A stretch of 64,000 bases of DNA from IMG/VR virus record IMGVR_UViG_3300014205_000177, positions 113,805-177,804 of that record; one strand, 5' to 3'. Under the pieces are notes generated by a model. The model did not search any database, was not told the DNA's origin, and worked only from the letters and a program-made list of their open reading frames with translations. The position numbers and the translations under genes were made by a program. Below are positions 1 to 64,000 of this stretch, piece after piece. This DNA comes from a virus. Taxonomy: Duplodnaviria; Caudoviricetes. Within the stretch, counting starts at the first letter, position 1, and every line of letters starts with the position of its first letter.

Positions 1-3000
1 AAGATTCAGGAGTTAATTCTTTAACTTTATCTTCATCATCTTTCATCTTTCTGTGTTTTTCCATTAATTTAGAATATTCTTCACTAGTTACCTTTCTAGA
101 TAACTCAGATGGATTATTATATGACTCTTCTGATGGCTCAGTTCCATCATCAATTATTGAATTAAAATAATCTCTATATGATTTTTTGCTGGTACTTGCA
201 TCTTTTTCAAGTCCTGCTTTTTTATCATTAAACTTTTTATCTAATTGATTGTTGTATTCAGAATTAACATTTTTATCTGAAAGAAGTGTTTCAATTTGTT
301 TATTATCATTTTCTATTCCGGTTCTTTTTGCCAAATCAATAGCTTTTTTAATTGCAAAATTTGCTTTATTAGGTGCTATTTCATCTTTTTTCTCATCACT
401 CCATAAATGAGATATTGCAGCTATTGGAGAAATTACTCGAAGTGCTAGTGAAGCCTTATTGTTTTTAGATTCATATTCTCTTTTTAAAGATTCACGTTTT
501 GCTTCAAGTATTCTTTCACGAAAAATTCTAAATATATTACTTCTTTCCTCAAGTGTTTTCCCTTTTCCTTTATACATTGATGATTCTTGCAATATTGAAG
601 CTTGGGTATCTTGAGGCAATTCTTCTGTTGCTCCCATGGATTTAGCTAAATCCATTACCTTGGCAATAGAATTTTTATCTATTTCTCTTTCTCTTCTCTT
701 GTTTTCTCCATCATAATGAATTAAAGAATCTCTTTTAGATGGGTCATTTGTAGTATTTTTATGGGTTTTAACCATATTATAGATATTGTTTTGTTCTTCT
801 TTCTTTTCTATTTGATTGGCTTTTGAACCAAGTCTTTTTGAAACATAACCACCAGTTAAATATTTATCTGCTTGAGATATTGCCGTCGCAGACCTATCTA
901 AAATTTCTGATACAATTCCACCACCCTTTAGCATACCTGATTTATTAATATATCTTGATATTCCATTATTTCTGGAATTATATTCCCAATCTGTAAGTCC
1001 TACTGATTTTTTATAATTCTCATTTTCTTTTTGTGAAAAACCATCAATGTCATGTTTTTTACTACGAAAATATCCTTCAGAACCAAGCATATCTTGGGTT
1101 GCATTGATTCCACCACTCATAATAGCCATTGAAGGGTCTAATCCAAGAAACGCCAAATGAGAAGCCATCCCAACTGCATCTCCAATATCTTCTCTTCCTG
1201 TGATTCTTTCAGCTGCATATGATGTTAATGGAGCAGTCATAGATAAACCCATTCCAATAAGAGAACCCTTTGGATTCATAGCTCCTATTTTATTTATCCC
1301 TCTTGCAAGCTTCATTGGTGATTTCATCCATGATGGACTTTTCTCAATAGCCTTAGAAATATATGGAGTAGCTAATTTAGTAATACCTGTTTTGTCCCCT
1401 GCATATGAAGCAAGTTTTCCGCCCCATCCTCTAATTTTACTATTAAATGCTAAAAGTGGTAATGATTCAACTGCTGTATCACCCAAAGCCATTGGTATAT
1501 CTTTGTAATTATTAGTTTTAGCAAAATTGTTATATGCACTGCTTCCTGCGTACATTATAGAAGCTGCTGCTGTAGCAATTGAAGATTTAGGAGATTTAGA
1601 AAGAGCCTCATACAAGAAAGAACCAGAAACGGCAGATTTGCCAATTCCGCTAATTATAGATTTACTATCTCCTTTTTTGAAATCCTCAGCAGCATCCTTT
1701 CCATAATAATAAGCTGCCATTCCTGAAATGAACGAACTACCTGTTTTTTGGAAATTATCTCCAAACGATGGCTTAACTGCTGGTTCAAATGGAATTCCTT
1801 TGTTAGACATTCTTTCTCTTGCTATTCTACGAGAACGTTCTCCTGAAGTTTCAACCCTTACAGGTTCTTCAATTTTTTCTTTAGGTTTACGTCTATTTCT
1901 TATTTTTCTTGATTCTTCATCAAGTTTTCTTTTACGTGACACTGGTGTTGGTGGCTCTTGTCTTATTTCAATTTCATCTGCATAATCTTTTAATGTTTTA
2001 CTAACTTTAGGAAGTTTTTCACCTATTAATTCACCACCTTCTTTAAAAGTAAAGTTTTCCCCAATAATTTTTGCTAGTGGACCATATCCATTTTTACCAC
2101 CCATAATATCTGAAATAGTTTTTATTCTTGCATGTGGACTATTACCAGAAGATTCTAAGGCGTAATCAATTGATTTATATATGTTTTTATGTAATTTACC
2201 TGAACCTGATTTAGAAACAGGAGTGAAGTATGAATCAAGATTTATTCTACCCTTACTATATTTATTATCTAAAGCATGTGCTGCTGCTGAAGTAGATAAT
2301 TCATCAACTACCGTATCTCCTATATATCTAAATTTTTTATTATTTCTATTTGATAAATAATCCATTATACTATGATTTACTTCATGATTAGCATATCTAA
2401 CAGATTCTTTTGAAGATAGTCCTCTTCTTATATTTATTTCTTTTGTCAATGAATTAAAAGTACCATTAGCATCTTCTTGCATATTTTTTTGTAATTTAAT
2501 TTCTGGAATATGTCCAAAAACTGATTCTGCAACACTAGATGTTCTTTCCCCTATTTTCCCTTTATACATATCGTTTGGAGTAAAGAATTTTTTGATTGAT
2601 TTACCAATATTAGCAAATGTTTGTTTAGGCATTACAGCTAAAGGAATACCTAATGTAGCTAATCCTAATGCATTACTTCTTGAAGAATTTGAATTATTTT
2701 CTACACGTTCAGATGTAGGAGCTACTCTACTTATAACATTATAATTTATTTCTCTTGATTCAGCAGGAGTTATTACATCAGCACTTGTATTTCCTTTTTT
2801 TGATTCTTTCCATATTTTTTGTGCTTTTATAACCCCACTAAGATATGGGTTATTTAATGAATTAGCAGAACTAATAGCATTTTTTGCTCCACTGTCTAAA
2901 TTTTTACCAGTTTCTGATTCTTTACCAACTTTAGAAACTAATCTTTCTGCGATATTAGCTAAATGTAATAATATATTAGAAAGTTTTGATTGTGATTCTA

Positions 3001-6000
3001 CAAGCTTTGAACTCTCTTCTTGACGAACCATTTTATCCATTAAAGAACCAATTAATGAATGGTCTTTTGCATATTCTTTCATTCCTGTATCAGAAAAAAT
3101 TTCTTGTAAACTTATACCTGATTCTTTTTGTGACTCTATGAAACTTGCTATTGCTTGTTCTTGAGGAGAAGCTAATAACCAGTTTTTCATATATCCTGGG
3201 TCTCCACTCTTTCCAATTTCTTTTTCAGTATCTCCAAATTCTTTCATCAAAGAGAAAAATTCTTGGCTCATTCCACCCTTACCATAAAATGAATTTTCTT
3301 CAAGAGCATTAGTTATTCTTTTTGACAATTCAAACGCATCAGAAAGTCCACCTTTAGATAATTCTACTTGTGAACTTAATGTTCTTTCTGAACCCATCAT
3401 TTTATTTACAAAAAATTCAGTAGCAAGTTTTCTTTGAGTTTGCTCTCTTTGAGCTCTCATGTCTCCAACTTTATTATTTATCTCTTTTGTATTATTTAAA
3501 ATTGGAGATAGCGCATCTGAAAAACTCTTACTGTTTATTTCTGCTTGCCTTAACATTATTTTTTCTAAAGGTGTTATATCTTCACCCTTAGCTTTTATTC
3601 CTGCTATTTTATCATCTTCTATTTTCTTTGCTGCTTCTAGATTCTTTATTTGAGCTAAATTTATTAATAAATTATTTTCCTCCGAACCTGTATATCCACC
3701 AAGCAAATTACCCTTGGACGCTTCTCTTATAGCTTTTGATTTTGAATTTCTTATAATAAGACTTGTATTTTCATCTACTGGATTAATTTTAGCAGTGTTT
3801 TCTTCTAACATATTTAATAAATCAATATATGCTTTTTGTCTAGACTTAGATTCATTAATAGATTTTTCTTGACTAACTATTATGTCAGATAGACTTTTTC
3901 TTTCAGTTTCACTAGTTAATTTATTGTCACGCTTAAATTTATTGTTATCAACTTCAACCTGGTCTGATTCTATAGCTTTAGAAAAGTCACTTATTGCTTT
4001 TTCTTTTATTTTCTTTACAGAAGAGAAAATATTTTTAGTTATTTCTGCACTTTTTGTAATTACTTCAGAATCAACCATTGCAGCATCAGATTCTGTATAA
4101 TCACCAGTTTTTAATAATATCTCTCTTTTTCTTTTTTCTTTATAAAATCCTAAAGATTCTCTTGTGCTAGTTTGTACACCAGCTGTTTTTGAAACAAGGT
4201 CTATAATTTTCTTTTCATTTTCTTTTTCTGAGTCTGAAATACCGCTAGATTTTGAATATCTTTCCTTACCTATATTTGTAAATTTAGTTAATTCTTTTCT
4301 TAGTTTTTCTGGGTCATCTCCATATTTAGAGATAAGATGCTCTACGCTTACTCCAGTACCCTTAAATAAATCATTAAGTTCTTTCTTCATTAATTCGGCA
4401 GAAGTAAGATTTTCTGGTGATTCTTCACCAAGACTTGATAATTCAGCAGCTGACATTTTCTTTCTTGATTCTTGATTAACAAGAGTATTCACCATCTTTA
4501 TTGCTTTAATATCAAATCCACTTTTGAATTTTGACATATAAATAGAATTTTCCATTAACCCTGCAATACCAGAATTTTCATTATTAGATATTTCAGCTAA
4601 TCTTGAATTTATTTCTGCAAAATAATCTCTATTTGATTCTTCATTTGAAAGCTTCTTATAATCTTTAATATCAAAAGTAGATGTATCACCCATCAATTTA
4701 CTATAATTTGAACCAAAATCATTAAAAGATGCAAATCTACTGTCAAGTTCACTGTCAGAGTCTTTTGGTGTCAAGATTGACATCTTTTGGAAGTCTAATG
4801 GTTTAAATATTTTTCTTTCTAAACGTGTATAGTCATTAATTATTTCTTGGAATGAAGACTTGGCAGTTGTTGCAAATTGCTTTACTGATGTCATTGGCAA
4901 GTCAAACATTTCATCGCTTATTTCAGTTGTTGATAAAATAAATTCTTTTTTATCATCGTAAATACCGCCAAATTGTTTTTTAATTTCTTCTTTGGCTCTC
5001 TTTAGAACTTGAGTTTTGTTTAACCCTCTTTCTGTATCAAACCCTATAGTTTTTTGTTGATTAGTATAAACATCTTGAACAACAATTTTAAATTTCTTTA
5101 CGTTGTCTCCAACTTTTTGATACCCATCATTAAGCAATAAAAACATCTTATTTGTGTCTTTAGCCATTTGAAGTGCATCTTTATGTGGATTTAAACTTCT
5201 TCCACTCTCAGCAGTATCTTTAATTGCATTAAAACTTGTTTCTACATATTTATCTTTACCAAAAGTTTTAATATATGATTCTCTAGTTTTAACAAACCTT
5301 TCGTCAACTGTATCATTATTAAATACCCTACTTCCTCTTTCCCTTGCATCTGAGGATATTTGTCTTCCAGTTTCGTTAAACAAATCAATGAATGGCTCAA
5401 AAACTTTTTCAGCCTTTGTCTTTGCTTCTTCCATTCTTCCATAAACTTCATCCAACGCAGCGTCTAAATTATAAATTTTTGATTGATAATATACTTTATT
5501 ACTTTCTGATGTTGAACTATCCATTTTACCTACAAGAATTTTTCTTGTATCTGTTAATTCTTTTGCCCTGTCTCTTTCTTCTGCTAGATTTTCTGAAATA
5601 GATGATATTGCGGTTTTACCAAAAATTCCACCATCTGTCATAAATGCCTTTTTATAGGCTAAATTCATCCTTAATTCATCTTTTCTTTTTTCTCTAATTT
5701 CACCTTCTTGAGACATTTTTGAAACAAATTCTTCACTTAGTGATGGAAATCCATTTTTAAATACTACAGATTCTGGATTAGCTCTCATTAATATAGATGT
5801 TGCATTTTTAAGATTTGAATTTTCTAAAGTTGTTAGTATTTCTCCTTTTTCTTGTTTGCCAGTAAGCTTTTCATAAGTAGAAATAGAACTAGTTATTGAT
5901 TTTATTTTACTAGATTCTTTTTCTATCATTGCAACTGTTTTTCTATCGCTTCCACTCCAATATTCGGATATATTGTTAATTAAATCTTTAATATCAGATG

Positions 6001-9000
6001 CCATAGTTAATCCGGCAATGGTTAAACCTACAGCTCCACCTGCGAATTTACCACCTTTCCCACCAACCATATTGGAAACTTTTTGTCCAGCCATAAGTGC
6101 CATTGGAGCTATTGCAGCTCCAGAGCCTAGAGTATTAAGAGTGTCCCCAGTAAGACTTCTTCCAGAAATTGATTCTTTATCTTCAAATGTTTGTGCAAAA
6201 ACTTTTAAACCAACACCTGCTGCCATCATAGCAACCATGTTTTGCTTTACAAATTCAGATATTTTTATAGGTATTTGACCAGGTTCTTTTTGAATTATTG
6301 CATTTTGAGTTGTTTTGTCTATTTGAGAATTAAACTGTGTCCTAACTTTACCCTCAACAGTTTTTCTTTCTTCTTCACTAAATCTTGATACACCTTTTTC
6401 ACCATAATGGGATACCATAATCTTCTTTATTATTTCATTTTCATCTGAAGATTCCATTTTTTGAAGTTTATTATATTGATAATCATACATGGCTGGATTA
6501 TAAAGAGCTCTTGTTTTTCCAGTATAATCTTTTTTCAAATAAGAAGAAACCTCTTTAGCTGTTATTTTAGCTATTCTTGATTCCTCTGTCTTATGATTAA
6601 TCCATCTATCTGCACCAGAATAAGAAATTGTTCTTGCTATTGCTGTGCCAGCTCCAAAAACAGTTCCTCCAACCGCAGCTAACCCAGCTATTCCACTTGG
6701 CATACTATTCAATATTCCAAATATATTAGTAAGAGTATTAGAGAAATAAGTTAGAATTGATTTACCGCCACTTTCTCCAACTTTAGCATAAAATGAATCT
6801 ACACTAGCTTTCATTACTTCAACTTTTTTAGCATAAGTATCCATTATTAACATATTTTTTTGCATAGCTGAACCAGTAGAATCTTCACTCATTTTTGCTG
6901 CTTGAAGAACTTCATCCCATTGGTCCATTAATACCATCATTGTATTATATCTTCTTGCACCTGCTATTGTAACGGCTGCATTTTCTTTTTGAACTGTTGA
7001 TAAAGTAGTCCATTTTGATGCTAAATCTTGCATAATAGTAAATGAATCTCTAAATCCTCCATCTACATTATAAACTGCTACACCAAGATTTTGAAGAGCA
7101 GTTATAGATTCTTCCACTCTTAAATGTGAAAGTATATATTTAAATGAATTCCCTAAAGAATTACCTGTATCTCTTGTTGCAGAACCTACCGCAGAAACTA
7201 TACCGTTAAATTCATGAAAAGACATGCCAGAAACTCTAGCTGATGTACCGGCTTGTTTTACAGCATCAGAAAGGTTTTTAGAAGTAACAGCAGTTCTAGC
7301 TCCTACTTCAGTCCATGAGTCAATAATTGATAATGTCTTAGAATCTTCTATGCCAAATTGTCTTGTAGCTGCTGTAAGTGCCTCAGTAGCTTCTGTAGCC
7401 TTGAATCCAGCCACATTAGAAGCTAATAGTGATGCATTGGTTAAAGTTATTACATCAGATGTGCTTTTACCTTGTTGTGCAAATACAGCCATGGAATCGA
7501 CTACTTCTATTATATTTGTGCCATATATTGATGACATCTTCTTTGCACTGTCTGAAAGTCTTTCTGTAGAAGTCATCATTGGGTCCATAACTTTATTTAC
7601 ATTGACAAGAGCTGTCTCATAACTTGCCATTACTTTTGTTGCTTCTGCTATTTTATTAGTCATTCCGTAGAATGCATAAGAAAGACCTCCATATAAAACT
7701 ACTCTATTTATTACAGAATTAACTAATTTACCCTGAGATTGTTCTTGTCTATAATTCTTTGACATTGTACTGTCATATTCTTTTGAAATCTTTGAAGCTT
7801 GTGTAGAACTCATCAAAGCAGCCGCTGGGAAAGATTCTATTTTTGGGAGATTTTTAGCTGTTCTTTTCTTATTTTCGTTTTCAATATGACTTAATAATAC
7901 ACCCTTAGTTACAGATGCTATATGCTCTGGATTGCTTGTTCCAGGAGCATCTCTCAAGTCTCTTACAGTTGCTTCGTATGCAGATATTTTAACTGTTTCT
8001 GTTTCAAACTCTCCGTTCTTTTTTACCTTTTTGGGATTTACAATTTTTATTTCTTCTGCATCTGATAGTGATAATTTTTCTTCTTCTTTTTTATTTATCT
8101 TAGAAACAATATTCTTCATTATTGCTTCTCTTCTGCTGTCTTTTTCAACAGACATAGTTAATGCATATGTCAATAATCTTTTTGAATATTCTTCGTTTGT
8201 CTCAGATTTTGTTTTTTGTAATCTATCTTTAGTAACATCTACTGCTGTAATAGGTTGACTTTCTTTTAATATTGGTTTTAAAACCTCTTTAAATACTTGT
8301 TGACCTTCTGGAGAACTTGGCATTTTTTCTTGTACTTTATAACCAACATCGGCTACTATGGCAGTTTTACCTTCTTTGATTAATCCTATTTCAGCCATTG
8401 ATTGTGCGTCGTTTTTATATAAAGCTTTAGAACTTACAGTTTGAAAATATTTTTCAAACATCTTAATTCTTTGTCTAATGTCTTCTCTAACTGCTTTTTG
8501 TACTTCAGCAATATTTACACTTATATCTCCGTCTTTATATGAAGGACCACTAGTTTCTCCAACTTTTGGTCTAATAGGTGGCACATTAGTAGGAATTTCA
8601 GGAGTTTCTGCTTCTACTTTTATCTTTTTACCCCTACCATTATTTTTACCACTTAATGAATCTTTGTTATTTAAATTATTAGATTGTTGTTCTACTTTTA
8701 AGGCTGCTAAACGTGAATTAGATGAAGCGTTTTCTGCGTTTGCCGCTTCTAAATCTGAACTAGATGGAAGACTTGTTTCTTCTATGTTTGGTAAATTTAA
8801 TTTTTGGTTATTTACACCTTTACCGCTATCAATAATAAACTTGACTAGACTAATCATATTGTCAGTCACTTTACTCATATTTGATATGCTTTTAGAAACT
8901 ATAGTACTAAGATTTAATACTCCTCTTTCTATTTGAAGAAGAACATTCTCTATTTTATTTAATCCAGAAAATTGACCATTAGTTACAGGAGTAGATTCAC

Positions 9001-12000
9001 TAATAGCTTCACCTGCTTTTGTCACAGCTTTTTCTTTCATCTTTTTAGCTAATATAGCAGCATCCATTTGACTACTAGGGATTACTTCTTTATCAGGAAT
9101 TACTTCTTTATCAGTAATTACTTTTTCGTTATCTAATTCTTCAATCCTTTTGTCAATCTGTTCTTTTCTTTTTTTAATTTGTTTCTTTATACTTAACTTT
9201 TCTTCTGATGCTATTTTAACTTCTTCTAATTTTTTCTCATCAGGAATAGGTTTTTCTAAATTTTGACGTTCTCCATTATTATGTCTTAAAACTGTCATAA
9301 AACTATCTGTGTTTTCTTTACTCGAAGAAACCTTATCAAGACTTTCATTATCAAGACCATAATATGAAAATTTTTCTCTTAATGCAGATATTCTTTTTTC
9401 AACAGAATCTCTATTATTAAATTTGTCTTTTTTACCTTCTACTTCCATTCTTTGTAAATTAAGTTCTTCCATTTCTTGTATGGACTCTTTTTCTTTTTTA
9501 GAAAGTAATGAGGCTTCTGTTTTACCGTTTTTACTAAGAGCGTTTTGATATGTCTTTGTTGATTTCAAATTGTTCATTTTCTTCAATATAGAAGCATGTG
9601 TTATATCTAAAGGTTTTATATCTTGTGGGATATTCCCTAATTCCAATTTCGATTCTTGGTATTCTTTAAGTCCGTTTTCTATGTCATTATAATCTAATAT
9701 TGACATGTTAGAATTACTTGTAATTTTATTAAATTTTTCTAAACCATTCTCGTTACCGAATACATTGTTTAATAAATTTTTCTTACTATTAAGTAAATAT
9801 TGTATATAATTAACTTGTTCTTGTGGATTCTGATGACCTTTAATATTGTCTTGATTAAATGGAGATTCGTATCCTTCTGTTTTCTTCTTTCTTTGTTTTA
9901 TAAAATCTTTTATAGTTTCAAATTTTTCTCCATCAGGTCTGTGTAAATTAGCACCAAAAGCTGCAAAATTATCAGCATTTACCCCAGACATAATATTATT
10001 TTTACCTGAAACAATATCAATCATTCCTTGTAATAAAGCTTCGGGATTTTCTACATTCCCACCTCCAGCAAGTTGTATTAAGCTTTGAGAACTTTCTATT
10101 ATTTTAGAAAATGCTTCTATTTCTTTTTTTGGCATACCTTTAGGAGTATTAGCTAGTATTAAATCCTTTATACTGTCCATATTTCCATGCATTTGTACTG
10201 CACTGTAATTTCTTCCTAAAAGTCTTGTTGAAACACTCATACCTTCTTTCATAAAAGAAGGAAAAACATTTTCATATAAATTATCTAAAGAACCTTTTTT
10301 AGATTCAAGTTTTGCTATATCTTTAGATACTTTTAATCTTTCACTAGATGCTGGTAAAGTCTTTTTAAATAATTTTTCTTTTTCTTTAATTTGACTAACT
10401 ATCTTTTTATATTCTGGGTCATATTTTTTAGCTGTTTGCAATATCCCCTTTAATACACTATCTGTATCATTACTAGATGAAGAGATTATATTTAATGATT
10501 CATTTAATGTTTTTGATTCTTCTTCTGTAATGTTTCCACCACGAAATTCATAATCTTGTACTAATTGATAAACAGTTTTAAGAGCATTATAAGAATATTT
10601 AGTTTTTGCTTCTATATCTTTATCTATTGTGTTGCCCTTTTTATCTAAATTTTTATTATAAGCTTCAAAATCCTTTATAATATTTTCATTAACTTTGAAT
10701 TTACCTAAAGAACCAAAATCTTTTTTCTCTAAATCTAAACCACTAAGAACTATTCCTACATCTCCAAGTTTTTCAACTCCACTTCCAATATTTGGGGATA
10801 TTTTATTCTTTAAGAAATCTGCTAAAACACTTATATTATCTCCTGATTCTACATATTTAGTATCTTTTATATCAAACTTTTTATTTCCATATTTTACTAT
10901 TCCATCTTTACTCATTATTTCTTCATGAGCTTTTTCAAGTGCATTACCCTTGCCGAACAGTCTACCTGCTAATTCTTGAGCACCTGCATTGTTTTTTGCT
11001 TCTTTATATGCTGATTCTATTTCCATATGAGATGAAAGTTTATCCTGATAATTTTTATCATTTAAAAATTCTTTCGTTCCAAATTCTGGTCTTAATTTAC
11101 TACCAATTCCATCTTCTATAGCTTTAATTACTCCTTCTGGTGAGTAATCTTCGTTACCTTTTAAATATCTTGATATATCTTTTTCTTGTGAAACTTTTTC
11201 ATTTTCATCAGAATATCCAATCTTATCAACAAGAAATTTTACTATAGAGTTTTTAATCTCTCTACCAGATAATGAAAACTGTGCTTTTTTTGTTCCTATA
11301 TCATTATCAAAATATTTATTAGAATGATTGCTAATTGATGAAAGATTTTGAGGATTAAAAAGAACCGATTCTGTTGCAGGAATAGGAAATTTTGAATCTC
11401 TCCCTATTGATTCAAATTGATTCTTTTTAGTAGTAGAAATATCACCAATCATTCCTATTAAATTTTCTACAGCAAGACCAATAGGTGAAGAATCTGTATA
11501 TCCTGCAAACATACTTGAAGTAGCACCTGAAGCTAAACCCATTACTTCTGGTGAATATTTATGGTCTGGACTGTCTCCTCCGGCTAATTTTCTAAATGCT
11601 GTTTCACCAGAAAGGTTTAAATTAGACTTAGCTAATAAATTTTCTATAATAGAAATAAGTTTTAAATATTCTTTATTCTCTGAAATATTACTTTTTCTAA
11701 CCAATGAACCTGGTTCTATTCTATCATGATATTGATTTAAAATTTCTTGACCAGAAGCAATAGTTTCTGGAGTTATTACTGATTCTTTATCAAATAAACC
11801 TCCCCAGTTACCGTTTTTGGGACCAGTAATTGTTTCATAATTACCAATATTTGAGTTTTTTCTTACTCTCTTATTAACTGCTGTGCTTAAATTTCTACCC
11901 ATTGCTTCAAGCATTGGACCAGGAACTGATACATCTTTTTCATGCTCTTGTCCATCTTCAGTTTCCCATGTTTTTATTTTATAATTAGAAAATCCTACTG

Positions 12001-15000
12001 AGTTCTGAATAAATTGAGTAATATCATTACTATGTTCTCTAACACTTTCTCTTGATTGTCTAATCAAATTTTGAGCAATATTTTTCTCATGAACAGCATT
12101 CATTCTATCCTTACTTTCCAATCCTTCATTTATTTCACTTTTAGCTATTTCTCTTGTTTTTGCATATCTTGCTATTTCCTGTTCACTCATACCAGGGAAT
12201 TTCATTCCTAATGTTTTTAAAGCTTCTTTTCTTTGAGATATTGAATCTTTGTAAAATTCATTATTACCAAGATGTTCTTCTTCCAAATTATAAATATCTT
12301 TATAAATAGGAGTTTTCTCTTGTTCACTTTTCACATCCTTTAATTTTGCAAATAATTCTTTTCTTTTTTTAATAAATTCATCAAAAGAAGATACTTCAGA
12401 TTTTGCGTCGGCGTATGTTGTTATTTCTTTTACAGAATTAAGAACTGAATCATCTCCAAATAATATATTTGCCCCTGATTGCATTGATGGGACTGCTTCT
12501 GGATGTTCTTTATGTAAACCATGTGTTAACTTTCTTATCAAAGGATGTATTTTAGATTCAGATTCTTTTAATTGTTTTTTAAGTTTATCTTGTTGTCTTT
12601 TTGAACTATTTTCTGGTTTAGATAATGAAGATTTAATATTATCATAATCAACTAAATTTTGTTGTATACTAGAGTATTCTGAATTTTCTGTATTAACTCC
12701 ATTTTTGTAATCTTCTATAGAATTAACTAATCCAGTCAATCCTTTAAAGTCAGCTAGTGTCAACCCATAACCACTAAGCATCGCAGATTTTTTACTACTC
12801 TTAACTGTCATGCTTGAAGTGTGAAATAAATCAGGAAATAAACCTTTATTAACATTATCTGAAAGTACTGCTCCTTTTAATGAAGCTCTTTGTATATTAG
12901 AATTTTTAATAGCAATTAAATATTCAATTAACTTATCTATATTAGATTCATTAACCATCTCATTTAATACTTTTTTATTAAGTTTATTTTTATTAATATC
13001 TTGAATTAAACTTCTTAATAAATTAACTTTTTCTTCTTTATTTCCTGATACATCTTTTAATGAACCAGAAGTGTTATCATCTCCTACTAATCCTACAATT
13101 GAAGTTTTCCATATTTCTGATATTGCATTTTTATTTTTAGAATCTGAACTCAAACCTTTTATCTTTGAAAAATTAGATAACGCACTTAATCCTTCAGAAA
13201 TTTGACCTGATTGAACATAACTTAAACCCATATCTTCCATAATTTTATTTATATTCGAACTTGTTCTTTGAGTTCCACCTTTTCTTAATGCTATAGACTC
13301 TCTTCCTACATTTCTTAACTCATCAGATGATTTGTCTGAAAGAGATTTATTACCTGAAAAACCTCCTCTATAATTATTTGTAATAATAGACATTGGTCCA
13401 TTTTCAGTATTTAACATTTCTAATAACATAGCAGTAGATGGTGATGAAGATTTTTTATTAAATTCATTATCTTGATTAAATGCTCTCCATGACTCTTCTA
13501 TAATTTTAATTTTTTGAGGTTCTGAAAGAGTTACACCGTTTCTATCTTTTATATTATTATTTTTGAAATAATCCATTACTATCTTGCGATATTCTGACTT
13601 CATTTTTTCTATATTTTTTTGACTAGTATCTGAGCCTTGTTGACTATTAATTATATCATTAAAATGTTCTTCCATGCTATCTTGAGAAGATGCTTTTAAA
13701 TCAAAAAATCCAATCTTTATATTATTATGTTTTTTACCTTCTGAAACTTTTAATTTTTTATTTAAATAATCATCAATATTTTTATCAGTAGCACCATAGT
13801 CTTTAAAAAGCTTTCTTTGTTCTTTTGTTATTTTTTTAGTTTCTAATACCTTTTCATATTCTTTTCTTAACTCTATTGGCATTCCATCATCAACAGCAAC
13901 TTCATTTATAGCATTTTCATTAAATTCTGAATCCGATGCTTTTTCTTTAAAATTACCCATTTTAGCTTGTCTTATATATGCTCTTAAATTTTTAAATGCT
14001 TCTGGAGCACCTTGTTTGCCTCTAGTAACAACAGGATTTGAACTACTTACATTTAAAGAATGGAGAGCCATCCCTATTTCGTTATTAACATCAGCTTGAA
14101 CTGCTAAAGAATGTTCTGATAAAGGCTTTTGTACTTGTTTCATAGAATCTGTTTTTTCATCATACACTCTAGTTGATATTGGCATTCTACCAATATGCTT
14201 AGAAATATAACTTTGTTCATCTTCTCCTTCTTTACGTTCATCCCATTTAAATCTTTTACCAAACAATTCTTTCATTACTGATGTTTGTGATGGGAAAAAT
14301 TGTTTTTCTAGATACCTTGAAGAAGAAGCAGCATTTAAAGCTCCCTTTTGGAAATCTCTATTTATCAACCTCTTATCTGAACCAAAGCTTCCAAAAGACA
14401 TAGGAGATGAATTGCTAAAATATTGACTGACACTAGCTCTAATCATTTTTGCATAATTTTGTATAGCACGTTCAGATTGAATACCTTGAGATTCTATGAA
14501 TTTTAATATTCCAGACCTCAAAGACTCTTGTTTTTTAGATAAGTTTTTATCTTCTATATTAAGTGCTTTATCAATATCTGATGATACATTAGAAAAATCT
14601 TTAGATTTTATTAAAATATTAGATACTAAAGAAGATGCTAAATTAGCGGAACCACGAGCACCCATTCCATATGATTCAATATTGCTTGATAACTCATTTT
14701 TTAAATTGTTTTTTGAATTTTTATCAAGCTTTAATCCACTTTTTTTAACTTCAATTAATGATGCTATTTGAGTTGCAATTTCATTAATATTTATATTTGC
14801 AGTTTTTGGTTCTTTTTGTGCTAAATTTTCTAAACCAGTACCTTTATAGGCTGCTCTTGTATGAACATTTTCATGAACTCCAACTAAAAGTTCGCCTTCT
14901 TGGGAAAGACCTGGCTTTATATAAATGTTTGAATTTTGTCCAGAGTGTTCTACTCTACCAACTTCATTTTCTGAAAATTTTCCTCCATTAATGACTTTTA

Positions 15001-15991
15001 CATTTCTTCCTGTTTGCCTAGATGTTTCTTCTGAAAAGTCTTTTATGTAAGAAGTATATTTTCTTGAACTTTGCACAGAATTGTTATTATTCATTCTCAT
15101 ACTACTAGTAGCAACTGGAGGAGCATGTGTCCTGTGTTCTTTTTCCCCAGAATCTGTAGATACTGGATTTTCTGATGTATTTACTGGTGTTATTTTATCT
15201 TTTTTAACTTTATTAGTTTGTATTACTCTTTCTGAGGAAACAGTACCTACCATTTGAGCATATTCGTTTAATTTTTTCTTCAATTTTTTATCTTGTTCTA
15301 AAAACTTATTTAAAATACTATCAGATGCACTAAAATCAGGACCAGCTACTGGTGATACTGAACTTCCAGATTTTTGTGTTTTTTGTTGGGTGTTTGATTC
15401 TCCAGATGCAAATTTTTCAAAAACTTTAAGTCTATTATTGATAGATTCAATATTTGATGAAGAATTATTATTTAAAGCTACTTGTTCTGATAATTTATTA
15501 ATGGCAGTCATAACGGCTACTTGTTGCTGAGAAATAGCAACCATTTCGGCTCTTGAATCTGGGATATTAGTAACAGCTTGAGTTATTTTGCTTAGTTCAG
15601 GTTTTAAATTACTATTTGCGATATTAATTTTCATTGATTCGGCAATGTCTTTAATCGGGAATGATTCTGGACTTTGTGATTTTAATCCATTATTCATTTC
15701 ATTAAATGATGTGATTGTACTTTTCATACTATGAATTGCATTTGACATTTCTTCAAAATTTATAGAACTAAATTTCTTTTCTAATTTTGAACTTTCTGTA
15801 AACATTTTTTCAGCAGCTTTTAGGCGTGAATTTATTTGATTAAGGATACTATTTTCTCCAGAATCACTTAATTTACTTTCTAATGTAGTAACCTTATCTA
15901 TGAAATCTGATGTATTACCCTGGTCTACTTCAAGACCAAGTTTTATTAACCAGTTTTCCTGTTGCATTCCACCACTTTTATCTTCTGCCAT
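1..15991 (-). CDS. Giant tape measure protein, at least 5330 aa, 3' end outside window
   Basis: ATG at 15991 (MAEDKSGGMQQENWLIKLGLEV); frame open wherever translated by hand, including near base 1; absent from the ORF track, consistent with no stop in the window. TP901-type TMP core at about 6780-7650 (SYETALVNVNKV...LSDAVKQAGTSA...LQNLGVAVYNVDGGFRD); follows tail chaperone genes. Confidence 0.88.
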   Translation of the reverse strand, partial: MAEDKSGGMQQENWLIKLGLEVDQGNTSDFIDKVTTLESKLSDSGENSILNQINSRLKAAEKMFTESSKLEKKFSSINFEEMSNAIHSMKSTITSFNEMNNGLKSQSPESFPIKDIAESMKINIANSNLKPELSKITQAVTNIPDSRAEMVAISQQQVAVMTAINKLSEQVALNNNSSSNIESINNRLKVFEKFASGESNTQQKTQKSGSSVSPVAGPDFSASDSILNKFLEQDKKLKKKLNEYAQMVGTVSSERVIQTNKVKKDKITPVNTSENPVSTDSGEKEHRTHAPPVATSSMRMNNNNSVQSSRKYTSYIKDFSEETSRQTGRNVKVINGGKFSENEVGRVEHSGQNSNIYIKPGLSQEGELLVGVHENVHTRAAYKGTGLENLAQKEPKTANININEIATQIASLIEVKKSGLKLDKNSKNNLKNELSSNIESYGMGARGSANLASSLVSNILIKSKDFSNVSSDIDKALNIEDKNLSKKQESLRSGILKFIESQGIQSERAIQNYAKMIRASVSQYFSNSSPMSFGSFGSDKRLINRDFQKGALNAASSSRYLEKQFFPSQTSVMKELFGKRFKWDERKEGEDEQSYISKHIGRMPISTRVYDEKTDSMKQVQKPLSEHSLAVQADVNNEIGMALHSLNVSSSNPVVTRGKQGAPEAFKNLRAYIRQAKMGNFKEKASDSEFNENAINEVAVDDGMPIELRKEYEKVLETKKITKEQRKLFKDYGATDKNIDDYLNKKLKVSEGKKHNNIKIGFFDLKASSQDSMEEHFNDIINSQQGSDTSQKNIEKMKSEYRKIVMDYFKNNNIKDRNGVTLSEPQKIKIIEESWRAFNQDNEFNKKSSSPSTAMLLEMLNTENGPMSIITNNYRGGFSGNKSLSDKSSDELRNVGRESIALRKGGTQRTSSNINKIMEDMGLSYVQSGQISEGLSALSNFSKIKGLSSDSKNKNAISEIWKTSIVGLVGDDNTSGSLKDVSGNKEEKVNLLRSLIQDINKNKLNKKVLNEMVNESNIDKLIEYLIAIKNSNIQRASLKGAVLSDNVNKGLFPDLFHTSSMTVKSSKKSAMLSGYGLTLADFKGLTGLVNSIEDYKNGVNTENSEYSSIQQNLVDYDNIKSSLSKPENSSKRQQDKLKKQLKESESKIHPLIRKLTHGLHKEHPEAVPSMQSGANILFGDDSVLNSVKEITTYADAKSEVSSFDEFIKKRKELFAKLKDVKSEQEKTPIYKDIYNLEEEHLGNNEFYKDSISQRKEALKTLGMKFPGMSEQEIARYAKTREIAKSEINEGLESKDRMNAVHEKNIAQNLIRQSRESVREHSNDITQFIQNSVGFSNYKIKTWETEDGQEHEKDVSVPGPMLEAMGRNLSTAVNKRVRKNSNIGNYETITGPKNGNWGGLFDKESVITPETIASGQEILNQYHDRIEPGSLVRKSNISENKEYLKLISIIENLLAKSNLNLSGETAFRKLAGGDSPDHKYSPEVMGLASGATSSMFAGYTDSSPIGLAVENLIGMIGDISTTKKNQFESIGRDSKFPIPATESVLFNPQNLSSISNHSNKYFDNDIGTKKAQFSLSGREIKNSIVKFLVDKIGYSDENEKVSQEKDISRYLKGNEDYSPEGVIKAIEDGIGSKLRPEFGTKEFLNDKNYQDKLSSHMEIESAYKEAKNNAGAQELAGRLFGKGNALEKAHEEIMSKDGIVKYGNKKFDIKDTKYVESGDNISVLADFLKNKISPNIGSGVEKLGDVGIVLSGLDLEKKDFGSLGKFKVNENIIKDFEAYNKNLDKKGNTIDKDIEAKTKYSYNALKTVYQLVQDYEFRGGNITEEESKTLNESLNIISSSSNDTDSVLKGILQTAKKYDPEYKKIVSQIKEKEKLFKKTLPASSERLKVSKDIAKLESKKGSLDNLYENVFPSFMKEGMSVSTRLLGRNYSAVQMHGNMDSIKDLILANTPKGMPKKEIEAFSKIIESSQSLIQLAGGGNVENPEALLQGMIDIVSGKNNIMSGVNADNFAAFGANLHRPDGEKFETIKDFIKQRKKKTEGYESPFNQDNIKGHQNPQEQVNYIQYLLNSKKNLLNNVFGNENGLEKFNKITSNSNMSILDYNDIENGLKEYQESKLELGNIPQDIKPLDITHASILKKMNNLKSTKTYQNALSKNGKTEASLLSKKEKESIQEMEELNLQRMEVEGKKDKFNNRDSVEKRISALREKFSYYGLDNESLDKVSSSKENTDSFMTVLRHNNGERQNLEKPIPDEKKLEEVKIASEEKLSIKKQIKKRKEQIDKRIEELDNEKVITDKEVIPDKEVIPSSQMDAAILAKKMKEKAVTKAGEAISESTPVTNGQFSGLNKIENVLLQIERGVLNLSTIVSKSISNMSKVTDNMISLVKFIIDSGKGVNNQKLNLPNIEETSLPSSSDLEAANAENASSNSRLAALKVEQQSNNLNNKDSLSGKNNGRGKKIKVEAETPEIPTNVPPIRPKVGETSGPSYKDGDISVNIAEVQKAVREDIRQRIKMFEKYFQTVSSKALYKNDAQSMAEIGLIKEGKTAIVADVGYKVQEKMPSSPEGQQVFKEVLKPILKESQPITAVDVTKDRLQKTKSETNEEYSKRLLTYALTMSVEKDSRREAIMKNIVSKINKKEEEKLSLSDAEEIKIVNPKKVKKNGEFETETVKISAYEATVRDLRDAPGTSNPEHIASVTKGVLLSHIENENKKRTAKNLPKIESFPAAALMSSTQASKISKEYDSTMSKNYRQEQSQGKLVNSVINRVVLYGGLSYAFYGMTNKIAEATKVMASYETALVNVNKVMDPMMTSTERLSDSAKKMSSIYGTNIIEVVDSMAVFAQQGKSTSDVITLTNASLLASNVAGFKATEATEALTAATRQFGIEDSKTLSIIDSWTEVGARTAVTSKNLSDAVKQAGTSARVSGMSFHEFNGIVSAVGSATRDTGNSLGNSFKYILSHLRVEESITALQNLGVAVYNVDGGFRDSFTIMQDLASKWTTLSTVQKENAAVTIAGARRYNTMMVLMDQWDEVLQAAKMSEDSTGSAMQKNMLIMDTYAKKVEVMKASVDSFYAKVGESGGKSILTYFSNTLTNIFGILNSMPSGIAGLAAVGGTVFGAGTAIARTISYSGADRWINHKTEESRIAKITAKEVSSYLKKDYTGKTRALYNPAMYDYQYNKLQKMESSDENEIIKKIMVSHYGEKGVSRFSEEERKTVEGKVRTQFNSQIDKTTQNAIIQKEPGQIPIKISEFVKQNMVAMMAAGVGLKVFAQTFEDKESISGRSLTGDTLNTLGSGAAIAPMALMAGQKVSNMVGGKGGKFAGGAVGLTIAGLTMASDIKDLINNISEYWSGSDRKTVAMIEKESSKIKSITSSISTYEKLTGKQEKGEILTTLENSNLKNATSILMRANPESVVFKNGFPSLSEEFVSKMSQEGEIREKRKDELRMNLAYKKAFMTDGGIFGKTAISSISENLAEERDRAKELTDTRKILVGKMDSSTSESNKVYYQSKIYNLDAALDEVYGRMEEAKTKAEKVFEPFIDLFNETGRQISSDARERGSRVFNNDTVDERFVKTRESYIKTFGKDKYVETSFNAIKDTAESGRSLNPHKDALQMAKDTNKMFLLLNDGYQKVGDNVKKFKIVVQDVYTNQQKTIGFDTERGLNKTQVLKRAKEEIKKQFGGIYDDKKEFILSTTEISDEMFDLPMTSVKQFATTAKSSFQEIINDYTRLERKIFKPLDFQKMSILTPKDSDSELDSRFASFNDFGSNYSKLMGDTSTFDIKDYKKLSNEESNRDYFAEINSRLAEISNNENSGIAGLMENSIYMSKFKSGFDIKAIKMVNTLVNQESRKKMSAAELSSLGEESPENLTSAELMKKELNDLFKGTGVSVEHLISKYGDDPEKLRKELTKFTNIGKERYSKSSGISDSEKENEKKIIDLVSKTAGVQTSTRESLGFYKEKRKREILLKTGDYTESDAAMVDSEVITKSAEITKNIFSSVKKIKEKAISDFSKAIESDQVEVDNNKFKRDNKLTSETERKSLSDIIVSQEKSINESKSRQKAYIDLLNMLEENTAKINPVDENTSLIIRNSKSKAIREASKGNLLGGYTGSEENNLLINLAQIKNLEAAKKIEDDKIAGIKAKGEDITPLEKIMLRQAEINSKSFSDALSPILNNTKEINNKVGDMRAQREQTQRKLATEFFVNKMMGSERTLSSQVELSKGGLSDAFELSKRITNALEENSFYGKGGMSQEFFSLMKEFGDTEKEIGKSGDPGYMKNWLLASPQEQAIASFIESQKESGISLQEIFSDTGMKEYAKDHSLIGSLMDKMVRQEESSKLVESQSKLSNILLHLANIAERLVSKVGKESETGKNLDSGAKNAISSANSLNNPYLSGVIKAQKIWKESKKGNTSADVITPAESREINYNVISRVAPTSERVENNSNSSRSNALGLATLGIPLAVMPKQTFANIGKSIKKFFTPNDMYKGKIGERTSSVAESVFGHIPEIKLQKNMQEDANGTFNSLTKEINIRRGLSSKESVRYANHEVNHSIMDYLSNRNNKKFRYIGDTVVDELSTSAAAHALDNKYSKGRINLDSYFTPVSKSGSGKLHKNIYKSIDYALESSGNSPHARIKTISDIMGGKNGYGPLAKIIGENFTFKEGGELIGEKLPKVSKTLKDYADEIEIRQEPPTPVSRKRKLDEESRKIRNRRKPKEKIEEPVRVETSGERSRRIARERMSNKGIPFEPAVKPSFGDNFQKTGSSFISGMAAYYYGKDAAEDFKKGDSKSIISGIGKSAVSGSFLYEALSKSPKSSIATAAASIMYAGSSAYNNFAKTNNYKDIPMALGDTAVESLPLLAFNSKIRGWGGKLASYAGDKTGITKLATPYISKAIEKSPSWMKSPMKLARGINKIGAMNPKGSLIGMGLSMTAPLTSYAAERITGREDIGDAVGMASHLAFLGLDPSMAIMSGGINATQDMLGSEGYFRSKKHDIDGFSQKENENYKKSVGLTDWEYNSRNNGISRYINKSGMLKGGGIVSEILDRSATAISQADKYLTGGYVSKRLGSKANQIEKKEEQNNIYNMVKTHKNTTNDPSKRDSLIHYDGENKRREREIDKNSIAKVMDLAKSMGATEELPQDTQASILQESSMYKGKGKTLEERSNIFRIFRERILEAKRESLKREYESKNNKASLALRVISPIAAISHLWSDEKKDEIAPNKANFAIKKAIDLAKRTGIENDNKQIETLLSDKNVNSEYNNQLDKKFNDKKAGLEKDASTSKKSYRDYFNSIIDDGTEPSEESYNNPSELSRKVTSEEYSKLMEKHRKMKDDEDKVKELTPES

Positions 15992-15996
15992 AACCT

Positions 15997-16890
15997 TTAC
16001 ACCCTAACTTTGTATGGAGTATTTATGTTTACATTTTCTCCGTTATTTTTTTCACCACCAGAACTATTCATTTTGTTTATTTTTCTTATCCAATCAAATA
16101 GTTTTTCATCATCGTTCAAAACCTCGTCAGGAGGTGGATTTTTATATTCAAATATATTATCATAAAAATCAGTCCAATAACACAAATTTATTTTATTTTT
16201 ATCCCAAGAAGAACTGCTTCCTTCAAAAACAGGAGTACCTGTTTTTTTAGATGCATTCCATCTCTTTCTCCATCCATTGTTCCTTGCAACTGCTCTTATT
16301 TTTATAACTGGTATTCCCATTAAAAGATTTATAAAATTCTTTTTTGATTCTGTTATTAATTTTATATTATCTTCTTTACAGAAATCAGAATATGAATTCC
16401 AATATTTAGTATTTAATTCTAATCCACATAATAAACATTGAGATAGTATATAATTAGTTTTACAATCTTCTACTAAATACTCTATTGTATTAGTCATCAT
16501 AGAAGCTTCTTTATTTTCCATAATTCTTAATTGATTAAAATAATTTTCTATTTGAGAATTTATTTGATTAATTTGAAATTCAGAATTTGTTATTCTTTTA
16601 GTTTCATTTAAAGAACTTATTTGTTTTTCCAAGAAATCCATAATATTATAAAAATTATTACTTAATATACATTTTTTAATAAGTAAATCTTTCATTTGTT
16701 CTCTTGTTGGAATGCATTTTTTTTCTAATTCTTTCTTTTTCCTCCAAGATATTATCCTTGAATTATCTATTTCTAGTGTTGTTGGATGTCTTACGGCAAA
16801 GACGTTATCCATATAAATAAAAATCTTCTTGCCTACTATTATTTCAGCAAGAAGTTCTTCTAATTCATTATCTGTAAGTTTAAGGAACAT
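15997..16890 (-). CDS. Putative tail assembly chaperone, T-like part
   Basis: 297 aa ORF directly upstream of the TMP; assigned by position. Confidence 0.5.
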   Translation of the reverse strand: MFLKLTDNELEELLAEIIVGKKIFIYMDNVFAVRHPTTLEIDNSRIISWRKKKELEKKCIPTREQMKDLLIKKCILSNNFYNIMDFLEKQISSLNETKRITNSEFQINQINSQIENYFNQLRIMENKEASMMTNTIEYLVEDCKTNYILSQCLLCGLELNTKYWNSYSDFCKEDNIKLITESKKNFINLLMGIPVIKIRAVARNNGWRKRWNASKKTGTPVFEGSSSSWDKNKINLCYWTDFYDNIFEYKNPPPDEVLNDDEKLFDWIRKINKMNSSGGEKNNGENVNINTPYKVRV

Positions 16891-16891
16891 A

Positions 16892-17560
16892 TTACCCCTT
16901 TTTTTCAGTACTTACAGCAGTCTCCGTTTTCAATGGCTCTTCTTTTATAACAACTTCTTCTTTTTTTTCTGGTTTTTCAGATACTTTATTTTCTGGCAAT
17001 TGCTCAATAAAATCAGATGGTAAACCATTAGTGAAGGTCATATATTCATAAGTAGCCCTAAAAACAATATTTCCATCAGTTTCATTCATAAAATCTTCGA
17101 TATTTCTCCATACTTTTGCTCCATTTTTTGCAAACTCAGTAACCTGAGAAACTATAGAATCACGTTGAGCATTAGAAGCTTTAGCCTCTGCTGAATGAGC
17201 AAGGAGTCTTGACCTCTCTTGACGCATCTCAAAAAGTTTTGCTCTTGCATCCTTTAATCTATCTGCAACTTCTTGTTTGTTTTCACTTGGAGTGTTTTCT
17301 AATTCTTCTTCTAAAGAAGATACAAGTTCACCCTGCTCTTCTCTCTGTAGGTCTTTTTCTTCACTTAAAATACCCCTTTTACGAAGAGCACTTTCAAGTG
17401 TTTCTTGAGGCAAAAGTCCTGCAATAACAGAATTTGTAAAAGCTCTTGAATATTCCATATCAGAAATTTCAATTTCTTGATTATTAGGTCTTCTGGTAGA
17501 GATTTTTACTGATTCACCGTTTTGTTTTACTACATCAAAAACTCTTTTTTCAATATTCAT
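16892..17560 (-). CDS. Putative tail assembly chaperone, G-like part
   Basis: 222 aa; GGAG RBS; lies between tail tube and TMP; ends in A7G4-TAA. Confidence 0.5.
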   Translation of the reverse strand: MNIEKRVFDVVKQNGESVKISTRRPNNQEIEISDMEYSRAFTNSVIAGLLPQETLESALRKRGILSEEKDLQREEQGELVSSLEEELENTPSENKQEVADRLKDARAKLFEMRQERSRLLAHSAEAKASNAQRDSIVSQVTEFAKNGAKVWRNIEDFMNETDGNIVFRATYEYMTFTNGLPSDFIEQLPENKVSEKPEKKEEVVIKEEPLKTETAVSTEKKG

Positions 17561-17572
17561 ATTTCTTCTCCT

Positions 17573-17893
17573 TTATTTATCCCTTACCTTATAAGGCGTT
17601 TGAATGTCTTTAGTTTCAACTATTATATCAAATTCTTTTTGAATAAAATATTTTGACATAATTGTTGGTACTATTCTCAACTTGTCATTACCGCACCTTA
17701 AAATTCTGGCACGTAATCCTTTAAATTCTGCTTCGTTAGAGCTGCCATCTTCCCTTACATGAGGAAATCTATTTGAAATAATATTCAGAATTTCCCCAAA
17801 ATAAGAATTAAAAAGGGTAGAGATTTCATCTACTAAAAGACTATTATCTCTACCCGTTTGTTTTTCTTCAGCTCCCTTACCTTTATTATCCAT
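17573..17893 (-). CDS. Hypothetical protein
   Basis: 106 aa ORF with AAGGA RBS in the tail operon. Confidence 0.7.
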   Translation of the reverse strand: MDNKGKGAEEKQTGRDNSLLVDEISTLFNSYFGEILNIISNRFPHVREDGSSNEAEFKGLRARILRCGNDKLRIVPTIMSKYFIQKEFDIIVETKDIQTPYKVRDK

Positions 17894-17918
17894 TCCTTTT
17901 ATCCTTATTTATTTGCTG

Positions 17919-18824
17919 TTATGCATTCACCGCATTTGGTGTCAATGGAATCCACAAGTCAGATGCAGTATAATTGAACGTATATGTCAAATATCCGCCA
18001 ACATTAATACTTTCAGTTTCTTGTGTCTTTGATAGTCCACTTGCCATTACCAACAGTTTAGAAGAGTTAGCAAATGCTACTCCTGGGTCTGTTGCATATC
18101 CAGTTCTGTTTGAGTGACTGCTTCCTCCAGCAAGTTTTACTCCAATAGAAGTAAGATTACCAGCTGCTGCAATTACAGAAGATTTGTCAAACACTTCCAA
18201 ATTGACAGTAATATCAATAGGATATGTTGTAACAAACTGGATTGGGTTAGAACTACGGATGTCCATGATGTTGTTTTTGTTGATATTCGCAGAATAATTA
18301 ATACTTTGAACTCCAGAAGGAAGAATTGAAACACCTTCGGCATTTACAATATTCACTCCTGAGCCATCAGAACCCATTACTACTGCAAATACGGATTCTT
18401 CTCCGTCTACCAATACATCTGGAGCTTGAGCGGCTGCCACAAGGGCACTGCCAAGACCAGCGGTAAGATATCCGAACTTCAAAGTAGCTGGATTACCAGC
18501 TTGGAAACCAACAGAACAAGAATTAAGAACATATGACTCTGTACCTACAATCATTTCCTGTTCAGCATGTTTGTATACACCGGTATTAACGGTGGACTCA
18601 ACAGCTTGTTCAGTAAGAATGCAGTCCAAAGACAATTCTGTGGTAATTTGACCACTAGAAAAGTCAACAACCCCACGATAACCTACGGCTTGATGCGGAT
18701 TACGAGGAGTATTTCTTGTGATGTTGATTGTCTGAAGAGCATTTCCACCCCACGCTTCTGAATTATTGATTTTATCCATAATACCAGCGTTGAAGTCAAT
18801 GCCATGATGTTGAATTACAGACAT
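17919..18824 (-). CDS. Putative major tail tube protein
   Basis: 301 aa, beta-rich, strong GAGGT RBS, typical position. Confidence 0.6.
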   Translation of the reverse strand: MSVIQHHGIDFNAGIMDKINNSEAWGGNALQTINITRNTPRNPHQAVGYRGVVDFSSGQITTELSLDCILTEQAVESTVNTGVYKHAEQEMIVGTESYVLNSCSVGFQAGNPATLKFGYLTAGLGSALVAAAQAPDVLVDGEESVFAVVMGSDGSGVNIVNAEGVSILPSGVQSINYSANINKNNIMDIRSSNPIQFVTTYPIDITVNLEVFDKSSVIAAAGNLTSIGVKLAGGSSHSNRTGYATDPGVAFANSSKLLVMASGLSKTQETESINVGGYLTYTFNYTASDLWIPLTPNAVNA

Positions 18825-18962
18825 ATTTACACCTCTTTTTTTGTTTGTTTTTACCCGTTTTGTATCAACGTGATGGGGTTGTCAATACATATTCGGAACT
18901 ATTATTTAGCTAATGCTAAATTCCTATTATATAATATGTGTTTAAATATAAAAAAACACAAT

Positions 18963-19715
18963 TTAATATATTATTGTTATAAATCCATCAACTCTAGCCC
19001 TATATTTCATCTTTTTAGAGAATAAAACATCATTAAAAACTTTTCCACTAGGGTTTCCCTTGTCCTTTATGTGGAAAAGAAAATTATCTGATAATGAAAA
19101 ATTTGTGTTAATAGTTCCATCATTATTTAAAATCATTCCTGAAGTAAAATCCATTAAAGGCATCCACTCGCATTTTATTAAATATTGTAAACCATTTTTA
19201 ATGTTTCTTCTTATATTATCGTTTGAAGCAAATATATCTATATAATATAATATACTCCAAAAATTTTCGTTAGACCCTACTGCATATCCTCTGTAAGGTT
19301 CACTATCTTTAATATCTATTGATATAATTGGAACATTTACACTATCAAAAACTTCATCTTCTGGGAAAGAATCTCTAACCTCTACTGTTAAATATTTATA
19401 ATAAATTATTACATTATCTATAGTAGAATTAAATTTAATTTCTTTTGTATAGTAATTTATAGAATAGGATGAAGATGATACTATTACCCCATTGCTTTTA
19501 ACTATTACAGATGTCTCTATTTCACCATCTCCATTTATAATAATAATCTTTTCGTTACATATTGAATAAGTTTGATTAATTAATACCCTACCAATATTAT
19601 TTTGACCATCTGAAATGTAACCCATTTTAGGAAGTAAAACATTTTCAATCCAATATATAAATGATTGATTTACATTGTATTCCATGTTTAATTTTATTTT
19701 TCCATCCATAATCAA
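18963..19715 (-). CDS. Putative tail terminator/completion protein
   Basis: VPIISIDI...YYIDIFAS pattern; upstream of tail tube. Confidence 0.45.
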   Translation of the reverse strand: MIMDGKIKLNMEYNVNQSFIYWIENVLLPKMGYISDGQNNIGRVLINQTYSICNEKIIIINGDGEIETSVIVKSNGVIVSSSSYSINYYTKEIKFNSTIDNVIIYYKYLTVEVRDSFPEDEVFDSVNVPIISIDIKDSEPYRGYAVGSNENFWSILYYIDIFASNDNIRRNIKNGLQYLIKCEWMPLMDFTSGMILNNDGTINTNFSLSDNFLFHIKDKGNPSGKVFNDVLFSKKMKYRARVDGFITIIY

Positions 19716-20392
19716 CCCTTAGTAAAAATTTTTATAAATGCTGTATTTATTACCTTTTGAAAAAAATCTCTATTTAGTTTTACATCTTTAATAATCAAAT
19801 TTTGCATTGTTGTTAAATATCTTTGAGGAACTATTCCCTTATGTGGTTTTAGATGAAATCTACTCCAAAATTCACTTGTTATATCTACCATATAACCTTC
19901 TCCAAATCTTCCTGATAAAAATAAATTATCACCAAATATTTTTTCCAACAAAGACCTATTAACAAATCCTTTAACTGAACTCCCACCTACTCTCATTCCT
20001 GGTGCTCCTATTTCATGAAGAATCCACCATCCATGACCTGTATTAGAATCACCATGCATTGGTAGAAGGTTATCAAGCATTGATAAATCCATGATATTAA
20101 ACATACCTATATTTCCATTTTCATAGAATTTACTAGCATTTATTGCTAATTCATAAGCTGATTTTAAAGTAACCTCTTCTGGGTGCTGTTCTTTCCATAC
20201 TTCATCAAAATCTTTTTGCGCTACATTATTTATCATTTGCTCCATTCTATATTTACATAGAGCTCCAAAATGATAATAAAACGATTTTCTTATCTCTAAC
20301 TTTATTTTAGCTGGAGTTAATTTTAATATTTCATCTTTAGTTATCTTTTTAATGAGAGTACCATTTTTATATAAAGTCATAACTAATTTCAT
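19712..20392 (-). CDS. Putative neck/tail completion protein
   Basis: 226 aa; WWILHEIGA...HKGIVPQRYL pattern; position. Confidence 0.4.
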   Translation of the reverse strand: MKLVMTLYKNGTLIKKITKDEILKLTPAKIKLEIRKSFYYHFGALCKYRMEQMINNVAQKDFDEVWKEQHPEEVTLKSAYELAINASKFYENGNIGMFNIMDLSMLDNLLPMHGDSNTGHGWWILHEIGAPGMRVGGSSVKGFVNRSLLEKIFGDNLFLSGRFGEGYMVDITSEFWSRFHLKPHKGIVPQRYLTTMQNLIIKDVKLNRDFFQKVINTAFIKIFTKG

Positions 20393-20393
20393 T

Positions 20394-20885
20394 TTAATCC
20401 TCGTTTATTGTTGTATATCCAATAGCTACAACATCGTCTTTCAAACCTCTCCTTATTATAGACATTAAAGACGTTTGATTACCATCTATAATTATTTTTT
20501 TTGCAGATTTTATATCGTTATAATTAGCAACTAAAGTCTTTATTCTAAAAAAACCTATATTTATTAAACCAGCTGGAACAAATTCTTTCTGTCTTGATTT
20601 TGAATCTGGCTCAATCCATTTAGCTACTGCCTGGATTGTTTTTTGTGTTTCTATTATTATTTTACCTCTACCGTTACATACTGGGCAAATAGCACCTGTA
20701 AAAGATGATGGACCAGTTCCATTGTATTGACCAGAACTACTCTTATTTTTGTGGTCATAAAAACAATTATTACAAAAACCACCATCCTCTTCATTAACTA
20801 ATATTATACTTTTACTTAAATCTCTGATTAAAGCTTCTGTATACTTCTTATAAAGTTTAACATGTTTTTGTTTTATTAATGACAT
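20394..20885 (-). CDS. Putative head closure protein with Cys pairs
   Basis: CNNC...CPVCNGRG; position in neck module. Confidence 0.45.
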   Translation of the reverse strand: MSLIKQKHVKLYKKYTEALIRDLSKSIILVNEEDGGFCNNCFYDHKNKSSSGQYNGTGPSSFTGAICPVCNGRGKIIIETQKTIQAVAKWIEPDSKSRQKEFVPAGLINIGFFRIKTLVANYNDIKSAKKIIIDGNQTSLMSIIRRGLKDDVVAIGYTTINED

Positions 20886-20887
20886 TA

Positions 20888-21517
20888 TTATTCTGCAAAG
20901 CAGACTCCTGAAAATTTATTTGTTTTTACGGTCTTTAATAATTCATTCCATTCTTTAAGAACTGTAGAATAACCTTTAATAGCTTCTGATGATGCAACTG
21001 AAGTATTAATTACAGTATCACCGTCTCTAATCATAATAGCATCTCCAGTACTAGATAAAAGATTAATACCTGATAAATTAATAACACTACCTCTTACAAA
21101 TAATGATATAATGTTTTTGTCAATTACTTGTTCTGTAACTGTTGGTTTTGTTTCATCAGAACCAAATTCGAAATCTTTATTTAAAAGAGGTTCTACTACA
21201 TTAGATATTGTATCACCTATTATTGCCAAAATATCTTCATCGCTATATTTAACTATTGAATATTTAATAGATACTGAAGAACCAGCATCTATCATATACA
21301 CCATCTTTATAATATTTTTATCTACTTCATAAAAATCAGGAGATACCATTCCTTCATCTATTATAAGTTCATCTTCATATATTGTAGCATATCCCTCTTC
21401 CTCAAGGGTTATATAAAAAGAACTTTTTGGGAATGACTCTGTTTCCTCTAAAACTGTTACAGGATTATCGTCTATGCTTCTTCTAACTTGACTTATTAGT
21501 GTAGAATAATCAAACAT
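20888..21517 (-). CDS. Putative head-tail adaptor
   Basis: LISQVRRSIDD...YSDEDI pattern; ATG 21517 has a GGAG RBS and overlaps the upstream stop. Confidence 0.5.
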   Translation of the reverse strand: MFDYSTLISQVRRSIDDNPVTVLEETESFPKSSFYITLEEEGYATIYEDELIIDEGMVSPDFYEVDKNIIKMVYMIDAGSSVSIKYSIVKYSDEDILAIIGDTISNVVEPLLNKDFEFGSDETKPTVTEQVIDKNIISLFVRGSVINLSGINLLSSTGDAIMIRDGDTVINTSVASSEAIKGYSTVLKEWNELLKTVKTNKFSGVCFAE

Positions 21518-22232
21518 TTTTATTACTCCTATGTTCGCATCCATGAACTTTACAGTCTGGACTACATTTTATTCCAAGATATGAAACCTTATTTAATTCT
21601 CCATTTATTTGTTTGATAGCTTTTTCGGCAGATATTAAAGAAATATCATTAATTCCAGCTATAAAGTCTAGAATAGCTATACTCTTCTCCATATTATTTT
21701 CATATATTCTATTAGAATTACAAACATCAGTTATAAATGTAACAATATTTTCTCCAGAATCTTGACAAAAGTTTTGATATTTTTCTATTGCTATTTGTGG
21801 AATACCAGAATTATTCCATTCTGAAGTTGTTTCTTTATCCATATTTAATATTTTATTTTCCCAATAATCTTTAAGCTCTACATTATTTAAATTTAATATT
21901 TCTTCATTTTTAATATCTTTTAAGTGTTCAATTCTTTTTTTAAGTTTTATTTTTATAATATCTGTAAATATTTTATATCTTAATGGGCATGATATTCTTA
22001 ATCTATCAACTCTAAAATTAACCATTACATCAATCTTATGAAAAATTATAGAATCAGATATTTCTAATTTTGTATTTGAAAATTTAAACAATTTGATAAT
22101 ATTTTCATAATTTACTCTTACAATTTCAAATATTAAATATAAAAAAATTGTAATTATTAAAATTAAAAACAAACCACCAATGCCGAATTTATCAAATACA
22201 TATTTAAAATTATCTATAATAAAATTTTCCAT
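21510..22232 (-). CDS. Membrane protein with N-terminal TM helix, possible holin
   Basis: FGIGGLFLILIITIFLYLIF hydrophobic segment. Confidence 0.4.
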   Translation of the reverse strand: MENFIIDNFKYVFDKFGIGGLFLILIITIFLYLIFEIVRVNYENIIKLFKFSNTKLEISDSIIFHKIDVMVNFRVDRLRISCPLRYKIFTDIIKIKLKKRIEHLKDIKNEEILNLNNVELKDYWENKILNMDKETTSEWNNSGIPQIAIEKYQNFCQDSGENIVTFITDVCNSNRIYENNMEKSIAILDFIAGINDISLISAEKAIKQINGELNKVSYLGIKCSPDCKVHGCEHRSNKNV

Positions 22233-22249
22233 ATTTTTCTCCGTTTTTA

Positions 22250-22297
22250 AAAAAATAATCCCCTCTTTGTCCTAATTATAAGACCAAGAGAGGATTT
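22250..22297 (-). terminator. Intrinsic terminator after head genes
   Basis: Minus-strand hairpin ATCCTCTCTTGGTC/GGACAAAGAGGGAT followed by a T-run. Confidence 0.6.
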
Positions 22298-22312
22298 AAT
22301 GCGCATTTACGA

Positions 22313-22879
22313 TTAAGCTCTAATTTGCAATTCTCTTTCTGCAATTATTTTTTTTGAAGAATCTGCTGAACTAAATTTCATTTTTACGAATTCAGAAAGA
22401 ACTTCTTTTGAAGCTTTCTTTATTCTTAACTCTATTATTCCAAATGGAGCTTTCATTAATTCATCAGCAGTGATTTTCCCTATATTATTTCCAAGAATCT
22501 TTTGTTGTGCATTCACAGCAGCTATCCTGCTTTTTTTTAGTAGTTCATTTGTTGCTAATTCTTTTGCGGTCATTCTATCTTCAGTAGATACTGTTAATGA
22601 ACTTATAATATCATATCCAAGTTTCTTATCACAAGTGCAAGATTTTGCTCCAATATGTTTCTTATAACCACCTATACTTCCTAAAACTTTTAAACATGAA
22701 TTACAACGATACTTTCTAGGTGAAGATTCTTGTTTCTTTTTCCATGCAGAAGCAAGTTCTCTAGCTTTAATCATAGCTTTTTCAAAGCCTTCTCTCAGCT
22801 TTTCTGACGTATCAGAAGAAACCAATACCTCGTTGTTTGAGGTATTGGTTGTAGTTTCTCTTTGTATTCTTTCATCCAT
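22313..22879 (-). CDS. Hypothetical protein with Cys/His motif
   Basis: 188 aa; CNSC...H...C.C. Confidence 0.7.
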   Translation of the reverse strand: MDERIQRETTTNTSNNEVLVSSDTSEKLREGFEKAMIKARELASAWKKKQESSPRKYRCNSCLKVLGSIGGYKKHIGAKSCTCDKKLGYDIISSLTVSTEDRMTAKELATNELLKKSRIAAVNAQQKILGNNIGKITADELMKAPFGIIELRIKKASKEVLSEFVKMKFSSADSSKKIIAERELQIRA

Positions 22880-22920
22880 TTTTCCTGTTTCCTTTTATTT
22901 AACCTTTTCCGAATTTAAGA

Positions 22921-23802
22921 TTAGGCTGTGAATGTTACTTCAATCAAACCTTTTTCGTCGAGTACTGCGAATCCAAGAATTTCTCTAGCCATGATACCCA
23001 CTTTCCAGCTCATGATAGAAAGAGGATTGTCAAAAGTAGTAAGATTCTTACGAATTGGCATTACACCATAAGTTACACCATCACGCTGACCGAAAGCATA
23101 AGCTTTGTCATTGCTAACTAAAGCAGGATTATATACCTTATGGATATTTACACCCCAAACATTTGTCAATCCAGATTGATTGAATGCATTATCTTTCATA
23201 TTTTGTGAATATGTAGAGCTTTCAACCCAACTTCTCATATCTGAGAATCTGGAAGGAGAAACATATAAGTCTGTAATTTTTCTGCGAAGAACATCACCGG
23301 CTGTAACCAATTTGTTAAAAGCAGATACGTTAAGACCAGTATCGGATACCTTTTGAGATGCATCAAGAGTAGCTGCATGAGTATGGATTAAAGTCCAACC
23401 TGCAAGTTCTTCTTGGTCAATCACTTTATTTTTCAAAAGGGTAGTAGCTCTTTCAGCAACGTTAAAACGTCCTTGTTCTGCTACATCCATTTGATATTCT
23501 ACAGCTGCTTCAAGACCAAAGGTAGAAACCGAAATTTCTGTACCTTCTACTTGAATCTGTGGGATACCCCCAATTTTAGGCATTACCCATGCACAATTCA
23601 CGTCGTCAAACGGAATGTCATAAGTAGGTTGCGCACCAACCGGAAGTTGTTCAGGAGCAAAAATGCTTCTGATTGTTGATTGAGTATCGAGCAATGGAAG
23701 AATTACCATAGCACGAGACTGAGCAAATTCGCTTCTGCGAACAGGGTCACTTGCAGTTTGTTGAAACAAAGCAACCTTTTCATCGTAAGTCAATGTATTC
23801 AT
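22921..23802 (-). CDS. Major capsid protein (HK97-like)
   Basis: 293 aa; GGAGGT RBS; follows scaffold and decoration genes; LYVSPSRFSDM...WGVNI...GIMAREILGFAVLD pattern. Confidence 0.8.
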   Translation of the reverse strand: MNTLTYDEKVALFQQTASDPVRRSEFAQSRAMVILPLLDTQSTIRSIFAPEQLPVGAQPTYDIPFDDVNCAWVMPKIGGIPQIQVEGTEISVSTFGLEAAVEYQMDVAEQGRFNVAERATTLLKNKVIDQEELAGWTLIHTHAATLDASQKVSDTGLNVSAFNKLVTAGDVLRRKITDLYVSPSRFSDMRSWVESSTYSQNMKDNAFNQSGLTNVWGVNIHKVYNPALVSNDKAYAFGQRDGVTYGVMPIRKNLTTFDNPLSIMSWKVGIMAREILGFAVLDEKGLIEVTFTA

Positions 23803-23813
23803 TTTTACCTCCT

Positions 23814-24305
23814 TTATACTAATGAGAAGTCAACTCTTACACGAATATAAGAATCGCCATCTGTACCAGAGGTTTCAGCTACACCGACCGATTTATCAGA
23901 ACCCGTTTGAAAAGCTACTAGGTAGCCGCTAGGTCCAGGATAAAGCTCATCATGTTCGTTGATTTCACCAGCATAGTTAAGTGTTTCTACCCAACCTGCT
24001 CCAGTGATTACACCAACGGCATCTCCAATTCTGGCTTTTGTATTGTTGAAGAATTCATATCCTGCAAGCTCTCCTAAAACACTTGGGTCATAGGTTTGCT
24101 GTGCAAGAAATCCGAGACATCCTGCTGATGAACTACCAGGTACAGCAACTTTTACAGTTTCTGACTTAGCTGTGTCAATCACTACAGGAGCACCCTCTCT
24201 TGCCACTTCGTCGCATTTATAGAATGGGGCTACTATAACACCAAAAGTTGTCATAATACCTTTTCTATAGCGAGAAGGACGTTGGAACGGAATATTAGGA
24301 ACCAT
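23814..24305 (-). CDS. Capsid decoration/cement protein
   Basis: 163 aa Gly-rich beta protein between scaffold and capsid; AGGAGGT RBS. Confidence 0.6.
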   Translation of the reverse strand: MVPNIPFQRPSRYRKGIMTTFGVIVAPFYKCDEVAREGAPVVIDTAKSETVKVAVPGSSSAGCLGFLAQQTYDPSVLGELAGYEFFNNTKARIGDAVGVITGAGWVETLNYAGEINEHDELYPGPSGYLVAFQTGSDKSVGVAETSGTDGDSYIRVRVDFSLV

Positions 24306-24320
24306 AGTTACCTCCTATTT

Positions 24321-25205
24321 TTATATTGAAGCGTAGGCTTTCACCATATCAGCATCAACTTTTACTCCATCAGAAGCAGCTGCAACTGACCTTGCAAAAA
24401 TATCTCCCATACCTTTAACAGCTGGTGTAGAAGCAATTGCTTTCTTAACTTTTTCATCAGCTTGTTGTTCAGCAGTTTGAATCTTCGTAGATGCGGTTGT
24501 GCTTTCAACTTCTTCTTTTGTTGTTGGTTCTTTCTTGCTTGCGATTGCTGAAAGTTCTGCAACATAAGAATCAAAATCTTCTTTTTTCATTGCTGTAACT
24601 TTTTCAACTTGTTTTACTCGCAAGTCACCTTCAGGCATAAGAATATTTGCTTGAGTAAGAACTTCAGTTCTTTCAGCAACAGTCTTTTCTGCCACAATTT
24701 GGTCAATTTGTTTCTGCAACGTGCTGGCCTGCGTTAATGCTGTTTCCCTTTCAGAAGCAAGAGTTTGGTTCTGTGTCTTTAGTGTTTCCACTTCAGCTTT
24801 CACAGTTTCAAGTTCTGAGGAAACGTTAGCAGTGCTTGCCTTAGCGTCTGACAGTTCTTTTTCGAGAGTGGCACTTGAAGCTTGCATAGTTGCAATTTCT
24901 GCATCTTTGTCCGAAATCTTTTTAGCAATAGATGCTTCTGCATCTTTTTGTTTCAAAATTTCAGATACTTCAGCCTTGACCTGCTCTCTTAATTCTTTTT
25001 CGTCAGCCATAGCTTTTCCTCCGTTTTTGGTTTGTTCTTGCTCTGATGCAGAAATAGTATTCTTTTCACGACCCCCATCGTCAATTACAGAAACTTTTTC
25101 GTTTGCAGAGCTATTTGAGCTGGCTTCAGCCTTTAAAAAAACATTTCTAAATTCTTCAGAAACATTTTCATCAAGATTTATTCCAGTTTCACCCTTATTT
25201 TTCAT
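24321..25205 (-). CDS. Capsid scaffolding protein
   Basis: Ala/Glu/Lys coiled-coil; internal GGAGG-ATG restart near 25010. Confidence 0.65.
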   Translation of the reverse strand: MKNKGETGINLDENVSEEFRNVFLKAEASSNSSANEKVSVIDDGGREKNTISASEQEQTKNGGKAMADEKELREQVKAEVSEILKQKDAEASIAKKISDKDAEIATMQASSATLEKELSDAKASTANVSSELETVKAEVETLKTQNQTLASERETALTQASTLQKQIDQIVAEKTVAERTEVLTQANILMPEGDLRVKQVEKVTAMKKEDFDSYVAELSAIASKKEPTTKEEVESTTASTKIQTAEQQADEKVKKAIASTPAVKGMGDIFARSVAAASDGVKVDADMVKAYASI

Positions 25206-26073
25206 TTACTACCTCCATTGAAGCTACTAATCTTTCTATTTCTTCATGTTCTTTAATATATAATTCGTTTGGATTATATTTTTGTAAAATGTGCAATTCA
25301 TTATGTCTTGCTATTAACTTTTCTCTTGCTGTAACAAAACAAGAATATTCATTAGCTGGATTTGTTGTAGCCCCAACTCCACCAAATAATAATCCATTTA
25401 AAACTCTTGACACTCTTCTTCCTTTTACTTTTTCTCCAGCATTCCATTGTGATAAATACTTTTCTTTATTGCTATCTGTTGATTTTATAATTTCTTCACC
25501 AACCATAAAATCAAATCCTTTATACCAACATTCCATACTAACAGATATTTTTCCATCTTCAGTCATTTGTAATAAATCTGTTATTGTATTTGGAAAATAA
25601 AAAGAATATAAAACTGCTCCGCATACCATATCTAGACTATCTTCAACTTTTCTTTTTGGGTCATCTGTAGTATCAAGTTTTGATATTTCATCTTCTGAAA
25701 GTATTGTCCCATCTTTTTTAGCTAAAGCAGAATGAACCATATGTCCAATAATAGTATTCTGATTTTGATTATATAATGGTGATGTTATATAGCTTGATAC
25801 TTCTTTAAGTTTATGTTCTACGTTAAAAGGTTTATATATAGGACTATTTCTTGATGCCAATAATTGACTTCTTGAAAAATAATCTCCATTTTTATTCTCA
25901 TGTTCTGATGCTAATACAAATATTCTATAAGATAAATCAGGAACATCTATAGGTGAAAAAAGATTAACGGCTCCTTTTATTTTTTTAATACTAGCTTTAG
26001 CATTTTTAAAATAATCACTTTTTTCAGGAACCATAGTTGCTGTGACAATAGTTTTTTCGTAGTCTTTATGCAT
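25195..26073 (-). CDS. Prohead protease
   Basis: NKNGDYF...PFNVEH...IIGH...VSMEC...FGGVGATTNPA motifs. Confidence 0.75.
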   Translation of the reverse strand: MHKDYEKTIVTATMVPEKSDYFKNAKASIKKIKGAVNLFSPIDVPDLSYRIFVLASEHENKNGDYFSRSQLLASRNSPIYKPFNVEHKLKEVSSYITSPLYNQNQNTIIGHMVHSALAKKDGTILSEDEISKLDTTDDPKRKVEDSLDMVCGAVLYSFYFPNTITDLLQMTEDGKISVSMECWYKGFDFMVGEEIIKSTDSNKEKYLSQWNAGEKVKGRRVSRVLNGLLFGGVGATTNPANEYSCFVTAREKLIARHNELHILQKYNPNELYIKEHEEIERLVASMEVVNEK

Positions 26074-26074
26074 A

Positions 26075-26350
26075 TTATATTTTTGCGAAATCCCTAAGTG
26101 TTGGTTCTTTTACATTTGCCTCTGGCTTGCCTTCTATAAAACTTGCTGTTGATGGTTGATAAGAAAAATTTGTGACAGAACTAAATCCATCTTTATCTTT
26201 ATTATTTATAGAATAATTAAAACAAAGGTCTCTTCCACATGATTCGTATTCATAATAATACACATTAACAGACTTAAGATTCTTTATTTTAGCACCATCA
26301 ATTGTTAAAGATGCATCTTCTCCATCAATTGTAATAACGATTTTTGCCAT
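26075..26350 (-). CDS. Hypothetical protein
   Basis: 91 aa; GGAG RBS. Confidence 0.65.
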   Translation of the reverse strand: MAKIVITIDGEDASLTIDGAKIKNLKSVNVYYYEYESCGRDLCFNYSINNKDKDGFSSVTNFSYQPSTASFIEGKPEANVKEPTLRDFAKI

Positions 26351-26458
26351 TTTTTAATATCTCCACGTTTAGTTATTCAGCTTATTATATATTTACACAA
26401 CAGAATTAAACACTTTTTAAAATATATTTTCAATTTTTTTTTTTAATATTTTTAAATT

Positions 26459-28306
26459 TTATAAAGATAATGAATCTATAACCATAGAAACAACATTTAT
26501 TAAATCTTTATTTCCTGTTATTCTCATGTAATCAGAAGAAGCAGATATTATTTTAACCATAGCTATAGAGCTTTCTTTTTCATCTTGTATATTTTCCTTA
26601 ACATAATCTTCTAATATGGAAGACACTTCTTGAATTTGTTTTTTAGAAGTTGCGCTTTCGTATCCTGAATCTATACATTTCTTTATAAAACTTTCACTTG
26701 ATATTGATTTTGTTTTAGAAGGAGACTTTGGTTTATCTTTAGCTTTTGGTCTATTTCCCTCTTTAATAGGACTACTTGGTCTACCTTCTTGTTTACTTGG
26801 AGTAGAATTAGAAGCTTGTTGAGTAGGTGCAACTTGAGGTTTAAGTATTTCTTCTTTATCTCTAATTTTCTTTTCTCTTCTAAGTCTATCAAGTTCTTTT
26901 GGGAAATAGAACCCTATTGTTTCTATAGCTGTTTCATAAGAAATTATTTGACGGTCAACCATCTGCATAATTACGCCTATAAAAGCATTCTCATCTTTAA
27001 GATTTAATTTACCAAAACCTGATTCTGGTATTTTATCTATACCAATTACATTGCAAATATTTTCAAGTTCACCATCAAACCAATCACAAAATGATGTTTG
27101 AGCATTATCTAATTTTTCTATTAGTCCTTTCATATTTAATACATTATTGCCAGTATTTCCGCTATTTTCTCCAATTAGAGCTTGAGCAATACCAAAACAT
27201 GATAATATTTCTGAATTTACTAAATTATACTTTTCTGCATTTAGTGTATCAAGAGTTGGTTCTATATATTCTATATTAAGAGTATGATTCCAAAATATTG
27301 TAAGGTTTTTACTTGGGTTTTTAAAAGCAGTAGCAAGTGTTTTAAGTTCTTTATTATCTGTAACTGGAAATTGGTCTGAACCTATTGTAACTTTTAATAT
27401 TCTATTCTTAACTCCTCTCACAGTAGCTTTGTCCATCTCTCTTATTTCTTGTTTAAAGTCAAGAGAATCAAAACAATGAGAAACAGTAGGATTAGCCCAA
27501 GATTCATATGGTTGTTTTTCTTTATATATTATATCAAATAAATAATTTGGTATTTCAACTTCGTAATCTCCATTTAATGCTTTAGATTTAATTTCTTCTG
27601 GTATCATACCAAAAACATTATTACCTAAATCCATCATTTTTTTAAATTCTGAAGAAACAACCATTGAATAATAAGCATTTGAATTTTTAGAAAAAGTATT
27701 TATTCTTACATTTAGTGGATTTAATAATGTATAAAAAGCTGGAATACTATTATTTTTAAATTTATCTCTCAATAAAATTTTTTGTTCTGCTGTTAAATTT
27801 TTATAATTTTTAATTTCTGACAATATAGTATTACTATTTTTTGCTACTATAGATGATTTTTTATTATTTATTTCTTTTGGAATATATGGAATCATTGATT
27901 TTAATATAGGAACATTTCCTGAACGAAAATATTCTAAAAAGAAATATTTAAGAAATTCATTACCTCTTATGTCTTTCCACCATGTTTTGATAACTAATTC
28001 AGATTCTTTATCTTCACATGAAATTTTAAAATTATCATTTGCGAGTTGAGATAACATTGACACACATTGATAAACAATAGCATCTTTATTATAATAAAAA
28101 ACCGCTTTTCTAATATTTTGTTTATATTCACTTTCTGTTTGAGAAGAAGTAATTGCATAATTTTTTGCAGTTTGTTCTCCTTGGTAAGTATATTCTCTAT
28201 TATCAAAAGAACCAGTAGCCAACGACATAAAAAATGAGGTTGAACCATCTGGATTTTTTACAAACGGAATATCCCCAGTATCTCTTTTTTCAGTTATATT
28301 TTTCAT
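26459..28306 (-). CDS. Portal protein
   Basis: 615 aa directly after TerL; EYFRSGNV, ILKVTIG, charged C-terminal tail with GRP. Confidence 0.75.
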   Translation of the reverse strand: MKNITEKRDTGDIPFVKNPDGSTSFFMSLATGSFDNREYTYQGEQTAKNYAITSSQTESEYKQNIRKAVFYYNKDAIVYQCVSMLSQLANDNFKISCEDKESELVIKTWWKDIRGNEFLKYFFLEYFRSGNVPILKSMIPYIPKEINNKKSSIVAKNSNTILSEIKNYKNLTAEQKILLRDKFKNNSIPAFYTLLNPLNVRINTFSKNSNAYYSMVVSSEFKKMMDLGNNVFGMIPEEIKSKALNGDYEVEIPNYLFDIIYKEKQPYESWANPTVSHCFDSLDFKQEIREMDKATVRGVKNRILKVTIGSDQFPVTDNKELKTLATAFKNPSKNLTIFWNHTLNIEYIEPTLDTLNAEKYNLVNSEILSCFGIAQALIGENSGNTGNNVLNMKGLIEKLDNAQTSFCDWFDGELENICNVIGIDKIPESGFGKLNLKDENAFIGVIMQMVDRQIISYETAIETIGFYFPKELDRLRREKKIRDKEEILKPQVAPTQQASNSTPSKQEGRPSSPIKEGNRPKAKDKPKSPSKTKSISSESFIKKCIDSGYESATSKKQIQEVSSILEDYVKENIQDEKESSIAMVKIISASSDYMRITGNKDLINVVSMVIDSLSL

Positions 28307-28315
28307 ATTTATGGA

Positions 28316-31300
28316 TTAATTCCAGAATCCCCCAGCTAATGATTGAGGTTTGTTAATGTTTTCTAAATAATTATATGCTAAATCATGCCCTATTAACACA
28401 GCACTATATCTATCTTTTCTTTGTTTTTTCTGTGGAGTGTCCCAATGCATCCTTCCAGAACCAGGTGTTAAGGTCACAACAATGTTTTGTATTTCATTCA
28501 TTGTTTCTAATATTTGTTTATACATTAGTTCATCTTCAGTGCTTTCTTCATCATGACAATTTGTTAATAATCCTTTTTCACATGGGAATAATAAAGTACC
28601 ATTTTGTAAAGAAAGTAATAAATTATGATTTGCATTGTGAACCCATTCATATCTTGAAAATTCTACTAATTCAAGCATTCTATTGCCTTTCATAAATCTA
28701 TGTTCTTCAAATCCCCTTTGTAGAATAGGAGTTTCTCCAACAGACAATGTTTTGGAATCTGCCAATAAGTCTCTTATAGTTTGACCCCCTCCTCCTGAAT
28801 CCATTGCAAATTCAGTTATATTATATTCTTTTATAAGATTTCTTATTTCTCTATGCATAACAGGATATGGTTGTTTATTATAGGCTAAAACTCTTTTAAG
28901 TTTTATTAGTCTTTTTGCTATATCAATTGTAAATATGGCAATTGCAAAATTATCACCATTACGAGCTGGGTCTATACCCATTACATTTACAAAACCTGAT
29001 TGTTTAGCAAGTGATTTTTCACATGAAAATGAATAATGTAACTGTGATTTATCGAGAAGTGAACGTTGAAAGAAACCATCTGAGTCAGCAGGAAAATAAT
29101 TTTCATATTCCATTCTAAATTGATAGTCTGGCATATTTAACTTTGCTTCATCAATAGAACTTCTGTTCATAAATCCTTCTGGATAATCATTATGTGTAAA
29201 TGCTACTAAAGCCCTGTTATTATCTTTCATTATATTATAAGGTATTTGAGGACCAGATTCATTACCTCTTAATTCTATACCTTGTAAATCTTCTGGTATT
29301 TCTTGATTATTATTAAATAATTTAATATATCTATCTTGTTTTTCCATAATTGAATCAATATAACTCTTAACAGAAACCCAAAAATGATTATATTGATAAT
29401 AAGAAGTAGAAGAAAGAACTATTTTATTACTATATAATTTTTCTATTTTATTAATTTTACCTAAAGCTAAAAGTTTCTTTTGTTCTTCTATAAATCTTAC
29501 TTGTTCCATTGGGTTTTTAGAAGTTGCCATCATACCACGAATAACTACATCTAAAACTTCCTTATTTACCTGAGCTACTTCGTCTACAATAACAGTAAAA
29601 AAACGAGCACCACGAATTGTTCCCCCGTCACCTATAGGTAACGCTTGAATAACAGAGCCTGGTTTATTGCATACTGATTTAAATTGGAGATAGCACATAT
29701 CTGTCATTTTAGTAGGTTTCTTTTCACAACAATCTCTTAAAAGAAGAGATGTTTCATATATTCTTTCTATTTCAGAAAAAACAAATTTTGACTGACGAAA
29801 AGATGCACCAAATATACCAACTTTTTCGCCAGGAAATAGTAATGCTCTTAAAATTGCAAATACAGCATCAATAAAAGTATTGTGAGATATAAATCCATTG
29901 GATATAAAAGTATGGTCGTCTGGAATATGAACATCGTAAGTATGCTCTTCTGGAAGAATTTCTTTCTCTACAACAATATCAAAAAAGTAATTTTTTTCTG
30001 ATATATCTTTTAACTTTTTCCAATTTTCGCTATCACTGCAATCCTTAGTTAACTCTAAAAATTCATTTAAAAATCTATAAGATGGATTGTATTCTAATAG
30101 GTGAGTATTCTGCAATAACGTTCTTGATTTTCTATCTAGTTTATATTCCACCTTGTTTTTTAAGTAATCATTTTTCACAGAAATAAGAATATCCGATAGG
30201 AAAGGAATCACATCCTTATTGGGATTGAATTTTTTATTCAGCAATAACGTCTCAAGTTTGTCTTGTTTCCTATTACATTTAAATCCTATCTTTTCTGCAA
30301 AAATTTTTGCTGAATTTGAATATATAAACAATCTCCATGAATCTCTTCTTGATTCAATTCCTTTGTAAATATATTTTACCGACTTATAATGGATAGAAGA
30401 AATAATTCCAAAAGATAAAAGAACCACCTGAAGTTGTTTTAATAGTTTTTCAGAACATGATGAAAACTCAACCCCTCTATCAGTAACACTTCCATCGGTA
30501 TCTGCATATCCAGAAATAAATGATGCCAATACTTTTTTATTTGATTGTAGTATTGACTCTGGTATTTCTTTTTCTTTTGATTTTACTTTTTTAAGCTTGT
30601 ATTTACTAAAGAATTCTTTATCTCTATAAGCTCCTCCGAAATTCAAACTAAATTCTATTTTATCCTTTAGTTCTGAAAACTTACAAGCTCCTAGTTTTTT
30701 ATAATTTTCTCTGAAAATATTTATTATGTCTTCATCTGTATTGGTAAATCCAACCCCTCCGGATTTTACAAAGCATCCATCGCCAATTAATGCTCCAATC
30801 ATATATCCTTCTATTTCTGATATCCAGTTAAATTCTCCGCTGAATTCATACTTATCATCCCTATTAATGACTACATAATCTCCAATTTTTATATCATCAT
30901 TTCTTTTCCATGTAATATTTCCATTTTCAAAACATCTAATCATGTGCTTGTCTACTGATTTTATTTCGTAGCCGTGACAAGTTCTTGTTCTGTAAATTTG
31001 TTTTGGTTCGTTTTTGTATGTGTGCGATGTATTTTTGAATCCGTTTTCTCCATACATTTGGATTACACTCTCTTTAAGTCCAAACTCTTCTGATTTGTGA
31101 AGTCCTGCTATTTCATGGAATCCACTATTGAGAAGACACATAGAGTCTCCAACTATGCATTTACCAGAACCACGGGACAAAACCATAATCACATTATTAC
31201 AGTCCCACATTGCTCTAAGTGCAATTCTTTGATGTGGAGCAAGGTCAATACCAAGTAAATCCCTTGCTGCTGCTGCTGGGTCTTCTTTATAAATTCTTAC

Positions 31301-31345
31301 CATCTCCATTAATTGAATATCGTCTTCTGCAAAATTCTGTATCAT
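28316..31345 (-). CDS. terL: Terminase large subunit with intein
   Basis: Walker A SRGSGK(T), Walker B VIVDE, nuclease GIDPAR...MDSGGGG...KDRYSA. Confidence 0.93.
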   Translation of the reverse strand: MIQNFAEDDIQLMEMVRIYKEDPAAAARDLLGIDLAPHQRIALRAMWDCNNVIMVLSRGSGKCIVGDSMCLLNSGFHEIAGLHKSEEFGLKESVIQMYGENGFKNTSHTYKNEPKQIYRTRTCHGYEIKSVDKHMIRCFENGNITWKRNDDIKIGDYVVINRDDKYEFSGEFNWISEIEGYMIGALIGDGCFVKSGGVGFTNTDEDIINIFRENYKKLGACKFSELKDKIEFSLNFGGAYRDKEFFSKYKLKKVKSKEKEIPESILQSNKKVLASFISGYADTDGSVTDRGVEFSSCSEKLLKQLQVVLLSFGIISSIHYKSVKYIYKGIESRRDSWRLFIYSNSAKIFAEKIGFKCNRKQDKLETLLLNKKFNPNKDVIPFLSDILISVKNDYLKNKVEYKLDRKSRTLLQNTHLLEYNPSYRFLNEFLELTKDCSDSENWKKLKDISEKNYFFDIVVEKEILPEEHTYDVHIPDDHTFISNGFISHNTFIDAVFAILRALLFPGEKVGIFGASFRQSKFVFSEIERIYETSLLLRDCCEKKPTKMTDMCYLQFKSVCNKPGSVIQALPIGDGGTIRGARFFTVIVDEVAQVNKEVLDVVIRGMMATSKNPMEQVRFIEEQKKLLALGKINKIEKLYSNKIVLSSTSYYQYNHFWVSVKSYIDSIMEKQDRYIKLFNNNQEIPEDLQGIELRGNESGPQIPYNIMKDNNRALVAFTHNDYPEGFMNRSSIDEAKLNMPDYQFRMEYENYFPADSDGFFQRSLLDKSQLHYSFSCEKSLAKQSGFVNVMGIDPARNGDNFAIAIFTIDIAKRLIKLKRVLAYNKQPYPVMHREIRNLIKEYNITEFAMDSGGGGQTIRDLLADSKTLSVGETPILQRGFEEHRFMKGNRMLELVEFSRYEWVHNANHNLLLSLQNGTLLFPCEKGLLTNCHDEESTEDELMYKQILETMNEIQNIVVTLTPGSGRMHWDTPQKKQRKDRYSAVLIGHDLAYNYLENINKPQSLAGGFWN
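29879..31159 (-). mobile_element. 427 aa intein with LAGLIDADG homing endonuclease in TerL
   Basis: Starts CIVGDS, ends NGFISHN, followed by Thr; GALIGDG and SGYADTDG motifs. Confidence 0.93.
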
Positions 31346-31352
31346 AATATCC

Positions 31353-34300
31353 TTAATTTACATATAGTTTATTAGGAATAGTAGGGGGAGTATTTACTTT
31401 AAACATACCAACACTACTCCAATTTGAATATTCATGTCCATCAAAGGACCTAACTCTCCAATAATAATCTTTGCTTAAATAACTTATACTTATAATATAA
31501 TAATTTTGTAAAATATTCACAGAATTTAATATTATAGACTCATTTCCATTTAAATCTTTACCAAAATCAGACCTAGTTGCAATTTGTAAGTCATATAGCA
31601 ATGAATCTAATTGGTCAATATCAATACTTTGTTCCCACTCAAAAGTATTATTACCGTACCTAGAAACTAATACTGGTAATCTTTCTGAGTAAGAATTATT
31701 AATATAAAGATTAATAGGTATAGATGGTTTATGATTATATTTTATTTCAAAATGATTAACAGGTCCATAATTACCATATATATTTTTTGCTACTGCATGA
31801 AAATAATAAATACCAGCACCAGATAATATTTCTAAATCAAAATTTCTAATAAAATCTACACTTCTTTGGAAATTTTCAGATGGTTGTGTGGTTGGATTTT
31901 TATCCAGTTGAGTAAAATAACCATCAATTTCTACTTCTTGATTTTCTAAAGAATTCCATGTAAAAGTTATTAGATTATTTTCCTGCCAAGTTTCTCCGTT
32001 AACATTACAAAATACTGATAACATATCTGGTCTTGATGCAATAGTACTAACTCTACCATATATATTTATACTTGATTTTTTTGATATTATAACTGATGCT
32101 CCGATATTATTAGAAAAATCGTCTATATAACCAAAATTAGTAATATCATAAACATTTAAAGAGCATCCTATGTTTGAATAAGGTATAATATATAATCCAG
32201 CACCAATTGATGATATTTCTTTGTATTTTACAGTTACAGAACAATTTAATTCTGAATCGTATTTGTGACACACTCTTACTACTGAAGATATGTTATTATT
32301 TCCTTCAACATTTATTATGGTTACTCTACATTTTAATTCTATACCATAATTTATATTTACTTTAGCTTTTAATTCTAAATAAGACCTAATATTAATGACT
32401 GCTCCTATTTCAAAATCTCCTTTTTTACAAACTCTTAATTGGCAATTAATATCAGAATAATCACGTTTCCTTACATATACAGAAGCGTTTAAATTAGAAT
32501 AATTTATTATATATATTTTAGCACCAATATTTTTATTTGAATATATTGGTATTAATACTTTAGCTCCAACATCTATCTTTTCAGATACAATATCAAATGG
32601 ATATTGACTTTCAGTCCAGTCTCCATATTGTTTACCATCATAAGGTCTAACTCTCCATTTATAATGCCCTACGCTTATTGTATTTTGTATGTTATAAATA
32701 ACTTCATTACCAAGTGGAATATCAACTATATCATCAATAAAATTAGTTATAAATTCATCTTCAGAAATTTGTAATTCATAATTAACATAATCAAGTTGGT
32801 CAATATCCAAAGAACGATTCCATTGAAATTCTGGGAATGCTATTGGCCCATTATAAGAATATTCTCCATTTATTAACATTCCAGAAGGTGTAATATTTGA
32901 AGGGAGATTGTTAAAGGCTATGCAATAATGAGATGTTTCTTTACTATAATTTCCTATTCTATTTACTGCTCTTACATGTAAATACCATCTTCCACTATAG
33001 TCAGCAGTTTTTGTTACATAATTATCGTTTAATCTTTGGTCTAATTCTGTAACATTATAATATGGATTTGTATTAAAAGCTATATGATATTCGTCAACAA
33101 TAGACATATTATCATGTGGAACCTGCCATTCAAAATTTGCGCTATCATTGTTTTGCCATACATTTTCTTCAATATTTGATGTAATAATAACACTATCTGG
33201 TCTGTCTGCAATAGTATTGACAATAGCAGATATGTTTTTATAATTATATCTTGAAACTTTTATTATTGCATTTATATCAACATCTTTTGCTATAAATATA
33301 CATGCATTTATTAATTCTAAACCTTTTTGACAAACAAATAATGAAGCACCAATATCTTGAGAAGATTTTTTAATAACATTAACGCTTGCTGACAATCCAC
33401 CTACAAGAAAAACAGATGCAGATATAGAAGATACTCTAAATTTTGATACAACAACAGCAGCACCAAGTTTTTGTTGTGTTATTGCTACTATTACTTTAGA
33501 TTGTATATTAGATAATAGTTTACCACCAATCATTACTGAAGCATAAATATTTTGATTTTCTGATGTCACATTTACAGAACATCCTATTTCAGACCTAGGT
33601 ATAATATAAACAGAACCGTGAATCATCCTAATTATATTAACAGTTGAATTTATATCAGACTTTGGATTTATATATATTGAAGAACCTATACTTGAATATC
33701 CGTGTTGAGTAACATATAGTGAAGCTCCAACAACAGAACTGTTTTTACTTACAATATTTACCACTCCACCTATTGGTGAATATTCAATTCCATAATCTGA
33801 ATCCCATAGTGCTTCATAATCAATTCTAAAATTATCTATATATCCATCAAATGTACTAGAACCATCAGTGTCGTCAACATCACATTCTGGATGACTTCCA
33901 ATATAAAACGGTGCTGATGTAATATCATACAAACCATTAAAATTGTTTACAGGAATTCCATCTCCATAGTCCCTGATTCCACAAGATTGTAAAACACATA
34001 TTCCATTAATAAAAAATTTTAAAGATTGACCGTTTCTTACTAATGCAATCTTATATATTTTATTTAACTCTAATGCTCCTATGTCTAATGTATCAAAACT
34101 ATTATAGTTTGCATATGAATAATAAAAAACACCCCTACCATCTGGTAATAAATCGAATTGTATAGAGCTATCATAACCACCCTCTTCCATCTCATATACT
34201 TTAGCAAAGACTGTTTGTCTTTTATGTGATGTTATTAAAAAAGATAGTTGAATTGTCCAATATTCTTGAGTTTCAAGATTTATATTATGATTTTCTATTT

Positions 34301-34508
34301 TTACCCATCCGTTATTTTGGATAGATAATGAACCTTCTCCAATATCATAATATTCTGAACTTATAGATGTTAAATTATCGGTTATTTGCAGGTTTAATTC
34401 TGTACCATAATTTGTAAATTTAGATTCTGTAGAATCAAAAGGAAGGAAAATTTTTGTATTTCCTGTTATAGGTCTATTTAATAAGTTATCATATATATAG
34501 TCGCTCAT
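31353..34508 (-). CDS. Large virion/adhesin-like protein (LamG-like, repeats, FN3-like)
   Basis: N-terminal WTIQ...FDGYIDNFRI (LamG-like); IGASV-type repeats; YKWRVRPYDG and YYWRVRSFDG (FN3-like). Confidence 0.65.
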   Translation of the reverse strand: MSDYIYDNLLNRPITGNTKIFLPFDSTESKFTNYGTELNLQITDNLTSISSEYYDIGEGSLSIQNNGWVKIENHNINLETQEYWTIQLSFLITSHKRQTVFAKVYEMEEGGYDSSIQFDLLPDGRGVFYYSYANYNSFDTLDIGALELNKIYKIALVRNGQSLKFFINGICVLQSCGIRDYGDGIPVNNFNGLYDITSAPFYIGSHPECDVDDTDGSSTFDGYIDNFRIDYEALWDSDYGIEYSPIGGVVNIVSKNSSVVGASLYVTQHGYSSIGSSIYINPKSDINSTVNIIRMIHGSVYIIPRSEIGCSVNVTSENQNIYASVMIGGKLLSNIQSKVIVAITQQKLGAAVVVSKFRVSSISASVFLVGGLSASVNVIKKSSQDIGASLFVCQKGLELINACIFIAKDVDINAIIKVSRYNYKNISAIVNTIADRPDSVIITSNIEENVWQNNDSANFEWQVPHDNMSIVDEYHIAFNTNPYYNVTELDQRLNDNYVTKTADYSGRWYLHVRAVNRIGNYSKETSHYCIAFNNLPSNITPSGMLINGEYSYNGPIAFPEFQWNRSLDIDQLDYVNYELQISEDEFITNFIDDIVDIPLGNEVIYNIQNTISVGHYKWRVRPYDGKQYGDWTESQYPFDIVSEKIDVGAKVLIPIYSNKNIGAKIYIINYSNLNASVYVRKRDYSDINCQLRVCKKGDFEIGAVINIRSYLELKAKVNINYGIELKCRVTIINVEGNNNISSVVRVCHKYDSELNCSVTVKYKEISSIGAGLYIIPYSNIGCSLNVYDITNFGYIDDFSNNIGASVIISKKSSINIYGRVSTIASRPDMLSVFCNVNGETWQENNLITFTWNSLENQEVEIDGYFTQLDKNPTTQPSENFQRSVDFIRNFDLEILSGAGIYYFHAVAKNIYGNYGPVNHFEIKYNHKPSIPINLYINNSYSERLPVLVSRYGNNTFEWEQSIDIDQLDSLLYDLQIATRSDFGKDLNGNESIILNSVNILQNYYIISISYLSKDYYWRVRSFDGHEYSNWSSVGMFKVNTPPTIPNKLYVN

Positions 34509-34549
34509 TTTTCACCATTATATTGGTTGAATGAGCATTGCATTGCTCA

Positions 34550-35092
34550 TTAGAATCTAACTGTAGTTTCACTTCCATCATTATTTTTTATATTGGCAGT
34601 AAATGTAGTAGAAATACATGCCCTTAAAGAAATAGAATCAACAGAAATTAAAACCATTATTTTCTTTATAGTAACAAATTTATCGTTTTTCCAAAAATTA
34701 CATATATGGTCTGGAATATCAACTTTATAACCTATATTAAAACTTTTTGGAATAGCAACAACAGGAGGACCATATGGTACTGGAAAACTCTCTTTATATT
34801 GAATTAATCCTTCAAAATAATTTGTATCTGGAAGTCCACATAAATTGATAACTCTTCCTTCAACTTCTTTACCTACATTTATAGGAAATCCATTAAGTAT
34901 CAATTCCCCCGTAATTAAATTTATTGTATATAATATATTATTTTGCAAATCTTTTAAACATGCAAATTTTATATTTCCTTTTTCTTTTAATAATAGTTCT
35001 TTGCTAAAAATGGTTTCTTTACCATTATTATCAATTTCCATTATTTGAGAACCATCATGTTTTTCAAGAATCCAAATTACATGTTGTTTCAC
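34550..35092 (-). CDS. Hypothetical protein
   Basis: 180 aa ORF, GTG start. Confidence 0.65.
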   Translation of the reverse strand: MKQHVIWILEKHDGSQIMEIDNNGKETIFSKELLLKEKGNIKFACLKDLQNNILYTINLITGELILNGFPINVGKEVEGRVINLCGLPDTNYFEGLIQYKESFPVPYGPPVVAIPKSFNIGYKVDIPDHICNFWKNDKFVTIKKIMVLISVDSISLRACISTTFTANIKNNDGSETTVRF

Positions 35093-35154
35093 TTTTTTTT
35101 ATTCCCACCTTTTTTGCATTTTCCCATTTTTCTTTTCCCTTTTAAAATTATAAA

Positions 35155-35658
35155 TTAAGGATAAAGGAAGGAGAGCCTAAAACCCCAATCCTGAGTAAGT
35201 CCATCTGCTGCATTACTTGGTGGTTGTAAACATAAATAAATATATTTTGTATATTCTCCAGCTGCAATTGTATAATCAACACCAAAATTACTTACAGAGG
35301 GTTCTGTTTCTGGAGTTGTTGTAAAATCAACACCAACTGGGTTTGATGCTGTTCCGTTTTTTACATCAGCTGTTATTCCTGCATCATCAGGATTAAAAAA
35401 ACTTGTATTTATAGAAAGCTTATGTTTCCACGAAGCAGAAGCTGAAACATTTTGATTTCCACCAGATGAAGCTGTATCGTTTAACCAAAATTTAAGAGTT
35501 CTAACTGAATTTCCAGTAAAACCTGCTTGTACACATTTTGCATCAGACCAATATCCTGCTTCTACGTTACCAAAATCAATGATTGTTATAGCATTTCCTC
35601 TTTGAGGACTTCCACTATTATTCGTTACTGGATACCAAGTTACTGTAGGTGCTGCCAT
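35155..35658 (-). CDS. Putative virion structural protein
   Basis: 167 aa beta-rich, MAAPTVTWY N-terminus, AGGAG RBS. Confidence 0.55.
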   Translation of the reverse strand: MAAPTVTWYPVTNNSGSPQRGNAITIIDFGNVEAGYWSDAKCVQAGFTGNSVRTLKFWLNDTASSGGNQNVSASASWKHKLSINTSFFNPDDAGITADVKNGTASNPVGVDFTTTPETEPSVSNFGVDYTIAAGEYTKYIYLCLQPPSNAADGLTQDWGFRLSFLYP

Positions 35659-35661
35659 TTT

Positions 35662-36243
35662 TTATACTCCTATTGCTCTTACCGGAAAGAGGTCATCTTC
35701 CTCAGTTTTATTTTTTATACTTATATTTTTTATATTTAATATTTTTTCTTCATCAACTTTTCCACATAATATAGCAATATTTATTCCACCATTTTTATTG
35801 TAATTATCATTTTTAGCAGAACGTTTTGCTCCTAAATTATTTCTATATTGACTTTCCCTCCTTTTGCTATTAGATAGCTCTGCATCAGAATCTCCGCTTG
35901 GTTTTTTCTTTAATGCTCTATATTGCATAATCTTTTCTAATGCTAAGTTATTAATATCTTCAATATCTTCTACATTATTCCAATCAGGATGGGCTTCCAC
36001 CCACTTCTTAACTTCATCAATATATATTTTAAATTCTATAGGATTTAATGTCATAGCCGCTATTACAGAAACTTTACCATCTAGACATTCTGGAATTTTA
36101 TTTTTACCATGAATTATGTCTGATGTTTTATTTGATATCTGTATTTCTTTTTTATTACAAATACTTACATCTTCAAAAAATTTTTTAGACATTTCTTCTG
36201 GGTTTTTAATCCCTATACTATTTATATTGTCATTTTTATCCAT
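35662..36243 (-). CDS. Hypothetical protein, possible terminase small subunit
   Basis: 193 aa helical ORF upstream of the packaging genes; position only. Confidence 0.4.
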   Translation of the reverse strand: MDKNDNINSIGIKNPEEMSKKFFEDVSICNKKEIQISNKTSDIIHGKNKIPECLDGKVSVIAAMTLNPIEFKIYIDEVKKWVEAHPDWNNVEDIEDINNLALEKIMQYRALKKKPSGDSDAELSNSKRRESQYRNNLGAKRSAKNDNYNKNGGINIAILCGKVDEEKILNIKNISIKNKTEEDDLFPVRAIGV

Positions 36244-36297
36244 TTAAAAACCTTTTTCTTAATTATTCTATATTAAAAAAAAATAAAAAACACCAAT

Positions 36298-36894
36298 TTA
36301 GAATTTTTTATCAGTCTTAATTCTTTTCCTCATTCTATTAAGTATCGCACTTACAGCTGACGGGTAACTATAGTTTAATTTTTCTGATATTTCTCTTTGG
36401 GTTATTTTGGGATTTTCGAATATCAATTTTAATACATTTTTTTCGTTTTCTTTTAAATAACATTCTGGTGAATTATCATCAATCATTAGTCTTAAATTTT
36501 TTATTCTTTCTTCATCAAAACTCTTTTTTTCTGATTCTTCACAATTAGAATCTATAAAAGGGAAATCTTTCATGAATAAATCTTCTCCAGAAAAAACATA
36601 TGATTTATATTTTTGATATTTTATGCAGTTATGTTGTACAAGATTTGATATACAACGGAAGGCAAATACTGAAAATTTAACACCTTTTGATGGGTCATAT
36701 TTTGGAATTATTTTTTCTATAACGAAAAGACACGAATTTTGAAATATATCTTCTTTTTCTTCTTTTGGGATATTGTTATATCTGTGAATTATTGACCAAA
36801 TCATTGGTTCAATACTTTTTAACATCAATTCATTTTTTTTATCAACTACCTTCTCTTTCTCCATTTTCAACTCCACTTCCTGTCGTAAAGACAA
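36298..36894 (-). CDS. Sigma70-family RNA polymerase sigma factor
   Basis: EDIFQ...KYDPSKGVKFSVFAFRCI (region 2); ITQREISEKL HTH. Confidence 0.8.
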   Translation of the reverse strand: MSLRQEVELKMEKEKVVDKKNELMLKSIEPMIWSIIHRYNNIPKEEKEDIFQNSCLFVIEKIIPKYDPSKGVKFSVFAFRCISNLVQHNCIKYQKYKSYVFSGEDLFMKDFPFIDSNCEESEKKSFDEERIKNLRLMIDDNSPECYLKENEKNVLKLIFENPKITQREISEKLNYSYPSAVSAILNRMRKRIKTDKKF

Positions 36895-37048
36895 TTTTTA
36901 ATTCTATTGTTTGAAAGGAAGTAGAATCTTGATTAGATTGTGTTCCAACACATCCCATATATTGAATTAAGCTTTCTTTGTTTATACTGTTAAGTATTTC
37001 TAAAATAGAGCTAAATGGTACTATATTACCATCAACTATGTTTACCAT
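36842..37048 (-). CDS. Hypothetical protein
   Basis: ATG 37048 with GGAGG RBS. Confidence 0.5.
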   Translation of the reverse strand: MVNIVDGNIVPFSSILEILNSINKESLIQYMGCVGTQSNQDSTSFQTIELKIVFTTGSGVENGEREGS

Positions 37049-37208
37049 TCTCAACCTCCTCTTTAATGCTTGCAAGGGTTCTTTGAAATTCTTTCTTCTC
37101 CTTGCTTCCGCATTTTGGACAAATGTTGGAGTCTGTATAAATATTTTTACATTTTATACATGTGAATGTTTTTTTATAAATTTTACCAGTAGTCTTTTGA
37201 TATTCCAT
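37032..37208 (-). CDS. Small Zn-ribbon protein, 58 aa
   Basis: Translated by hand: MEYQKTTG...CIKC...CPKCGS; GAGGT RBS. Confidence 0.6.
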   Translation of the reverse strand: MEYQKTTGKIYKKTFTCIKCKNIYTDSNICPKCGSKEKKEFQRTLASIKEEVENGKHS

Positions 37209-37209
37209 T

Positions 37210-37431
37210 TTAACCTCTTGTTGACCTTAAAATTAGGTCTAAATCTTTTATCCCTATTACAAATCTAACATCAATTCCAGGGATTGTTAACAATAATGAA
37301 TCTGTAGAAATTTCGGTAGGATATGTACCATCTGCAAAAATATTATTGTCTTCTGCTTTTGATAATTCTAGTTCAGTATTTTGACAATTTCCATTCTCTA
37401 TTGCAACACACTTAATATTAAATCTTACCAT
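37210..37431 (-). CDS. Hypothetical protein
   Basis: 73 aa; AAGGAG RBS; TGcTATAAT promoter just upstream on the minus strand. Confidence 0.65.
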   Translation of the reverse strand: MVRFNIKCVAIENGNCQNTELELSKAEDNNIFADGTYPTEISTDSLLLTIPGIDVRFVIGIKDLDLILRSTRG

Positions 37432-37689
37432 AAAATCTCCTTGTTATAAAACATATTATAGCATAAATAAATAATATTTCAATTTTTTTAAATAAAATAC
37501 TTGACATTTTTATTGAACATGCTTCACTTTTATTTTTAAGGATAAACTTTAAACATTTTGTTTTATAAATCTATACAACAATGTTATAATCAAATTTTAA
37601 CTACATAGAACGAACGCTATTTAATTTTTTGTTAAGATATGACTCTTTGCCCATTATTGTTGTTTTGGTGGTCTTATTTTTCTTTTATT

Positions 37690-38025
37690 TGATTCTAGTT
37701 AATACTTTACTAGTTTATTTATCTAGTAATTATATTTACCAGTATAAATTACTTACTAGTATAATCTTCTAGTATACTTTCTTTATTGGACTATGCTATT
37801 TAGTGCGTGTATGTGATTATACTAGATAAGTATACCGCACATTACACGTTATTACTAACTAGTTAATTAATTATACTAGTTAATACACAAACTAATATAG
37901 TATTCACGTTAATACGTTACTAGTAATTCTCTGATGTATTAAACTAGTAAAGTATTCACGCACACACGCACGATTATAATAATATATTAATTAATTACTA
38001 GTATTCACGTATGTGCGCACGTAAG
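37690..38025. repeat. AT-rich non-coding region with clustered ACTAGT palindromes
   Basis: ACTAGT at 37709, 37755, 37858, 37875, 37919, 37943, 37997; AGTATTCACG three times. Confidence 0.75.
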
Positions 38026-38088
38026 GATAATTAATAAAAAAACTAAAACATTAATTTTAAAAAAAATTGAAAAAAAATAAAACTTTGT

Positions 38089-38116
38089 TTGTTTTTATTT
38101 GGTTTTATGCTATAAT
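38089..38116 (+). promoter_or_regulatory. Extended -10 promoter of tRNA array 1
   Basis: TTGTTT-N16-TATAAT with TGC; same motif at 39313, 43185, 44551, 46866, 50144. Confidence 0.75.
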
Positions 38117-38159
38117 ATAAAACAGAAACAAAAATAATTTAAAAATGGTGATATTAAAA

Positions 38160-38237
38160 ATGAGAACAATGCAAGATATGACAGTGGCGACAGCCAATAC
38201 CAATCCGGAGAATTCTCCAGTGTGGTACGTCTCTTAG
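38160..38237 (+). CDS. Attenuator leader peptide 1 (MRTMQDMTVATANTNPENSPVWYVS)
   Basis: GGTGA RBS; codons match array 1 tRNAs; 3' end overlaps the antiterminator strand. Confidence 0.8.
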   Translation: MRTMQDMTVATANTNPENSPVWYVS

Positions 38238-38266
38238 TCTTTGTTTTTATTTGTAAATAATGATTT

Positions 38267-38297
38267 AAGAGCGAACCCTAAAAAGTTCGCTTTTTTG
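38267..38297 (+). terminator. Attenuator terminator 1
   Basis: AGCGAAC/GTTCGCT stem plus T-run; alternative pairing with 38224-38237. Confidence 0.8.
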
Positions 38298-38324
38298 TTG
38301 ATTGAAAACTTAATATAATAAAAT

Positions 38325-38417
38325 GCTAGTGTGGCTGAGTGGTCTAAAGCAGCGCACCTGTAATGCGCCGAGTTCATATCAATGGCTCCGTGGGTTCAAA
38401 TCCTACCACTAGCTCCA
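38325..38417 (+). tRNA. tRNA-Thr(UGU), atypical (C33, long variable arm)
   Basis: Acceptor GCTAGTG/CACTAGC, stem GCGCA/TGCGC, loop CCTGTAA, CCA; a Tyr reading needs a broken stem. Confidence 0.7.
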
Positions 38418-38497
38418 GTCTTCCGGCTTCGTAAAAACGAATATAATAACATAGCAATATGTGAAGCGGATATTCCCAGCCGGTTTTATTTTAGAAT

Positions 38498-38575
38498 GGG
38501 GCAATAGCTCAGTTGGCTTAGAGCATCTCGCTTGCACCGAGAAGGTCCAGGGTTCAATTCCCTGTTGTTCCACCA
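38498..38575 (+). tRNA. tRNA-Ala(UGC)
   Basis: Cloverleaf, loop CTTGCAC, G3:U70, CCA. Confidence 0.93.
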
Positions 38576-38583
38576 TTTTACGT

Positions 38584-38661
38584 TGGCTAGTAGCTCAGTT
38601 GGTAGTAAGCGTTCGCCTGTTAAGCGAAAGGTCGCACGTTCGAACCGTGCCTAGCCAGCCA
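38584..38661 (+). tRNA. tRNA-Asn(GUU)
   Basis: Loop CTGTTAA, CCA. Confidence 0.92.
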
Positions 38662-38709
38662 ATTTTATTAACAATGTGTGTTAATATTATTCTAGTTTAA
38701 AATAATTTT

Positions 38710-38795
38710 TGCAGGGATAAGTCTCGGAAGACTGGTAAGGCTCATAACCTTATGCGGAAACGCTGAGTGGGTTCGACTCTCCACCCCTGCTACCA
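38710..38795 (+). tRNA. tRNA-Met(CAU), initiator-like, extra variable hairpin
   Basis: Loop CTCATAA; 1:72 mismatch; GCGGAAACGC V-arm. Confidence 0.75.
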
Positions 38796-38863
38796 TTTCT
38801 CTACCAGAGGTAGGGATATTATAAAGGGTTATCGCTGTCCCCGTCTGACGAAACAGCGAACGT

Positions 38864-38939
38864 GGCTCGTATGGATAATGGCTATCCACAAGTATCATAA
38901 ACTTGTTTAAGGTGGGTTCGATTCCCCCACGAGCTACCA
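38864..38939 (+). tRNA. tRNA with CAU anticodon (Met or Ile2)
   Basis: Stem CAAGT/ACTTG, loop ATCATAA, CCA. Confidence 0.75.
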
Positions 38940-38948
38940 ATTTAAAAC

Positions 38949-39024
38949 GGGGATGTAGCTCAATTAGGAGAGCATCGGTCTGTCGAACCGAAGGTCGTGG
39001 GGGCAGAACCCATCATCCTCGCCA
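38949..39024 (+). tRNA. tRNA-Asp(GUC)
   Basis: Loop CTGTCGA, G73, CCA. Confidence 0.9.
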
Positions 39025-39032
39025 TTTTATAT

Positions 39033-39109
39033 GCTCGGTTAGCTCAATTGGCTAGAGCACTTGGTTTACACCCAAGTTGTTACAGATTCGAGTTCTGTAC
39101 CGAGTACCA
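39033..39109 (+). tRNA. tRNA-Val(UAC)
   Basis: Loop TTTACAC, CCA. Confidence 0.92.
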
Positions 39110-39118
39110 GTTTTATAT

Positions 39119-39208
39119 GGGGAGGTAGCTCAGAGGCAGAGCGTCGGGCTAGGTGGTGAAAACCACCGAATCTGAAGGTCGCTGGTTCGAATCCAGCCTT
39201 CCCCACCA
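39119..39208 (+). ncRNA. tRNA-like RNA with a hairpin inserted in the anticodon loop
   Basis: Intact acceptor, D and T arms and CCA; loop reads CTA-GGTGGT-GAAA-ACCACC-GAA. Confidence 0.8.
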
Positions 39209-39213
39209 GTTTC

Positions 39214-39287
39214 GTTGCGAGATAATATAATTTTTAGTACCCCATTGTGGATGGGAAATGTTGGTGAAAATCCAACTCTCGCAACCA
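39214..39287 (+). tRNA. tRNA-His(GUG), degenerate
   Basis: G-1, loop TTGTGGA; D-loop lacks GG; T-loop atypical. Confidence 0.55.
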
Positions 39288-39312
39288 TTTTTTAAAAAAA
39301 TAGAAAAGTAAT

Positions 39313-39340
39313 TTGTTTTTGAAGTAAATTATGCTATATT
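39313..39340 (+). promoter_or_regulatory. Internal promoter in tRNA array 1
   Basis: TTGTTT-N16-TATATT with TGC. Confidence 0.6.
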
Positions 39341-39431
39341 TTAAAGTATAAGAAAGTTGTTGGATAATTACCAACTGAACTCTGAGGTTATGGGAATATC
39401 AGAGAGAGATTAACAAATAACCCGTACATAT

Positions 39432-39505
39432 CAGAGCGTGAGATAATGGTAGTCGTCCTTCCTTGGAAGAAGGGGGTGGTCGTTCGAATCGACCCGCTCT
39501 GACCA
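39432..39505 (+). tRNA. tRNA-Pro(UGG)
   Basis: C1:G72, loop CTTGGAA, CCA. Confidence 0.9.
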
Positions 39506-39555
39506 TTTTAAATTTAACCATAGTGGTTTAAATAAAAAATAACATAGGAAAAGTT

Positions 39556-39762
39556 ATGGAAGAAGATTTAATTCCTGAAATTTGGGAAAACGGAAAGGGG
39601 AGAACAAAACCCTTTGTAAAAAGTAAGAAAAACAATTATGAAGAACCCAAAAAAAGATTTGGGATAATTGGTAAGAAAAAAGTAAAAGAAAATAGAGAAC
39701 TTCAAGATATAGATGAAGTAGAAGATAAAATAAGTTCTTCTATACTTAGTAAAATTAAATAA
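39556..39762 (+). CDS. Small Lys-rich hypothetical protein
   Basis: 68 aa; AGGA RBS. Confidence 0.6.
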   Translation: MEEDLIPEIWENGKGRTKPFVKSKKNNYEEPKKRFGIIGKKKVKENRELQDIDEVEDKISSSILSKIK

Positions 39763-39767
39763 TATGT

Positions 39768-39843
39768 GTCCGGTTCTTCTAGTTGGACAGGATAAGGGAC
39801 CTTCACTCCCTCGACACGGGTTCGAATCCCGTACCGGATACCA
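39768..39843 (+). tRNA. tRNA-Glu(UUC), C33
   Basis: Stem AGGGA/TCCCT, loop CCTTCAC, CCA. Confidence 0.85.
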
Positions 39844-39846
39844 TAA

Positions 39847-39922
39847 AGCCCTGAAGTGTAACGGCTGCACACTTGTCTTTGACACAAGTAGACTTATGGT
39901 TCAACTCCATGCAGGGCTGCCA
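39847..39922 (+). tRNA. tRNA-Gln(UUG)
   Basis: Loop CTTTGAC, G73, CCA. Confidence 0.88.
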
Positions 39923-39930
39923 GTTTTCGA

Positions 39931-40005
39931 GTTCCCTTAATTCAGAGGAAGAAATTATCGGTCCTAACGATAAAGTCGCTGGTTCAAGTCCAGCAGGGAA
40001 CGCCA
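39931..40005 (+). tRNA. tRNA-Arg(CCU)
   Basis: Stem TATCG/CGATA, loop GTCCTAA, CCA. Confidence 0.82.
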
Positions 40006-40019
40006 GTTTTGTTTTATGT

Positions 40020-40052
40020 GTGCCAGTAGCTGAGAGGATAGAGCAGTGGTTT
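40020..40052 (+). pseudogene. tRNA 5'-half remnant
   Basis: GTGCCAG-TAGCTGAGAGGATAGAGCA-GTGGTTT stops at the anticodon loop, just before the endonuclease gene. Confidence 0.6.
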
Positions 40053-40123
40053 AAATTAAATATTTAAGATTGACGTGTGTTCGATTCAATGTTTCGATGG
40101 TATTATATAAAAAGGAGTTTTAT

Positions 40124-41102
40124 ATGAAAGCCATTGAAATAGATTGGAAATTAGTTCAGGAATACCATAATAATGAGCACTGCTTGAGTGATGTCATGAA
40201 AAATTTTAAGGTTTCAAGAGCATCCATAGATACAGCGGTAAAACATGGATGCTTTGTTAAAAAATATTTTAAACAAGAACACACTGAGGAAACAAAGAAG
40301 GCAATATCTGAAAAAAGGAAAAAATGGTTGGCAGACAATCCAGATAAACATGTATGGAAAAGGAAGGGAAAATTCAAATCTGAACCATGCGAAGTATTAA
40401 AGAAAAAAACTTGAAGAAAATGGAGTTAGTTTTTATCCAGAATTTTCACCAATAGAAAGCCATTCATTCTCTTTAGATATAGCTTTTCCAAAAGATAAGT
40501 TTGGCATAGAAATAAATGGAAACCAGCACTATGAAAGAGACGGTAGACTAAAGGATTATTATCAGAAACGACATGATTTAATCGTTGCAGATGGTTGGGA
40601 ACTATTGGAAATACCTTGTGCTATGGTTTGGAACAAGGAGTTTATTGATGGTTTAATAGAATCACTTAAAACTAAGGTCTGCGGTTTTGAGTATAAAGAA
40701 CAAGTGGAAGAATATAATAAAAAGAAAAGAGAAAAGTATATTTGCCCGACTTGTGACAATAGAAAGAGCAAAAACTCGATGCTTTGTAGAAAGTGTTCTT
40801 TTAAGCCGAAAGTAAAAAAGCAAGTAGTCAGAATTTTTGTAAATAAAAACCATATGTGTCCGAATTGTAAAAACGCTAAAGATGCAAAAGCGGTTTTATG
40901 TAAGGAATGCTTTAGTTTGTCAAAGAGGAAAGTTGAAAGACCAAATAAGGAAGAGTTGGAAAAATTGGTCAAAGAGTTATCGATGACTAAGATAGGCAAG
41001 ATGTTCGGAGTTAGCGACAATGCCGTAAAAAAATGGTGTAAAATTTATGAAATAGAATTAGGAGACAGACGAGGGTACTGGGCAAAGATTTATGCAAGGT
41101 GA
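40124..41102 (+). pseudogene. Frameshifted Vsr/DUF559-like homing endonuclease (NUMOD3-like, nuclease, Zn fingers, HTH)
   Basis: Removing one A from the A7 run at 40403-40409 joins both ORFs through LDIAFP...IEINGNQH...GWELL. Confidence 0.75.
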
Positions 41103-41110
41103 TTTAACAT

Positions 41111-41185
41111 GGTCTCATAGCTTAACGGATAAAGTTCGTGTCTTCTAAACACGCCATTCGGGTTCAATTCCCGATGAGACCTCCA
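41111..41185 (+). tRNA. tRNA-Arg(UCU)
   Basis: Stem CGTGT/ACACG, loop CTTCTAA, CCA. Confidence 0.88.
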
Positions 41186-41206
41186 ATTTTAAAAAAGGAA
41201 TTTTTT

Positions 41207-41464
41207 ATGAAAAGAGCTAGACCTATTTACTCACTAGGGCAGTATTATAGAAACAGGGGCACTCATAAACGAGAAGAAGCAATAAGCGAAGACGAAGAAC
41301 ATAGTCCATTAACTAGAGCCAAGAGAGAATCAAATTTACCTGACTCTTGGGATACAAAAAAGATTTGCAGACCTAAGACATGGAAGAGGAGATGCAAGAA
41401 AGCAAAACAGTGGATGAAACATTTTATGACAGATTTAGAAAAGAAATTTATAAGAGGAGAATAA
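41207..41464 (+). CDS. Basic hypothetical protein
   Basis: ATG 41207 with AAGGA RBS; RAKR..LPDSWD...WK motif. Confidence 0.7.
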   Translation: MKRARPIYSLGQYYRNRGTHKREEAISEDEEHSPLTRAKRESNLPDSWDTKKICRPKTWKRRCKKAKQWMKHFMTDLEKKFIRGE

Positions 41465-41467
41465 ACG

Positions 41468-41572
41468 ATGAGTGGAAAAGGATGTAAGAGAAGACCTCAA
41501 CAGATAAGCGAAGAAAAAATGCAAAGCAATTGGGAAAAAGCATTTAACAAAGGAAATAAAAAGAAAAAATGA
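41468..41572 (+). CDS. Small phage protein (MSGKGCKRRP...NWEKAF)
   Basis: 34 aa; GAGGAG RBS; ATGA overlap with the next gene. Confidence 0.65.
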   Translation: MSGKGCKRRPQQISEEKMQSNWEKAFNKGNKKKK

Positions 41573-42156
41573 GTGAAGTATTGGTTTTAAACAAGCTATG
41601 GCAACCAGTTAAAGTTATTAACGTATGGGATGCAATTTGCAAAGTATATCAAGATAAAGCTTCTTTTTTAGATGCTAATTATGTTATGCATAATTGGGAA
41701 TCTTGGGTTATATCATGGAAAGATGCAGAAATTCATGCAAAAGATATGATACATGGTTCATCTTGTTCTATTAGAAAACCAACTGTAATTGTTTTAAAAA
41801 ACTACAGTGGGTATGTTTTTAAAAAACCAAAGATGAGTAGGCGTAACATTTACTTAAGGGATGCAAACCAGTGCCAATATTGTGGTATAACATACGAAAC
41901 AAAGAAACTAAATATAGACCATATTATACCTAAATCTCATGGGGGAAGAACTCAATGGACTAATGTAGTAGTTTCATGTATAAAATGTAATAGTTTTAAA
42001 GCAGATAGAACTCCTGAACAGGCAGGAATGAAACTTTTAAGAAAGCCAAAAGCTCCTACCTGGAAAGATGTTAACATGGAAGCTTTTCAAAGAAATTATT
42101 CTAATTGGCACGGTCTGTTAAATGACATGTACTGGAATGTTACTTTAGAAAAATAG
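41569..42156 (+). CDS. HNH endonuclease (McrA-like)
   Basis: VLVLN...RD..CQYCG...DHIIPKSHGG...N...C..CN..K. Confidence 0.9.
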   Translation: MSEVLVLNKLWQPVKVINVWDAICKVYQDKASFLDANYVMHNWESWVISWKDAEIHAKDMIHGSSCSIRKPTVIVLKNYSGYVFKKPKMSRRNIYLRDANQCQYCGITYETKKLNIDHIIPKSHGGRTQWTNVVVSCIKCNSFKADRTPEQAGMKLLRKPKAPTWKDVNMEAFQRNYSNWHGLLNDMYWNVTLEK

Positions 42157-42235
42157 AATTATAAGATTGACAAATAAAAAAAAGATGCTATACTTAATAA
42201 GTGTAGCATTTTTTATATATAAATAAGGAGATAAA

Positions 42236-42622
42236 ATGAGTGAAAAAATTGTAATGGGTAAAATGTTTTCTATTGAAAATAAAAACAAAAAAACCGGTGA
42301 AAATGAAAAATACATAGCCGTTTATGTAGAAGACGAAAGCGGAAATGAAGAAACCGAAAGGTGCTTACTATTTACGGAAATAGAGCTTTCCGACATGGAA
42401 AAAGTTGTACTTCCATTTGTTAAGAATACAATGAAAAAAGGAAGAATTTATTCTGTTATTATAGACAAAAAAGAAACAAATCTTTTAAAAGTAGAAACAG
42501 AACGTAATGGAAATATTATTTTTAGGGTTTCTAATTCTCAACTTAAATCGGCAGAAGAAAGGGTTAAAAGAAATCCAGAAGATGTTGAAAAGAAAGATTT
42601 TATAACTGATTTACTTGACTAA
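42236..42622 (+). CDS. Hypothetical protein
   Basis: 128 aa; AAGGAG RBS; promoter upstream. Confidence 0.75.
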   Translation: MSEKIVMGKMFSIENKNKKTGENEKYIAVYVEDESGNEETERCLLFTEIELSDMEKVVLPFVKNTMKKGRIYSVIIDKKETNLLKVETERNGNIIFRVSNSQLKSAEERVKRNPEDVEKKDFITDLLD

Positions 42623-42631
42623 CAAGGAAAT

Positions 42632-42865
42632 ATGATGAAATTAAAAATAAAATGTCCAGAATGTAAAAGGGAACATCTTGTCACTATATCAAATGAACAA
42701 CCTATTATGGAAATTAAAAAGATAAAATGTTTATCTTGTAGTATAATTATAAAATATAGAATAGGAATAAAAAAAGAAAATACCAGTGATAGTTCTTCTA
42801 AACTTTTTGATAGTATGGGAATGTTTGGAGATGTTTTTAAAAATATTATGGGGAGTAAAAGATGA
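42632..42865 (+). CDS. Zn-ribbon protein
   Basis: CPEC...CLSC. Confidence 0.65.
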   Translation: MMKLKIKCPECKREHLVTISNEQPIMEIKKIKCLSCSIIIKYRIGIKKENTSDSSSKLFDSMGMFGDVFKNIMGSKR

Positions 42866-43188
42866 TAGGTACAATAGAAGTGGTAAATAAATATACATAT
42901 GAAGGTGATTATATAGATATAATGAGAGGAACTCCACTTGGTAATCCATATATAGTTTCTGATTCAATGAGCAGAGAACAATCAGTTTTAAATTTTTATA
43001 AATATTTCAGAAAAGAATTTTTTAAAAAAACAGATGTATATAATGCAATAATGGAGATAGTTGAAAAGGTTAAGTCTGGAGAAAATGTAAAAATTAAATG
43101 TTGTTGTAAACCAAAATTATGCCATGGCGATATTATAAAAATTGCAATAGAAAGTATTTTAGAAAAACAAATTAGAAATAATACTTGA
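42862..43188 (+). CDS. DUF4326-like protein
   Basis: IMRGTPLGNPY...CCCKPKLCHGDII. Confidence 0.8.
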   Translation: MIGTIEVVNKYTYEGDYIDIMRGTPLGNPYIVSDSMSREQSVLNFYKYFRKEFFKKTDVYNAIMEIVEKVKSGENVKIKCCCKPKLCHGDIIKIAIESILEKQIRNNT

Positions 43189-43343
43189 TTTTTAAAAATA
43201 TTATGCTATAGTTAATATTATAAAATTTCTTATTATGAGAAATTAAAAAAAAGAGGTAAAAAATGATGTAGAATAATAAATCTCCATAACGTGTTTCTTT
43301 GTTTTAATGATTTTAATAATAATAATAAACAAAGGAGAGTATA
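43185..43343 (+). promoter_or_regulatory. Promoter, amber-interrupted leader and RBS-sequestering hairpin
   Basis: TTGATT-N16-TATAGT; GAGGT RBS; ATG ATG TAG AAT AAT AAA TCT CCA TAA at 43263-43289; 43294-43304 pairs with 43327-43337. Confidence 0.65.
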
Positions 43344-43718
43344 ATGAATACTTTAAGAAACACGAACGAAGAAGTAATAGATTTGAAGAAAGAGGAATAT
43401 AAGAAGAATATTAAAAGGATGAAGGCTAACGTTAAACTGGTGTCAAATAACATAAAAGAAATGAAAGAAGAATTAAAGACTAAGCAAAAAAAAGGTGATT
43501 ATAAAAGTTGGTCTTTAATGAGTGATTTAAATTCTTATAAAAATGATGTCAGAAATACACATATAGCTTATGCTATGGCAAAAGGGAGAGTCTACCAAAA
43601 AATTGAGTCAAAAGTTAGAGATAACAATGAACCAAACTGGTGGGCAATAAAGGCAAATATAGAAAATTTCTTCGGAAAGAAATTTGAAATTGTTGACTTC
43701 AAGGTAAACTTTCTATGA
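43344..43718 (+). CDS. Hypothetical protein upstream of Pth2-like gene
   Basis: 124 aa; RNTHIAYAMAKGRVYQKIE motif. Confidence 0.75.
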   Translation: MNTLRNTNEEVIDLKKEEYKKNIKRMKANVKLVSNNIKEMKEELKTKQKKGDYKSWSLMSDLNSYKNDVRNTHIAYAMAKGRVYQKIESKVRDNNEPNWWAIKANIENFFGKKFEIVDFKVNFL

Positions 43719-44017
43719 AAAAGGTATTTATAATAACCAGGAAAGACCTTGAAAATGGAGCAAGAATAGTTCAGTCTGTTCATTCATTCCATGAGTTGGC
43801 AAGAAAAAATGAAGAAATATTGAATCAGGTATATAATACAATATGTTACAAAATAGAAGACGAACTATCATTAAAAGAAGTTTCTGAGAGGATAGCAAGT
43901 AATCTAAACGAAAAAGAATATGCATGGTTCAGAGAAACAGATTACAATAATCAATTGACCTCTTTTGCAGTCTTTACAAACAAGAAAGAGCTGTTTAAAG
44001 GTTTAAGATTGGCGTAA
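43715..44017 (+). CDS. Peptidyl-tRNA hydrolase 2-like protein
   Basis: IITRKDL..GARIVQSVH...FRETDYNNQLTSFA...LF..LRL pattern. Confidence 0.7.
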   Translation: MKKVFIITRKDLENGARIVQSVHSFHELARKNEEILNQVYNTICYKIEDELSLKEVSERIASNLNEKEYAWFRETDYNNQLTSFAVFTNKKELFKGLRLA

Positions 44018-44021
44018 TAAA

Positions 44022-44051
44022 TAGGGAGGAGTAAATCCTCCCATTATTTTA
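44022..44051 (+). terminator. Intrinsic terminator
   Basis: GGGAGGA/TCCTCCC stem with T-rich tail. Confidence 0.65.
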
Positions 44052-44067
44052 TAAAAAATGGAGAAAA

Positions 44068-44538
44068 ATGAGCAATAAAGAAAATTATTTTTTAGACCTA
44101 GCACTTAGAAGTGCTCATCAAGGTTCCTGTACAAGAAGAAACTACGGAGCAATTATAGTAAACGAGAAAAAGCATATAGTAGCAACTGGTTATACAGGAA
44201 ATGTATCAGGAGAAGAGCACTGTAATAGTCTTGGAATTTGCTGGAGAAAAGAGAATAATATTCCAAGTGGAACCTCCTACGAACGCTGTAAATCAATACA
44301 TGCCGAACAGAATGCGTTAATTCAAGCCGGTAAAGAATCTTATGGTTCTGTAATATATATTGCCGGATATGATGTAGAAACAGGAAGGGAAATAGCTGGT
44401 ATACCTTGCTTTATTTGTGCAAAACTAATTGTTAATGCTGGAATATCTTCTATTATATATAGAGATACATCTTTAGTGTTCAGGAAGGGTCCAGTTGCCC
44501 ATTATCGTGAACTAGAAAGAAAAATATTTGGAAAATAA
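44068..44538 (+). CDS. dCMP deaminase (ComEB-like)
   Basis: HAEQNA and PCFIC zinc motifs. Confidence 0.88.
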   Translation: MSNKENYFLDLALRSAHQGSCTRRNYGAIIVNEKKHIVATGYTGNVSGEEHCNSLGICWRKENNIPSGTSYERCKSIHAEQNALIQAGKESYGSVIYIAGYDVETGREIAGIPCFICAKLIVNAGISSIIYRDTSLVFRKGPVAHYRELERKIFGK

Positions 44539-44550
44539 TAGTTTATGGTG

Positions 44551-44578
44551 TTGTTTTTTTATAAAGTAATGCTATAAT
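44551..44578 (+). promoter_or_regulatory. Promoter of tRNA array 2
   Basis: TTGTTT-N16-TATAAT with TGC. Confidence 0.75.
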
Positions 44579-44718
44579 ATAATCAACAGCCACCGATATA
44601 GAAATATACGGTAATGTATAGCTCATCTGCCAGGTGTAGAGTGAGTTTCCGAGAATGACGATGACAAAATTCAAAGTTGTTCTCCGTTTTTAAAAAAAAA
44701 TAAAAGGAATTATATTAA

Positions 44719-44790
44719 ATGATGAACGTTTTTAAAAAGATTAGTTTTGGTCGTTGGGGTTTTAAACCTCACGTCCGTCTATTCTTGTAA
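44719..44790 (+). CDS. Attenuator leader peptide 2 (MMNVFKKISFGRWGFKPHVRLFL)
   Basis: AAGGA RBS; codons match all 8 array 2 tRNAs. Confidence 0.82.
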   Translation: MMNVFKKISFGRWGFKPHVRLFL

Positions 44791-44816
44791 CGTTTATCGT
44801 TAGTTGTTGGAGAAGT

Positions 44817-44850
44817 AGGCGGACTAGAAATAGTTCGCCTTTTTGTTTTT
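44817..44850 (+). terminator. Attenuator terminator 2
   Basis: AGGCGGACTA-GAAA-TAGTTCGCCT plus TTTTGTTTTT; alternative pairing with 44773-44785. Confidence 0.85.
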
Positions 44851-44852
44851 AT

Positions 44853-44928
44853 GGGTTGATAGCAAACGTGGTCAATGCATACCGTTGAAGCCGGTACTAC
44901 TTCGGTTCAATTCCGAATCAACCCACCA
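44853..44928 (+). tRNA. tRNA-Phe(GAA)
   Basis: Loop TTGAAGC, CCA. Confidence 0.88.
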
Positions 44929-44938
44929 GTTTATGTGA

Positions 44939-45029
44939 GCAAGGTTGTCTTAGCGGCTTGAGAAACCGACTTTTAATCGGTCAGAGGGTAATGCCTCGTA
45001 GGTGGGTTCGACTCCCACACCTTGCACCA
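44939..45029 (+). tRNA. tRNA-Lys(UUU) with long variable arm
   Basis: Stem ACCGA/TCGGT, loop CTTTTAA, V-arm GAGG/CCTC, CCA. Confidence 0.82.
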
Positions 45030-45040
45030 TTTTATAGTAT

Positions 45041-45125
45041 GCGTCGATGTCATAGCGGTTGTGAGGCTGACTCTTAATCAGTGAGAGAAATCTCTAGGTG
45101 GGTTCAACTCCCACTCGGCGCACCA
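45041..45125 (+). tRNA. tRNA-Lys(CUU) with long variable arm
   Basis: Loop CTCTTAA, V-arm GAGA-GAAA-TCTC, CCA. Confidence 0.82.
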
Positions 45126-45137
45126 AGTTTTTTGTGT

Positions 45138-45211
45138 ATGTCTATAGTTCAATAGTAGAACGGGAGTCTCCAAAACTCTTGACGAGGGGGCAGTACCTTC
45201 TAGACATGCCA
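45138..45211 (+). tRNA. tRNA-Trp(CCA)
   Basis: Loop CTCCAAA, G73, CCA. Confidence 0.88.
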
Positions 45212-45220
45212 GTTTTATAT

Positions 45221-45296
45221 GCGCTGTTAGCTCAGTTGGAAGAGCCCAAAAATACGAATTTTGAGGTCGGGGATTCGAATTCTCCACGGCGCACCA
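45221..45296 (+). tRNA. tRNA-Arg(ACG)
   Basis: Stem CAAAA/TTTTG, loop ATACGAA, CCA. Confidence 0.88.
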
Positions 45297-45303
45297 TTTT
45301 CAT

Positions 45304-45379
45304 TGGCGTATCATATAACGGTCAATTATGTGAGACTGATATTCTCATCACCAAGGTTCAACTCCTTGTACGCCAACCA
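45304..45379 (+). tRNA. tRNA-Ile(GAU)
   Basis: Loop CTGATAT, CCA. Confidence 0.87.
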
Positions 45380-45388
45380 GTTATACAT

Positions 45389-45464
45389 ATTCGGTTAGTT
45401 TAGCGGCTAGAACAATACGTTGACATCGTATAAATCATGGGTTCGATTCCCATACCGAATACCA
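45389..45464 (+). tRNA. tRNA-Val(GAC)
   Basis: Loop TTGACAT, CCA. Confidence 0.88.
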
Positions 45465-45472
45465 GTTTTCAT

Positions 45473-45546
45473 GCGAATATAGTACAGTAGCAGTATTTGA
45501 CGTTGCCAACGTTAGGACGAGGGTGCAATTCCCTCTATTCGCACCA
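45473..45546 (+). tRNA. tRNA-Gly(GCC)
   Basis: Loop TTGCCAA, CCA. Confidence 0.85.
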
Positions 45547-45610
45547 TTTTTTGCAACGAAAAATATAATCTTTATGTTGCAAAACCAAGATATTGTGCTA
45601 TACTATCAAT

Positions 45611-45734
45611 GGCGGTTTAGAGAAAGGTTCATCGCCCTCTAACAAGGGAGGGATTGCAGTAGATTCACCGTGGAAGAAAAGTACATCAGTGAAGGAACCA
45701 ATCCAATGTTTTTTCGATAAAACAATCGCCACCA
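45611..45734 (+). ncRNA. Structured RNA with tRNA-like ends
   Basis: GGCGGTT/AATCGCC-A-CCA; T-arm-like GTTTT-TTCGAT-AAAAC; promoter just upstream. Confidence 0.55.
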
Positions 45735-45792
45735 TTTGACATTTATAAAAATCATGCTATTGTACCTCAACAAACTAAAAAGGAGATATGCA

Positions 45793-46191
45793 ATGTGTAT
45801 CAAAATCAAGGCGATGGAAAATGGAGTAATGATTCAAAGCAGAGAAGAATATGAAGATATAATGGATATTCTATTGGATGCAGGTCTTCGGACAGTGAGT
45901 GGAAAATATTTTGGAGAATGTGACTGGTTTAATGAAACCGGAACCGAAACAGTTATAGATTTGAGAAATCTGGAGTCTATTGCATATGGTGAATATCAGT
46001 ATTTTATTGATAATGATATCCCGGTTTGTAATTTCCAGGATTTTCTTACAGAACAGGGTTTAACACCAAACGGATGCATTAGCGGTGAACAACAGATATT
46101 TATGCGTAGGGCAAAGTTGAAATGTCCAAAAATGAAAAAGAAAGAAATCAGAAGACTTGCAAAGGCAATCGTGAGGGAGATGAACAAATGA
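45793..46191 (+). CDS. Hypothetical protein
   Basis: AGGAG RBS; promoter upstream. Confidence 0.7.
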   Translation: MCIKIKAMENGVMIQSREEYEDIMDILLDAGLRTVSGKYFGECDWFNETGTETVIDLRNLESIAYGEYQYFIDNDIPVCNFQDFLTEQGLTPNGCISGEQQIFMRRAKLKCPKMKKKEIRRLAKAIVREMNK

Positions 46192-46769
46192 AAGCAAGAA
46201 CTAAAAAAGAAGTAGTGCAAATAGGATTATTAGTTGATGAGAGTGGTTCTATGTATAGCCTCTCTGGTGATACAATCGGTACGGTTAATGGTTTCATTAA
46301 AGACCAGAAAAAAGTAAAAGGAGAAGCAGAAATAACAATAGCTTCATTTAATGATAACTATAAACTCATTAAAGATAGAGAAGATATCAAAAATATTGAA
46401 GAAATTACCAGCGAAGATTATTCTCCATCTGGAATGACGGCATTATATGATTCTATTATGAAAATAATTTCTTCCATAGAAGAGACAAAAGCTAAAAAAG
46501 CGATAATCGCTATTATTACAGATGGAATGGAAAACTCAAGTATTGAATATAAAGATTCAAGTGTAATTAAAGAAAAAATACAGCAGAAACAAAAAGACGG
46601 GTGGCAGATATTATTTCTAGCTGCAAATATTGACGAAAAGGCAGTGGGTGCAAGTTTCGGAATAAATGCAATGTACACTCAGGCGTTTACTCCTACAGCA
46701 GATGGCGTAATAGGTGCTATGTCATATACATCGAGATGCGTTAGTGATTACAGGGGCAATAATGATTAA
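46188..46769 (+). CDS. vWA-domain protein
   Basis: MIDAS DESGSM, GMTALYD, ITDGMENSS. Confidence 0.88.
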   Translation: MKARTKKEVVQIGLLVDESGSMYSLSGDTIGTVNGFIKDQKKVKGEAEITIASFNDNYKLIKDREDIKNIEEITSEDYSPSGMTALYDSIMKIISSIEETKAKKAIIAIITDGMENSSIEYKDSSVIKEKIQQKQKDGWQILFLAANIDEKAVGASFGINAMYTQAFTPTADGVIGAMSYTSRCVSDYRGNND

Positions 46770-46865
46770 AATAGGGATAACACAGAGAGAGGTGATGCGG
46801 CTTTAGATTTAAAATGGTTGTGTTTATTGGAAATAAATAAAAATCAAAAAAAGTTTTAAAACTAT

Positions 46866-46893
46866 TTGTTTTTATCGAAAGTAATGCTATAAT
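46866..46893 (+). promoter_or_regulatory. Promoter of tRNA array 3
   Basis: TTGTTT-N16-TATAAT with TGC. Confidence 0.75.
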
Positions 46894-46932
46894 ATAGATG
46901 TGTAAGATAAATAAATTAAAAAGGAAATCATC

Positions 46933-47007
46933 ATGAACAAGTTGTTATCAAGTCATTCACTATCGCTCTCATCCTATATAGGATGCGAGATAGGTCTGCT
47001 TTGGTAA
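46933..47007 (+). CDS. Attenuator leader peptide 3 (MNKLLSSHSLSLSSYIGCEIGLLW)
   Basis: AAGGA RBS; Ser/Leu-rich codons match array 3 tRNAs. Confidence 0.82.
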   Translation: MNKLLSSHSLSLSSYIGCEIGLLW

Positions 47008-47034
47008 TACTTTTTAGATATTCCCAGTTTTTAA

Positions 47035-47071
47035 AAAGAGCAGACCGTAAAAAGTCTGCTCTTTGTTTTTG
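47035..47071 (+). terminator. Attenuator terminator 3
   Basis: AAAGAGCAGAC/GTCTGCTCTTT plus GTTTTT; alternative pairing with 46993-47002. Confidence 0.85.
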
Positions 47072-47080
47072 TTGTGATAT

Positions 47081-47155
47081 GCTCCAGTAACATAATGGCT
47101 AGTGTAGGTGACTTCCACTCACCCAATGAGAGTTCGATTCTCTCCTGGAGTACCA
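47081..47155 (+). tRNA. tRNA-Gly(UCC)
   Basis: Loop CTTCCAC, CCA. Confidence 0.88.
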
Positions 47156-47163
47156 GTTTATAT

Positions 47164-47261
47164 GGAAGAATAAGCCGAAAGATTCTGGGTAGCGGCAACG
47201 GTCTTGAAAACCGAAGGCTCTAAAACAGGGCGTGTGGGTTCGAATCCTACTTCTTCCGCCA
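47164..47261 (+). tRNA. tRNA-Ser(UGA)
   Basis: Loop CTTGAAA, long V-arm, G73. Confidence 0.88.
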
Positions 47262-47303
47262 GTTTAGACTAGAAATAGTTGATGTTGTTTGAAAATTATA
47301 TAT

Positions 47304-47376
47304 GTCCCGTGAGCCAGATGGAGAGGCGATTGTCTGCAAAACAATGGAAACAGTTCGATTCTGTAACGGGACTCCA
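47304..47376 (+). tRNA. tRNA-Cys(GCA)
   Basis: Loop CTGCAAA, U73, CCA. Confidence 0.87.
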
Positions 47377-47384
47377 GTTTATAA

Positions 47385-47476
47385 GGAGATGTAATCCTAA
47401 AGGCAAGGAAAGAGTTTGCTAAACTCTTAGTAACCGAGAAATCGGCGTGGGTTTTCAAGACACCCCATCTCCGCCA
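47385..47476 (+). tRNA. tRNA-Ser(GCU)
   Basis: Loop TTGCTAA, long V-arm, G73. Confidence 0.82.
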
Positions 47477-47550
47477 GTTTTAAGTAGACAACTCACTATG
47501 TCATAAAAGTACCAAGAGGGCGACATAGTAATCAGAATAGAATATTATTT

Positions 47551-47626
47551 CCGCAGGTAGCTCAGGGGTCAGAGCTCTATTCTTATAAAGTAGCTGTCAG
47601 TGGTTCAATTCCACTCCTGCGGACCA
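47551..47626 (+). tRNA. tRNA-Ile(UAU)
   Basis: Stem CTATT/AGTAG, loop CTTATAA, CCA. Confidence 0.85.
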
Positions 47627-47637
47627 TTTTAAAATAA

Positions 47638-47725
47638 GGGTGTTGTCCCCCACGGAAGTCTGTAAAACTTTTGACATATGTAAGTGGGGTGGCGTCAAGT
47701 GGTTCAATTCCACCAATACCCACCA
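47638..47725 (+). tRNA. tRNA-Tyr(GUA), non-canonical fold
   Basis: Loop CTGTAAA; 8-bp acceptor, 4-bp T stem; no normal D-arm. Confidence 0.65.
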
Positions 47726-47752
47726 TTTTTAGGCGACTTAGCGGTCGTCTTT

Positions 47753-47883
47753 GAGCGCACAACGCCTAGTAATCTAAGTGGCATCCAAAGTTGCTCTTGG
47801 TGCTTAGAGGGCTTGTATTTCGAGTGTGGTTTGCAACAGCCCACATGAGAAGCATATAGGTATTGCCGGAAGATTGTGTGCTC
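47753..47883 (+). ncRNA. Unidentified structured RNA
   Basis: Closing stem GAGCGCACAA/TTGTGTGCTC enclosing two hairpins. Confidence 0.5.
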
Positions 47884-47893
47884 TAAATTTTAT

Positions 47894-47984
47894 GGAAGTT
47901 TGCCGGAGATGGATTATCGGCTCTCATTGGAAATGAGATGGTCACTTAAGTGGCACGAAGATTCGAATTCTTCAACTTCCGCCA
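47894..47984 (+). tRNA. tRNA-Ser(GGA)
   Basis: Loop TTGGAAA, long V-arm, G73. Confidence 0.88.
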
Positions 47985-47992
47985 GTTTTAAT

Positions 47993-48125
47993 GGGGGTGA
48001 AATTTATTCGATTATGGTTTCGCAATGTGGTAGCTTGGAAGCAATGGTAGCAAATGCACTTGAAAACTCTACCATCCACACTTAGGAAACCGTAAGACCT
48101 GGGTTAAATCCCAGCACTTCCACCA
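47993..48125 (+). ncRNA. Minimal tmRNA-like RNA, 133 nt
   Basis: GGGGGTG/CACTTCC-A-CCA with G3:U70; ATTCGA D-loop analogue; helix TTATGGTTTC/GAAACCGTAA; GAC then T-arm. Confidence 0.7.
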
Positions 48126-48130
48126 GTTTT

Positions 48131-48305
48131 GGTAAACGTGAAGACGAAGATTGAGGAATGGTTTGTTTTGGACGAACGCCCCGTTATCCATGGGGAGAAG
48201 ACATAAAACTCAGCACCAAGTCATTTCGTGGTGGCGTTGCCAGAGAAGTTATGGGTACGATTGTGGCTCGTATTTAGACCGGAGCATTACCGGTACGTCA
48301 CCCCA
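48131..48305 (+). ncRNA. Structured RNA with tRNA-like 3' end
   Basis: GGTAAACGT/ACGTCACC-CCA; ACCGG-N7-CCGGT; several internal hairpins. Confidence 0.45.
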
Positions 48306-48315
48306 ATTTTTATGT

Positions 48316-48392
48316 GCGCCTATAGGAGAATTGGCATATCCGTCTGGTTTAGGCCCAGAATTTTCTCGGTTCGAGTCCGAGTAGGCGTACCA
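48316..48392 (+). tRNA. tRNA-Leu(UAG), short variable loop
   Basis: Loop TTTAGGC, CCA. Confidence 0.85.
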
Positions 48393-48447
48393 CATTTTTT
48401 AGACTAGAAATAGTCGACGTTGTTTGAAAAAGTATATATGAAAATAT

Positions 48448-48724
48448 CCCCATGTGGCGGAATGGCAGACGCAACGGACTTATTAATTTGAGCCTTATAT
48501 TGGAAACTTTATAAGTGGACATGGCTAATTCGGTGAATCCTTTAATATGGTAACGCCGAGCTATCGAAAGAGAGTGTAGAGACTTTACACCATGTGCCTA
48601 AGTCTATGAAGATATGGCAAAGACAAAGTCCAGACCACGCAAGAAGAGAGTAGTGAAAACTATAGTGGTACGAAAATTCGTCGCCCGTTAGGGCGTGAGG
48701 GTTCGACTCCCTCCTTGGGGACCA
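48448..48724 (+). tRNA. tRNA-Leu(UAA) split by a group I intron
   Basis: Exons 48448-48481 and 48673-48724 rebuild loop CT-TAA-AA. Confidence 0.9.
48482..48672 (+). mobile_element. Group I intron (trnL-UAA type), 191 nt
   Basis: Inserted U^AA; P AATTCGGTGAA, Q AACGCCGAGC, R GTAGAGACT, S AAGACAAAGTCC; terminal G. Confidence 0.9.
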
Positions 48725-48802
48725 AATATTTATGTTATAGTTATTTTTTTGTGTTATTTGCATCTGCCATGTTATATTATAATAAAACAGCGGGAGTAAA
48801 TA

Positions 48803-49717
48803 ATGAAATATACAAAAGAGATGCTAGAAGAGGCAATTAAAAATAATGTTAGTTTTGCGGGAGTTCTAAAAAGTTTTGGATTACATCCGTCCGGTGGTAG
48901 TCATAGACTAATAAAATCAAAAGCATTAAGTTTTGGAATAAGTACGGAACATTTTCTTGGAAAGGCATCAAATTGCGGAAGTAGGTACAAAGGTGGGTTA
49001 GAAAAAATAAGTTTTTCAGATGTGTTAGTGTACGATAGAAGAAATGGAATGAGGGAGAGTGCCTCTAAACTAAAAAGGTCTATGCTGGAAAGCGGGATAG
49101 AATATAAGTGCGAAAAGTGTAACAATGATGGTGTCTGGATGGATGGTTTTGTGTCTTTGGAGGTTCATCACAAAAATGGAGATACTTTTGACAACACAAA
49201 AGAAAACCTTGTATTTATATGTCCCAATTGTCACAGTCAAACTGACAACTTTCGTGGAAGAAATAAGGTTGAAAAAGATATTCAACAAATAAGAACAGAA
49301 GAGGAGGTTGTTGCAGCACTTCTAAAGAGTAAAAATATAAGACAATCACTTATAGAACTAAATTTGGCTCCATACGGAGGTAATTACGATAGGATTAAAA
49401 GAGTAATGATAAAAAAGGATATTGAGTTCAATAAAAAAGAAAAGAAAACTGCAACATGTCCGTCGTGCGGAAATAAAAAAGATTACTCCAGCGCAGAATG
49501 TAGAAAGTGCGCAAGTATAAAGAGAGGTTTGGCAGAAAGAAAAGTTGAACGTCCATCAAAAGAAGGCTTGGAGAAAATGATTGCTGAACTTCCAATGACA
49601 AAGATTGGAAAAATGTTTGGAGTAAGTGATAATACTATTAGAAAATGGTGTAAGAATTACGGAATAGAATTAGGTAATAGATTAGGATACTGGACGAAGA
49701 TAAAATATAGCAAATAA
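48803..49717 (+). CDS. HNH homing endonuclease with C-terminal Zn finger and HTH
   Basis: CEKC...LEVHHKNGD..DNTKENL...CPNCHSQT. Confidence 0.9.
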   Translation: MKYTKEMLEEAIKNNVSFAGVLKSFGLHPSGGSHRLIKSKALSFGISTEHFLGKASNCGSRYKGGLEKISFSDVLVYDRRNGMRESASKLKRSMLESGIEYKCEKCNNDGVWMDGFVSLEVHHKNGDTFDNTKENLVFICPNCHSQTDNFRGRNKVEKDIQQIRTEEEVVAALLKSKNIRQSLIELNLAPYGGNYDRIKRVMIKKDIEFNKKEKKTATCPSCGNKKDYSSAECRKCASIKRGLAERKVERPSKEGLEKMIAELPMTKIGKMFGVSDNTIRKWCKNYGIELGNRLGYWTKIKYSK

Positions 49718-49721
49718 ATAT

Positions 49722-49798
49722 GGTCTCGTAACCGAATTGGCATAGGTATCGTGCCCAAACCACGAGTTTTATGGGTTCGACCCCCATCGAGACCACCA
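49722..49798 (+). tRNA. tRNA-Leu(CAA), C33, short variable loop
   Basis: Stem TCGTG/CACGA, loop CCCAAAC, CCA. Confidence 0.78.
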
Positions 49799-49979
49799 TT
49801 TAGATTTGAAATTACTTGTTTATATGCTATATTAATAAAAAATATTGAAGAAGTAAAAGAAATATTATATAAAATTTTAAATCAAAGATGGTAACTTATC
49901 CGTAATCTGTTGTAGATTCTTGAATGAGAGGAGATAGGGACAAGGATAAGTTATTATTTTTAATGATAAAGGAGAGAAT

Positions 49980-50147
49980 ATGAACTATATAGATGTAATT
50001 ATTGATAAACACGAAGAAAAAATTAAAGCAGTAAAAGAATCTTCTTCATGTAAAGGTGATTTTGCTAGAAAACTTTTAGAAAAAGGAATTGTACCTTATT
50101 TTTCTGATGGAATAAAAATTTATGAAAAACTTTATAAATCTTCTTGA
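49980..50147 (+). CDS. Small hypothetical protein, 55 aa
   Basis: AAGGAG RBS; MNYIDVIIDKH... Confidence 0.55.
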   Translation: MNYIDVIIDKHEEKIKAVKESSSCKGDFARKLLEKGIVPYFSDGIKIYEKLYKSS

Positions 50148-50209
50148 TTTTAATAAAAAGTGTGCTATAATATAGATGTAATGAAAATTACGAGTTGTTT
50201 AAATTTTTT

Positions 50210-50283
50210 GAGGAAGCGGTTAGATGAGTTACTTCAATGATTTTAAATCTTTGCCAAAAAACGCTTGTCTTATTATTCTCCTC
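50210..50283 (+). ncRNA. Y RNA-like RNA, short
   Basis: GAGGA/TCCTC closing stem; ATGAGTTACTTCAA...GCTTGT shared with 50498-50616; upstream of Ro60. Confidence 0.7.
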
Positions 50284-50293
50284 ATACATTTTT

Positions 50294-50488
50294 ATCTGTT
50301 ATATGGATTCCTCGCCACTGTTACAGTAGTGGAGGTTGAACGTTCATACGTTCCTAGGAGGTTGTGGTTAAATACTGCTCAGGTGTGGATTAAATAGGTC
50401 TGTAAATATTAAACATTAATGCCTATTTTAACATGGTTGTATATTGCGCAATATATGACATAAGCAGTCAGAATTTTAACTAACAGAT
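50294..50488 (+). ncRNA. Unidentified multi-stem RNA between the Y RNAs
   Basis: ATCTGTTA/TAACAGAT closing stem with several internal hairpins. Confidence 0.5.
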
Positions 50489-50497
50489 TACATTTTT

Positions 50498-50616
50498 GTT
50501 GGGTAGTGTAGATATGAGTTACTTCAAAGCTCAATGGTAGAGCATTTCTCTTGAAAAGAAAATGTTACTGGTTCAAATCCAGTTGATAATAAAGCTTGTA
50601 TCGCTTTTCTCCCAAC
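50498..50616 (+). ncRNA. YrlA-type Y RNA with tRNA-like domain
   Basis: GTTGGG/CCCAAC stem enclosing D-arm AGCTCAATGGTAGAGC, anticodon-like arm and T-arm CTGGTTCAAATCCAG; no acceptor CCA. Confidence 0.82.
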
Positions 50617-50740
50617 TCTTATTTTACGTCAACCATGTGTTGAATGTAGTGAACCTGTCATGGTACAGGTTTTGAGTTGGGTGGGGTTCTCGCATACCTC
50701 ACCCATTTTTTTTACAATTTATGCGAAAGGAAAAAGGAAA

Positions 50741-52294
50741 ATGACTATCAACGCAAAAAGGGAAAAGGTAGAAATGTCTCACAAAAATTTTATGAATGGA
50801 AAGTCTTATAATGTATCTCCATTTATAAGATTACAAATGGTAGCAGCTTCATGTTTTATGGGAGAACCTCAATATTACAAAAAAGCCGGAACAAAATATT
50901 CAACTATTGAATATATTGAAAAAGTTCTTGGGTCTCATTCAACAAACGATTGGAAAGGACTTAATTCAGTAGAAATTATAGAAAAAACTATTGATGAATG
51001 TTTAAGTATTGATGTTGAAAAAACTCTTATAATTGCAGAATCATTAAGGGTTGAAGACTATATGAGAGAAACACCACAAGTAATTTTAGTTAGAGCAGCA
51101 GTCCATAAAAATCAAAAGGGAACCGGTTTAGTAAATAAATATGGACTAAGAATTTGTATTCGTGGAGATGAACCAGCAACCGGACTAGCTTATCTATTGA
51201 AAGCTTTTGGAAGAAAATCAATTCCTAATTCCCTTAAAAAAGTTTGGAAAAGTGTTCTAGAAAGCCTGACCGATTATGAAATTGCAAAATATAAGATGGG
51301 TTCAAGAGAAGTTCGTACTATTGATGTTGTTCGTATTTGTCATGCTAATTCTGCATCCATTAATAAGTTAATGAGTGGAAATGCTAAAGAATTTAACACT
51401 TATCGTTCTATTATCTCTAATAGTGATAATTCAACATCTGAAGCAAGAGAAATTAACTGGAGAAAGGTTGTAGAAAAGTCTGGACATATGGCTTTATTGA
51501 GAAATATTCGTAACTTCGTTAAAAACGGAATACCTGTTTCTTATTTTTCAAATAAATTGAAGAATGGAGTTTTGGAAGGAAAGCAATTTCCATTTAGATA
51601 CTACAATGCAATGATTGAAAATAATGGTAATGGATATGTTAAAAACTGTTTGGAAGAATGTATGGATATTGCAATTAATAATATGCCAAAGTTCGAAGGT
51701 CGTGTAATGTCATTATGTGATAATTCAGGTTCTGCAACAAGTTCAAAATTATCTACACTTGGAAATACAAGTGTTTCTACAGTTGCTAACCTTATGGGTA
51801 TCATTACTGCAAAATGTTTCAGTAAAGGTGGACAATTGGGTCTTTTCGGAGATAAATTATCTATTGATGATGTAAATCCATCAAGAGGAGTTCTGTCAAC
51901 TCTTCAAACTATAGAAGAAAAGTCAAGATGGGTTGGGGGTGGAACAGAACATGGAGCATGGTTATTTTGGGATTATGCAACTAAAAACAACGAACATTAT
52001 GATTATGTTTTTGTTTATAGTGACATGCAAGCAGGACATGGTGGTCTTTATGGTAGCGATAATAGTTATATAAATTATATATATCCTGGAACTAGAAATT
52101 ATATAGATATTCCAAAATTAATATCTGAATATAGAAAGAAAGTAAACCCAAATGTTAAGGTATTTCTTGTACAAGTTGCAGGATATGAAGATACATTGAT
52201 TCCTGAATTCTATAAAAACACATATATTCTTGGTGGATGGAGTGAAAATATTCTTAAATTCGCAAAGAAAATGGAACAAATAAAACAATATTAA
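50741..52294 (+). CDS. rsr: Ro60/TROVE-domain RNA-binding protein with vWA domain
   Basis: GEPQYY, MRETPQ, HMALLRNIRN, QFPFRY, DNSGS, SDMQ; adjacent Y RNAs. Confidence 0.9.
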   Translation: MTINAKREKVEMSHKNFMNGKSYNVSPFIRLQMVAASCFMGEPQYYKKAGTKYSTIEYIEKVLGSHSTNDWKGLNSVEIIEKTIDECLSIDVEKTLIIAESLRVEDYMRETPQVILVRAAVHKNQKGTGLVNKYGLRICIRGDEPATGLAYLLKAFGRKSIPNSLKKVWKSVLESLTDYEIAKYKMGSREVRTIDVVRICHANSASINKLMSGNAKEFNTYRSIISNSDNSTSEAREINWRKVVEKSGHMALLRNIRNFVKNGIPVSYFSNKLKNGVLEGKQFPFRYYNAMIENNGNGYVKNCLEECMDIAINNMPKFEGRVMSLCDNSGSATSSKLSTLGNTSVSTVANLMGIITAKCFSKGGQLGLFGDKLSIDDVNPSRGVLSTLQTIEEKSRWVGGGTEHGAWLFWDYATKNNEHYDYVFVYSDMQAGHGGLYGSDNSYINYIYPGTRNYIDIPKLISEYRKKVNPNVKVFLVQVAGYEDTLIPEFYKNTYILGGWSENILKFAKKMEQIKQY

Positions 52295-52305
52295 TAATTA
52301 AAATG

Positions 52306-52614
52306 ATATGTTTTTGAGTTGAATTTAGATTAATTATGAGACCAAAGGCGTGATAATACTATTAGTTTATCAGTAAGTTTACCGTAAAATCTCATGCAGA
52401 AATCTAAAGGGATGATGTTTCATCATCCTATTAAAATACTCATCTGCAATAAATATTGACTTGAAGTGTAACAAACTGCGTTTATTACACTAGGGAGAAG
52501 TCAGATAATAAGTCAGATACTACGTATCTGACTCCATATCAGACTTTGTCAAGTCAAAAATTGTAAGTTTTATAGTATAATAAAACTTAAATTTACAAGA
52601 ACTCAAAAACATAT
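52306..52614 (+). other. 309 nt element bounded by a perfect 15-bp inverted repeat (large ncRNA or MITE)
   Basis: ATATGTTTTTGAGTT/AACTCAAAAACATAT with nested hairpins. Confidence 0.6.
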
Positions 52615-52806
52615 TTTTAAAAATCTAGGACTGCTTAATAAAAAGCAACGATGTCATTCTAGAAATAGCATTGGGGTGTACAACGCACTACGTCATTTTT
52701 AATGTTGACCATGAGCCCGACATGGTGAAGTTCAAACGGGAATAATTTAAAAGAGGATAACGAATAAAGAACAAATAGCCGCAGAACTTAACTCGGAGAG
52801 TGAAAG

Positions 52807-52959
52807 ATGAAAATTCATTACTGGACTTTAAAACTAAACAAGCATGATTTATATATCCTCTGCACTACAAAACTCAAATGGAACGCCGGTAATTTATCGG
52901 AGAAAACGAACGAAGTGACATGCAAAAGATGTCTTAAATTATTAAAAAAGGATAATTAA
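52807..52959 (+). CDS. Small Cys/His protein, 50 aa
   Basis: GGAG RBS; MKIH...LC...VTCKRCLK. Confidence 0.6.
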   Translation: MKIHYWTLKLNKHDLYILCTTKLKWNAGNLSEKTNEVTCKRCLKLLKKDN

Positions 52960-52960
52960 A

Positions 52961-53212
52961 ATGGAAAAAGTATTAGTAATAGGCAATGAAAACTTGGAAG
53001 AGCAAAAAAATAAAGTAGCACTAAGAGAAAACAGCAAAGATAATACTCTTTGTTTCGTGGCTAAACAATTTAACGAAAACATCGCAAAAGAACATAATAA
53101 AATAATATTGGTAGATGATAATGAAATGTGGGTTGATTATGTTTTAGAATATTTGACTTTTGCATTCATACATGATATAAAAATAGAACTTATAAAAGCA
53201 AATGGTGTATAA
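52961..53212 (+). CDS. Hypothetical protein
   Basis: 83 aa; AAGGA RBS. Confidence 0.65.
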   Translation: MEKVLVIGNENLEEQKNKVALRENSKDNTLCFVAKQFNENIAKEHNKIILVDDNEMWVDYVLEYLTFAFIHDIKIELIKANGV

Positions 53213-53430
53213 TGAAAGAAAGAAAATTAAAAGATATTGAAACCAAAAAAAAAGAAAGAAAAGAACTAGAAGAATGCATAGACATGTGTTGTTATGATTT
53301 TCCTCTAGTCTTTTATAGGGATGGTAAATTTGAAGTAATATGTAAGTGGTGTTCAACTAAAATAAGCAACGAAGATTCCACAAAAGCTATGATTGAGTGG
53401 AATAAAGAGATAAGAGCAAGAAAAGTTTAA
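53212..53430 (+). CDS. Hypothetical protein (Lar-like Cys pattern)
   Basis: CC...VICKWC...AMIEWN. Confidence 0.55.
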   Translation: MKERKLKDIETKKKERKELEECIDMCCYDFPLVFYRDGKFEVICKWCSTKISNEDSTKAMIEWNKEIRARKV

Positions 53431-54084
53431 TTATATCTTTTTGCAATCTTCATAACTTCTATATATTGGTTTGTTTACACATTGATAATCCTCGTTTAAA
53501 TTACTGGCATTTATAAAAGTAATTCCACGACTACTGCTGTGCATAGAGCCATGATTCTCATGTATATGACCAAACACATGTATTTTTGGCTTTATTGTTT
53601 CAACTCTAGCAAGCAAATCTTTACAACCACAATTAACTTCATAAAGATTCATATCAAGTATATCCATAGGTGGTCCATGAGTAACCAAAATATCAATACC
53701 TTCAGGTATTTTACTCCATACTTCAGCAATTTCTTTACCCCTGTTTTTCATAAAAGCCCATCTTCCAAAAGTTGGACAATAAGGACTCCCATATATTTTA
53801 AGACCATCTATCTCAATCATACTATCCTGTAAATAGAAAACTCCACTTGGTATATTGAAATGTTCTAAGGGGTAATTTTGTAATCCAAAGTCATGATTAC
53901 CGGCAATAAACACCTTATATTGATAAGGAAGACTACCAAACCACTTTAAAAACCCTCTAATTTCCTTAGTATGACCCATAGAAGTGACATCGCCAGCATG
54001 AATTATCATGAAACCACCATCTAATTGGCTCTCTATATCTTTGTGGATACCATGAGTATCGCTTATGAATGTAATTTTCTTCAT
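53431..54084 (-). CDS. Calcineurin-like metallophosphoesterase
   Basis: SDTH, HAGD, AGNHD, THGPP, FGHIHE; ATG 54084 with AAGGA RBS. Confidence 0.9.
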   Translation of the reverse strand: MKKITFISDTHGIHKDIESQLDGGFMIIHAGDVTSMGHTKEIRGFLKWFGSLPYQYKVFIAGNHDFGLQNYPLEHFNIPSGVFYLQDSMIEIDGLKIYGSPYCPTFGRWAFMKNRGKEIAEVWSKIPEGIDILVTHGPPMDILDMNLYEVNCGCKDLLARVETIKPKIHVFGHIHENHGSMHSSSRGITFINASNLNEDYQCVNKPIYRSYEDCKKI

Positions 54085-54097
54085 TGTTTTTTCCTTT

Positions 54098-54532
54098 TTA
54101 TCCAATGCGAACGTCTTTTCTTGTTGATTTGTTTGTTGCGTAATAGGGCTGATTCCATTCTTTATTTTCTTTGTCGATATTACATAATCTATTATACGCA
54201 TTATAAAGCGGGGCATTATTTTCATCAAGCATTCCGCAAAACCACGATGAGTATACCTCTTCAAATTTGGTATCGTATTTTTTAATCTGCCATTTTATAG
54301 CCTCTCCAAGAATGTCTTTTTGATTGACTATATTAAAGAGTTTTCTCTTACATTCTTTAACCACTTCTGCACTTTGCTGAACGTAACCTTCCCAATTAAG
54401 TTCTTTGGGTATTGGCTTTAGTAATGACATAGCATTATCAACCTGCTCAATCATCTTTTCTCTAGTATTACATTCTTCTTCGGTGTTCCATTCAGAACCA
54501 TCAATAGCTTGATATTTTGTTATGATTTTCAT
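54098..54532 (-). CDS. Hypothetical protein
   Basis: 144 aa; YQAIDGSEW...EEC. Confidence 0.7.
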   Translation of the reverse strand: MKIITKYQAIDGSEWNTEEECNTREKMIEQVDNAMSLLKPIPKELNWEGYVQQSAEVVKECKRKLFNIVNQKDILGEAIKWQIKKYDTKFEEVYSSWFCGMLDENNAPLYNAYNRLCNIDKENKEWNQPYYATNKSTRKDVRIG

Positions 54533-54848
54533 ATTTTTCTATTAACCTCAAAAATTTTTTAAAATTTGAACACTTTATACTATTTTTATAAAATAGCACA
54601 TTTTTTATTAAAATCAACTAAATTGTAATAAAAATATTAAGTAATCCTGTACACAGCAATAAGAACCTCTTCTCCAATCCCCACTAATATAATAGAATAT
54701 CGAAGAAAGAAAACTTAACAAAATTAATGCAATTGGGAATATATATTGAGAGTATTTCATTATTTCCTTTGTTTCACTACTAAATTTTCATCTTAATTTA
54801 ATGTTTTAATAATTTTATACGATACCAAGCTTGAACTTAGTATAAAAA

Positions 54849-55337
54849 CTAATTATTACAAAAATCAGGGCAACAACATTTATTGATTAATGTATGCATT
54901 TTATTCTTACCACACCACAATACCCTACCTCTTCCAGTAGGAAAACTATTAAAACACTGACCACATGAATAAGAACACCATCTTTCTTTCCTTTTATATG
55001 TCTCTCCTTTAATAAAAATATTTTTTAAGTATTTTTCTTCTACTGCAACCCCATTATAAACTATTGGGTGTTCAATTTCTTCTATATTACATTGTTCGGT
55101 TCTATAATGAATGTCACATCCTTTAGTTAATTTACACATAAGTGATTCTATATAATTTAAAATATGTTTATTAATATTTTCCATACTATTAGGATTGTTG
55201 TTTTTATAATTAATTTTAATAGTTATTGTCCTATTTGTTATATCTATAGCAATATTTTTTACATAAATATAAGTCCAATAGTAAAGACAAACATAAGCCT
55301 CAACAGCAATCATCTTCATTTTTTCTTCATTGTACAT
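54849..55337 (-). CDS. Hypothetical protein, Cys-rich C-terminus
   Basis: 162 aa; AAGGA RBS. Confidence 0.6.
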   Translation of the reverse strand: MYNEEKMKMIAVEAYVCLYYWTYIYVKNIAIDITNRTITIKINYKNNNPNSMENINKHILNYIESLMCKLTKGCDIHYRTEQCNIEEIEHPIVYNGVAVEEKYLKNIFIKGETYKRKERWCSYSCGQCFNSFPTGRGRVLWCGKNKMHTLINKCCCPDFCNN

Positions 55338-55506
55338 AATTATTCATTTCCTTTTTACTCATTTAAATACTATATATTTACATTAAATAAAACACAACAG
55401 AGGTTAAAACTAAAATAATTATTGAAGTTACTATAGAAGATAATACAAAATAAAGAATATACTTTGCCACTGTCATTTTATATCTCCATCTTTTTGATAA
55501 AATTAA

Positions 55507-55962
55507 TCATTGTTTTTCCCATGTTGAACCTTTATATTTAAAAAATTTACAATTACTTAAATCTACTTCATAAAATATCTCCTCTTCATGATTACACTTA
55601 TTCTTTTTTATTATCTTTGGACTCATTGCAATAAATTCAAAATCAATGACAAATAATGCCCCAGCTTCACATATTGCAAAATATAAACCTCTTTTTGTTA
55701 CAAATTTCTCCTTTCTAGCTGGAATAGTAAGTGTTTTATACTTAAAGTCAGTACCATTCCAGTGTTCACTTGGTCTTACTTCAACCTCAACGTCATAACT
55801 AATTCCACTATGCTTTCCTATAAAATAACAATCAACCTTATACTTTTCACCAAGTAAAAGGTCAATGTTAAACTGTTTAAGAAAAGACTTCGCAATGAAA
55901 ATTCCATAATCATTATAGGTATCATACAATTTCTTATCAAAAGGTTTGCCTATCACAGCCAT
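55507..55962 (-). CDS. Putative PD-(D/E)xK-like nuclease
   Basis: VD...VEVEVR...W...IPARKEK. Confidence 0.5.
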   Translation of the reverse strand: MAVIGKPFDKKLYDTYNDYGIFIAKSFLKQFNIDLLLGEKYKVDCYFIGKHSGISYDVEVEVRPSEHWNGTDFKYKTLTIPARKEKFVTKRGLYFAICEAGALFVIDFEFIAMSPKIIKKNKCNHEEEIFYEVDLSNCKFFKYKGSTWEKQ

Positions 55963-56501
55963 TATAATGTTATTCCTTTATTATTACAAATCTTAACTAA
56001 ATGAAGAGCCTGTCCAATGGAATCATCTAATGCATTATGTTTTACACCATAACTTGCAAAAGGAATATCTGAAAACATCTCTCTCATAGTTTTATAACAC
56101 CTCTCTCTTCTATAATTCCAGGGAATCTTAATTCCAGAACGCTCATAAGCACTTTCAAGTATAACCAAATCAAAAGTAGCCCCATTCCCCCACACGCATA
56201 AATCTTCACAACCTATCCAACGTGAAAATTCTATAAGCGCAAACTTTATATTGTACTTAATTTGTTCTTTAAATACACTCTTGGCATCTTCACTTTGTTC
56301 CATCCACCAAATAACAGTACTTGCATCCATAATGCCACCTTCATCTACAGAGCTGTTTAAATCAACGCTACAGTAAAATGATGACCTTCTGTTATCATTA
56401 TATACAATACCGTCTTTGTTAAATTCTACAGCACCTATAGCGACTATAGGAGCATTGTTGTTTTTACCCATAGTTTCCAAATCAATCATTACGTGTTTCA
56501 T
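55962..56501 (-). CDS. DEDDh 3'-5' exoribonuclease (DUF5051/RNase AS-like)
   Basis: MIDLETMG...WGNGATFD...HNALDD. Confidence 0.88.
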   Translation of the reverse strand: MKHVMIDLETMGKNNNAPIVAIGAVEFNKDGIVYNDNRRSSFYCSVDLNSSVDEGGIMDASTVIWWMEQSEDAKSVFKEQIKYNIKFALIEFSRWIGCEDLCVWGNGATFDLVILESAYERSGIKIPWNYRRERCYKTMREMFSDIPFASYGVKHNALDDSIGQALHLVKICNNKGITL

Positions 56502-56571
56502 GATTTAATACTCCTTTTTTGTAATTTTATAAAATGTCAGTTACGGAAACATCCGTAACTTAAATCAATAA

Positions 56572-57099
56572 TTAAACAGATTTTACAAGATAATCCTTGT
56601 AACACTCAGATATACCATTCAAAACCTGCAACTCCTGTGAACCAAAACCATGACGAACTATAATGTCATGAAAACCCCACATTACTACATCATGCTTCTT
56701 TAATTTTAACTTTACCTTACTAGATTCATCAGAAATAGTAACAACCTCTCCAGTCTTTGGATTCTTTACTATATACAAATGATATAACTCATGGTCTAAT
56801 AAAGCATTCTTCTCTTCCAATGATAATCTTTGCCAAATGTTCAAATCTAATACTATCTTAGCATCAAAACTGTCTGTCATACGATTTAAATCAGATATCA
56901 AACTAATCTTACCACTGCAAGTCCTACCATCTTTCTTTAAACACGCTTCGTTTTGTACCTCCCCATCCTTGTCAACCTTTACTACATAAAATAACCCTAC
57001 ATTAACTCCGTTCTCTATCAACTCCGGATAATTAGAACTCATTAACCCGTTCATCAACTCTACGTCTTCTGCATTCCCTACAATGTAATTCTTTGACAT
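56572..57099 (-). CDS. Putative phage metallopeptidase
   Basis: ALLDHELYH (HExxH)...KHD...F..IVRHG. Confidence 0.75.
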   Translation of the reverse strand: MSKNYIVGNAEDVELMNGLMSSNYPELIENGVNVGLFYVVKVDKDGEVQNEACLKKDGRTCSGKISLISDLNRMTDSFDAKIVLDLNIWQRLSLEEKNALLDHELYHLYIVKNPKTGEVVTISDESSKVKLKLKKHDVVMWGFHDIIVRHGFGSQELQVLNGISECYKDYLVKSV

Positions 57100-57422
57100 C
57101 TTTTATGTCTCCTTTTTGTTAAAGTTAATATAAATATAGCACACTTTATCATTTTTTCAAGCCTATGAATACTGTTCATTTTATATTTTATACCTCCCCC
57201 CAATTTTTTGACCTCAACTATATTGTGAATGCCGTTCAGTCATAGAAAATAGTCACTTACGATGAGTGTACCACCCCATAGGGTGTTAGTTTGAGGGTAA
57301 ACAGGCTGATTTTAGAAGGCGGTGGGTGGTGGGTTCGGTTTAAATCATATTGTCAAAGGAATGATGAATTGATAAAAATAGTTTTTATTAGTTCTAGTTC
57401 TAAAAATAAAAGGGATTTTAAA

Positions 57423-57806
57423 ATGAGTAAAGTGCAAAAAGCCGCAATGAGTGAAGTCGTAGAAAACAACAACGTTTTGACTTTCGGTGAAGTCAAAGAG
57501 AATTATCTCACGTTGGAACGTAATGGGAAATACTGTGGTAACATCAAAAGAACGTCCAAAGGCGGTTTTGTAATCAAGTCAAACACCGGCGTGTTTTATG
57601 ATTCCGACCTCGAAAATATCAAGCTCGCTATTGTTGAAGCTGATGAAAAATTGCCAGCTCTGCAAGTCGCCGCAAGTTCAGGACGTGGAACTGCAAGCAA
57701 ATTAGCGGTTAATCCAGTTGACACCTTGAAGATGAAATTCGTAAACGGCGAGATTACAGCCGAAGACTTTCAAGCGAAAATGGAAATTTTGAAATCAGTC
57801 GGATAA
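57423..57806 (+). CDS. Hypothetical protein with SHOCT-like C-terminus
   Basis: LKMKFVNGEITAEDFQAKMEIL. Confidence 0.65.
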   Translation: MSKVQKAAMSEVVENNNVLTFGEVKENYLTLERNGKYCGNIKRTSKGGFVIKSNTGVFYDSDLENIKLAIVEADEKLPALQVAASSGRGTASKLAVNPVDTLKMKFVNGEITAEDFQAKMEILKSVG

Positions 57807-57811
57807 CCGGC

Positions 57812-57836
57812 AAGGGGGGAAAACCCCCCTTTTTTA
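57812..57836 (+). terminator. Intrinsic terminator
   Basis: GGGGGG-AAAA-CCCCCC plus T-run. Confidence 0.8.
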
Positions 57837-58136
57837 TTACCTAGTGGTTATAGTGGTTATTATGAAAAAAGATAATAGCTGCGAGATAAAAATCCCCACT
57901 AAATGTTAGTAATTTCTGGATAGGACAAAATTAAATTTGTATTATACAGAGATTATTGGTTCTAACGGTTTTATAGACTACACCGTAAAAAAGTAGTGAA
58001 AATAAAGGATAGGGTATCATGAAAAAGAAATTATGGAATTTTCTAGTTGAGGCAATAGCCTATACAACAATAATGAGTATGGTTTTTTTATTTCTTGTAG
58101 CAATATATTGGCTTGCTTACATAAAGGGATTCTAAA

Positions 58137-58448
58137 ATGAATAAACTTTTAGTCGCAGTTTCCTTTAATGAGGAATTGTCCGAAGAAAATATTAACCTAC
58201 TTAAAAAATGTTTAGGAGGAAATGATATTGAAGTTTCGATTGTTATTCCAAAATGGAGTACAACCAACAATGTAACAAGGGATTTCAACTGCAACATCAA
58301 CAACTGGAAAAGATTTGAAGATTATGACGTAGTAGTCTTTAGAAATATGCCAGTCGTTGCTATTGAATCAATGCGGCATTGTTCACAAGTGGTAGTAGAT
58401 TCGGTAATTGATGATAACGGGCAAATAGTCCGATTCGTTGTTAAATAA
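58137..58448 (+). CDS. Hypothetical protein
   Basis: 103 aa ORF. Confidence 0.65.
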   Translation: MNKLLVAVSFNEELSEENINLLKKCLGGNDIEVSIVIPKWSTTNNVTRDFNCNINNWKRFEDYDVVVFRNMPVVAIESMRHCSQVVVDSVIDDNGQIVRFVVK

Positions 58449-58480
58449 AAGAGCTACAATAGTAGCGAAAGGTGGTAAAG

Positions 58481-58774
58481 ATGAGTATTTATAGCGAGGC
58501 GAAAAGTTTGTCAGGTGCAAGAGGTAATTTTAACCTCAAGAAAGAGGTTAAGAAAACTGAACCACGTTTTGCAAAATACACTTTGGAGCAGTTGTATACT
58601 GCCCAGAAGAACTTGCAAGATTTGGGGACAGACGGAGAATATTCGTTGTCCATAAGGATGTTGAAAGCTATCGAGAGAGAACTTCATTATCGTAAGTCAG
58701 TTGGTGAAAACCTTAAAGAGGCTCAACGCAATGTTGGGTTGGTTAATTTAAGTGCCGTTTTCGGGGGATTATAA
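58481..58774 (+). CDS. Hypothetical protein
   Basis: ORF with GGTGG RBS. Confidence 0.65.
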   Translation: MSIYSEAKSLSGARGNFNLKKEVKKTEPRFAKYTLEQLYTAQKNLQDLGTDGEYSLSIRMLKAIERELHYRKSVGENLKEAQRNVGLVNLSAVFGGL

Positions 58775-58844
58775 AAGTCATAACTTCTAACATGTTTCCA
58801 AGTACTTATAACAAATAAAGGTCCTATTGGACAGGAGAAAGAAA

Positions 58845-59417
58845 ATGAGTAGATTGTTTAAAGCTGTAAGAGAAATTCGCAATTCGCAAATCACGAAAAC
58901 ATCTAAAGTCCAAGATGACTTGTTCGGTGATATTAACGACGGTTTGTTCAGTGATATTCAAGCCTTGAGTCCTGAACAGGTTGAAATTATCGGACTTCGT
59001 GCAAAAAACAAATTCCTGCAAGTTCAAAATAAACGTCAAGCTGAATTGATTGCCATTGCAGAAGTTGAAATACCTAAACAGGCAATACAGTTGAACGAAG
59101 TAATTGATACAAACAAAAAATTGACAAGACGTTTGAACTCAGTGCCTGTGCTTTTTGAAGCATTGTCCAATTCAAACCGGACATTGAAAGGCTGGTGTAC
59201 AAAATACCGTAATTACATCAATCAGGAAAGTGAAGCTGAAGCATATATCAAACATCTGGAAGAGCAAGAGCTCAAAAGAACCGGTTCTATTCCGTTTCCA
59301 ACTGGTGAAACTATTACTGGATTGGATATGGCGGCGAGTATTTCGGAATGCAGAGCTGACAAGCTCGAAAGACTTAATGCGAAACGGCTGTTAAAAGCAG
59401 TTGTTAACGCAAAATAA
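58845..59417 (+). CDS. Coiled-coil hypothetical protein
   Basis: AGGAG RBS. Confidence 0.7.
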   Translation: MSRLFKAVREIRNSQITKTSKVQDDLFGDINDGLFSDIQALSPEQVEIIGLRAKNKFLQVQNKRQAELIAIAEVEIPKQAIQLNEVIDTNKKLTRRLNSVPVLFEALSNSNRTLKGWCTKYRNYINQESEAEAYIKHLEEQELKRTGSIPFPTGETITGLDMAASISECRADKLERLNAKRLLKAVVNAK

Positions 59418-59813
59418 CTTTGGGGTGTGAGCAATTGCTCTATATTATCATCCCTAACTGTGGAAAACAAGGCAAAACCCCGTGTTTTCTAGCATAATGA
59501 ACAGTGTTTACCGGTTTATTTGCTGTATATTGTCATACATTTAGTTTATAAGTGCAAGAAAAACGACAAAAATATAGCAAATCATTAATTGCATAATGAA
59601 AATCGGTTTAATCTCATTGTTCAATAAGGGGTTTTAATAGTGGTAATTCCACTAGACCACAATATATGGTATAGGACACTTCAAAAATAAGACGAAACCC
59701 CGTGTTTTGGAAGCCATTTGATAAATGAACCGCTATATGTTGTGGTCTTTAATTTTGCTTTTGCCAAGCTTTTACTATAAAAGCGTAAAGATAAAACATA
59801 AAGGATAGAACAA

Positions 59814-60071
59814 ATGAAAGTTAAAGTAAACGAATTACTTGGAAAACCATTCTTAGAAAAAGCTATCTGTGAATATAACACTGATGAAGAGGATACTCTT
59901 CCTTCTATTGGTGACATACTAATCATAGGAGAATACAAGCCTAGTGTTGAATGGGAAAAAAACTTAGTACATACTGAGTTTGAGGTGGTACAACGTAAAT
60001 TCCAAATAATCGGCAATGCAAGTGGAAAGCTTTATCAGGGAAAACCAACGTTAATGGTAAAAAGATTGTAA
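59814..60071 (+). CDS. Hypothetical protein
   Basis: 85 aa; AAGGA RBS. Confidence 0.65.
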   Translation: MKVKVNELLGKPFLEKAICEYNTDEEDTLPSIGDILIIGEYKPSVEWEKNLVHTEFEVVQRKFQIIGNASGKLYQGKPTLMVKRL

Positions 60072-60254
60072 ATCACTTATAGTGAAAGGAGGTTATCTAT
60101 TTCCATTAAATGAACATTGAATTAATTTAAAAAGGTTAATAAAAGTATCCAGCAATTAAAGGTTTAAAAGTATAAGGGATTATTCATATTTCCCTATGAA
60201 TGGTATGAATTTACCAGTAATGTATTATATAGATAAATAGAAAGGATAGTTATT

Positions 60255-61268
60255 ATGGATTATGGTAAGCTTTGTTTAGTAGTAATAGACAAGTTTGGTA
60301 AGGGTGAGGAGTTAACTGATATTTGTTATGGTATCAGGCTTATTGTTCCATCAAACCCCCCTAGACTTTCGCCCCCCAGCTTTGAGGGGCAGTCTATTAA
60401 GACTGGGTTATTCGTTAGAGTTTCCATCTTTAAACGTAAGATGGCAGTGTTTGGCAGCAAGAACAACAACCCAGATACAGACGTAAGTAGTATGAACTAT
60501 ATACAACAAAAGCAGAACGAAGCAATGCGTAACGGCAATGCAGCACGTTTTGTTGAGTTGTCCAATATATTAGCTAATAAGCTGAACAACCCTAAAAAGA
60601 TAAAGTACACTGTTGAAAAGTTCATTGAACTAAAGTGTGTATGTTTGAAAGGTGATTGGACATGGTGCAATGAGTATGGTTTAGTTGACTTAACCGAAGA
60701 CCCTAAAAGCAGTAACACTCTTTATCCTGCTCCAGCTGATGTATTAAGGCTTGAAGATGCCAGTGATTTCCATAGAGGGTATTTCCAAATAAAGGATATT
60801 CCTGAAACTGAACATCGGGATATATTCTTTGAACAGTTCAAACCAACTGAAAAAGCCAAACGTCAAGAGCGTGGAATGGCTTTGGGCAATCTGTGGCAGT
60901 TGGTAAAACTGGATACAGTGAATGACCTTGAAGAAGACCCAAATGACCCTAATTATGTTGATGCAAAGAATGACTTTCCTGAACCTGAGTTTTTCACTGA
61001 TTTAATTGGTGAACATCCTGAAATGGCTTTTACCCAGATTGATGAATGTTATTCTGAGTTATTCAGCCAAAAAGCTGAAAAAGATGGGTTTTTCTCTTAC
61101 GGTTATATTATTGGAGCCGCTCAATTGGTAGCAGATGGTAAAGAACTTTTCGTAAACTGTGATTGTGGCAGAAGTGAAAAGGGCTGTCATTGTACATGGT
61201 TAAAGAATAAAATTACTGAAATTGCAAGAATTATCAAGTCAAAACAGTTAAATCAAAAAGGAATATAA
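60255..61268 (+). CDS. Hypothetical protein with C-terminal CxC...CH motif
   Basis: 337 aa; NCDCGRSEKGCHC resembles the DUF4326 C-terminus. Confidence 0.65.
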   Translation: MDYGKLCLVVIDKFGKGEELTDICYGIRLIVPSNPPRLSPPSFEGQSIKTGLFVRVSIFKRKMAVFGSKNNNPDTDVSSMNYIQQKQNEAMRNGNAARFVELSNILANKLNNPKKIKYTVEKFIELKCVCLKGDWTWCNEYGLVDLTEDPKSSNTLYPAPADVLRLEDASDFHRGYFQIKDIPETEHRDIFFEQFKPTEKAKRQERGMALGNLWQLVKLDTVNDLEEDPNDPNYVDAKNDFPEPEFFTDLIGEHPEMAFTQIDECYSELFSQKAEKDGFFSYGYIIGAAQLVADGKELFVNCDCGRSEKGCHCTWLKNKITEIARIIKSKQLNQKGI

Positions 61269-61270
61269 TT

Positions 61271-61732
61271 ATGAACAACAAATTTAAGCGTATCGGAAAA
61301 GAACTCGCATATATAATTTCAAAATTCGACAATATGTATCTTTCTCCAAATTGCTGTTTTAACGGCGAATGTAAGCCGACAGATGAAGACCTCGGCAAGC
61401 TCCTTATTGAGCCAGGTTCAAGAATCATGTTTTGTCCGAAGTGCCATAAAAAATATATCGTAACCCGAAAGGGAAACGAAAAAGAATTTCATAAAGTTGA
61501 AATTATGGAGTTCATTGAACCATCGGAAGTGCTTATTCATTCAAACCCAGTTTCTGAAGTTGCCGGTTCAAGTGGTAACTGTAAATCCTTTGAAGCAATG
61601 GCTGAAATTATTCACGAAAAAGAAACTCAAGAATCTTTCAAAAAGCACTTTATGTCCGGTTTTACTGACAGAGTATCTCATCTGTTTAATGCCTCAATCA
61701 AAAATCCGAGAATCTTAATCGGCAAGAACTGA
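61271..61732 (+). CDS. Hypothetical Zn-binding protein
   Basis: PNCC...CPKC. Confidence 0.65.
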   Translation: MNNKFKRIGKELAYIISKFDNMYLSPNCCFNGECKPTDEDLGKLLIEPGSRIMFCPKCHKKYIVTRKGNEKEFHKVEIMEFIEPSEVLIHSNPVSEVAGSSGNCKSFEAMAEIIHEKETQESFKKHFMSGFTDRVSHLFNASIKNPRILIGKN

Positions 61733-62052
61733 ACAACACGTTTTAATAAAGATAGTACAACAGAAAGGAATAATGAGATGAAGACACTGTATGGATTAGG
61801 ACAAAAATCGAATATCTTAAACAAAACAATGACGGGGCAAAGAACATCAAGGCGGAAACGCAATAAACATGCAAAAGAAAATGCAGAATTAATTAAAACT
61901 CTAACAAAACCTTGGTGGATTATTTAGCTGATTCAACTACAAAGGGGTGAGCAATTGCCCTTTTTAGTTTCTTTTTTATGTGTATATTGAAATAGTCTAA
62001 TAGCGGCGAACATTTTTATCCCATGAAATGTGAGTAAAATAGGAGGTGGCAA

Positions 62053-62271
62053 ATGATTAATTGTTGCGGATATTGCGGAAGAAGTAATATAGATATAATG
62101 GGAGCTGTTATAGTTACACTTCTTCTTTCACTTGCAGTCTTTGCGTTAATATTTTCAATAATATTTGGATATGGATACAAACAAGGTCAAATTGATGCCA
62201 TTAACGGCAATATAAAGTACCAATTAAAGAAATCAGAGAAACAGGAGTGGATACCGATTAAGGGAAAATAA
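62053..62271 (+). CDS. Small membrane protein
   Basis: TM helix then GYKQGQIDAING; AGGAGG RBS. Confidence 0.7.
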   Translation: MINCCGYCGRSNIDIMGAVIVTLLLSLAVFALIFSIIFGYGYKQGQIDAINGNIKYQLKKSEKQEWIPIKGK

Positions 62272-62372
62272 AATGTTTGTAAGAATAAGAGAAAAGATAG
62301 GTTAATTAAATTACCCTGCTTAACAGTGAAAGAGCATAATTAACATTATAAGAAATAAAAAAGGATAGTTAA

Positions 62373-62876
62373 ATGAGTATTAAATTAGAAAGTGGCGAAA
62401 TTTTTAGTCTTCATGATGATGATGGGGAAAAAAGAACCCCTTGTGGCTGGGTTTTACCAAAACATTCTTGCAATACAGATAGTGATTGTACGAAATGTCC
62501 ACTCATAAACAATGTAATACTAATGACAAGAGAAGAAGCGGTACATTATATTGCAAAACAAGGAGTAAAAATGAGAGTTTGTCCTGACTGCGGCGGAATA
62601 AAAAACAACCATGAAGCAAAATGTGCTGATTGCACAAAACTTGACTCGGTACAAATCAGACTTGTGACTCTTCAAAAATCACAAAGCTTAAGGAAAAAGA
62701 GTAATACAAACTCTTTTCTAAGAAATGTTAAAGGTTTTTCTCCTCCCGTTGCCAAAGAAATACAAAACCTCTGGAGAAGAGGAAATGCTATTCAGGCTAT
62801 TAAGATTTACAGAACCTTTACCAAAGAAGACCTTAAAACAGCAAAAGATACTTTAACTGAATTTTTTGGGAAATAA
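62373..62876 (+). CDS. Cys-rich protein with L7/L12 CTD-like C-terminus
   Basis: IQAIKIYRTFTKEDLKTAKDTL. Confidence 0.6.
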   Translation: MSIKLESGEIFSLHDDDGEKRTPCGWVLPKHSCNTDSDCTKCPLINNVILMTREEAVHYIAKQGVKMRVCPDCGGIKNNHEAKCADCTKLDSVQIRLVTLQKSQSLRKKSNTNSFLRNVKGFSPPVAKEIQNLWRRGNAIQAIKIYRTFTKEDLKTAKDTLTEFFGK

Positions 62877-63000
62877 GAAAGCTACTTAGTTCCCATTGGA
62901 AACCGGAATGGATTTAACCCTATCCTTTTCGGCGACATAAGGGGCATATGATTGCGGTTGGGTCTGGGGTTTGTCTTCAACTAATAAACATAGGAAAATA

Positions 63001-63327
63001 ATGAAAGATACAAAAGAATATATACCAGAATATTGGTCACATCAAAAGAAACGAGTGTTATTAACGTGTTTATTAATGGTTATATCTTGGTTGTTGGCTG
63101 TCGTATTTATTACATGGCTTATACTTATGCCTTATTGGGATTGTTATCCACTTGGAAATCCTACATTTTACGAAGCATGTACTAAATGTTGGAATGATTT
63201 AAAACCAGAATTAATTGGTTTTTGGATTACTTCAACTATACTGTGTTTATTTGGGGTATTAGCTAATGTGGCTGATTATATTACAGAAGTTGAAAATGCA
63301 AAAAATAGCAACAAAATGGGTTGGTAG
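63001..63327 (+). CDS. Two-TM membrane protein
   Basis: Two hydrophobic segments; AGGA RBS. Confidence 0.65.
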   Translation: MKDTKEYIPEYWSHQKKRVLLTCLLMVISWLLAVVFITWLILMPYWDCYPLGNPTFYEACTKCWNDLKPELIGFWITSTILCLFGVLANVADYITEVENAKNSNKMGW

Positions 63328-63382
63328 TTACAGTAAAACAAAATGATAAAAGAACTTAATTAAAAGTAAAGGAAAATTTAAA

Positions 63383-64000
63383 ATGAAAAAAATGCAATTC
63401 ACCCTCATTGAACTCCTCGTTGTAATTTCTATAATCGCAATTCTGGCAGGAATGTTGCTCCCTGCCTTGAACAAAGCAAGGGAGAAAGCCAGAGCAACAA
63501 CCTGTATGAATAACCTGAAACAAATGGGTCTGATTATCAATGACTACGCCAATGATAACAACGAGATGCTTCTCCAAAGGCATAACGATGGTATTAACTG
63601 GAGTGAAAGGTTGATACAATTCGGTTATGTCAAGAATCGTAATGTTCTGCTCTGCCATTCATGGGACCCGTTTAAGGATGACGGCGTTAGCAGTAGGACA
63701 TACGGTGGCAATGGTTCTGTATTTCTTGATGATACCAGCACTATCAAATGCTGGAAGCTCTCTGCCCTTGTCCAGAAAGTAAGGAATCAATCCAGCAAAG
63801 TACCATTGCTGATGGACAGCATTTTCTATGGTTCGGGTGCTGGCGGTTCAATGCTTAAACAAACCTATTATATCACCAGTGCGGAAGGAGCTGATGCCAG
63901 AGCGGTTCACTTGAGACATTCCGGATTTGCCAACATGCTGATGCTTGACAGTCATGTTTCAGCAGTGGACAAAAACAACGAAAACTGGGGAAAAGCTGAA
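63383..64000 (+). CDS. Type IV prepilin-like protein with H-X9-DG-like motif, partial
   Basis: Translated by hand: [47 protein letters not shown]...[16 protein letters not shown]; runs off the window. Confidence 0.88.

Follow-up and report, generated by a model that had tools for sequence, protein, structure and literature searches.

The analyzed phage, of ~178 kb (177.8-kb contig), carries three blocks of tRNA genes, each of them downstream of a short leader ORF, and we consider it likely that each such unit acts as a transcription attenuator of the ribosome-mediated (leader-peptide) type, working by the mechanism of trp, his and ilv and controlling tRNA genes. Each tRNA block would probably be made only when ribosomes read the matching codons slowly and, if this is true, each array possesses a negative-feedback circuit for the supply of tRNA on demand. 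A literature search retrieved no paper describing the control of tRNA genes by leader translation.

The three units share one layout, and promoter, Shine-Dalgarno site, ORF, terminator and array were all found where a previous sequence-only reading had placed them, in units starting at positions 38089, 44551 and 46866 (coordinates are those of the window, the whole 64,000 nt stretch of DNA analyzed; all the features are on the + strand). The promoters consist of TTGTTT, a 16-nt spacer and TGCTATAAT: in unit 1 (38089–38116; sequence reading and motif census) these are TTGTTT at 38089–38094 and an extended -10 TGCTATAAT at 38111–38116; in unit 2 (44551–44578; motif census), 44551–44556 and 44573–44578; and in unit 3 (46866–46893; motif census), 46866–46871 and 46888–46893. 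There are six copies of TGCTATAAT in the 177.8-kb contig, five of them inside the tRNA region. The promoters are followed by an ORF of 23–25 codons with a Shine-Dalgarno-like site 7–13 nt upstream in the three units (GGTGAT, 7 nt upstream, in unit 1). Leader 1 (38160–38237; 25 codons) is rich in Thr, Ala, Asn, Met, Pro, Glu, Gln, Asp, Val and Arg; leader 2 (44719–44790; 23 codons) in Phe, Lys, Ile, Gly, Arg, Trp and Val; and leader 3 (46933–47007; 24 codons) in Ser and Leu, plus His, Tyr, Ile (ATA), Gly (GGA) and Cys.

Downstream of the leaders are intrinsic terminators, at 38267–38294 (annotated over 38267–38299; 10-bp stem, 8-nt loop and T tract), 44817–44840 (over 44817–44851) and 47035–47064 (over 47035–47075); the region contains 20 terminator-like sites, vs 7.5 ± 3 in shuffles. 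Array 1 (38325–41185, with its first tRNA at 38325 and interspersed with small ORFs) comprises Thr-UGU, Ala-UGC, Asn-GUU, two Met-CAU-type, Asp-GUC and Val-UAC, then a tRNA body with an insert in the anticodon loop and a His-GUG-like tRNA, and at its end Pro-UGG, Glu-UUC, Gln-UUG, Arg-CCU and Arg-UCU. Array 2 (44853–45546) contains Phe-GAA, Lys-UUU, Lys-CUU, Trp-CCA (anticodon read by eye from the sequence), Arg-ACG, Ile-GAU, Val-GAC and Gly-GCC. Array 3 (47081–49798, first tRNA at 47081) starts with Gly-UCC, Ser-UGA, Cys-GCA, Ser-GCU, Ile-UAU, Tyr-GUA-like and Ser-GGA, and continues with a tRNA-like element, His-GUG, Leu-UAG, Leu-UAA split by a group I-like intron, an HNH gene and Leu-CAA; here, both the anticodon loop of Tyr and the two halves of Leu-UAA were identified by visual inspection of the sequence. 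The gap between terminator and first tRNA is only 12 nt in unit 2 and 16 nt in unit 3, too small for a promoter, so that only readthrough can account for the transcription of arrays 2 and 3. Between the terminator and the first tRNA of unit 1 there is a TATAAT lacking a good -35 (38314–38319), which might be a basal source of transcription for array 1.

As the sequence-only reading had maintained, each leader is built from the codons read by its own array. We matched codons against a strict list of tRNAs (default ARAGORN or Rfam calls) and, for leader 3, also against an extended list. Leader 1 matched its own array in 17 of 24 codons, vs 2/24 and 4/24 for the other arrays; leader 2, in 15 of 22, vs 2/22 and 4/22; and leader 3, in 9 of 23 (strict list) or 14 of 23 (extended list), vs 2–3/23, with foreign matches of 2–4 per leader with the strict list and about 2–5 overall. 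The sum of own-array matches along the diagonal is 41, vs 18.6 when peptides were drawn from the codon usage of the phage and 20.0 ± 4.1 when the tRNAs were re-dealt among arrays, and was reached by none of 100,000–200,000 simulations (P < 1e-5). Additionally, leaders 1 and 2 rank first among the 481 small ORFs of the whole contig for the match to their own array. The correspondence reaches the level of isoacceptors, also as previously claimed: it persisted after synonymous-codon resampling (P = 0.003). Four amino acids (Gly, Ile, Val and Arg) have their tRNAs distributed over different arrays and, of the 15 leader codons for these, 13 are those of the own array, vs 7.1 expected (P = 0.001).

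In all three units a segment at the end of the leader can pair with the 5′ arm of the terminator, as had been noticed from the sequence. In unit 1 (antiterminator at 38224–38277), positions 38224–38239, comprising the last leader codons and the stop, pair with 38262–38277, enclosing a small hairpin and overlapping the terminator 5′ arm with the 3′ strand. In unit 2 (44769–44826), 44773–44783 (codons 19–22) pairs with about 44813–44823, overlapping the 5′ arm, and in unit 3 (46993–47046), 46993–47001 (codons 21–23) pairs with 47038–47046 within this arm. The duplexes have energies of -12.5 (shuffle P = 0.016), -16.6 (P = 0.0025) and -17.4 (0 of 2000 shuffles; P < 0.0005), respectively. The antiterminator helix is at least as stable as the terminator in every unit, with folds of -16.2 vs -11.2 kcal/mol in unit 1 (before the 3′ arm is made), -22.5 to -24.2 vs -14.7 kcal/mol in unit 2, and -17.6 vs -15.6 kcal/mol in unit 3.

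These elements suggest the following mechanism. A strong sigma-70-type promoter would fire in each unit and the short leader would be translated at once. When all codons are decoded fast, a ribosome arriving at the final codons or the stop would cover the segment complementary to the terminator 5′ arm, the terminator hairpin would form and the RNA polymerase would halt 12–30 nt upstream of the first tRNA gene. Conversely, an early stall, caused by a scarce or uncharged tRNA, would leave the antiterminator segment free to pair with the 5′ arm once transcribed, and the polymerase would enter the array. Since the leader codons are those read by the own array, an array would be switched on when the decoding capacity that it provides runs short, and off once the tRNAs of host and phage together are enough.

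A ribosome standing on the stop codon would have the antiterminator 5′ strand within its footprint, in agreement with the proposal that such a ribosome masks this strand. Stalling on any missing tRNA had been proposed to induce the array; this would hold for stalls at about codons 2–17 (unit 1), 2–14 (unit 2) and 2–16 (unit 3), the only ones predicted to leave the strand free, and not for the last 6–9 codons, where a stalled ribosome would itself mask it. Matching codons make up 36 of 44 in this productive stretch vs 12 of 25 in the tail (Fisher P = 0.004); within it, leader 2 has unmatched Met, Asn and Ser codons, and leader 3 opens with unmatched Asn and Lys. In a scan of ribosome positions, folding only the RNA ahead of the ribosome, the predicted probability of the terminator fell to 0.1–0.3 with A-site codons 10, 11 and 13–17 in unit 1 and to 0.04–0.37 with codons 7–14 in unit 2. 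With the ribosome in the last 5–10 codons or at the stop it was at least 0.93 (0.93–0.97). With the whole transcript folded at equilibrium, the terminator is favored at most ribosome positions, and in unit 3 its probability was at least 0.6 at every position. Hence, any switching would have to depend on folding kinetics, like that of trp; the kinetic folding and transcription-translation coupling that it would require are plausible. Each regulatory codon is present 1–3 times per leader, without runs like those of hisL or pheL, and a single hungry codon may therefore respond weakly unless depletion is severe. Overall, the attenuator interpretation of the sequence-only reading is supported, every testable part of it having withstood analysis with qualifications on stall position, kinetics and trigger.

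Units with preserved pairing and in-frame indels are retained in metagenomic relatives. The whole set of three is present in L076 (144.7-kb contig; sigma factor 57% identical), with a diagonal sum of 40 vs 22 ± 4 (P = 2e-5), although the antiterminators of its units 2 and 3 show weaker complementarity (P = 0.07 and 0.14). The L076 ortholog of leader 1 has a 6-nt in-frame insertion and no upstream in-frame ATG. Unit 2 is retained in L064/L065, and the leader 2 orthologs from these and L076 show one 3-nt in-frame indel and keep the promoter. Indels within leaders are multiples of three, whereas one of two in the downstream spacers is not. Leader 3 has orthologs in L076 and L059; that from L059 is quite different in sequence, but 16 of its 23 codons match its own array, vs 1/23 for the upstream array, and an equivalent antiterminator is present. 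The covariation of codons and anticodons anticipated for related phages was evident in L059, whose leader 3 lacks Cys and Ile codons and whose array lacks Cys and Ile-UAU, and in L076, whose array has an extra Gln-CUG and Pro-CGG and whose leader has acquired CAG and CCG at the corresponding places. It is imperfect in L076 leaders, which keep AAG, GTT and TGT while ARAGORN finds no Lys-CUU, Val-GAC or Cys in the matching arrays; these could be detection failures.

The leaders could instead be unremarkable small genes of the phage, each with a promoter and a terminator of its own, the arrays being expressed by constitutive leak or from unrecognized promoters and the match reflecting translation efficiency or chance. 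It is common for phage tRNA genes to be interspersed with small ORFs, for instance in T5, where we found no codon-matched leader ahead of any tRNA group, and gp083 of the cultured Caulobacter phage phiCbK is merely a hypothetical protein in its record. Nevertheless, we regard this explanation as very improbable: chance is excluded by the diagonal-sum, synonymous-codon/isoacceptor and 481-ORF rank tests, and selection for efficiency would not favor codons of the own array while avoiding those of the others. It also leaves unexplained the antiterminator complementarity in all units and in relatives, as well as the clustering of matching codons on the 5′ side of the antiterminator strand, and in L059 the peptide is completely turned over while the design is kept. 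Hardly credible, in turn, is a reverse logic whereby efficient leader translation promotes readthrough, for example by melting an upstream structure, leading to positive feedback by the phage tRNAs. Untranslated transcripts do fold with the terminator strongly favored (0.94–0.97), in part through pairing of the antiterminator strand with RNA further upstream, so that some translation is needed for any readthrough. However, the antiterminator 5′ strand holds the last sense codons, together with the stop in unit 1, and ends within a few nt of the stop in units 2 and 3, and thus a ribosome completing translation covers it, precisely where the predicted terminator probability peaks.

A different question is what the attenuators would sense. 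The same devices might respond to the general state of translation or amino acid supply (uncharged tRNA, slowing of ribosomes) and not to nuclease loss of particular tRNAs, in which case the circuit would set when phage tRNAs are made, or in what dosage, instead of serving as a counter-defense. The leader-peptide attenuators of trp, his and ilv respond to the availability of charged tRNA whatever its cause, the three leaders together sample almost all amino acids, and this analysis identified no anticodon-nuclease gene or target preference. We nonetheless consider this unlikely, because extra tRNA brings no relief from amino acid starvation, leaving little benefit in array-specific codon matching, and because the isoacceptor-level match fits the sensing of individual tRNA species better than that of amino acids. 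The natural trigger of the proposed attenuators may be tRNA loss driven by anticodon nucleases, as had been suggested, supply-and-demand feedback or amino acid starvation, which the present data do not separate.

Multivalent attenuators occur in enterobacteria, such as the ilvGMEDA leader, with Ile, Leu and Val codons, and the thr leader, with Thr and Ile codons. The phage units resemble these, and trpL, hisL, pheL and leuL, in having a short ORF close to the promoter with an excess of regulatory codons, an intrinsic terminator ahead of the controlled genes and, as its mutually exclusive alternative, an antiterminator whose 5′ strand would be masked by the ribosome finishing the leader; as in the ilvGMEDA and thr leaders, a single leader would sense more than one amino acid. 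Unlike them, they have tRNA genes instead of biosynthetic enzymes under their proposed control, sample 10–15 different codons per leader, match the anticodons of the downstream genes to isoacceptor level, and split the genetic code among three parallel units; no sequence or Rfam similarity to known amino acid operon leaders was found. The pheST attenuator of E. coli likewise controls a component of the translation machinery by charged-tRNA supply through ribosome-mediated attenuation, but it is cellular, controls a synthetase and senses one amino acid. T-box riboswitches of Gram-positive bacteria also sense tRNA status with a terminator/antiterminator switch upstream of translation-related genes; however, they bind uncharged tRNA directly, via a specifier codon and the T-box sequence, with neither ribosome nor leader ORF, and the tRNA region had no T-box match at E up to 1. 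The tRNAs of T5 are presented as counter-defense against tRNA-cleaving PARIS and retron effectors (PMC11464382, PMC11555353), with phage-encoded tRNAs replacing host tRNAs depleted in infection, and the titles and abstracts of these works do not mention regulation of phage tRNA genes by leader translation. Such depletion would be the physiological setting where an on-demand circuit pays off.

Comparable arrangements occur independently in other phages. In phiCbK, 23 of 44 codons of gp083 match the array that follows, vs one for each of the other two arrays, and a second ORF matches in 11 of 31 codons, vs 3 and 3; both ORFs are upstream of terminators annotated in the record. Likewise, in a 429-kb IMG/VR phage an ORF rich in His, Glu, Val and Trp and a terminator precede tRNAs for His, Glu, Val and Trp.

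Each of the three blocks of tRNA genes is preceded by the same succession of elements, comprising a TTGTTT hexamer, a 16-nt spacer and TGCTATAAT (promoters at 38089, 44551 and 46866), a Shine-Dalgarno-like site, an ATG ORF and a terminator, followed by the tRNAs. All the parts of this layout, which a sequence-only reading had described as occurring three times with an upstream ORF of 23–25 aa, were found in the three units. Of the six copies of the extended −10 element TGCTATAAT present on the contig, five lie in the tRNA region. The leader ORFs of units 1, 2 and 3 (25, 23 and 24 codons; 38160–38237, 44719–44790 and 46933–47007) begin 37–134 nt past the predicted transcription starts, and a spacer of 26–29 nt separates their stop codons from the terminators, which consist of a GC-rich stem-loop plus a T tract and lie 12–30 nt ahead of the first tRNA. 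There is no space for a promoter between the terminator and the first tRNA in units 2 and 3, and their arrays could therefore be transcribed by readthrough only; unit 1 contains a lone TATAAT after the terminator, without a −35. The 5′ untranslated stretch of unit 2 (44585–44718) is unusually long (ca. 134 nt) and contains hairpins, one of them followed by a T run (around 44651–44697); the first hairpin shows compensatory changes in a metagenomic relative (L064) and the remainder is not conserved. These hairpins may correspond to a separate small RNA or to a second control point.

We compared the codons of each leader with tRNA genes called independently of the leaders, using default ARAGORN plus Rfam hits above the gathering score (strict list) and standard wobble rules. 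Leaders 1, 2 and 3 matched their own array in 17/24, 15/22 and 9/23 codons, respectively, versus 2–4 codons for the other arrays. The own-array total of 41/69 was not attained in any simulation (P<1e-5), the expectation being 18.6 for peptides drawn from phage codon usage and 20.0 ± 4.1 when the tRNAs were re-dealt among the three arrays; this bears out the idea that each leader is built from codons read by its own array. Among the 481 ATG ORFs of 20–30 codons in the whole contig, leaders 1 and 2 ranked top for their own array, and leader 3 ranked 39th when the strict list was used, since array 3 consists mostly of unconventional tRNAs; its match rose to 14/23 with the extended list and to 16/23 with the full list, which adds Tyr-GUA and Leu-UAA. 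The correspondence also holds at the level of isoacceptors, as had been claimed: when synonymous codons were resampled with the peptides fixed, 48 matches were observed versus 40.7 ± 2.5 under the null (P=0.003), and for the amino acids with isoacceptors in different arrays (Gly, Ile, Val and Arg), the own-array codon was used in 13 of 15 cases (P=0.001). The three leaders, likewise in agreement with that reading, are not alike in sequence.

ARAGORN predicted 25 tRNA genes in 38325–49798, all of them on the + strand, and further genes, also on the + strand, were retrieved with Rfam and relaxed ARAGORN settings: Asp-GUC (38949), a His-like tRNA (39216), Trp-CCA (45138), Ser-UGA (47177), Ser-GCU (47385) and a Tyr-GUA-like tRNA (near 47637). 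A Leu-UAA gene (about 48440–48722, + strand) was read by eye as two halves, with an insert of ca. 200 nt that apparently interrupts the anticodon loop and scores 38.5 bits, below threshold, against the Rfam group I intron model (48472–48648); the layout of this split gene, with a group I-like intron, is similar to that of the cyanobacterial and plastid tRNA-Leu intron, and the source DNA run contains contigs that lack 48473–48691 or 48482–48692. Together, the tRNA genes of the three blocks serve all twenty amino acids. Since leader 3 samples their codons, the array 3 tRNAs of odd build (the intron-containing Leu-UAA and the unusual Ser and Tyr) are probably functional, and the codon match is thus an aid to tRNA annotation.

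Other genes in the arrays are also atypical. The first tRNA of array 1 (38325–38417, Thr-UGU according to ARAGORN) is 93 nt, its extra arm is long and its position 33 is C rather than U, and a tRNA body of 54.6 bits (39119–39208) carries a 20-nt insertion in place of the anticodon loop that makes the anticodon unreadable. Two tRNAs whose anticodons, UUU and CUU, are those of Lys (91 and 85 nt; 44939–45125) have paired long variable arms, a feature normally confined to tRNAs for Leu, Ser and Tyr; they reach 49 and 47.5 bits with Rfam. Additionally, some 133 nt between Ser-GGA and His-GUG (47993–48125), ending in an acceptor-like paired stem and CCA, received no assignment from the tRNA tools.

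In the three units, the 5′ arm of the terminator pairs with the final four to eight sense codons of the leader, and in unit 1 with the stop codon as well, as the sequence-only reading had proposed for the end of the upstream ORF. The 5′ strands of these putative antiterminators occupy 38224–38239, 44773–44783 and 46993–47001, with the stop codons at 38235, 44788 and 47005. Their complementarity exceeded that of dinucleotide shuffles (P=0.016, 0.0025 and <0.0005 for units 1–3) and of random windows from the same phage, and folding of the RNA preceding the terminator 3′ arm gave −16.2, −22.5 and −17.6 kcal/mol, versus −11.2, −14.7 and −15.6 kcal/mol for the isolated terminators. The antiterminator 5′ strand is predicted to be covered by a ribosome located at the stop or in the last five to nine codons. 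A ribosome finishing the leader would thus mask this strand and allow the terminator to form, and one stalled earlier would leave it free. Taking the leading edge of the ribosome as 14 nt beyond the first base of the A-site codon, matching codons make up 36 of the 44 in the window where a stall would be productive, against 12 of the 25 in the tail that overlaps the antiterminator (Fisher P=0.004).

Folding around a masked ribosome, put forward with the original claim, gave a divided outcome. With folding restricted to the part of the transcript lying ahead of the ribosome, the probability of the terminator dropped to 0.1–0.3 in unit 1 (A-site codons 10, 11 and 13–17) and to 0.04–0.37 in unit 2 (A-site codons 7–14), but fell no lower than 0.6 in unit 3. 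In folds of the whole transcript at equilibrium, moreover, the terminator prevailed at most ribosome positions, and so the decision must be kinetic, as in trp; equilibrium folding of the whole transcript with a masked footprint was accordingly set aside as a poor model, and the switch was analyzed from two kinds of partial fold, one restricted to RNA beyond the ribosome and the other to RNA synthesized ahead of the terminator 3′ arm. In silico, untranslated transcripts favor the terminator (0.94–0.97), and in these folds the antiterminator strand is paired with upstream RNA. Each of the three leaders also contains a small internal palindrome.

Through the neighboring proteins we reached four metagenomic relatives; megablast against GenBank phages returned short tRNA matches only, the sigma factor had no tblastn match, and the VWA homolog of Pseudomonas phage phiPsa374 was discarded as a lead because it has no tRNA genes nearby. 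The relative L076, part of a 144.7-kb contig with a sigma factor 57% identical, contains the three units in unchanged order. Its own-array matches are 17/26, 10/22 and 13/24, with 1–8 for the other arrays (re-deal P=2e-5); two of its antiterminators are just marginally better than shuffles. In L064/L065, with a dCMP deaminase 65% identical, the promoter, leader and terminator of unit 2 are retained. In L059, a gene for a VWA protein 51% identical is followed by a leader that shares hardly any residues with leader 3. This L059 leader matches its own array (Gly, Ser, His, Tyr and Leu tRNAs) in 16/23 codons, versus 1/23 for the upstream array, and pairs with its own terminator arm, which is quite different. 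Leader indels among relatives are of 3 or 6 nt and preserve the frame; deletions of 7 nt and of 3 nt, one of each, occur in the spacers past the stop codons.

The covariation of leader codons with anticodons expected in relatives was found in part. Cys and Ile-UAU tRNAs are missing from the L059 array, and codons for Cys and Ile are missing from its leader; the window has both. Likewise, array 1 of L076 has an extra Gln-CUG and Pro-CGG, and its leader 1 shows CAG and CCG at the sites of CCG and GTG in the window. Conversely, the leaders of L076 retain AAG, GTT and TGT, for which no cognate tRNA gene was detected in the matching array. The dCMP deaminase gene that precedes unit 2 in L076 (10001–11749) contains an intein.

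Similar arrangements occur in other phages. A 429-kb IMG/VR phage contains an ORF in which His, Glu, Val and Trp codons abound, followed by a terminator and by tRNAs for the same four amino acids, as well as an ORF rich in Asn, Asp and Arg, followed by a terminator and an Asn tRNA. In the cultured Caulobacter phage phiCbK (record positions 46500–53500), 23/44 codons of gp083, annotated as a hypothetical protein, match the Pro/Lys/Leu/Ala/Ser array from which an annotated terminator separates it, versus a single codon for each of the remaining two arrays. Upstream of record position 51465, a second ORF, which carries no annotation, matches the Phe/Val/Ile/Gln array in 11/31 codons, versus 3 and 3; it also precedes a terminator annotated in the record, and the annotated terminators lie at record positions 49745–49769 and 51465–51502. 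Both ORFs look like codon-matched leaders. No codon-matched ORF precedes any tRNA group of T5, examined as a negative control, which rules out its tRNA region as a bearer of such leaders. The exact promoter pattern was found in seven unrelated IMG/VR contigs; in the only one with downstream tRNAs (L021), the promoter is followed by a 57-aa antitoxin-like ORF and not by a leader. Weak candidates from three other contigs (L009–L011; P about 0.01, TTG start) were left out of the examples.

The mechanism proposed is that of textbook leader-peptide attenuation, with the multivalent ilv and thr leaders as the closest cases; in contrast to these, the phage units would target tRNA genes, sample a panel of codons and divide the code among parallel units. 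An Rfam scan of 37500–51500 with E up to 1 did not match the T-box riboswitch or any of the amino-acid leader families (Trp, His, Leu, Thr and similar). Full-text literature searches likewise brought up no paper, on phages or cells, in which tRNA genes are controlled by a leader peptide, and the sequence-only reading had known of none for phage tRNA arrays; the phiCbK genome paper does not mention attenuation or leaders.

Phage tRNA genes are usually ascribed to the matching of codon usage or, recently, to the replacement of host tRNAs destroyed by defense nucleases; to our knowledge, their regulation has hardly been studied. Translation of the leaders, regulated termination and the natural trigger of the circuit are what we infer here. 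A host anticodon nuclease, or another tRNA-depleting defense, that removed a tRNA would stall the ribosome in the sole leader containing the corresponding codon, and the stall would turn on only the array coding for the replacement; the phage would in this way sense which part of the tRNA pool is being attacked, and its response would be specific. A single codon appears only one to three times per leader, so a strong response would probably need severe tRNA loss, a requirement that, by this reasoning, fits nuclease attack better than mild starvation. We propose only tentatively, as a conjecture with the odds somewhat against it, that the three attenuators constitute a multiplexed counter-defense sensor whose design is general among large phages, including the cultured phiCbK. 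If true, attenuators matched to the anticodons they control would provide a self-adjusting tRNA supply, would take a textbook mechanism beyond amino-acid enzymes and into the decoding machinery, and would offer a simple read-out of the tRNAs that a phage "expects" to lose; the apparent presence of the design in phiCbK makes it testable in a standard laboratory system. No RNA run containing the stretch was listed. A wastewater run labeled as RNA-Seq, with two identical short contigs (46838–46987 and 47006–47070), was discarded as transcript evidence: it is uninformative because the run was judged to be probably DNA and because one of the contigs begins ahead of the promoter.

The contig (177.8 kb, 30% GC, more than 30 tRNA genes) of which the window spans positions 113805–177804, is grouped within a 4.0-Mb assembly of 33% GC, and represents a large phage genome that was binned together with a bacterial MAG; the phage–host link is only putative. 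Its best DNA match is a landfill metagenome run, probably its source, and the flanking genes in a relative include those for a terminase, a capsid protein and a sigma factor. The tRNA genes are interspersed with genes for HNH-type homing endonucleases (40605–41102, 41569–42156 and 48803–49717), and two ORFs of this set have a C-terminal helix-turn-helix segment in common.

Two further copies of the promoter head different units. The fourth (TTGATT, 16-nt spacer, TGCTATAAT; unit at 50144–50705) precedes a 57-codon ORF (50224–50397), a truncated tRNA-like element (50524–50586; 53.9 bits, model positions 5–66) and a strong terminator (50678–50705) that overlaps the start of a 544-aa ORF without a Pfam match; its RNA is possibly Y-RNA-like or a tRNA mimic. 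The fifth (37455–37482, − strand) is directed away from array 1, toward small ORFs and the gene for a phage sigma-70-family factor (36298–36894, − strand; Sigma70_r2 and HTH domains), which is kept beside the tRNA region in relatives.

Follow-up and report, generated by a model that had tools for sequence, protein, structure and literature searches.

The viral genome IMGVR_UViG_3300014205_000177 (Duplodnaviria; Caudoviricetes) comprises 177,804 bp with a GC content of 30%, and its initial ~123 nt are repeated at its terminus; we therefore regard it as a complete genome of ~177.7 kb that is either circular or terminally redundant. The contig was binned with a MAG of 33% GC. Investigating a stretch of 64,000 nucleotides of this record (positions 113,805 to 177,804, hereafter the window, in whose own numbering all positions are given), we found an intein-containing large terminase and, on the plus strand, about 30 tRNA genes (27 or more) reaching up to ~50.6 kb (Table 1). 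The genome also encodes HNH endonucleases, a sigma-70-like factor and an ORF of 5587 amino acids; its gene content thus marks it as a large phage. The strand skew flips near 37.5-38.1 kb, which is where the plus-strand tRNA region starts. This region is further characterised by a 12-mer, TGCTATAATATA, of which the 178-kb contig contains exactly four plus-strand copies (38108, 44570, 46885 and 50163), all of them within the tRNA region; a copy with one mismatch is located at 37463 and points to the left. Copies 1-3 form part of a promoter of the type TTGTTT-N16-TATAAT, followed in each case by a Shine-Dalgarno (SD) sequence, an ORF of 23-25 codons, a terminator and a tRNA array.

In the first of these units, the strong promoter P1 lies 37 nt upstream of a leader ORF, with transcription predicted to start near 38123; the ORF is preceded by the SD-like sequence GGTGAT, which is complementary to ...GAUCACC... 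of the 16S 3' end. The start codon of this leader is ambiguous (38145 or 38160), as an in-frame ATG is also present at 38145; it has no SD of its own and is overlapped by GGTGAT, and a start at this position would prepend V-I-L-K, three residues of which do not belong to the amino acid set of the array. The initial annotation had described the first 18 codons as using M, R, T, Q, D, V, A, N, P and E only, which it equated with the set of array 1 except for a degenerate His; translation of the ORF bears out both statements, with codons 2-18 drawing on precisely those ten amino acids which the intact tRNAs serve, and with His being absent. We propose that codons 2-18 constitute a regulatory window and that codons 19-25 serve as the antiterminator strand. 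The regulatory codons occur one to four times each and never in tandem runs; being few and scattered, they leave the sensitivity to a mild shortage uncertain.

The leader is followed by tRNA unit 1, 14 tRNA or tRNA-like genes with small ORFs and endonuclease-like ORFs interspersed, which starts 30 nt behind the terminator. Several of its tRNAs are odd (C33, a class-II arm on the Thr tRNA), and their role in decoding is therefore not assured. Reading the first gene as Tyr(GTA) was rejected, as the anticodon stem would be broken. The hexamer TATAAT occurs at 38314-38319, 6 nt before the first tRNA, with no -35 element at a usable spacing, and a variant of the promoter pattern precedes the Pro, Glu, Gln and Arg genes at 39313, with no leader or terminator of its own and just an ORF of seven codons (MGISERD) downstream. 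Both could allow an independent expression of some of the unit-1 tRNAs. The promoter at 39313 had already been pointed out as a caveat, namely that it could express the distal Pro, Glu, Gln and Arg tRNAs by itself; the sequence (TTGTTT-N16-TATATT) agrees with this, and the caveat stands. It does not undo the codon match described below, because the leader contains Pro, Glu, Gln and Arg codons and read-through from P1 can cover those tRNAs as well. A terminator scan returned no plus-strand terminator-like site between 38297 and 44024, so that read-through from P1 can reach even Arg(tct) at 41111, the gene which matches codon 2 (AGA).

Table 1. Features of the window discussed in the text (window numbering)
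Feature	Position	Strand	Remarks
Large terminase	28316-31345		Intein-containing
Promoter P1	38089-38116	+	TTGTTT 38089-38094, 16-nt spacer with terminal TGC, TATAAT 38111-38116; read from sequence
Shine-Dalgarno-like sequence	38146-38151	+	GGTGAT, 8 nt 5' of ATG 38160
Region 1	38158-38182	+	5' strand of long 1:2 hairpin, start codon included; folding
Leader ORF 1	38160-38237	+	25 codons and TAG (38235-38237); peptide MRTMQDMTVATANTNPENSPVWYVS
Region 2	38223-38240	+	Antiterminator 5' strand, last five codons and stop; RNAduplex
Intrinsic terminator (regions 3 and 4)	38267-38299	+	10-bp stem, 8-nt loop, U-tract; stem arms AAGAGCGAAC and GTTCGCTTTT, 38267-38294, then TTGTTG
tRNA unit 1	38325-41185	+	14 tRNA or tRNA-like genes
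Thr(tgt)	38325	+	Unit 1
Ala(tgc)	38498	+	Unit 1
Asn(gtt)	38584	+	Unit 1
CAT tRNA-like gene	38711	+	Unit 1
Met(cat)	38864	+	Unit 1
Asp(gtc)	38949	+	Unit 1
Val(tac)	39033	+	Unit 1
tRNA body	39119	+	Unit 1; hairpin in the anticodon loop replacing the anticodon
His(gtg)-like tRNA	39216	+	Unit 1; weak, 34.9 bits
Internal promoter variant	39313-39340	+	TTGTTT-N16-TATATT, preceded by TGC; 5' of Pro, Glu, Gln, Arg
Pro(tgg)	39432	+	Unit 1
Glu(ttc)	39768	+	Unit 1
Gln(ttg)	39847	+	Unit 1
Arg(cct)	39931	+	Unit 1
Arg(tct)	41111	+	Unit 1
Unit 2	44551-44840	+	
Unit 2 promoter	44551-44578	+	
Unit 2 leader ORF	44719-44790	+	MMNVFKKISFGRWGFKPHVRLFL
Unit 2 terminator	44817-44840	+	
Unit 2 array		+	12 nt after terminator: Phe, Lys(ttt), Lys(ctt), Trp, Arg(acg), Ile(gat), Val(gac), Gly(gcc)
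Unit 3	46866-47064	+	
Unit 3 promoter	46866-46893	+	
Unit 3 leader ORF	46933-47007	+	MNKLLSSHSLSLSSYIGCEIGLLW
Unit 3 terminator	47035-47064	+	
Unit 3 array		+	16 nt after terminator: Gly(tcc), Ser, Cys, Ser, Ile(tat), Ser, His, Leu, Leu, Leu

The terminator scan, which yielded 19 terminator-like sites where 7.6 were expected, recovered the hairpin between leader ORF 1 and the first tRNA gene with an energy of -11.2 to -11.7 kcal/mol. A terminator in front of array 1 had been postulated in the initial annotation, together with a pairing of the leader end with the 5' arm of this terminator, and both have held up: the best duplex joins 38223-38240 to 38262-38279 at -13.6 kcal/mol (RNAduplex; P = 0.025 from 1000 dinucleotide shuffles). 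When the RNA 38218-38297 is folded alone, that is with region 1 removed as it would be by a stalled ribosome, the antiterminator (-17.4 kcal/mol) is preferred over the terminator (-11.7 kcal/mol), and a ribosome mask placed over the last three codons of a truncated RNA removes the antiterminator pairing. The leader as a whole folds with a z-score of -4.8 relative to shuffled sequences. Region 1 forms a hairpin with 38224-38252 (-30 to -31.6 kcal/mol) once the RNA has reached 38255-38266 and thus before region 3 is available; along the ribosome-free folding path calculated in silico, the terminator appears after this 1:2 hairpin, from 38290 on. For a footprint assumed to extend ~12 nt beyond the A-site codon, a ribosome can stall no later than codon 18 if 38223/38224 is to stay free, and codon 18 is also the point at which the amino acids of the array end and S, W and Y begin. 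With the full-length leader 1 RNA and a ribosome mask of 31 nt, the minimum-energy fold retained the terminator at every stall position, so that the switch would have to be kinetic, as in trp. Masked folding of the full leader was discarded as a test because the decision precedes the synthesis of the 3' arm, and folds of truncated RNAs or sub-regions were used instead.

The agreement between leader and array was evaluated against random in-frame windows, for which 112 long ORFs of this contig were sampled. None of 500,000 random windows contained 17 or more consecutive codons within the set of array 1, and the presence of all ten amino acid types inside the 17 codons after the start has a probability of 7.5e-4. 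Considering the whole ORF, the match of leader 1 gives P = 4e-4 at the amino acid level and P = 1.7e-3 at the codon level, when strict wobble rules are applied. Under the same rules, array 1 reads 17 of the 24 codons of leader 1, and arrays 2 and 3 read 2 each; leader 2 has 15 of 22 codons read by array 2 (P < 5e-6; 0 of 200,000 windows), as compared to 3 and 4 by arrays 1 and 3, and leader 3 has 15 of 23 read by array 3 (P = 1.8e-4) and 3 by each of the others. This diagonal matrix rules out a trivial bias of any phage ORF towards codons served by phage tRNAs. The specificity extends to the choice of isoacceptors: G, H, I, R and V have tRNAs in two or more arrays, and of the 17 codons which the leaders contain for them, 14 are decoded solely by the leader's own array (AGA and GTG in leader 1; CGT, GTT/GTC, ATT and GGT in leader 2; ATA and GGA in leader 3). 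The CAT of leader 3 is decoded by its own array plus another one. All three exceptions, among them CAC of leader 2 (His is unserved by array 2), are located in the 3' tails, which is the antiterminator strand. The preference for codons of the own isoacceptors points to a sensing of tRNA species rather than of amino acids.

Units 2 and 3 resemble unit 1 in the order of their elements, in the match of each leader with its own array and in an antiterminator at the 3' end of the ORF (-17.4 kcal/mol, P = 0.023 in unit 2, and -18.6 kcal/mol, P = 0.001 in unit 3, versus shuffles), which makes three codon-matched leaders in front of phage tRNA arrays in the window. No good sigma-70-type -10/-35 pair was detected in the gaps of 12 and 16 nt between terminator and first tRNA of these two units, nor over the hairpin; the two arrays therefore most likely depend on read-through.

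No close relatives of the phage were found in IMG/VR via the sigma-like protein, a 1051-aa protein and a 544-aa protein; the leader DNA produced merely short, AT-rich chance matches in 166 genomes of the host family; the terminase/helicase-like protein is at best ~27-33% identical to those of cultured phages (Herelleviridae), and scans of IMG/VR for the promoter pattern mostly returned unrelated small phages. A 215-aa VWA-like protein encoded nearby has homologues of at most 44% identity in IMG/VR, metagenomes and genomes, most of which are not accompanied by tRNA arrays. Its nearest IMG/VR homologues led to two huge phages, which are unrelated to the phage described here and show the same design. 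IMGVR_UViG_3300025030_000039 (429 kb, 24% GC) has one unit, MKAISVHIIHIWEHLLEEVNINIM with a terminator, followed by tRNAs for His, Glu, Val and Trp. In IMGVR_UViG_3300044568_003163 (294 kb) three units are present: the leader MIPTTNININMNFDWAIKFAGNDYVDSNVIRM precedes Phe, Trp, Ile, Val, Ala, Asn, Asp, Asp, Lys and Tyr (match 23/31), MRTSSTLSLTSLQHLTRSENSTEV precedes His, Ser, Ser, Arg, Gln, Gln, Thr, Leu, Leu and Leu (match 19/23), and a weaker leader containing ...ECPRPEAC... is followed by Pro, Pro, Arg and Cys. For the seven units of the three phages, the actual pairing of leaders and arrays is the best of 5040 permutations at the codon as well as at the amino acid level, and in 7/7 units the strand that pairs best with the terminator 5' arm is located between -9 and +11 nt relative to the stop codon (~4/14 for control arms). 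A pooled Fisher test comparing antiterminator-permissive with other codons over the seven units gave P = 0.42, with a crude classification and a dilution by two weak units. Among the other phages compared, a near-identical relative (L284) carries the same leaders with reduced arrays downstream. The module was not seen upstream of the tRNA arrays of four other IMG/VR phages (G169-G172) or of the Bacillus phages Mater and Moonbeam (Herelleviridae), and it is therefore not universal.

Unit 1 thus shares with leader-peptide attenuators an upstream promoter, a short ORF with start codon and ribosome binding site, a leader enriched for codons tied to the controlled genes, and an intrinsic terminator that follows the leader ORF ahead of the first tRNA; in the folds, these are joined by an antiterminator excluding the terminator and blocked by a ribosome at the ORF end and, in silico, by a 1:2 anti-antiterminator in the untranslated leader. 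The order and spacing of promoter, SD, ORF, antiterminator, terminator and tRNA suit attenuation. Judging from sequence and folding models, we consider it likely that 38089-38299 is a ribosome-mediated leader-peptide transcription attenuator in the style of trp and ilv, which gates the first tRNA unit, senses many codons and feeds back on the tRNA supply of the phage. The view of the initial annotation, an attenuator whose leader spells the amino acids of array 1, is thereby supported by all expected sequence features, by the three units of the window and by the two other phages. The unit-1 tRNAs would then probably be made only when the codons of the leader are read slowly; that the leader is translated, that transcription terminates at the hairpin and that the switch operates is what we infer.

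Following transcription from P1, a ribosome would start on the 25-codon leader. If decoding is smooth, it would arrive at the last codons or the TAG while masking 38223-38240, the terminator at 38267-38294 would form and the transcript would stop before the tRNAs. If, on the other hand, a matching tRNA is scarce, uncharged or cleaved, the ribosome would stall at any of codons 2-18 and occupy region 1, thereby blocking the 1:2 hairpin and leaving region 2 free to pair with the 5' arm of the terminator; RNA polymerase could then continue into the genes for Thr, Ala, Asn, Met, Asp and Val and subsequently Pro, Glu, Gln and Arg, as no terminator follows until 44024. In an untranslated leader, the pre-formed 1:2 hairpin would promote termination. 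The predicted outcome is a negative feedback, in which slow decoding of the codons of a tRNA set would lead to the production of this set, with an OR logic over ten amino acids and a sensing at the level of isoacceptors instead of amino acids.

The same structural switch might alternatively respond to amino acid starvation, as biosynthetic attenuators do, rather than to the abundance or integrity of tRNAs. The anatomy is indeed that of classical attenuators, and a stalled ribosome is blind to the cause of a missing aminoacyl-tRNA. We nevertheless hold this signal to be unlikely: additional tRNA gives no relief of amino acid starvation, which would render the feedback pointless, and an amino acid sensor has no need of the isoacceptor discrimination by the following array that was found for 14/17 codons.

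A second alternative is that 38123-38297 represents a free-standing sRNA or micro-protein gene, the tRNAs being expressed via the TATAAT at 38314, the 39313 promoter or leaky read-through and the codon match having no regulatory meaning. The unusually stable fold of the leader, the proximity of the TATAAT to the first tRNA and the existence of the internal promoter would fit; yet the TATAAT lacks a suitably spaced -35, the gaps of units 2 and 3 are too short to accommodate a promoter, an antiterminator is situated at the ORF end in every unit, and the own-array-specific match exceeds chance by far in the three units of the window as well as in other phages, all of which makes this reading quite improbable in our eyes. 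The least probable of the alternatives is a leader that is translated and codon-matched but acts post-transcriptionally, with a stalled or translating ribosome influencing how the tRNA precursor is processed by RNases or how stable it is, while the hairpin would be an element of processing or stability and not a regulated terminator. It is true that tRNA precursors require 5' processing and that a hairpin lies 12-30 nt upstream of the first tRNA in all units; these hairpins, however, are canonical intrinsic terminators with U-tracts, and a complementary strand exactly at the ORF end suits a competition between terminator and antiterminator, whereas processing has no need of it.

Among known systems, the enterobacterial leader attenuators (ilvGMEDA for Ile/Leu/Val, thr for Thr/Ile, trpL, hisL, leuL, pheL) have in common with the units described here a promoter-proximal short ORF rich in regulatory codons, an RNA of four regions with a 1:2 hairpin, a 2:3 antiterminator and a 3:4 intrinsic terminator, termination with the ribosome at the stop codon and read-through upon an early stall, as well as the possibility to sense more than one amino acid. 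They differ in that the present units are encoded by a phage and control tRNAs instead of biosynthetic enzymes, and in that ten amino acids are represented by single scattered codons, not by tandem runs, with a codon choice that follows the isoacceptors. The multivalent ilvGMEDA and thr leaders are closest in their logic, together with pheST. The pheST operon of E. coli (pheM leader), encoding phenylalanyl-tRNA synthetase, is a decoding component under the control of a leader-peptide attenuator and responds to the supply of charged tRNA. It is bacterial, senses Phe alone and controls a synthetase, whereas here the system is viral and the tRNAs themselves are controlled. T-box riboswitches of Bacillota share the choice between terminator and antiterminator in a 5' leader that reports tRNA status, and they too belong to low-GC Gram-positive systems; a T-box, however, binds one uncharged tRNA directly (specifier codon plus T-box bulge), involves no ribosome and controls aminoacyl-tRNA synthetase or amino acid genes, while the reading here would be done by an ORF with an SD. 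Neither the Rfam leader families (Trp, His, Leu, Thr) nor the T-box family RF00230 matched in a cmscan of 36000-51000 (E <= 1), which returned only tRNAs and weak chance matches. A full-text search of about 8.4 million papers revealed no published account of a leader-peptide control of tRNA genes; as far as we could find, the proposed variant of a known mechanism is unpublished and would be the first attenuation system acting on tRNA genes themselves.

For phage tRNA sets, some of them with altered anticodon loops, it has been proposed or demonstrated that they take the place of host tRNAs which are lost to cleavage in the course of infection (PMC10264068, PMC11555353, PMC12409363). Going by titles and abstracts, the subject of these papers is tRNA function and not the switching of transcription, with no mention of an upstream codon-decoding sensor. 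The phage described here also possesses C33 tRNAs and unusual arms, a likeness to the counter-defence tRNAs. A tentative extension of the attenuation model, which we regard as possible but rather doubtful, is that the attenuators act as a codon-resolved sensor of tRNA damage: depletion by host anticodon nucleases or other defences would cause a stall on the matching codon and switch on the array of replacement tRNAs, amounting to an inducible counter-defence circuit derived from a bacterial attenuation mechanism. Some of these replacement tRNAs are atypical in the anticodon loop or in an arm (C33, class-II-shaped Thr and Lys) and may in such a case resist cleavage.

The units are self-contained, comprise ~175 nt and are portable to reporters. 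With its SD sites and sigma-A-type promoter, the present example should lend itself to experiments in standard systems of Bacillota or of E. coli. How phage tRNA genes are controlled, and why large phages hold so many of them, is poorly understood. If the proposed attenuation is true, it would extend this type of control to an OR gate over ten amino acids that distinguishes between isoacceptors, and the hypotheses of codon supplementation and of counter-defence would become directly testable, because each of them predicts which depletion opens which array.

The class-II shape listed in the table for tRNAs with Thr and Lys anticodons is usual for tRNAs of Leu, Ser and Tyr. The tRNA with the Thr(tgt) anticodon carries C33 instead of U33, and its reading as Tyr(GTA) was rejected, the anticodon stem then being broken. 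Another tRNA body with a good score (54.6 bits) is found at 39119-39208; its anticodon loop accommodates an insertion of ~15-20 nt, within which GGTGGT and ACCACC form a hairpin with a GAAAA loop, and the sole ARAGORN reading of this stretch is Arg(acg) with a 15-nt 'intron'.

Features of the window, with coordinates
Feature	Coordinates	Description
tRNA, Thr(tgt) anticodon	38325-38417	long paired variable arm, class-II shape
Endonuclease-like ORF	40070-40414	
Endonuclease-like ORF	40605-41102	
Cytidine/dCMP deaminase-fold protein	44068-44538	Pfam PF00383, E = 6.6e-15
tRNA, Lys(ttt) anticodon	44939-45029	long paired variable arm, class-II shape
tRNA, Lys(ctt) anticodon	45041-45125	long paired variable arm, class-II shape
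57-aa ORF	50224-50397	after the promoter 12-mer at 50163
tRNA-like fragment without acceptor stem	50524-50586	53.9 bits; after the 57-aa ORF
Terminator	50678-50705	after the tRNA-like fragment
544-aa protein, PHROG-850 'RNA-binding protein'		after the terminator, in region 50163-52294

A tRNA-like 5' half (about 40018-40060, region 40006-41102) adjoins both endonuclease-like ORFs, and the ARAGORN prediction for 48449-48725 is a tRNA-Leu(taa) interrupted by 191 nt of inserted sequence. Searching these two regions against Rfam returned no group I intron. The large terminase (28316-31345) contains an intein with a LAGLIDADG domain. Since the first ~123 nt of the contig recur at its end, the 177.7-kb genome looks complete.

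The gene of the deaminase-fold protein lies directly upstream of promoter 2, the promoter of the second tRNA unit, whose array includes a tRNA-Arg(ACG). As this tRNA requires A34-to-I editing, the protein may be a TadA-like tRNA deaminase. Upstream of P1, the promoter of the first unit, a divergent intergenic region of 660 nt (37430-38090) separates the unit from a leftward operon with a promoter copy at 37463; short repeats with ACTAGT and TATTCACG are abundant throughout, and operator sites or an origin may be located here. At 50163 the promoter 12-mer occurs unaltered for the fourth time, upstream of the 57-aa ORF, the start of which, ATGAGTTACTTCAA, recurs at 50515. Region 50163-52294 may constitute a Ro/Y-RNA-like module; no Pfam match to TROVE was obtained in it.

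Leader ORFs preceding tRNA arrays occur in other phages as well. In the 429-kb, 24% GC phage IMGVR_UViG_3300025030_000039, the leader ORFs have no Shine-Dalgarno sites, whereas those of the phage studied here have them. In that 429-kb genome, a TAG-suppressor tRNA (anticodon CTA; 22553-22621 in the reverse complement of 320001-396000) suggests stop-codon recoding. In IMGVR_UViG_3300043775_002040, a relative of the 294-kb phage, two leader peptides are still the same (4217-4372 and 7459-7599 on the reverse strand), while several tRNAs have been lost from the arrays that follow; the correspondence between leader and array can therefore lapse within a short span of evolution.

Follow-up and report, generated by a model that had tools for sequence, protein, structure and literature searches.

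A conserved phage tRNA gene with a GAAA-capped hairpin in its anticodon, possibly a mini-intron of an arginine tRNA

Group I introns occur in the anticodon loops of bacterial and phage tRNAs, namely tRNA-Leu (UAA), tRNA-Arg (CCU) and tRNA-fMet. They are longer than 200 nt and contain a P1-P9 catalytic core. The protein-spliced introns of archaeal and eukaryal tRNAs depend on a bulge-helix-bulge, an endonuclease of the EndA/TSEN family and the ligase RtcB; in line with the textbooks, we know of no such intron in bacteria. Anticodon loops can also be broken and repaired. In T4, the cleavage of the anticodon loop by PrrC is repaired by Pnkp and Rnl1, and repair by RtcB is also known. Another type of interruption was described for the Lak megaphages, whose tRNAs carry non-ribozyme 'enigmatic introns' that are conserved across cohorts, as given in Table S6 of Devoto et al. 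2019 (PMC6784885). Among these, the insert of the A1 tRNA-Tyr measures 93 nt and is called immediately behind the anticodon (37-129), and one Lak insert is itself tRNA-like (PMC6784885). No paper describing a hairpin insert of 11-15 nt in a tRNA was found in our literature search.

The window analysed here is a stretch of 64,000 nt, corresponding to positions 113805-177804 of contig C2 (177.8 kb, 30% GC), which was binned with a bacterial MAG (4.0 Mb, 33% GC). The contig is a tailed phage. Its large terminase (window positions 28316-31345) contains a LAGLIDADG intein, and the contig also has a capsid module and a portal-like gene. The phage is remote from cultured phages, the nearest portal protein being 25% identical, and it belongs to an undescribed group different from Lak. 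The gene of interest sits within an array of roughly 30 tRNA genes. ARAGORN called 27 tRNA genes on the contig, and more were added by Rfam, including Asp- and Trp-like ones, an assignment that is our own reading of the anticodon loops. All of the inspected phage tRNA genes encode CCA, in which the host tRNAs differ.

The gene spans 90 nt (39119-39208, + strand) and was detected by ARAGORN, by the Rfam tRNA model and by a covariance model (R1). Run with no intron option, ARAGORN reported it as 'tRNA-???' with an abnormal anticodon. RF00005 covered 39119-39205 over the full model with 54.6 bits (gathering score 29), and the window copy scored 106 bits against model R1. The acceptor stem (7 bp, GGGGAGG/CUUCCCC) and the D arm (GCUC-AGAGGCA-GAGC) were read from the sequence, and they are accompanied by the variable loop AGGUC, the T arm GCUGG-UUCGAAU-CCAGC, a discriminator A and an encoded CCA. 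The gene has the features of a canonical tRNA cloverleaf, but not the 7-nt loop with three unpaired anticodon bases. Instead, the 5-bp anticodon stem (UCGGG/UCUGA, 39144-39148 with 39171-39175) closes a loop of 22 nt (39149-39170, CUA-GGUGGU-GAAA-ACCACC-GAA). Within this loop lies a 16-nt palindromic hairpin (39152-39167, +), made of GGUGGU (39152-39157), GAAA (39158-39161) and ACCACC (39162-39167).

In the extended anticodon arm (39144-39175, +), the 5-bp stem is thus followed by a 3x3 internal loop (CUA opposite GAA), on which the GAAA-capped hairpin of 6 bp sits. Its predicted fold reached -13.4 kcal/mol (z = -3.5), and none of 200 shuffled sequences was as good. RNAalifold recovered both the cloverleaf and the hairpin unguided from three orthologues. 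The initial annotation, made from the sequence without database searches, had described a tRNA body with a GAAA-capped 6-bp hairpin at the anticodon, which could not decode as written. This observation was confirmed by the Rfam score, the folding energy and the ARAGORN call. Its remark that the insert is too short to self-splice is also reasonable, since no Rfam family other than tRNA matched at the gathering score. A group I intron was ruled out by the 15-nt size of the insert, and a laxer Rfam scan gave nothing intron-like over the gene.

Other simple explanations for the hairpin were also considered. The palindrome GGUGGU-GAAA-ACCACC exists as a single copy in the 4.0-Mb assembly and is therefore not a dispersed palindromic repeat. 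An intrinsic terminator was ruled out, because the hairpin is not followed by a U run. An assembly artefact was excluded too, since four independent assemblies contain the gene. The nearest paralogue gave no clue to the identity of the tRNA, as none was clear (best 76%). The hairpin is flanked by the unpaired triplets CUA (39149-39151) and GAA (39168-39170), the first of which is complementary to the amber codon UAG. The phage has an amber-reading tRNA(CUA) at C2:18254, and the match is probably a coincidence.

The large terminase has many metagenomic relatives on contigs of 140-180 kb, and three further copies of the split tRNA gene were recovered, which represent two more phage lineages. One copy is at 3667-3757 (- strand) of a 144.7-kb ENA contig (L025) whose TerL is 71% identical. 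The other two are on Logan contigs, at 1057-1146 of L117 and at 344-433 of L118 (from a second run), and were located through a small ORF downstream of the split tRNA. The gene order is the same in the three lineages, with tRNA-Val(UAC) followed by the split tRNA and then by tRNA-Pro(UGG). The window and L117 copies are identical at 89 of 90 positions (99%), differing in one T-loop base, while five flanking tRNA pairs are 58-88% identical. Between the window and L025 the gene is 77% identical, compared with 56-80% for eight neighbouring tRNA pairs by the same measure. Judged from these alignments, the split tRNA appears to be the best-conserved gene of the array.

The stem changes in the L025 copy all preserve pairing. 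Three acceptor pairs (2:71, 4:69 and 5:68) are changed on both sides and one (6:67) on one side with the pairing kept, and C28 of the pair 28:42 is replaced by U, which is still paired. The hairpin, which is identical with 6 bp in the window and L117/L118, is GGUG-GAAA-CACC in L025; 2 nt are gone from each strand, and a perfect stem of 4 bp remains in an anticodon loop of 18 nt. The CUA/GAA flanks and the GAAA loop are unchanged. Apart from one substitution and this 2-bp shortening, the extended arm of L025 does not differ from that of the window. In contrast to the nearly invariant arm and insert, L025 shows changes in its acceptor stem, in its discriminator (A versus U) and in two loops; its T loop is UGCAAAU (G55) and its D loop is without GG. 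This copy scored 40.6 bits against the Rfam tRNA model. From these patterns, the split tRNA gene is under purifying selection, which is strongest on the anticodon arm and its insert. The prospect of a unique insert on a body decaying in relatives, which had been named as a refutation of the initial annotation, was contradicted, as insert and body are both conserved with compensatory changes.

The ORF that led to the Logan copies encodes a lysine-rich protein of 68 aa (39556-39762, +) and lies about 350 nt downstream of the split tRNA. In a profile search of 1.8 billion representatives, its strong homologues were confined to L025 and L117/L118, with one further weak match (E 1e-5) in a protein of 5302 aa. 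In the more distant relatives, its place is taken by a gene of 64 aa that is unrelated to it. The co-distribution of the ORF and the split tRNA may reflect simple kinship.

Further copies and intron-less alleles were searched for widely. No relatives of the region were found among 50,697 phage records by megablast and blastn, and the blastn matches to the split tRNA in these records were ordinary T-arm similarity. Three matches overlapping the insert region (H1, H2 and H6) were inspected, and no insert-bearing tRNA was seen. Exact and gapped pattern scans did not find the insert in IMG/VR, nor did the pattern of an intron-less allele match there. Two insert-pattern matches in JGI metagenomes and one in GTDB genomes were without a tRNA body and were rejected as chance. 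When 166 host-family genomes were searched at the DNA level and 151 genomes of the order with the covariance model, only the window's own copy turned up. Eighty IMG/VR loci around TerL relatives had no R1 match at E <= 1e-6, and the GTDB TerL scan found nothing. In three contigs with TerL 59-64% identical (L026, L028 and L030), the gene was absent from the 10 kb examined. Four independent contigs of related phages (L027, L029, L033 and L116) terminate just short of the array, which is preceded by a cluster of small genes, and their ends lie 150-600 nt upstream of this cluster; this common stop suggests that either the genome physically ends there or assembly repeatedly breaks at that point. 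For the Pth2-like neighbour protein, no homologues were found at word level.

The array has other unusual members. Tyrosine is the one amino acid that the phage tRNA set (window positions 38325-49798) does not cover, although TAT is used at 40 per 1000 codons. Thr-UGU, Lys-UUU and Lys-CUU have long variable arms, and both phage Leu tRNAs have short ones, so that these tRNAs are class-swapped. An 80-nt gene at 38711-38790 was read as Met-CAU with a long arm, and its top Rfam match was tRNA-Sec (30.9 bits). A long, atypical tRNA-shaped gene of 94 nt (47164-47257, +) lies between Gly-UCC and Cys-GCA and gave a tRNA-Sec-like match of 37.2 bits, below the gathering score. A 175-nt repeat with 72% identity (40915-41089 and 49527-49701) is located inside two zinc-ribbon/HNH-type ORFs within the tRNA arrays. 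An HNH_2 gene has been inserted between tRNA-Asp and tRNA-Val of L117. In L025, a remnant of a tRNA 5' half (about 3765-3800, - strand; acceptor strand and D arm, then unrelated sequence) is placed between tRNA-Val and the split-tRNA copy. Mobile nucleases remodel the tRNA arrays while the split tRNA stays intact.

Two further tRNA-shaped elements were observed in the window. The first is at 39216-39287 (+) and matched the Rfam tRNA model with 34.9 bits. It has a 7-bp acceptor stem, a T arm and A-CCA; where the D arm would be there is an AU-rich stretch, and the anticodon arm is replaced by a short hairpin whose predicted loop has 3-5 nt. L117 keeps it at 1154-1227, where the changes in the acceptor and T stems are compensatory, and L025 lacks it. 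This gene is conserved and non-canonical, and the locus therefore does hold non-decoding tRNA-shaped RNAs. The second, a Y-RNA-like element (50520-50592, +), has a tRNA-like core that aligns to positions 5-66 of the Rfam tRNA model with 53.9 bits, and the flanks of this core, GUUGGG...CCCAAC, are able to pair. It is directly upstream of a gene for a TROVE/Ro60-like protein of 544 aa (50660-52294, +; phrog_850; PDB TROVE proteins, E 9e-12). Together with the RtcB of the phage, this arrangement recalls the bacterial rsr-Y RNA-rtcB association.

When the intron option of ARAGORN (-i) was used, the gene was called as tRNA-Arg(acg), i(34,15) in the window and i(38,11) in L025. The candidate intervening sequence in the window is 15 nt long (39152-39166, +) and follows A34; its excision would leave CU-ACG-AA. 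An equally valid excision of 15 nt (39151-39165) would leave CU-CCG-AA. Loss of 15 nt, or of 11 nt in L025, gives a standard 7-nt loop with C32, U33, A37 and A38. With the one-base ambiguity of the boundary, the anticodon would be either ACG or CCG, each of which is an arginine anticodon, and C35 and G36 would be present in either product. No other interrupted tRNA was called by ARAGORN -i on the contig or in relatives.

Arginine identity is set mainly by the anticodon, and A20 in the D loop is an identity element of E. coli ArgRS. Position 20 of the split tRNA is C (D loop AGAGGCA), while Arg(CCU) and Arg(ACG) of the phage read as A20. The discriminator is G, U or A among the phage tRNA-Arg genes, and the A-to-U change between the orthologues is therefore compatible with arginine identity. 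The arginine set of the phage consists of ACG, UCU and CCU, which leaves CCG as the sole common bacterial arginine anticodon that is missing. An uninterrupted Arg(ACG) gene exists at 45221, and CGG is the rarest arginine codon of the phage (0.29 per 1000). Tyrosine, the only amino acid without a phage tRNA, was ruled out as the identity, as GUA cannot be obtained by a single excision. A deaminase at 44068-44538 was considered as a phage TadA acting on A34 and was also ruled out, because it is ComEB/dCMP-deaminase-like.

RtcB joins 2',3'-cyclic-phosphate or 3'-phosphate ends to 5'-OH ends. An intein-containing RtcB is encoded on the phage contig outside the window (C2:35699-37879; PF01139, 325 bits; NCBIfam 'intein-containing RtcB') and is the single copy in the bin. 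A DRB0094-type ATP-dependent RNA ligase is located 2 kb upstream of it (C2:32454-33524, also outside the window). Large phages often carry RtcB and Rnl genes, which serve tRNA repair, and the presence of these ligases is therefore not specific to splicing. The ORFs around the two ligases gave no informative family. For the cutting step, tRNA_int_endo (PF01974, EndA/TSEN family) had no match in the 93%-complete bin including the phage contig, and the archaeal controls did match. No archease was found. Inspection of the fold showed that the 3-nt strands CUA and GAA face each other in a symmetric internal loop, which is not a bulge-helix-bulge. A 7-nt loop requires that one of the cuts falls 1-2 nt within the stem, which would leave a 5' overhang of 1-3 nt. 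RNase III acts on stems of about one helical turn or more, and its cuts leave a 2-nt 3' overhang. Processing by RNase III, whose single gene is the host's (on C7), fits neither the 4-6 bp stem nor the 5' overhang, which is the opposite geometry. The suggestion of a substrate for cut-and-ligate maturation, also made in the initial annotation, gained support from the canonical CU-NNN-AA loop after excision and from the presence of RtcB and a second ligase; for the cutting step, no endonuclease was found.

Our best reading, which we hold tentatively, is that the gene is a functional arginine-type phage tRNA with a cut-and-ligate mini-intron of 15 nt here and 11 nt in the relative. It is favoured because excision leaves a canonical loop, because the tRNA body is good, evolves by compensatory changes and has CCA, because the phage has its own ligases, and because Lak offers a precedent. 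In the mechanism that we infer, the gene would be transcribed as part of tRNA array 1, and RNase P and 3' trimming would give a 90-nt precursor unable to decode. A putative endonuclease would then cleave both sides of the hairpin, which it may grip by the GNRA-capped stem together with the conserved internal loop CUA/GAA. The halves would be sealed by the phage RtcB or by the second phage ligase. The predicted product is a tRNA of 75 nt with the loop CU-ACG-AA or CU-CCG-AA, and the expected splice junction is GGGCU joined to CCGAAUCU or GGGCUA joined to CGAAUCU. Several observations count against this reading. Neither an endonuclease candidate nor an intron-less allele was found, and the split is at 33/34 or 34/35 and not at the canonical 37/38. 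The decoding demand is small, given the rarity of CGG and the uninterrupted Arg(ACG) gene. Position 20 is C, and L025 has G55 and a D loop without GG. The broader claim, that protein-catalysed tRNA splicing takes place in phage-infected bacteria, with a nuclease recognising a minimal GNRA-capped hairpin within a 3x3 internal loop and excising 11-15 nt inside the anticodon, and the phage RtcB rejoining the halves, is more doubtful.

The insert is conserved at least as well as the exons, which also fits an RNA that works through its arm. The close rival of the mini-intron is accordingly that the hairpin is never removed and that the 90-nt RNA is a non-decoding tRNA look-alike acting through the GNRA-capped arm, an explanation that we regard as possible and somewhat less probable. 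Such an RNA could be a decoy, an inhibitor or an adaptor for a protein that binds anticodon arms (for example a host anticodon nuclease, a modification enzyme or a synthetase), and the tRNA body would supply RNase P processing, the CCA end and stability. This possibility is favoured by the strong conservation of the arm and insert, which are nearly invariant and change less than any other segment, and by an insert that does not differ between the window and L117 although the identity of neighbouring tRNAs is 58-88%. It is also in agreement with the second non-decoding tRNA-shaped gene 7 nt downstream (39216-39287), with the Y-RNA-like tRNA mimic beside the TROVE protein in the same phage, with the failure to find a splicing nuclease or an intron-less allele, and with the negligible codon demand for Arg-CCG. 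However, C32, U33, A37 and A38 are kept in the loop, although descent from a real tRNA could explain them, and the perfect acceptor stem, its compensatory changes and the encoded CCA suggest the need for an aminoacyl end. No partner protein was identified, and our literature search found no precedent for a hairpin-blocked tRNA decoy.

Another idea is an amino-acid carrier outside translation, in which an anticodon-independent synthetase would charge the RNA and the amino acid would be given to a non-ribosomal process. The intact acceptor stem, discriminator position and CCA of all copies, with the anticodon blocked, agree with this idea. The role of amino-acid donor, raised in the initial annotation, was nevertheless weakened and appears very unlikely, because the orthologues share no identity element by which a synthetase could act independently of the anticodon: their discriminator is A or U, the pairs 2:71, 4:69 and 5:68 differ, and the gene is without G3:U70 (Ala), a long variable arm (Ser, Leu, Tyr) or an extra G -1 (His). 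We give equally little credence to a dead tRNA gene that has not yet decayed, for example a scar left behind when a mobile intron was lost or a homing endonuclease acted. HNH homing-endonuclease genes do populate the arrays, and a tRNA 5'-half remnant adjoins the L025 copy. But this is the most conserved gene of the array across three lineages, where a neutral scar should outpace its working neighbours in divergence; compensatory changes occur in two helices, and the indel in the hairpin keeps its pairing. The mini-intron remains our best reading, with the look-alike as its close rival.

If the mini-intron is real, it would be the smallest tRNA intron described and would provide a physiological splicing substrate for a bacterial or phage RtcB. 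Before maturation, the phage could then keep the tRNA inactive or out of reach of host anticodon nucleases. If the RNA is left unspliced, it would be a conserved tRNA mimic with a blocked anticodon, pointing to a new phage tactic against proteins that handle anticodon arms. Either outcome bears on how large phages manage their tRNAs against tRNA-targeting host defences, and the insert of 11-15 nt with its simple, well-defined shape makes a handy test substrate.

We know of no experimental demonstration of a mini protein-spliced intron or of such a non-decoding look-alike in bacteria, and each of the known systems shares only some features with this locus. The repair of anticodon-loop breaks resembles it in the cut-and-reseal chemistry and in a phage that brings its own RNA ligases. 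Repair, however, follows one cut and restores the sequence, whereas two cuts and the loss of 15 nt are needed here. Group I introns share the insertion site in the anticodon loop of a bacterial-type tRNA. The protein-spliced introns of archaea and eukaryotes are likewise short inserts in the anticodon region, and an RtcB-family ligase is available here, encoded by the phage. They differ in that the 3-nt strands at this locus are opposite each other and not offset by 4 bp, that the bin has no EndA-family gene and no archease was found, and that the position is 33/34 or 34/35 and not 37/38. Excision of the insert is predicted here, as it is for the Lak cases. Compared with the Lak introns, the present insert is only 11-15 nt long, is a bare GNRA hairpin and splits the anticodon itself, and it is confined to a single tRNA lineage, in a phage of 178 kb. 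Both are anticodon-loop inserts in phage tRNAs that are too small or unstructured for a group I ribozyme and whose removal restores a normal tRNA, both are conserved between related phages (often identical in Lak), and both occur with bacterial hosts without a known tRNA-splicing endonuclease.

Follow-up and report, generated by a model that had tools for sequence, protein, structure and literature searches.

The 64,000-nucleotide stretch analyzed here (the window) belongs to a complete, circular, 178-kb phage genome (C2). It contains a small operon in which a promoter-like site and an 8-codon leader ORF precede two genes. The first, which we call geneA, encodes a protein of an uncharacterized phage family, and the second encodes a protein resembling the Pth2 peptidyl-tRNA hydrolases. 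The features are summarized in Table 1.

Table 1. Features of the leader and the two-gene operon (window coordinates)
Position	Strand	Feature	Description
43185..43212	+	Promoter-like site	Sigma-70-like; TTGATT, 16 nt, extended -10 TGcTATAGT (9 of 12 in a consensus scan, plus TG); overlaps the stop codon of the upstream DUF4326 gene
43253..43257	+	Shine-Dalgarno (SD) of the leader	GAGGT, 5 nt before the leader ATG
43263..43289	+	Leader ORF	Met-Met-UAG-Asn-Asn-Lys-Ser-Pro-UAA; UAG at 43269-43271, Pro codon at 43284-43286, UAA at 43287-43289
43290..43304	+	Predicted masking strand, directly after the leader stop	43290-43298 pairs with 43356-43364 (P1); 43294-43304 (TTTCTTTGTTT) or 43299-43304 pairs with the SD region (P2)
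43327..43364	+	Predicted masked ribosome-binding region of geneA	AAACAAAGGAG at 43327-43337 covers the SD AAGGAG (43332-43337), six bases before the ATG at 43344; start-codon hairpin P3 (43336-43342 with 43348-43354, ATG in the loop); 3' strand of P1 (43356-43364)
43344..43718	+	geneA	124 aa; ends in ATGA overlapping the start of the next gene
43715..44017	+	Pth2-like gene	100 aa; predicted Pth2 fold; coupled to geneA by the ATGA overlap
44024..44052	+	Intrinsic-terminator-like hairpin	GGGAGGA...TCCTCCC with a T-rich tail; ends the operon

An earlier note, made from the sequence alone, had proposed that the hairpin between TTTCTTTGTTT and AAACAAAGGAG hides the ribosome-binding site of geneA, and all of the sequence elements it listed are at the stated places. 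This hairpin (P2) is present in the minimum-energy fold of short constructs, but it is weak and AU-rich, and its energy is not distinguishable from that of shuffled sequences (z = -1.1). When more downstream sequence was included, the fold became a three-way junction that still buries the ribosome-binding site. Taken alone, the mini-ORF is also unremarkable, as an SD followed by ATG and an ORF of 3 codons or fewer occurs 35 times on the 178-kb contig. The leader is not repeated elsewhere on the contig and is therefore not a general promoter motif, and the sequence TAGAAT within it, which resembles a -10 box, has no -35 partner in any lineage.

What lifts the leader above chance is its conservation. 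The same leader is present in syntenic loci of related phages (L001/L002 and L011), with the same length and frame in L001 (MM-UAG-NNIPP-stop) and L011 (MM-UAG-NRKPP-stop). Its first 16 nt, AAAATGATGTAGAATA, form the longest invariant run in an 850-nt three-way alignment, against 8 nt for the next longest, although the flanking proteins are only 38-56% identical (38-42% for geneA). Codons 5-8 vary at every third position, with four synonymous differences, and the last sense codon remains Pro (CCA/CCG/CCG). The relatives also keep an SD, although its sequence and spacing differ: AGGAGG at 8 nt in L001, AGGAGG at 5 nt in L011, and GGGGTG at 6 nt in the distant relative L003. In L003, a near-identical promoter arrangement, TTGATT-17-TGCTAGAAT, precedes the leader, and a GC hairpin similar to that of the window follows the Pth2-like gene in L001 and L011. 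The first 20 nt of geneA are 14/16 invariant at the DNA level. YGUGU after the leader stop and ACAC in codons 6-7 of geneA are kept in all three close lineages, with one U-A/C-G compensatory pair, and CUUUGUU/AACAAAG versus CUUGUU/AACAAG is a matched one-pair deletion. However, this covariation rests on three sequences and is not significant (44 of 500 shuffles), and RNAalifold on the MAFFT alignment gave no convincing consensus because the spacer does not align.

We next asked, as the earlier note had suggested, whether an in-frame TAG and a Pro-stop are conserved upstream of homologous operons, and found this to be the case more widely than expected. An HMM-based search that set no condition on the leader identified analogous leaders in 21 of 34 distinct regions upstream of geneA homologues. 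These share the layout of a start, 0-4 codons, UAG, a few codons, Pro or Pro-Pro, a stop, and then about 55 nt; in about half of the 21, the final stop lies 54-59 nt before the geneA ATG. The leaders are unrelated in sequence and include M-UAG-LLKPP-stop (L003), ML-UAG-SIKKPP-stop (L019), ML-UAG-VKKPP-stop (L068), MM-UAG-IANRGSP-stop (L072), MR-UAG-ISYKPP-stop (L074 group), MKHL-UAG-IDIRPP-stop (L034), MKDK-UAG-IKIRSP-stop (L027), and MKNR-UAG-NHTRPP-stop (L029). All 14 distinct leader types end in Pro directly before the stop, and the stop inside the leader is always UAG. Hits are on the strand of the module, with only 2 on the other strand; three other pattern matches on the window's contig are evidently chance. 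The remaining 13 of 34 upstream regions lack the short canonical leader, although several have longer TAG-containing upstream ORFs. Because the lineages counted are related, these statistics overstate independence. Other searches were unproductive: blastn and tblastn of the region against GenBank phages, searches for related loci in IMG/VR with either protein or with a further query (A2), and pattern scans for the leader in IMG/VR or GTDB genomes found nothing, word-indexed searches with the single proteins returned only the query, and a search of Rfam gave only noise. Six metagenome matches to the leader have no SD, lie in unrelated contexts, and are chance.

GeneA has homologues in 55 ORFs of related loci, all on the module's strand, but no Pfam, PHROG, PDB, or Atlas match. 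The leader belongs to this family rather than to the Pth2-like gene as such; in some phages the order is leader, geneA, and then directly a suppressor tRNA, with Pth2 elsewhere. For the 100-aa protein, the designation Pth2-like is appropriate, although the evidence is indirect. The window protein has no PF01981 hit at E <= 0.1, but 28 of 35 relatives do (best 1.2e-12), and the family profile hits solved Pth2 structures at 8.6e-11. A single-sequence structural model was poor (pLDDT 53), whereas an AlphaFold2 model based on a 35-row alignment reached pLDDT 97.6, and its 12 best Foldseek matches in the PDB are Pth2 or Pth2-fold entries (2zv3, 1q7s, 2gax, 1wn2, 1rlk, 3erj, and 1xty), with TM 0.71-0.78. 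In the profile alignment to 2zv3, the GKGK loop is shortened by two residues and the DAG aspartate aligns with the family-invariant Glu-74; the family has its own invariant set, R9, Q20, H23, L53, E74, and T82.

The window's phage encodes an amber-suppressor tRNA(CUA), which ARAGORN places at C2:18254-18329 with an encoded CCA end, about 39 kb from the operon. The genome is otherwise standard-code: union ORF coverage is 86.7% in the standard code and 88.5% with TAG read as sense, and only a dozen weak candidates for TAG-joined ORFs were found. Of 75 IMG/VR loci with this Pth2-like gene, 64 have a tRNA(CUA) within 4 kb on the same strand; it is the commonest anticodon there (64 of 478 tRNAs) and the only tRNA in 9 loci. 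It lies next to the Pth2-like gene in L016, L017, L018, and L021, follows geneA by 25-45 nt in five lineages, and is annotated next to the "peptidyl-tRNA hydrolase" of Mycobacterium phage Alice.

Amber codons also occur inside the Pth2-like genes. Codon 27 is TAG in both L001 and L011, where the window has GAG, and the 26 codons upstream show 8 synonymous against 5 non-synonymous differences and keep the family-invariant R9, D11, Q20, and H23. Of 65 distinct IMG/VR genes, 26 start with ATG, 1-3 codons, and TAG, followed by the conserved core.

To examine whether a ribosome on the leader could expose the geneA ribosome-binding site, we folded 18 distinct leaders with a ribosome footprint imposed. 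A ribosome at the UAG did not lower the predicted opening cost, whereas a ribosome at the final stop lowered it by a mean of 6.0 kcal/mol; 16 of 18 leaders dropped by more than 0.5, and 11 of 18 beat all 30 shuffled-spacer controls. In the window, the predicted cost is 7.0 kcal/mol free or with a ribosome at UAG and 4.6 with a ribosome at UAA. This modeled relief of 2.5 kcal/mol is modest, being reached by 3 of 30 shuffles, and in L001/L002 and L011 it is about zero. In L003, the masking arm starts at the last base of the leader's UAA and is a perfect complement of the SD.

Together, these data suggest, with moderate confidence and in the absence of any experiment, that the leader is a translational switch that senses amber readthrough, most likely by the phage's own suppressor tRNA. 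In this model, ribosomes load at GAGGT and translate Met-Met. If release factor 1 acts at the UAG, the ribosome leaves 18 nt before the masking strand, the geneA ribosome-binding site stays buried in the P1/P2/P3 junction, and neither geneA nor the coupled Pth2-like gene is translated. If the UAG is read through, the ribosome would continue for five codons to Ser-Pro-UAA, where termination after proline tends to be slow, and with UAA in the A site it would cover roughly the next 12 nt, which is the 5' strand of P1/P2. The junction would then open, freeing the SD and ATG of geneA, with the Pth2-like gene following by coupling. The two proteins might handle or tune the consequences of amber suppression, for example by recycling peptidyl-tRNA, but this is a guess. 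The geometric argument of the earlier note, that only a ribosome reaching the Pro-UAA could open the hairpin, holds in the folding models. Its proposal of a response to impaired termination is refined here to likely readthrough by the phage tRNA, and its reference to minigenes and peptidyl-tRNA drop-off is not needed.

Other readings are less likely. The leader could sense the activity of host release factor 1, with the operon turning on whenever termination at UAG is impaired by stress, release factor 1 depletion, or a phage anti-RF1 factor. The design would measure the ratio of termination to readthrough whatever sets that ratio, the window's tRNA(CUA) is distant, and a peptidyl-tRNA hydrolase would fit a response to translation trouble. 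However, the tight linkage of tRNA(CUA) to the module is hard to explain if the tRNA were irrelevant, and near-cognate readthrough of UAG without a suppressor would normally be very low, making this reading unlikely. Still more doubtful is that the functional unit is only the two-codon minigene Met-Met-UAG, promoting drop-off or acting as a start-stop ribosome trap, with the conserved downstream bases serving as RNA structure only. The form is present, the neighbor is a predicted Pth2-fold protein, and the bar minigenes of phage λ can be toxic when peptidyl-tRNA hydrolase is limiting. Nevertheless, this does not explain why the frame stays open for exactly five more codons in three lineages, why all leader types end in Pro before the stop, or why the internal stop is always UAG, and the number of codons before the UAG varies from 1 to 5, so the leader is not a fixed dipeptide.

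A switch of opposite polarity, in which stalling at the Pro-stop turns the operon off through mRNA cleavage or occlusion so that the two proteins are made only before the suppressor tRNA becomes active, is similarly improbable. Stalled ribosomes can trigger mRNA cleavage and rescue, and the direction of regulation has not been measured, but a final stop 54-59 nt before the geneA start is too far for steric occlusion, the folding models predict unmasking, and the UAG inside many Pth2-like genes can only make their synthesis depend on readthrough. A chance short ORF with a weak hairpin in an AT-rich spacer, although in line with the frequency of such ORFs on the contig and the unexceptional hairpin energy, is very unlikely and is contradicted by the comparative data.

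We found no published description of this module. As in the ermC, cat, and cmlA leaders and the arrest-peptide systems SecM-secA, MifM-yidC2, and uDF_RQH-secDF2 (PMC10987492), a short ORF with its own SD precedes a ribosome-binding site, here predicted to be held in a stem whose 5' strand would lie within the footprint of a ribosome paused at the leader's end. In those systems the pause is set by a drug, by secretion, or by membrane insertion, whereas here an in-frame UAG near the start would decide whether the ribosome reaches the pause site at all. Published leaders ending in N-S-P-stop or N-A-P-stop stall with the stop codon in the A site, and their last Pro is essential (PMC10987492). These peptides are about 100 residues long, carry a localization signal, precede sec/yidC genes, and have no internal stop codon. 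The window's peptide has only 8 residues, with Lys at -3 and Asn at -4 and -5 instead of the Asn at -3 and Lys at -5 of the known peptides, and its downstream genes are unrelated to sec; a pause at its Pro-stop is therefore assumed. It also lacks the Arg-Ala/Gly-Pro-Pro motif of the RAPP/RGPP arrest peptides, ending in N-K-S-P, whereas L001 ends in I-P-P and L011, L003, L019, and L068 end in K-P-P; only distant members (L069, L045, L034, and L029) end in RGPP or RPP.

Autoregulation of prfB likewise uses an early in-frame stop codon to measure how efficiently that stop is read, but through a +1 frameshift at a UGA within the gene itself and in response to RF2, and the product here is not a release factor. 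The bar minigenes of λ share the form of an SD followed by a two-codon ORF and are connected to peptidyl-tRNA hydrolase, but have no conserved in-frame continuation. The same logic as proposed here underlies engineered tnaC or trp-type leaders with amber codons (reviewed in PMC6412442), of which this would be a natural counterpart, linked to a natural suppressor tRNA and usable in synthetic circuits that respond to amber suppression. Stop-codon recoding has been described as a timer of phage late genes (bioRxiv 10.1101/2021.08.26.457843), and suppressor tRNAs without known targets occur in standard-code jumbo phages such as XacN1 (PMC5852040); neither paper mentions Pth2 or such leaders, and in the window the UAG sits in a proposed regulatory leader rather than in a late structural or lysis gene.

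How a phage times or monitors a change of genetic code in its host is poorly understood (PMC10879173), and the module offers a plausible natural sensor of stop-codon readthrough and a conserved candidate target for the suppressor tRNA. A more speculative possibility, which we regard as unlikely but not excluded, is that the leader, geneA, the Pth2-like protein, and the suppressor tRNA form a self-monitoring controller, in which the two proteins feed back on suppression itself, for example by acting on release factor 1 or on charged or peptidyl suppressor tRNA, giving the phage a sharp or homeostatic switch of the genetic code in a standard-code host. Finally, mycobacteriophage gp150 has ATG TAG or GTG TAG just before its GTG start, but the SD spacing fits the GTG, and we did not count it as a gate.

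We first examined the operon at the sequence level. The earlier note had described a promoter, a ribosome-binding site and a short ORF interrupted by an in-frame TAG, followed by a strand able to hide the ribosome-binding site of the next gene, and our analysis confirmed the stated letters at the stated positions, with a promoter-like site before them. The U-rich strand directly after the TAA of the leader can pair both with the Shine-Dalgarno (SD) region of the next gene and with codons 5-7 of that gene, which encodes a 124-aa protein (geneA) and overlaps the start of a gene for a 100-aa Pth2-like protein by ATGA. On its own, this arrangement is unremarkable, as the energy of the hairpin is ordinary for its base composition (z about -1), and an SD followed by ATG and an ORF of three codons or fewer occurs 35 times on the contig. 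A near-perfect 9-bp palindrome lies just downstream of the -10 box, at the predicted 5' end of the leader transcript, where it could be an operator or a 5' stabilizing hairpin, but it is not present in the two close lineages L001 and L011 described below.

Coordinates of the features in the phage genome and in related loci
Sequence	Coordinates	Feature	Details
Contig C2	113805-177804	Window	Last 64 kb of the contig
Contig C2	18186-18249 (= L012 4187-4250)	tRNA-like piece	Outside the window
Contig C2	18254-18329	tRNA(CUA)	Outside the window
Window	38325-49798	Three tRNA arrays	25 tRNA genes around the operon
Window	39119-39208	tRNA-like gene	GGTGGT-GAAA-ACCACC hairpin
Window	43185-43212	Promoter-like site	TTGATT, 16 nt, TGcTATAGT
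Window	43224-43244	Near-perfect palindrome	AATTTCTTA...TGAGAAATT
Window	43253-43257	SD of the leader	GAGGT
Window	43263-43289	Leader ORF	
Window	43290-43304	U-rich strand after the leader TAA	
Window	43327-43337	SD region of geneA	AAACAAAGGAG
Window	43344-43718	geneA	124 aa
Window	43356-43364	Codons 5-7 of geneA	Can pair with the U-rich strand
Window	43715-44017	Pth2-like gene	100 aa
Window	44024-44042	Terminator-like hairpin	
Window	44068-44538	dCMP deaminase gene	156 aa
L011	9512-10372	DUF4326 gene, spacer and geneA	One frame interrupted only by two TAGs
L011	10717-12465	dCMP deaminase gene	582 aa, with intein
L004	3477-3599	Longer uORF before geneA	In-frame TAG
L020	3559-3636	Longer uORF before geneA	In-frame TAG
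L098 (Mycobacterium phage Alice)	2465-2480	ATG TAG before the annotated GTG start	
L099 (Myrna)	2466-2481	GTG TAG before the annotated GTG start	

The window belongs to a 177.8-kb, 30% GC contig (C2) whose last roughly 123 nt repeat its start, so the contig is a complete circular or terminally redundant phage genome, binned within a 4.0-Mb, 33% GC bacterial assembly. The genome carries 27 tRNA genes, one of which has the anticodon CUA and a normal cloverleaf with an encoded CCA end. The genome is nevertheless standard-code: ORFs of 100 codons or more cover 86.7% of it in code 11 and 88.5% with TAG read as sense, and only a dozen weak candidates for TAG-joined ORFs were found.

The 100-aa protein has no direct Pfam hit. 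An exhaustive HMMER search gave 40 relatives. Of the 35 relatives that were aligned, 28 hit PF01981 (Pth2), and their profile hits solved Pth2 structures at 8.6e-11. An AlphaFold model built with that alignment (pLDDT 97.6) matches only Pth2 structures, with TM 0.71-0.78. The family has its own invariant residues (R9, Q20, H23, L53, E74, and T82) and a shortened lysine loop, so these data show the predicted Pth2 fold but not the chemistry.

Inspection of the contigs of the nearest relatives revealed two syntenic lineages. In L001/L002 the order is geneA, Pth2-like, and dCMP deaminase. L011 is a 145-kb contig with the same order from the HNH gene through DUF4326 to the deaminase, and with tRNA arrays on both sides; its deaminase carries an intein (Pfam Intein_splicing). 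The geneA proteins of these lineages are only 38-42% identical to that of the window, and the nearest Pth2-like relative is 56% identical. Yet the leader is found in the same place, length, and frame, in each case preceded by an SD.

Leader codons in the window and the two syntenic lineages
Lineage	Leader codons	Following bases
Window	ATG ATG TAG AAT AAT AAA TCT CCA TAA	CGTGT
L001	ATG ATG TAG AAT AAC ATT CCA CCG TAA	TGTGT
L011	ATG ATG TAG AAT AGA AAG CCG CCG TAA	CGTGT

The 16 nt AAAATGATGTAGAATA are the longest invariant run in an 850-nt three-way alignment of the leader plus both genes, in which the next longest run is 8 nt and 47% of columns are invariant overall. Codons 5-8 of the leader differ at every third position, with four synonymous differences, and the last sense codon stays proline. 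This is the pattern expected if the frame is translated beyond the TAG. Furthermore, in both L001 and L011 the Pth2-like gene itself has an in-frame TAG at codon 27, where the window has GAG. The 26 codons before it show 8 synonymous against 5 non-synonymous differences between the two lineages and keep the invariant residues of the family, indicating that this part is still translated as part of the protein and that the TAG is read through there. In L011, the DUF4326 gene, the spacer, and geneA would form one 286-codon frame with TAG read through; this is probably a coincidence of frame, and it is not so in the window, where DUF4326 ends in TGA.

The contexts of more distant family members showed the same theme in different letters. 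The leaders M(TAG)LLKPP-stop in locus L003 and ML(TAG)SIKKPP-stop in locus L019 precede homologues of geneA, whereas in loci L017, L018, and L022 the Pth2-like ORF itself begins with a start codon, one to three codons, and TAG. Genes for tRNA(CUA) lie next to the Pth2-like gene in L016, L017, and L018, and 2.2 kb away in L021. We then scanned IMG/VR with a sub-alignment of the family, which returned 75 loci. Of these, 64 have a tRNA(CUA) within 4 kb on the same strand; CUA is the commonest anticodon near these genes (64 of 478 tRNAs; the next has 29), and in nine loci it is the only tRNA. Of 65 distinct genes, 26 start with ATG, 1-3 codons, TAG, and then the conserved core, with the TAG followed by A in 22 and by G in 4. 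In the cultured Mycobacterium phage Alice, the annotated "peptidyl-tRNA hydrolase" gp150 is followed 250 nt later by an annotated "tRNA-suppressor (cta)". The annotated GTG start of the "peptidyl-tRNA hydrolase" is directly preceded in frame by ATG TAG in Alice and by GTG TAG in Myrna, although the SD spacing fits the annotated GTG, so this may be only a conserved spacer.

We conducted a regular-expression search (start, 0-2 codons, TAG, 2-7 codons, CCN, stop). Leaders were found on the strand of the module in many loci, and only two on the other strand; on the window's own 178-kb genome, the search gave three evidently random hits besides the real one. Each such leader lies upstream of a homologue of geneA, 49-118 nt before its start and most often 54-59 nt, and each geneA is followed either by the Pth2-like gene or, within 25-45 nt, by the tRNA(CUA) itself. 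To remove the bias of that pattern, we built an HMM of geneA, which found 55 ORFs (34 distinct upstream regions), and listed every ATG-started uORF with a TAG in its first five codons. Of the 34 regions, 21 have a short one that ends in Pro-stop. They fall into 14 sequence types, all ending in Pro, and in about half of them the final stop is 54-59 nt before the geneA start. Several of the remaining regions have longer TAG-containing uORFs that also end in Pro-Pro. The distant relatives L004 and L020 have longer uORFs that start alike (MKTF.../MKTS...), contain an in-frame TAG at codon 11 or 7, and run into a CCUCC anti-SD near their end (ending PPD-stop in L004); they may be a long-leader version of the same switch. 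These results indicate that the leader belongs to geneA, for which no match was found in Pfam, PHROGs, the PDB, or the ESM Atlas.

We next assessed RNA structure. With downstream sequence included, the window and L011 fold into a three-way junction, in which P1 joins the bases right after the stop of the leader (YGUGU...) to ACAC in codons 6-7 of geneA, P2 joins CUU(U)GU to the SD, and P3 holds the start codon in its loop. P1 is paired in all three close lineages, with one U-A to C-G compensatory pair, and P2 differs by a matched one-pair deletion; with three sequences, this is suggestive only (44 of 500 shuffles). In L003, the arm that starts at the last base of the leader's UAA is a perfect complement of the SD (z = -1.8). 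We then imposed a ribosome footprint (15 nt before to 12 nt after the first base of the A-site codon) on 18 distinct leaders and computed the cost to open positions -15 to +6 of geneA. A ribosome at the UAG did not lower the opening cost, and relief was measured against this state. A ribosome at the final stop led to a mean drop of 6.0 kcal/mol, with 16 of 18 leaders dropping by more than 0.5 kcal/mol and 11 of 18 beating all 30 shuffled-spacer controls. These counts are not independent trials, as the lineages are related. The effect was smaller in the window, at 2.5 kcal/mol (3 of 30 shuffles as high), and about zero in L001/L002 and L011.

Together, these data support a reading in which ribosomes that terminate at the UAG never reach the masking strand, whereas ribosomes that read the UAG through run five more codons to Pro-UAA, where release is slow, and the paused ribosome opens the junction so that geneA and the coupled Pth2-like gene are translated. 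Slow release is inferred here: published leaders ending in N-S-P-stop or N-A-P-stop stall with the stop in the A site, and their last Pro is essential (PMC10987492), and RAPP/RGPP motifs, seen in some distant members here, give robust arrest (PMC12992588). We have high confidence that the module is real, whereas the specific on-switch mechanism is only moderately favored over its alternatives, because everything rests on comparison and folding models.

Chance can be set aside as an explanation, even though the short ORF and the hairpin are each ordinary when taken alone. The earlier note proposed that the operon turns on when termination is impaired, and this interpretation is supported, with the trigger refined to amber readthrough by the phage's own suppressor. 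Termination failure would be the same measurement with a different cause, but the tight linkage with tRNA(CUA) makes the suppressor the likely cause of readthrough. As for the two proteins, a hydrolase that recycles peptidyl-tRNA when stops are being overridden is a reasonable guess, and feedback on suppression itself is the more interesting possibility.

We found no description of a link between Pth2-like genes, such leaders, and suppressor tRNAs in the full-text literature searched, and the module is apparently unpublished. The nearest known systems are leader-peptide attenuators and arrest-peptide uORFs, which share the proposed mechanism. The autoregulation of prfB shares the feature of an early stop codon acting as a sensor, engineered UAG-containing leaders share the logic (PMC6412442), and the published idea that recoded stops time late phage genes shares the theme (bioRxiv 10.1101/2021.08.26.457843). 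The element of the window lacks the motifs of RAPP/RGPP and of N-S/A-P-stop leaders; it would work like them but is not a member of either.

Finally, this phage carries two tRNA-like sequences. The tRNA-like gene within the window has intact acceptor, D, and T arms and a CCA end, but a hairpin lies where the anticodon loop should be, and ARAGORN calls the anticodon "(ag)"; of all 70 tRNAs of the assembly, it is the most similar (74%) to the amber-suppressor tRNA. ARAGORN found no tmRNA on the contig. Directly before the suppressor tRNA lies a roughly 60-nt tRNA-like piece that has an acceptor stem, a D arm, a T arm, and a CCA end, but apparently no anticodon arm.
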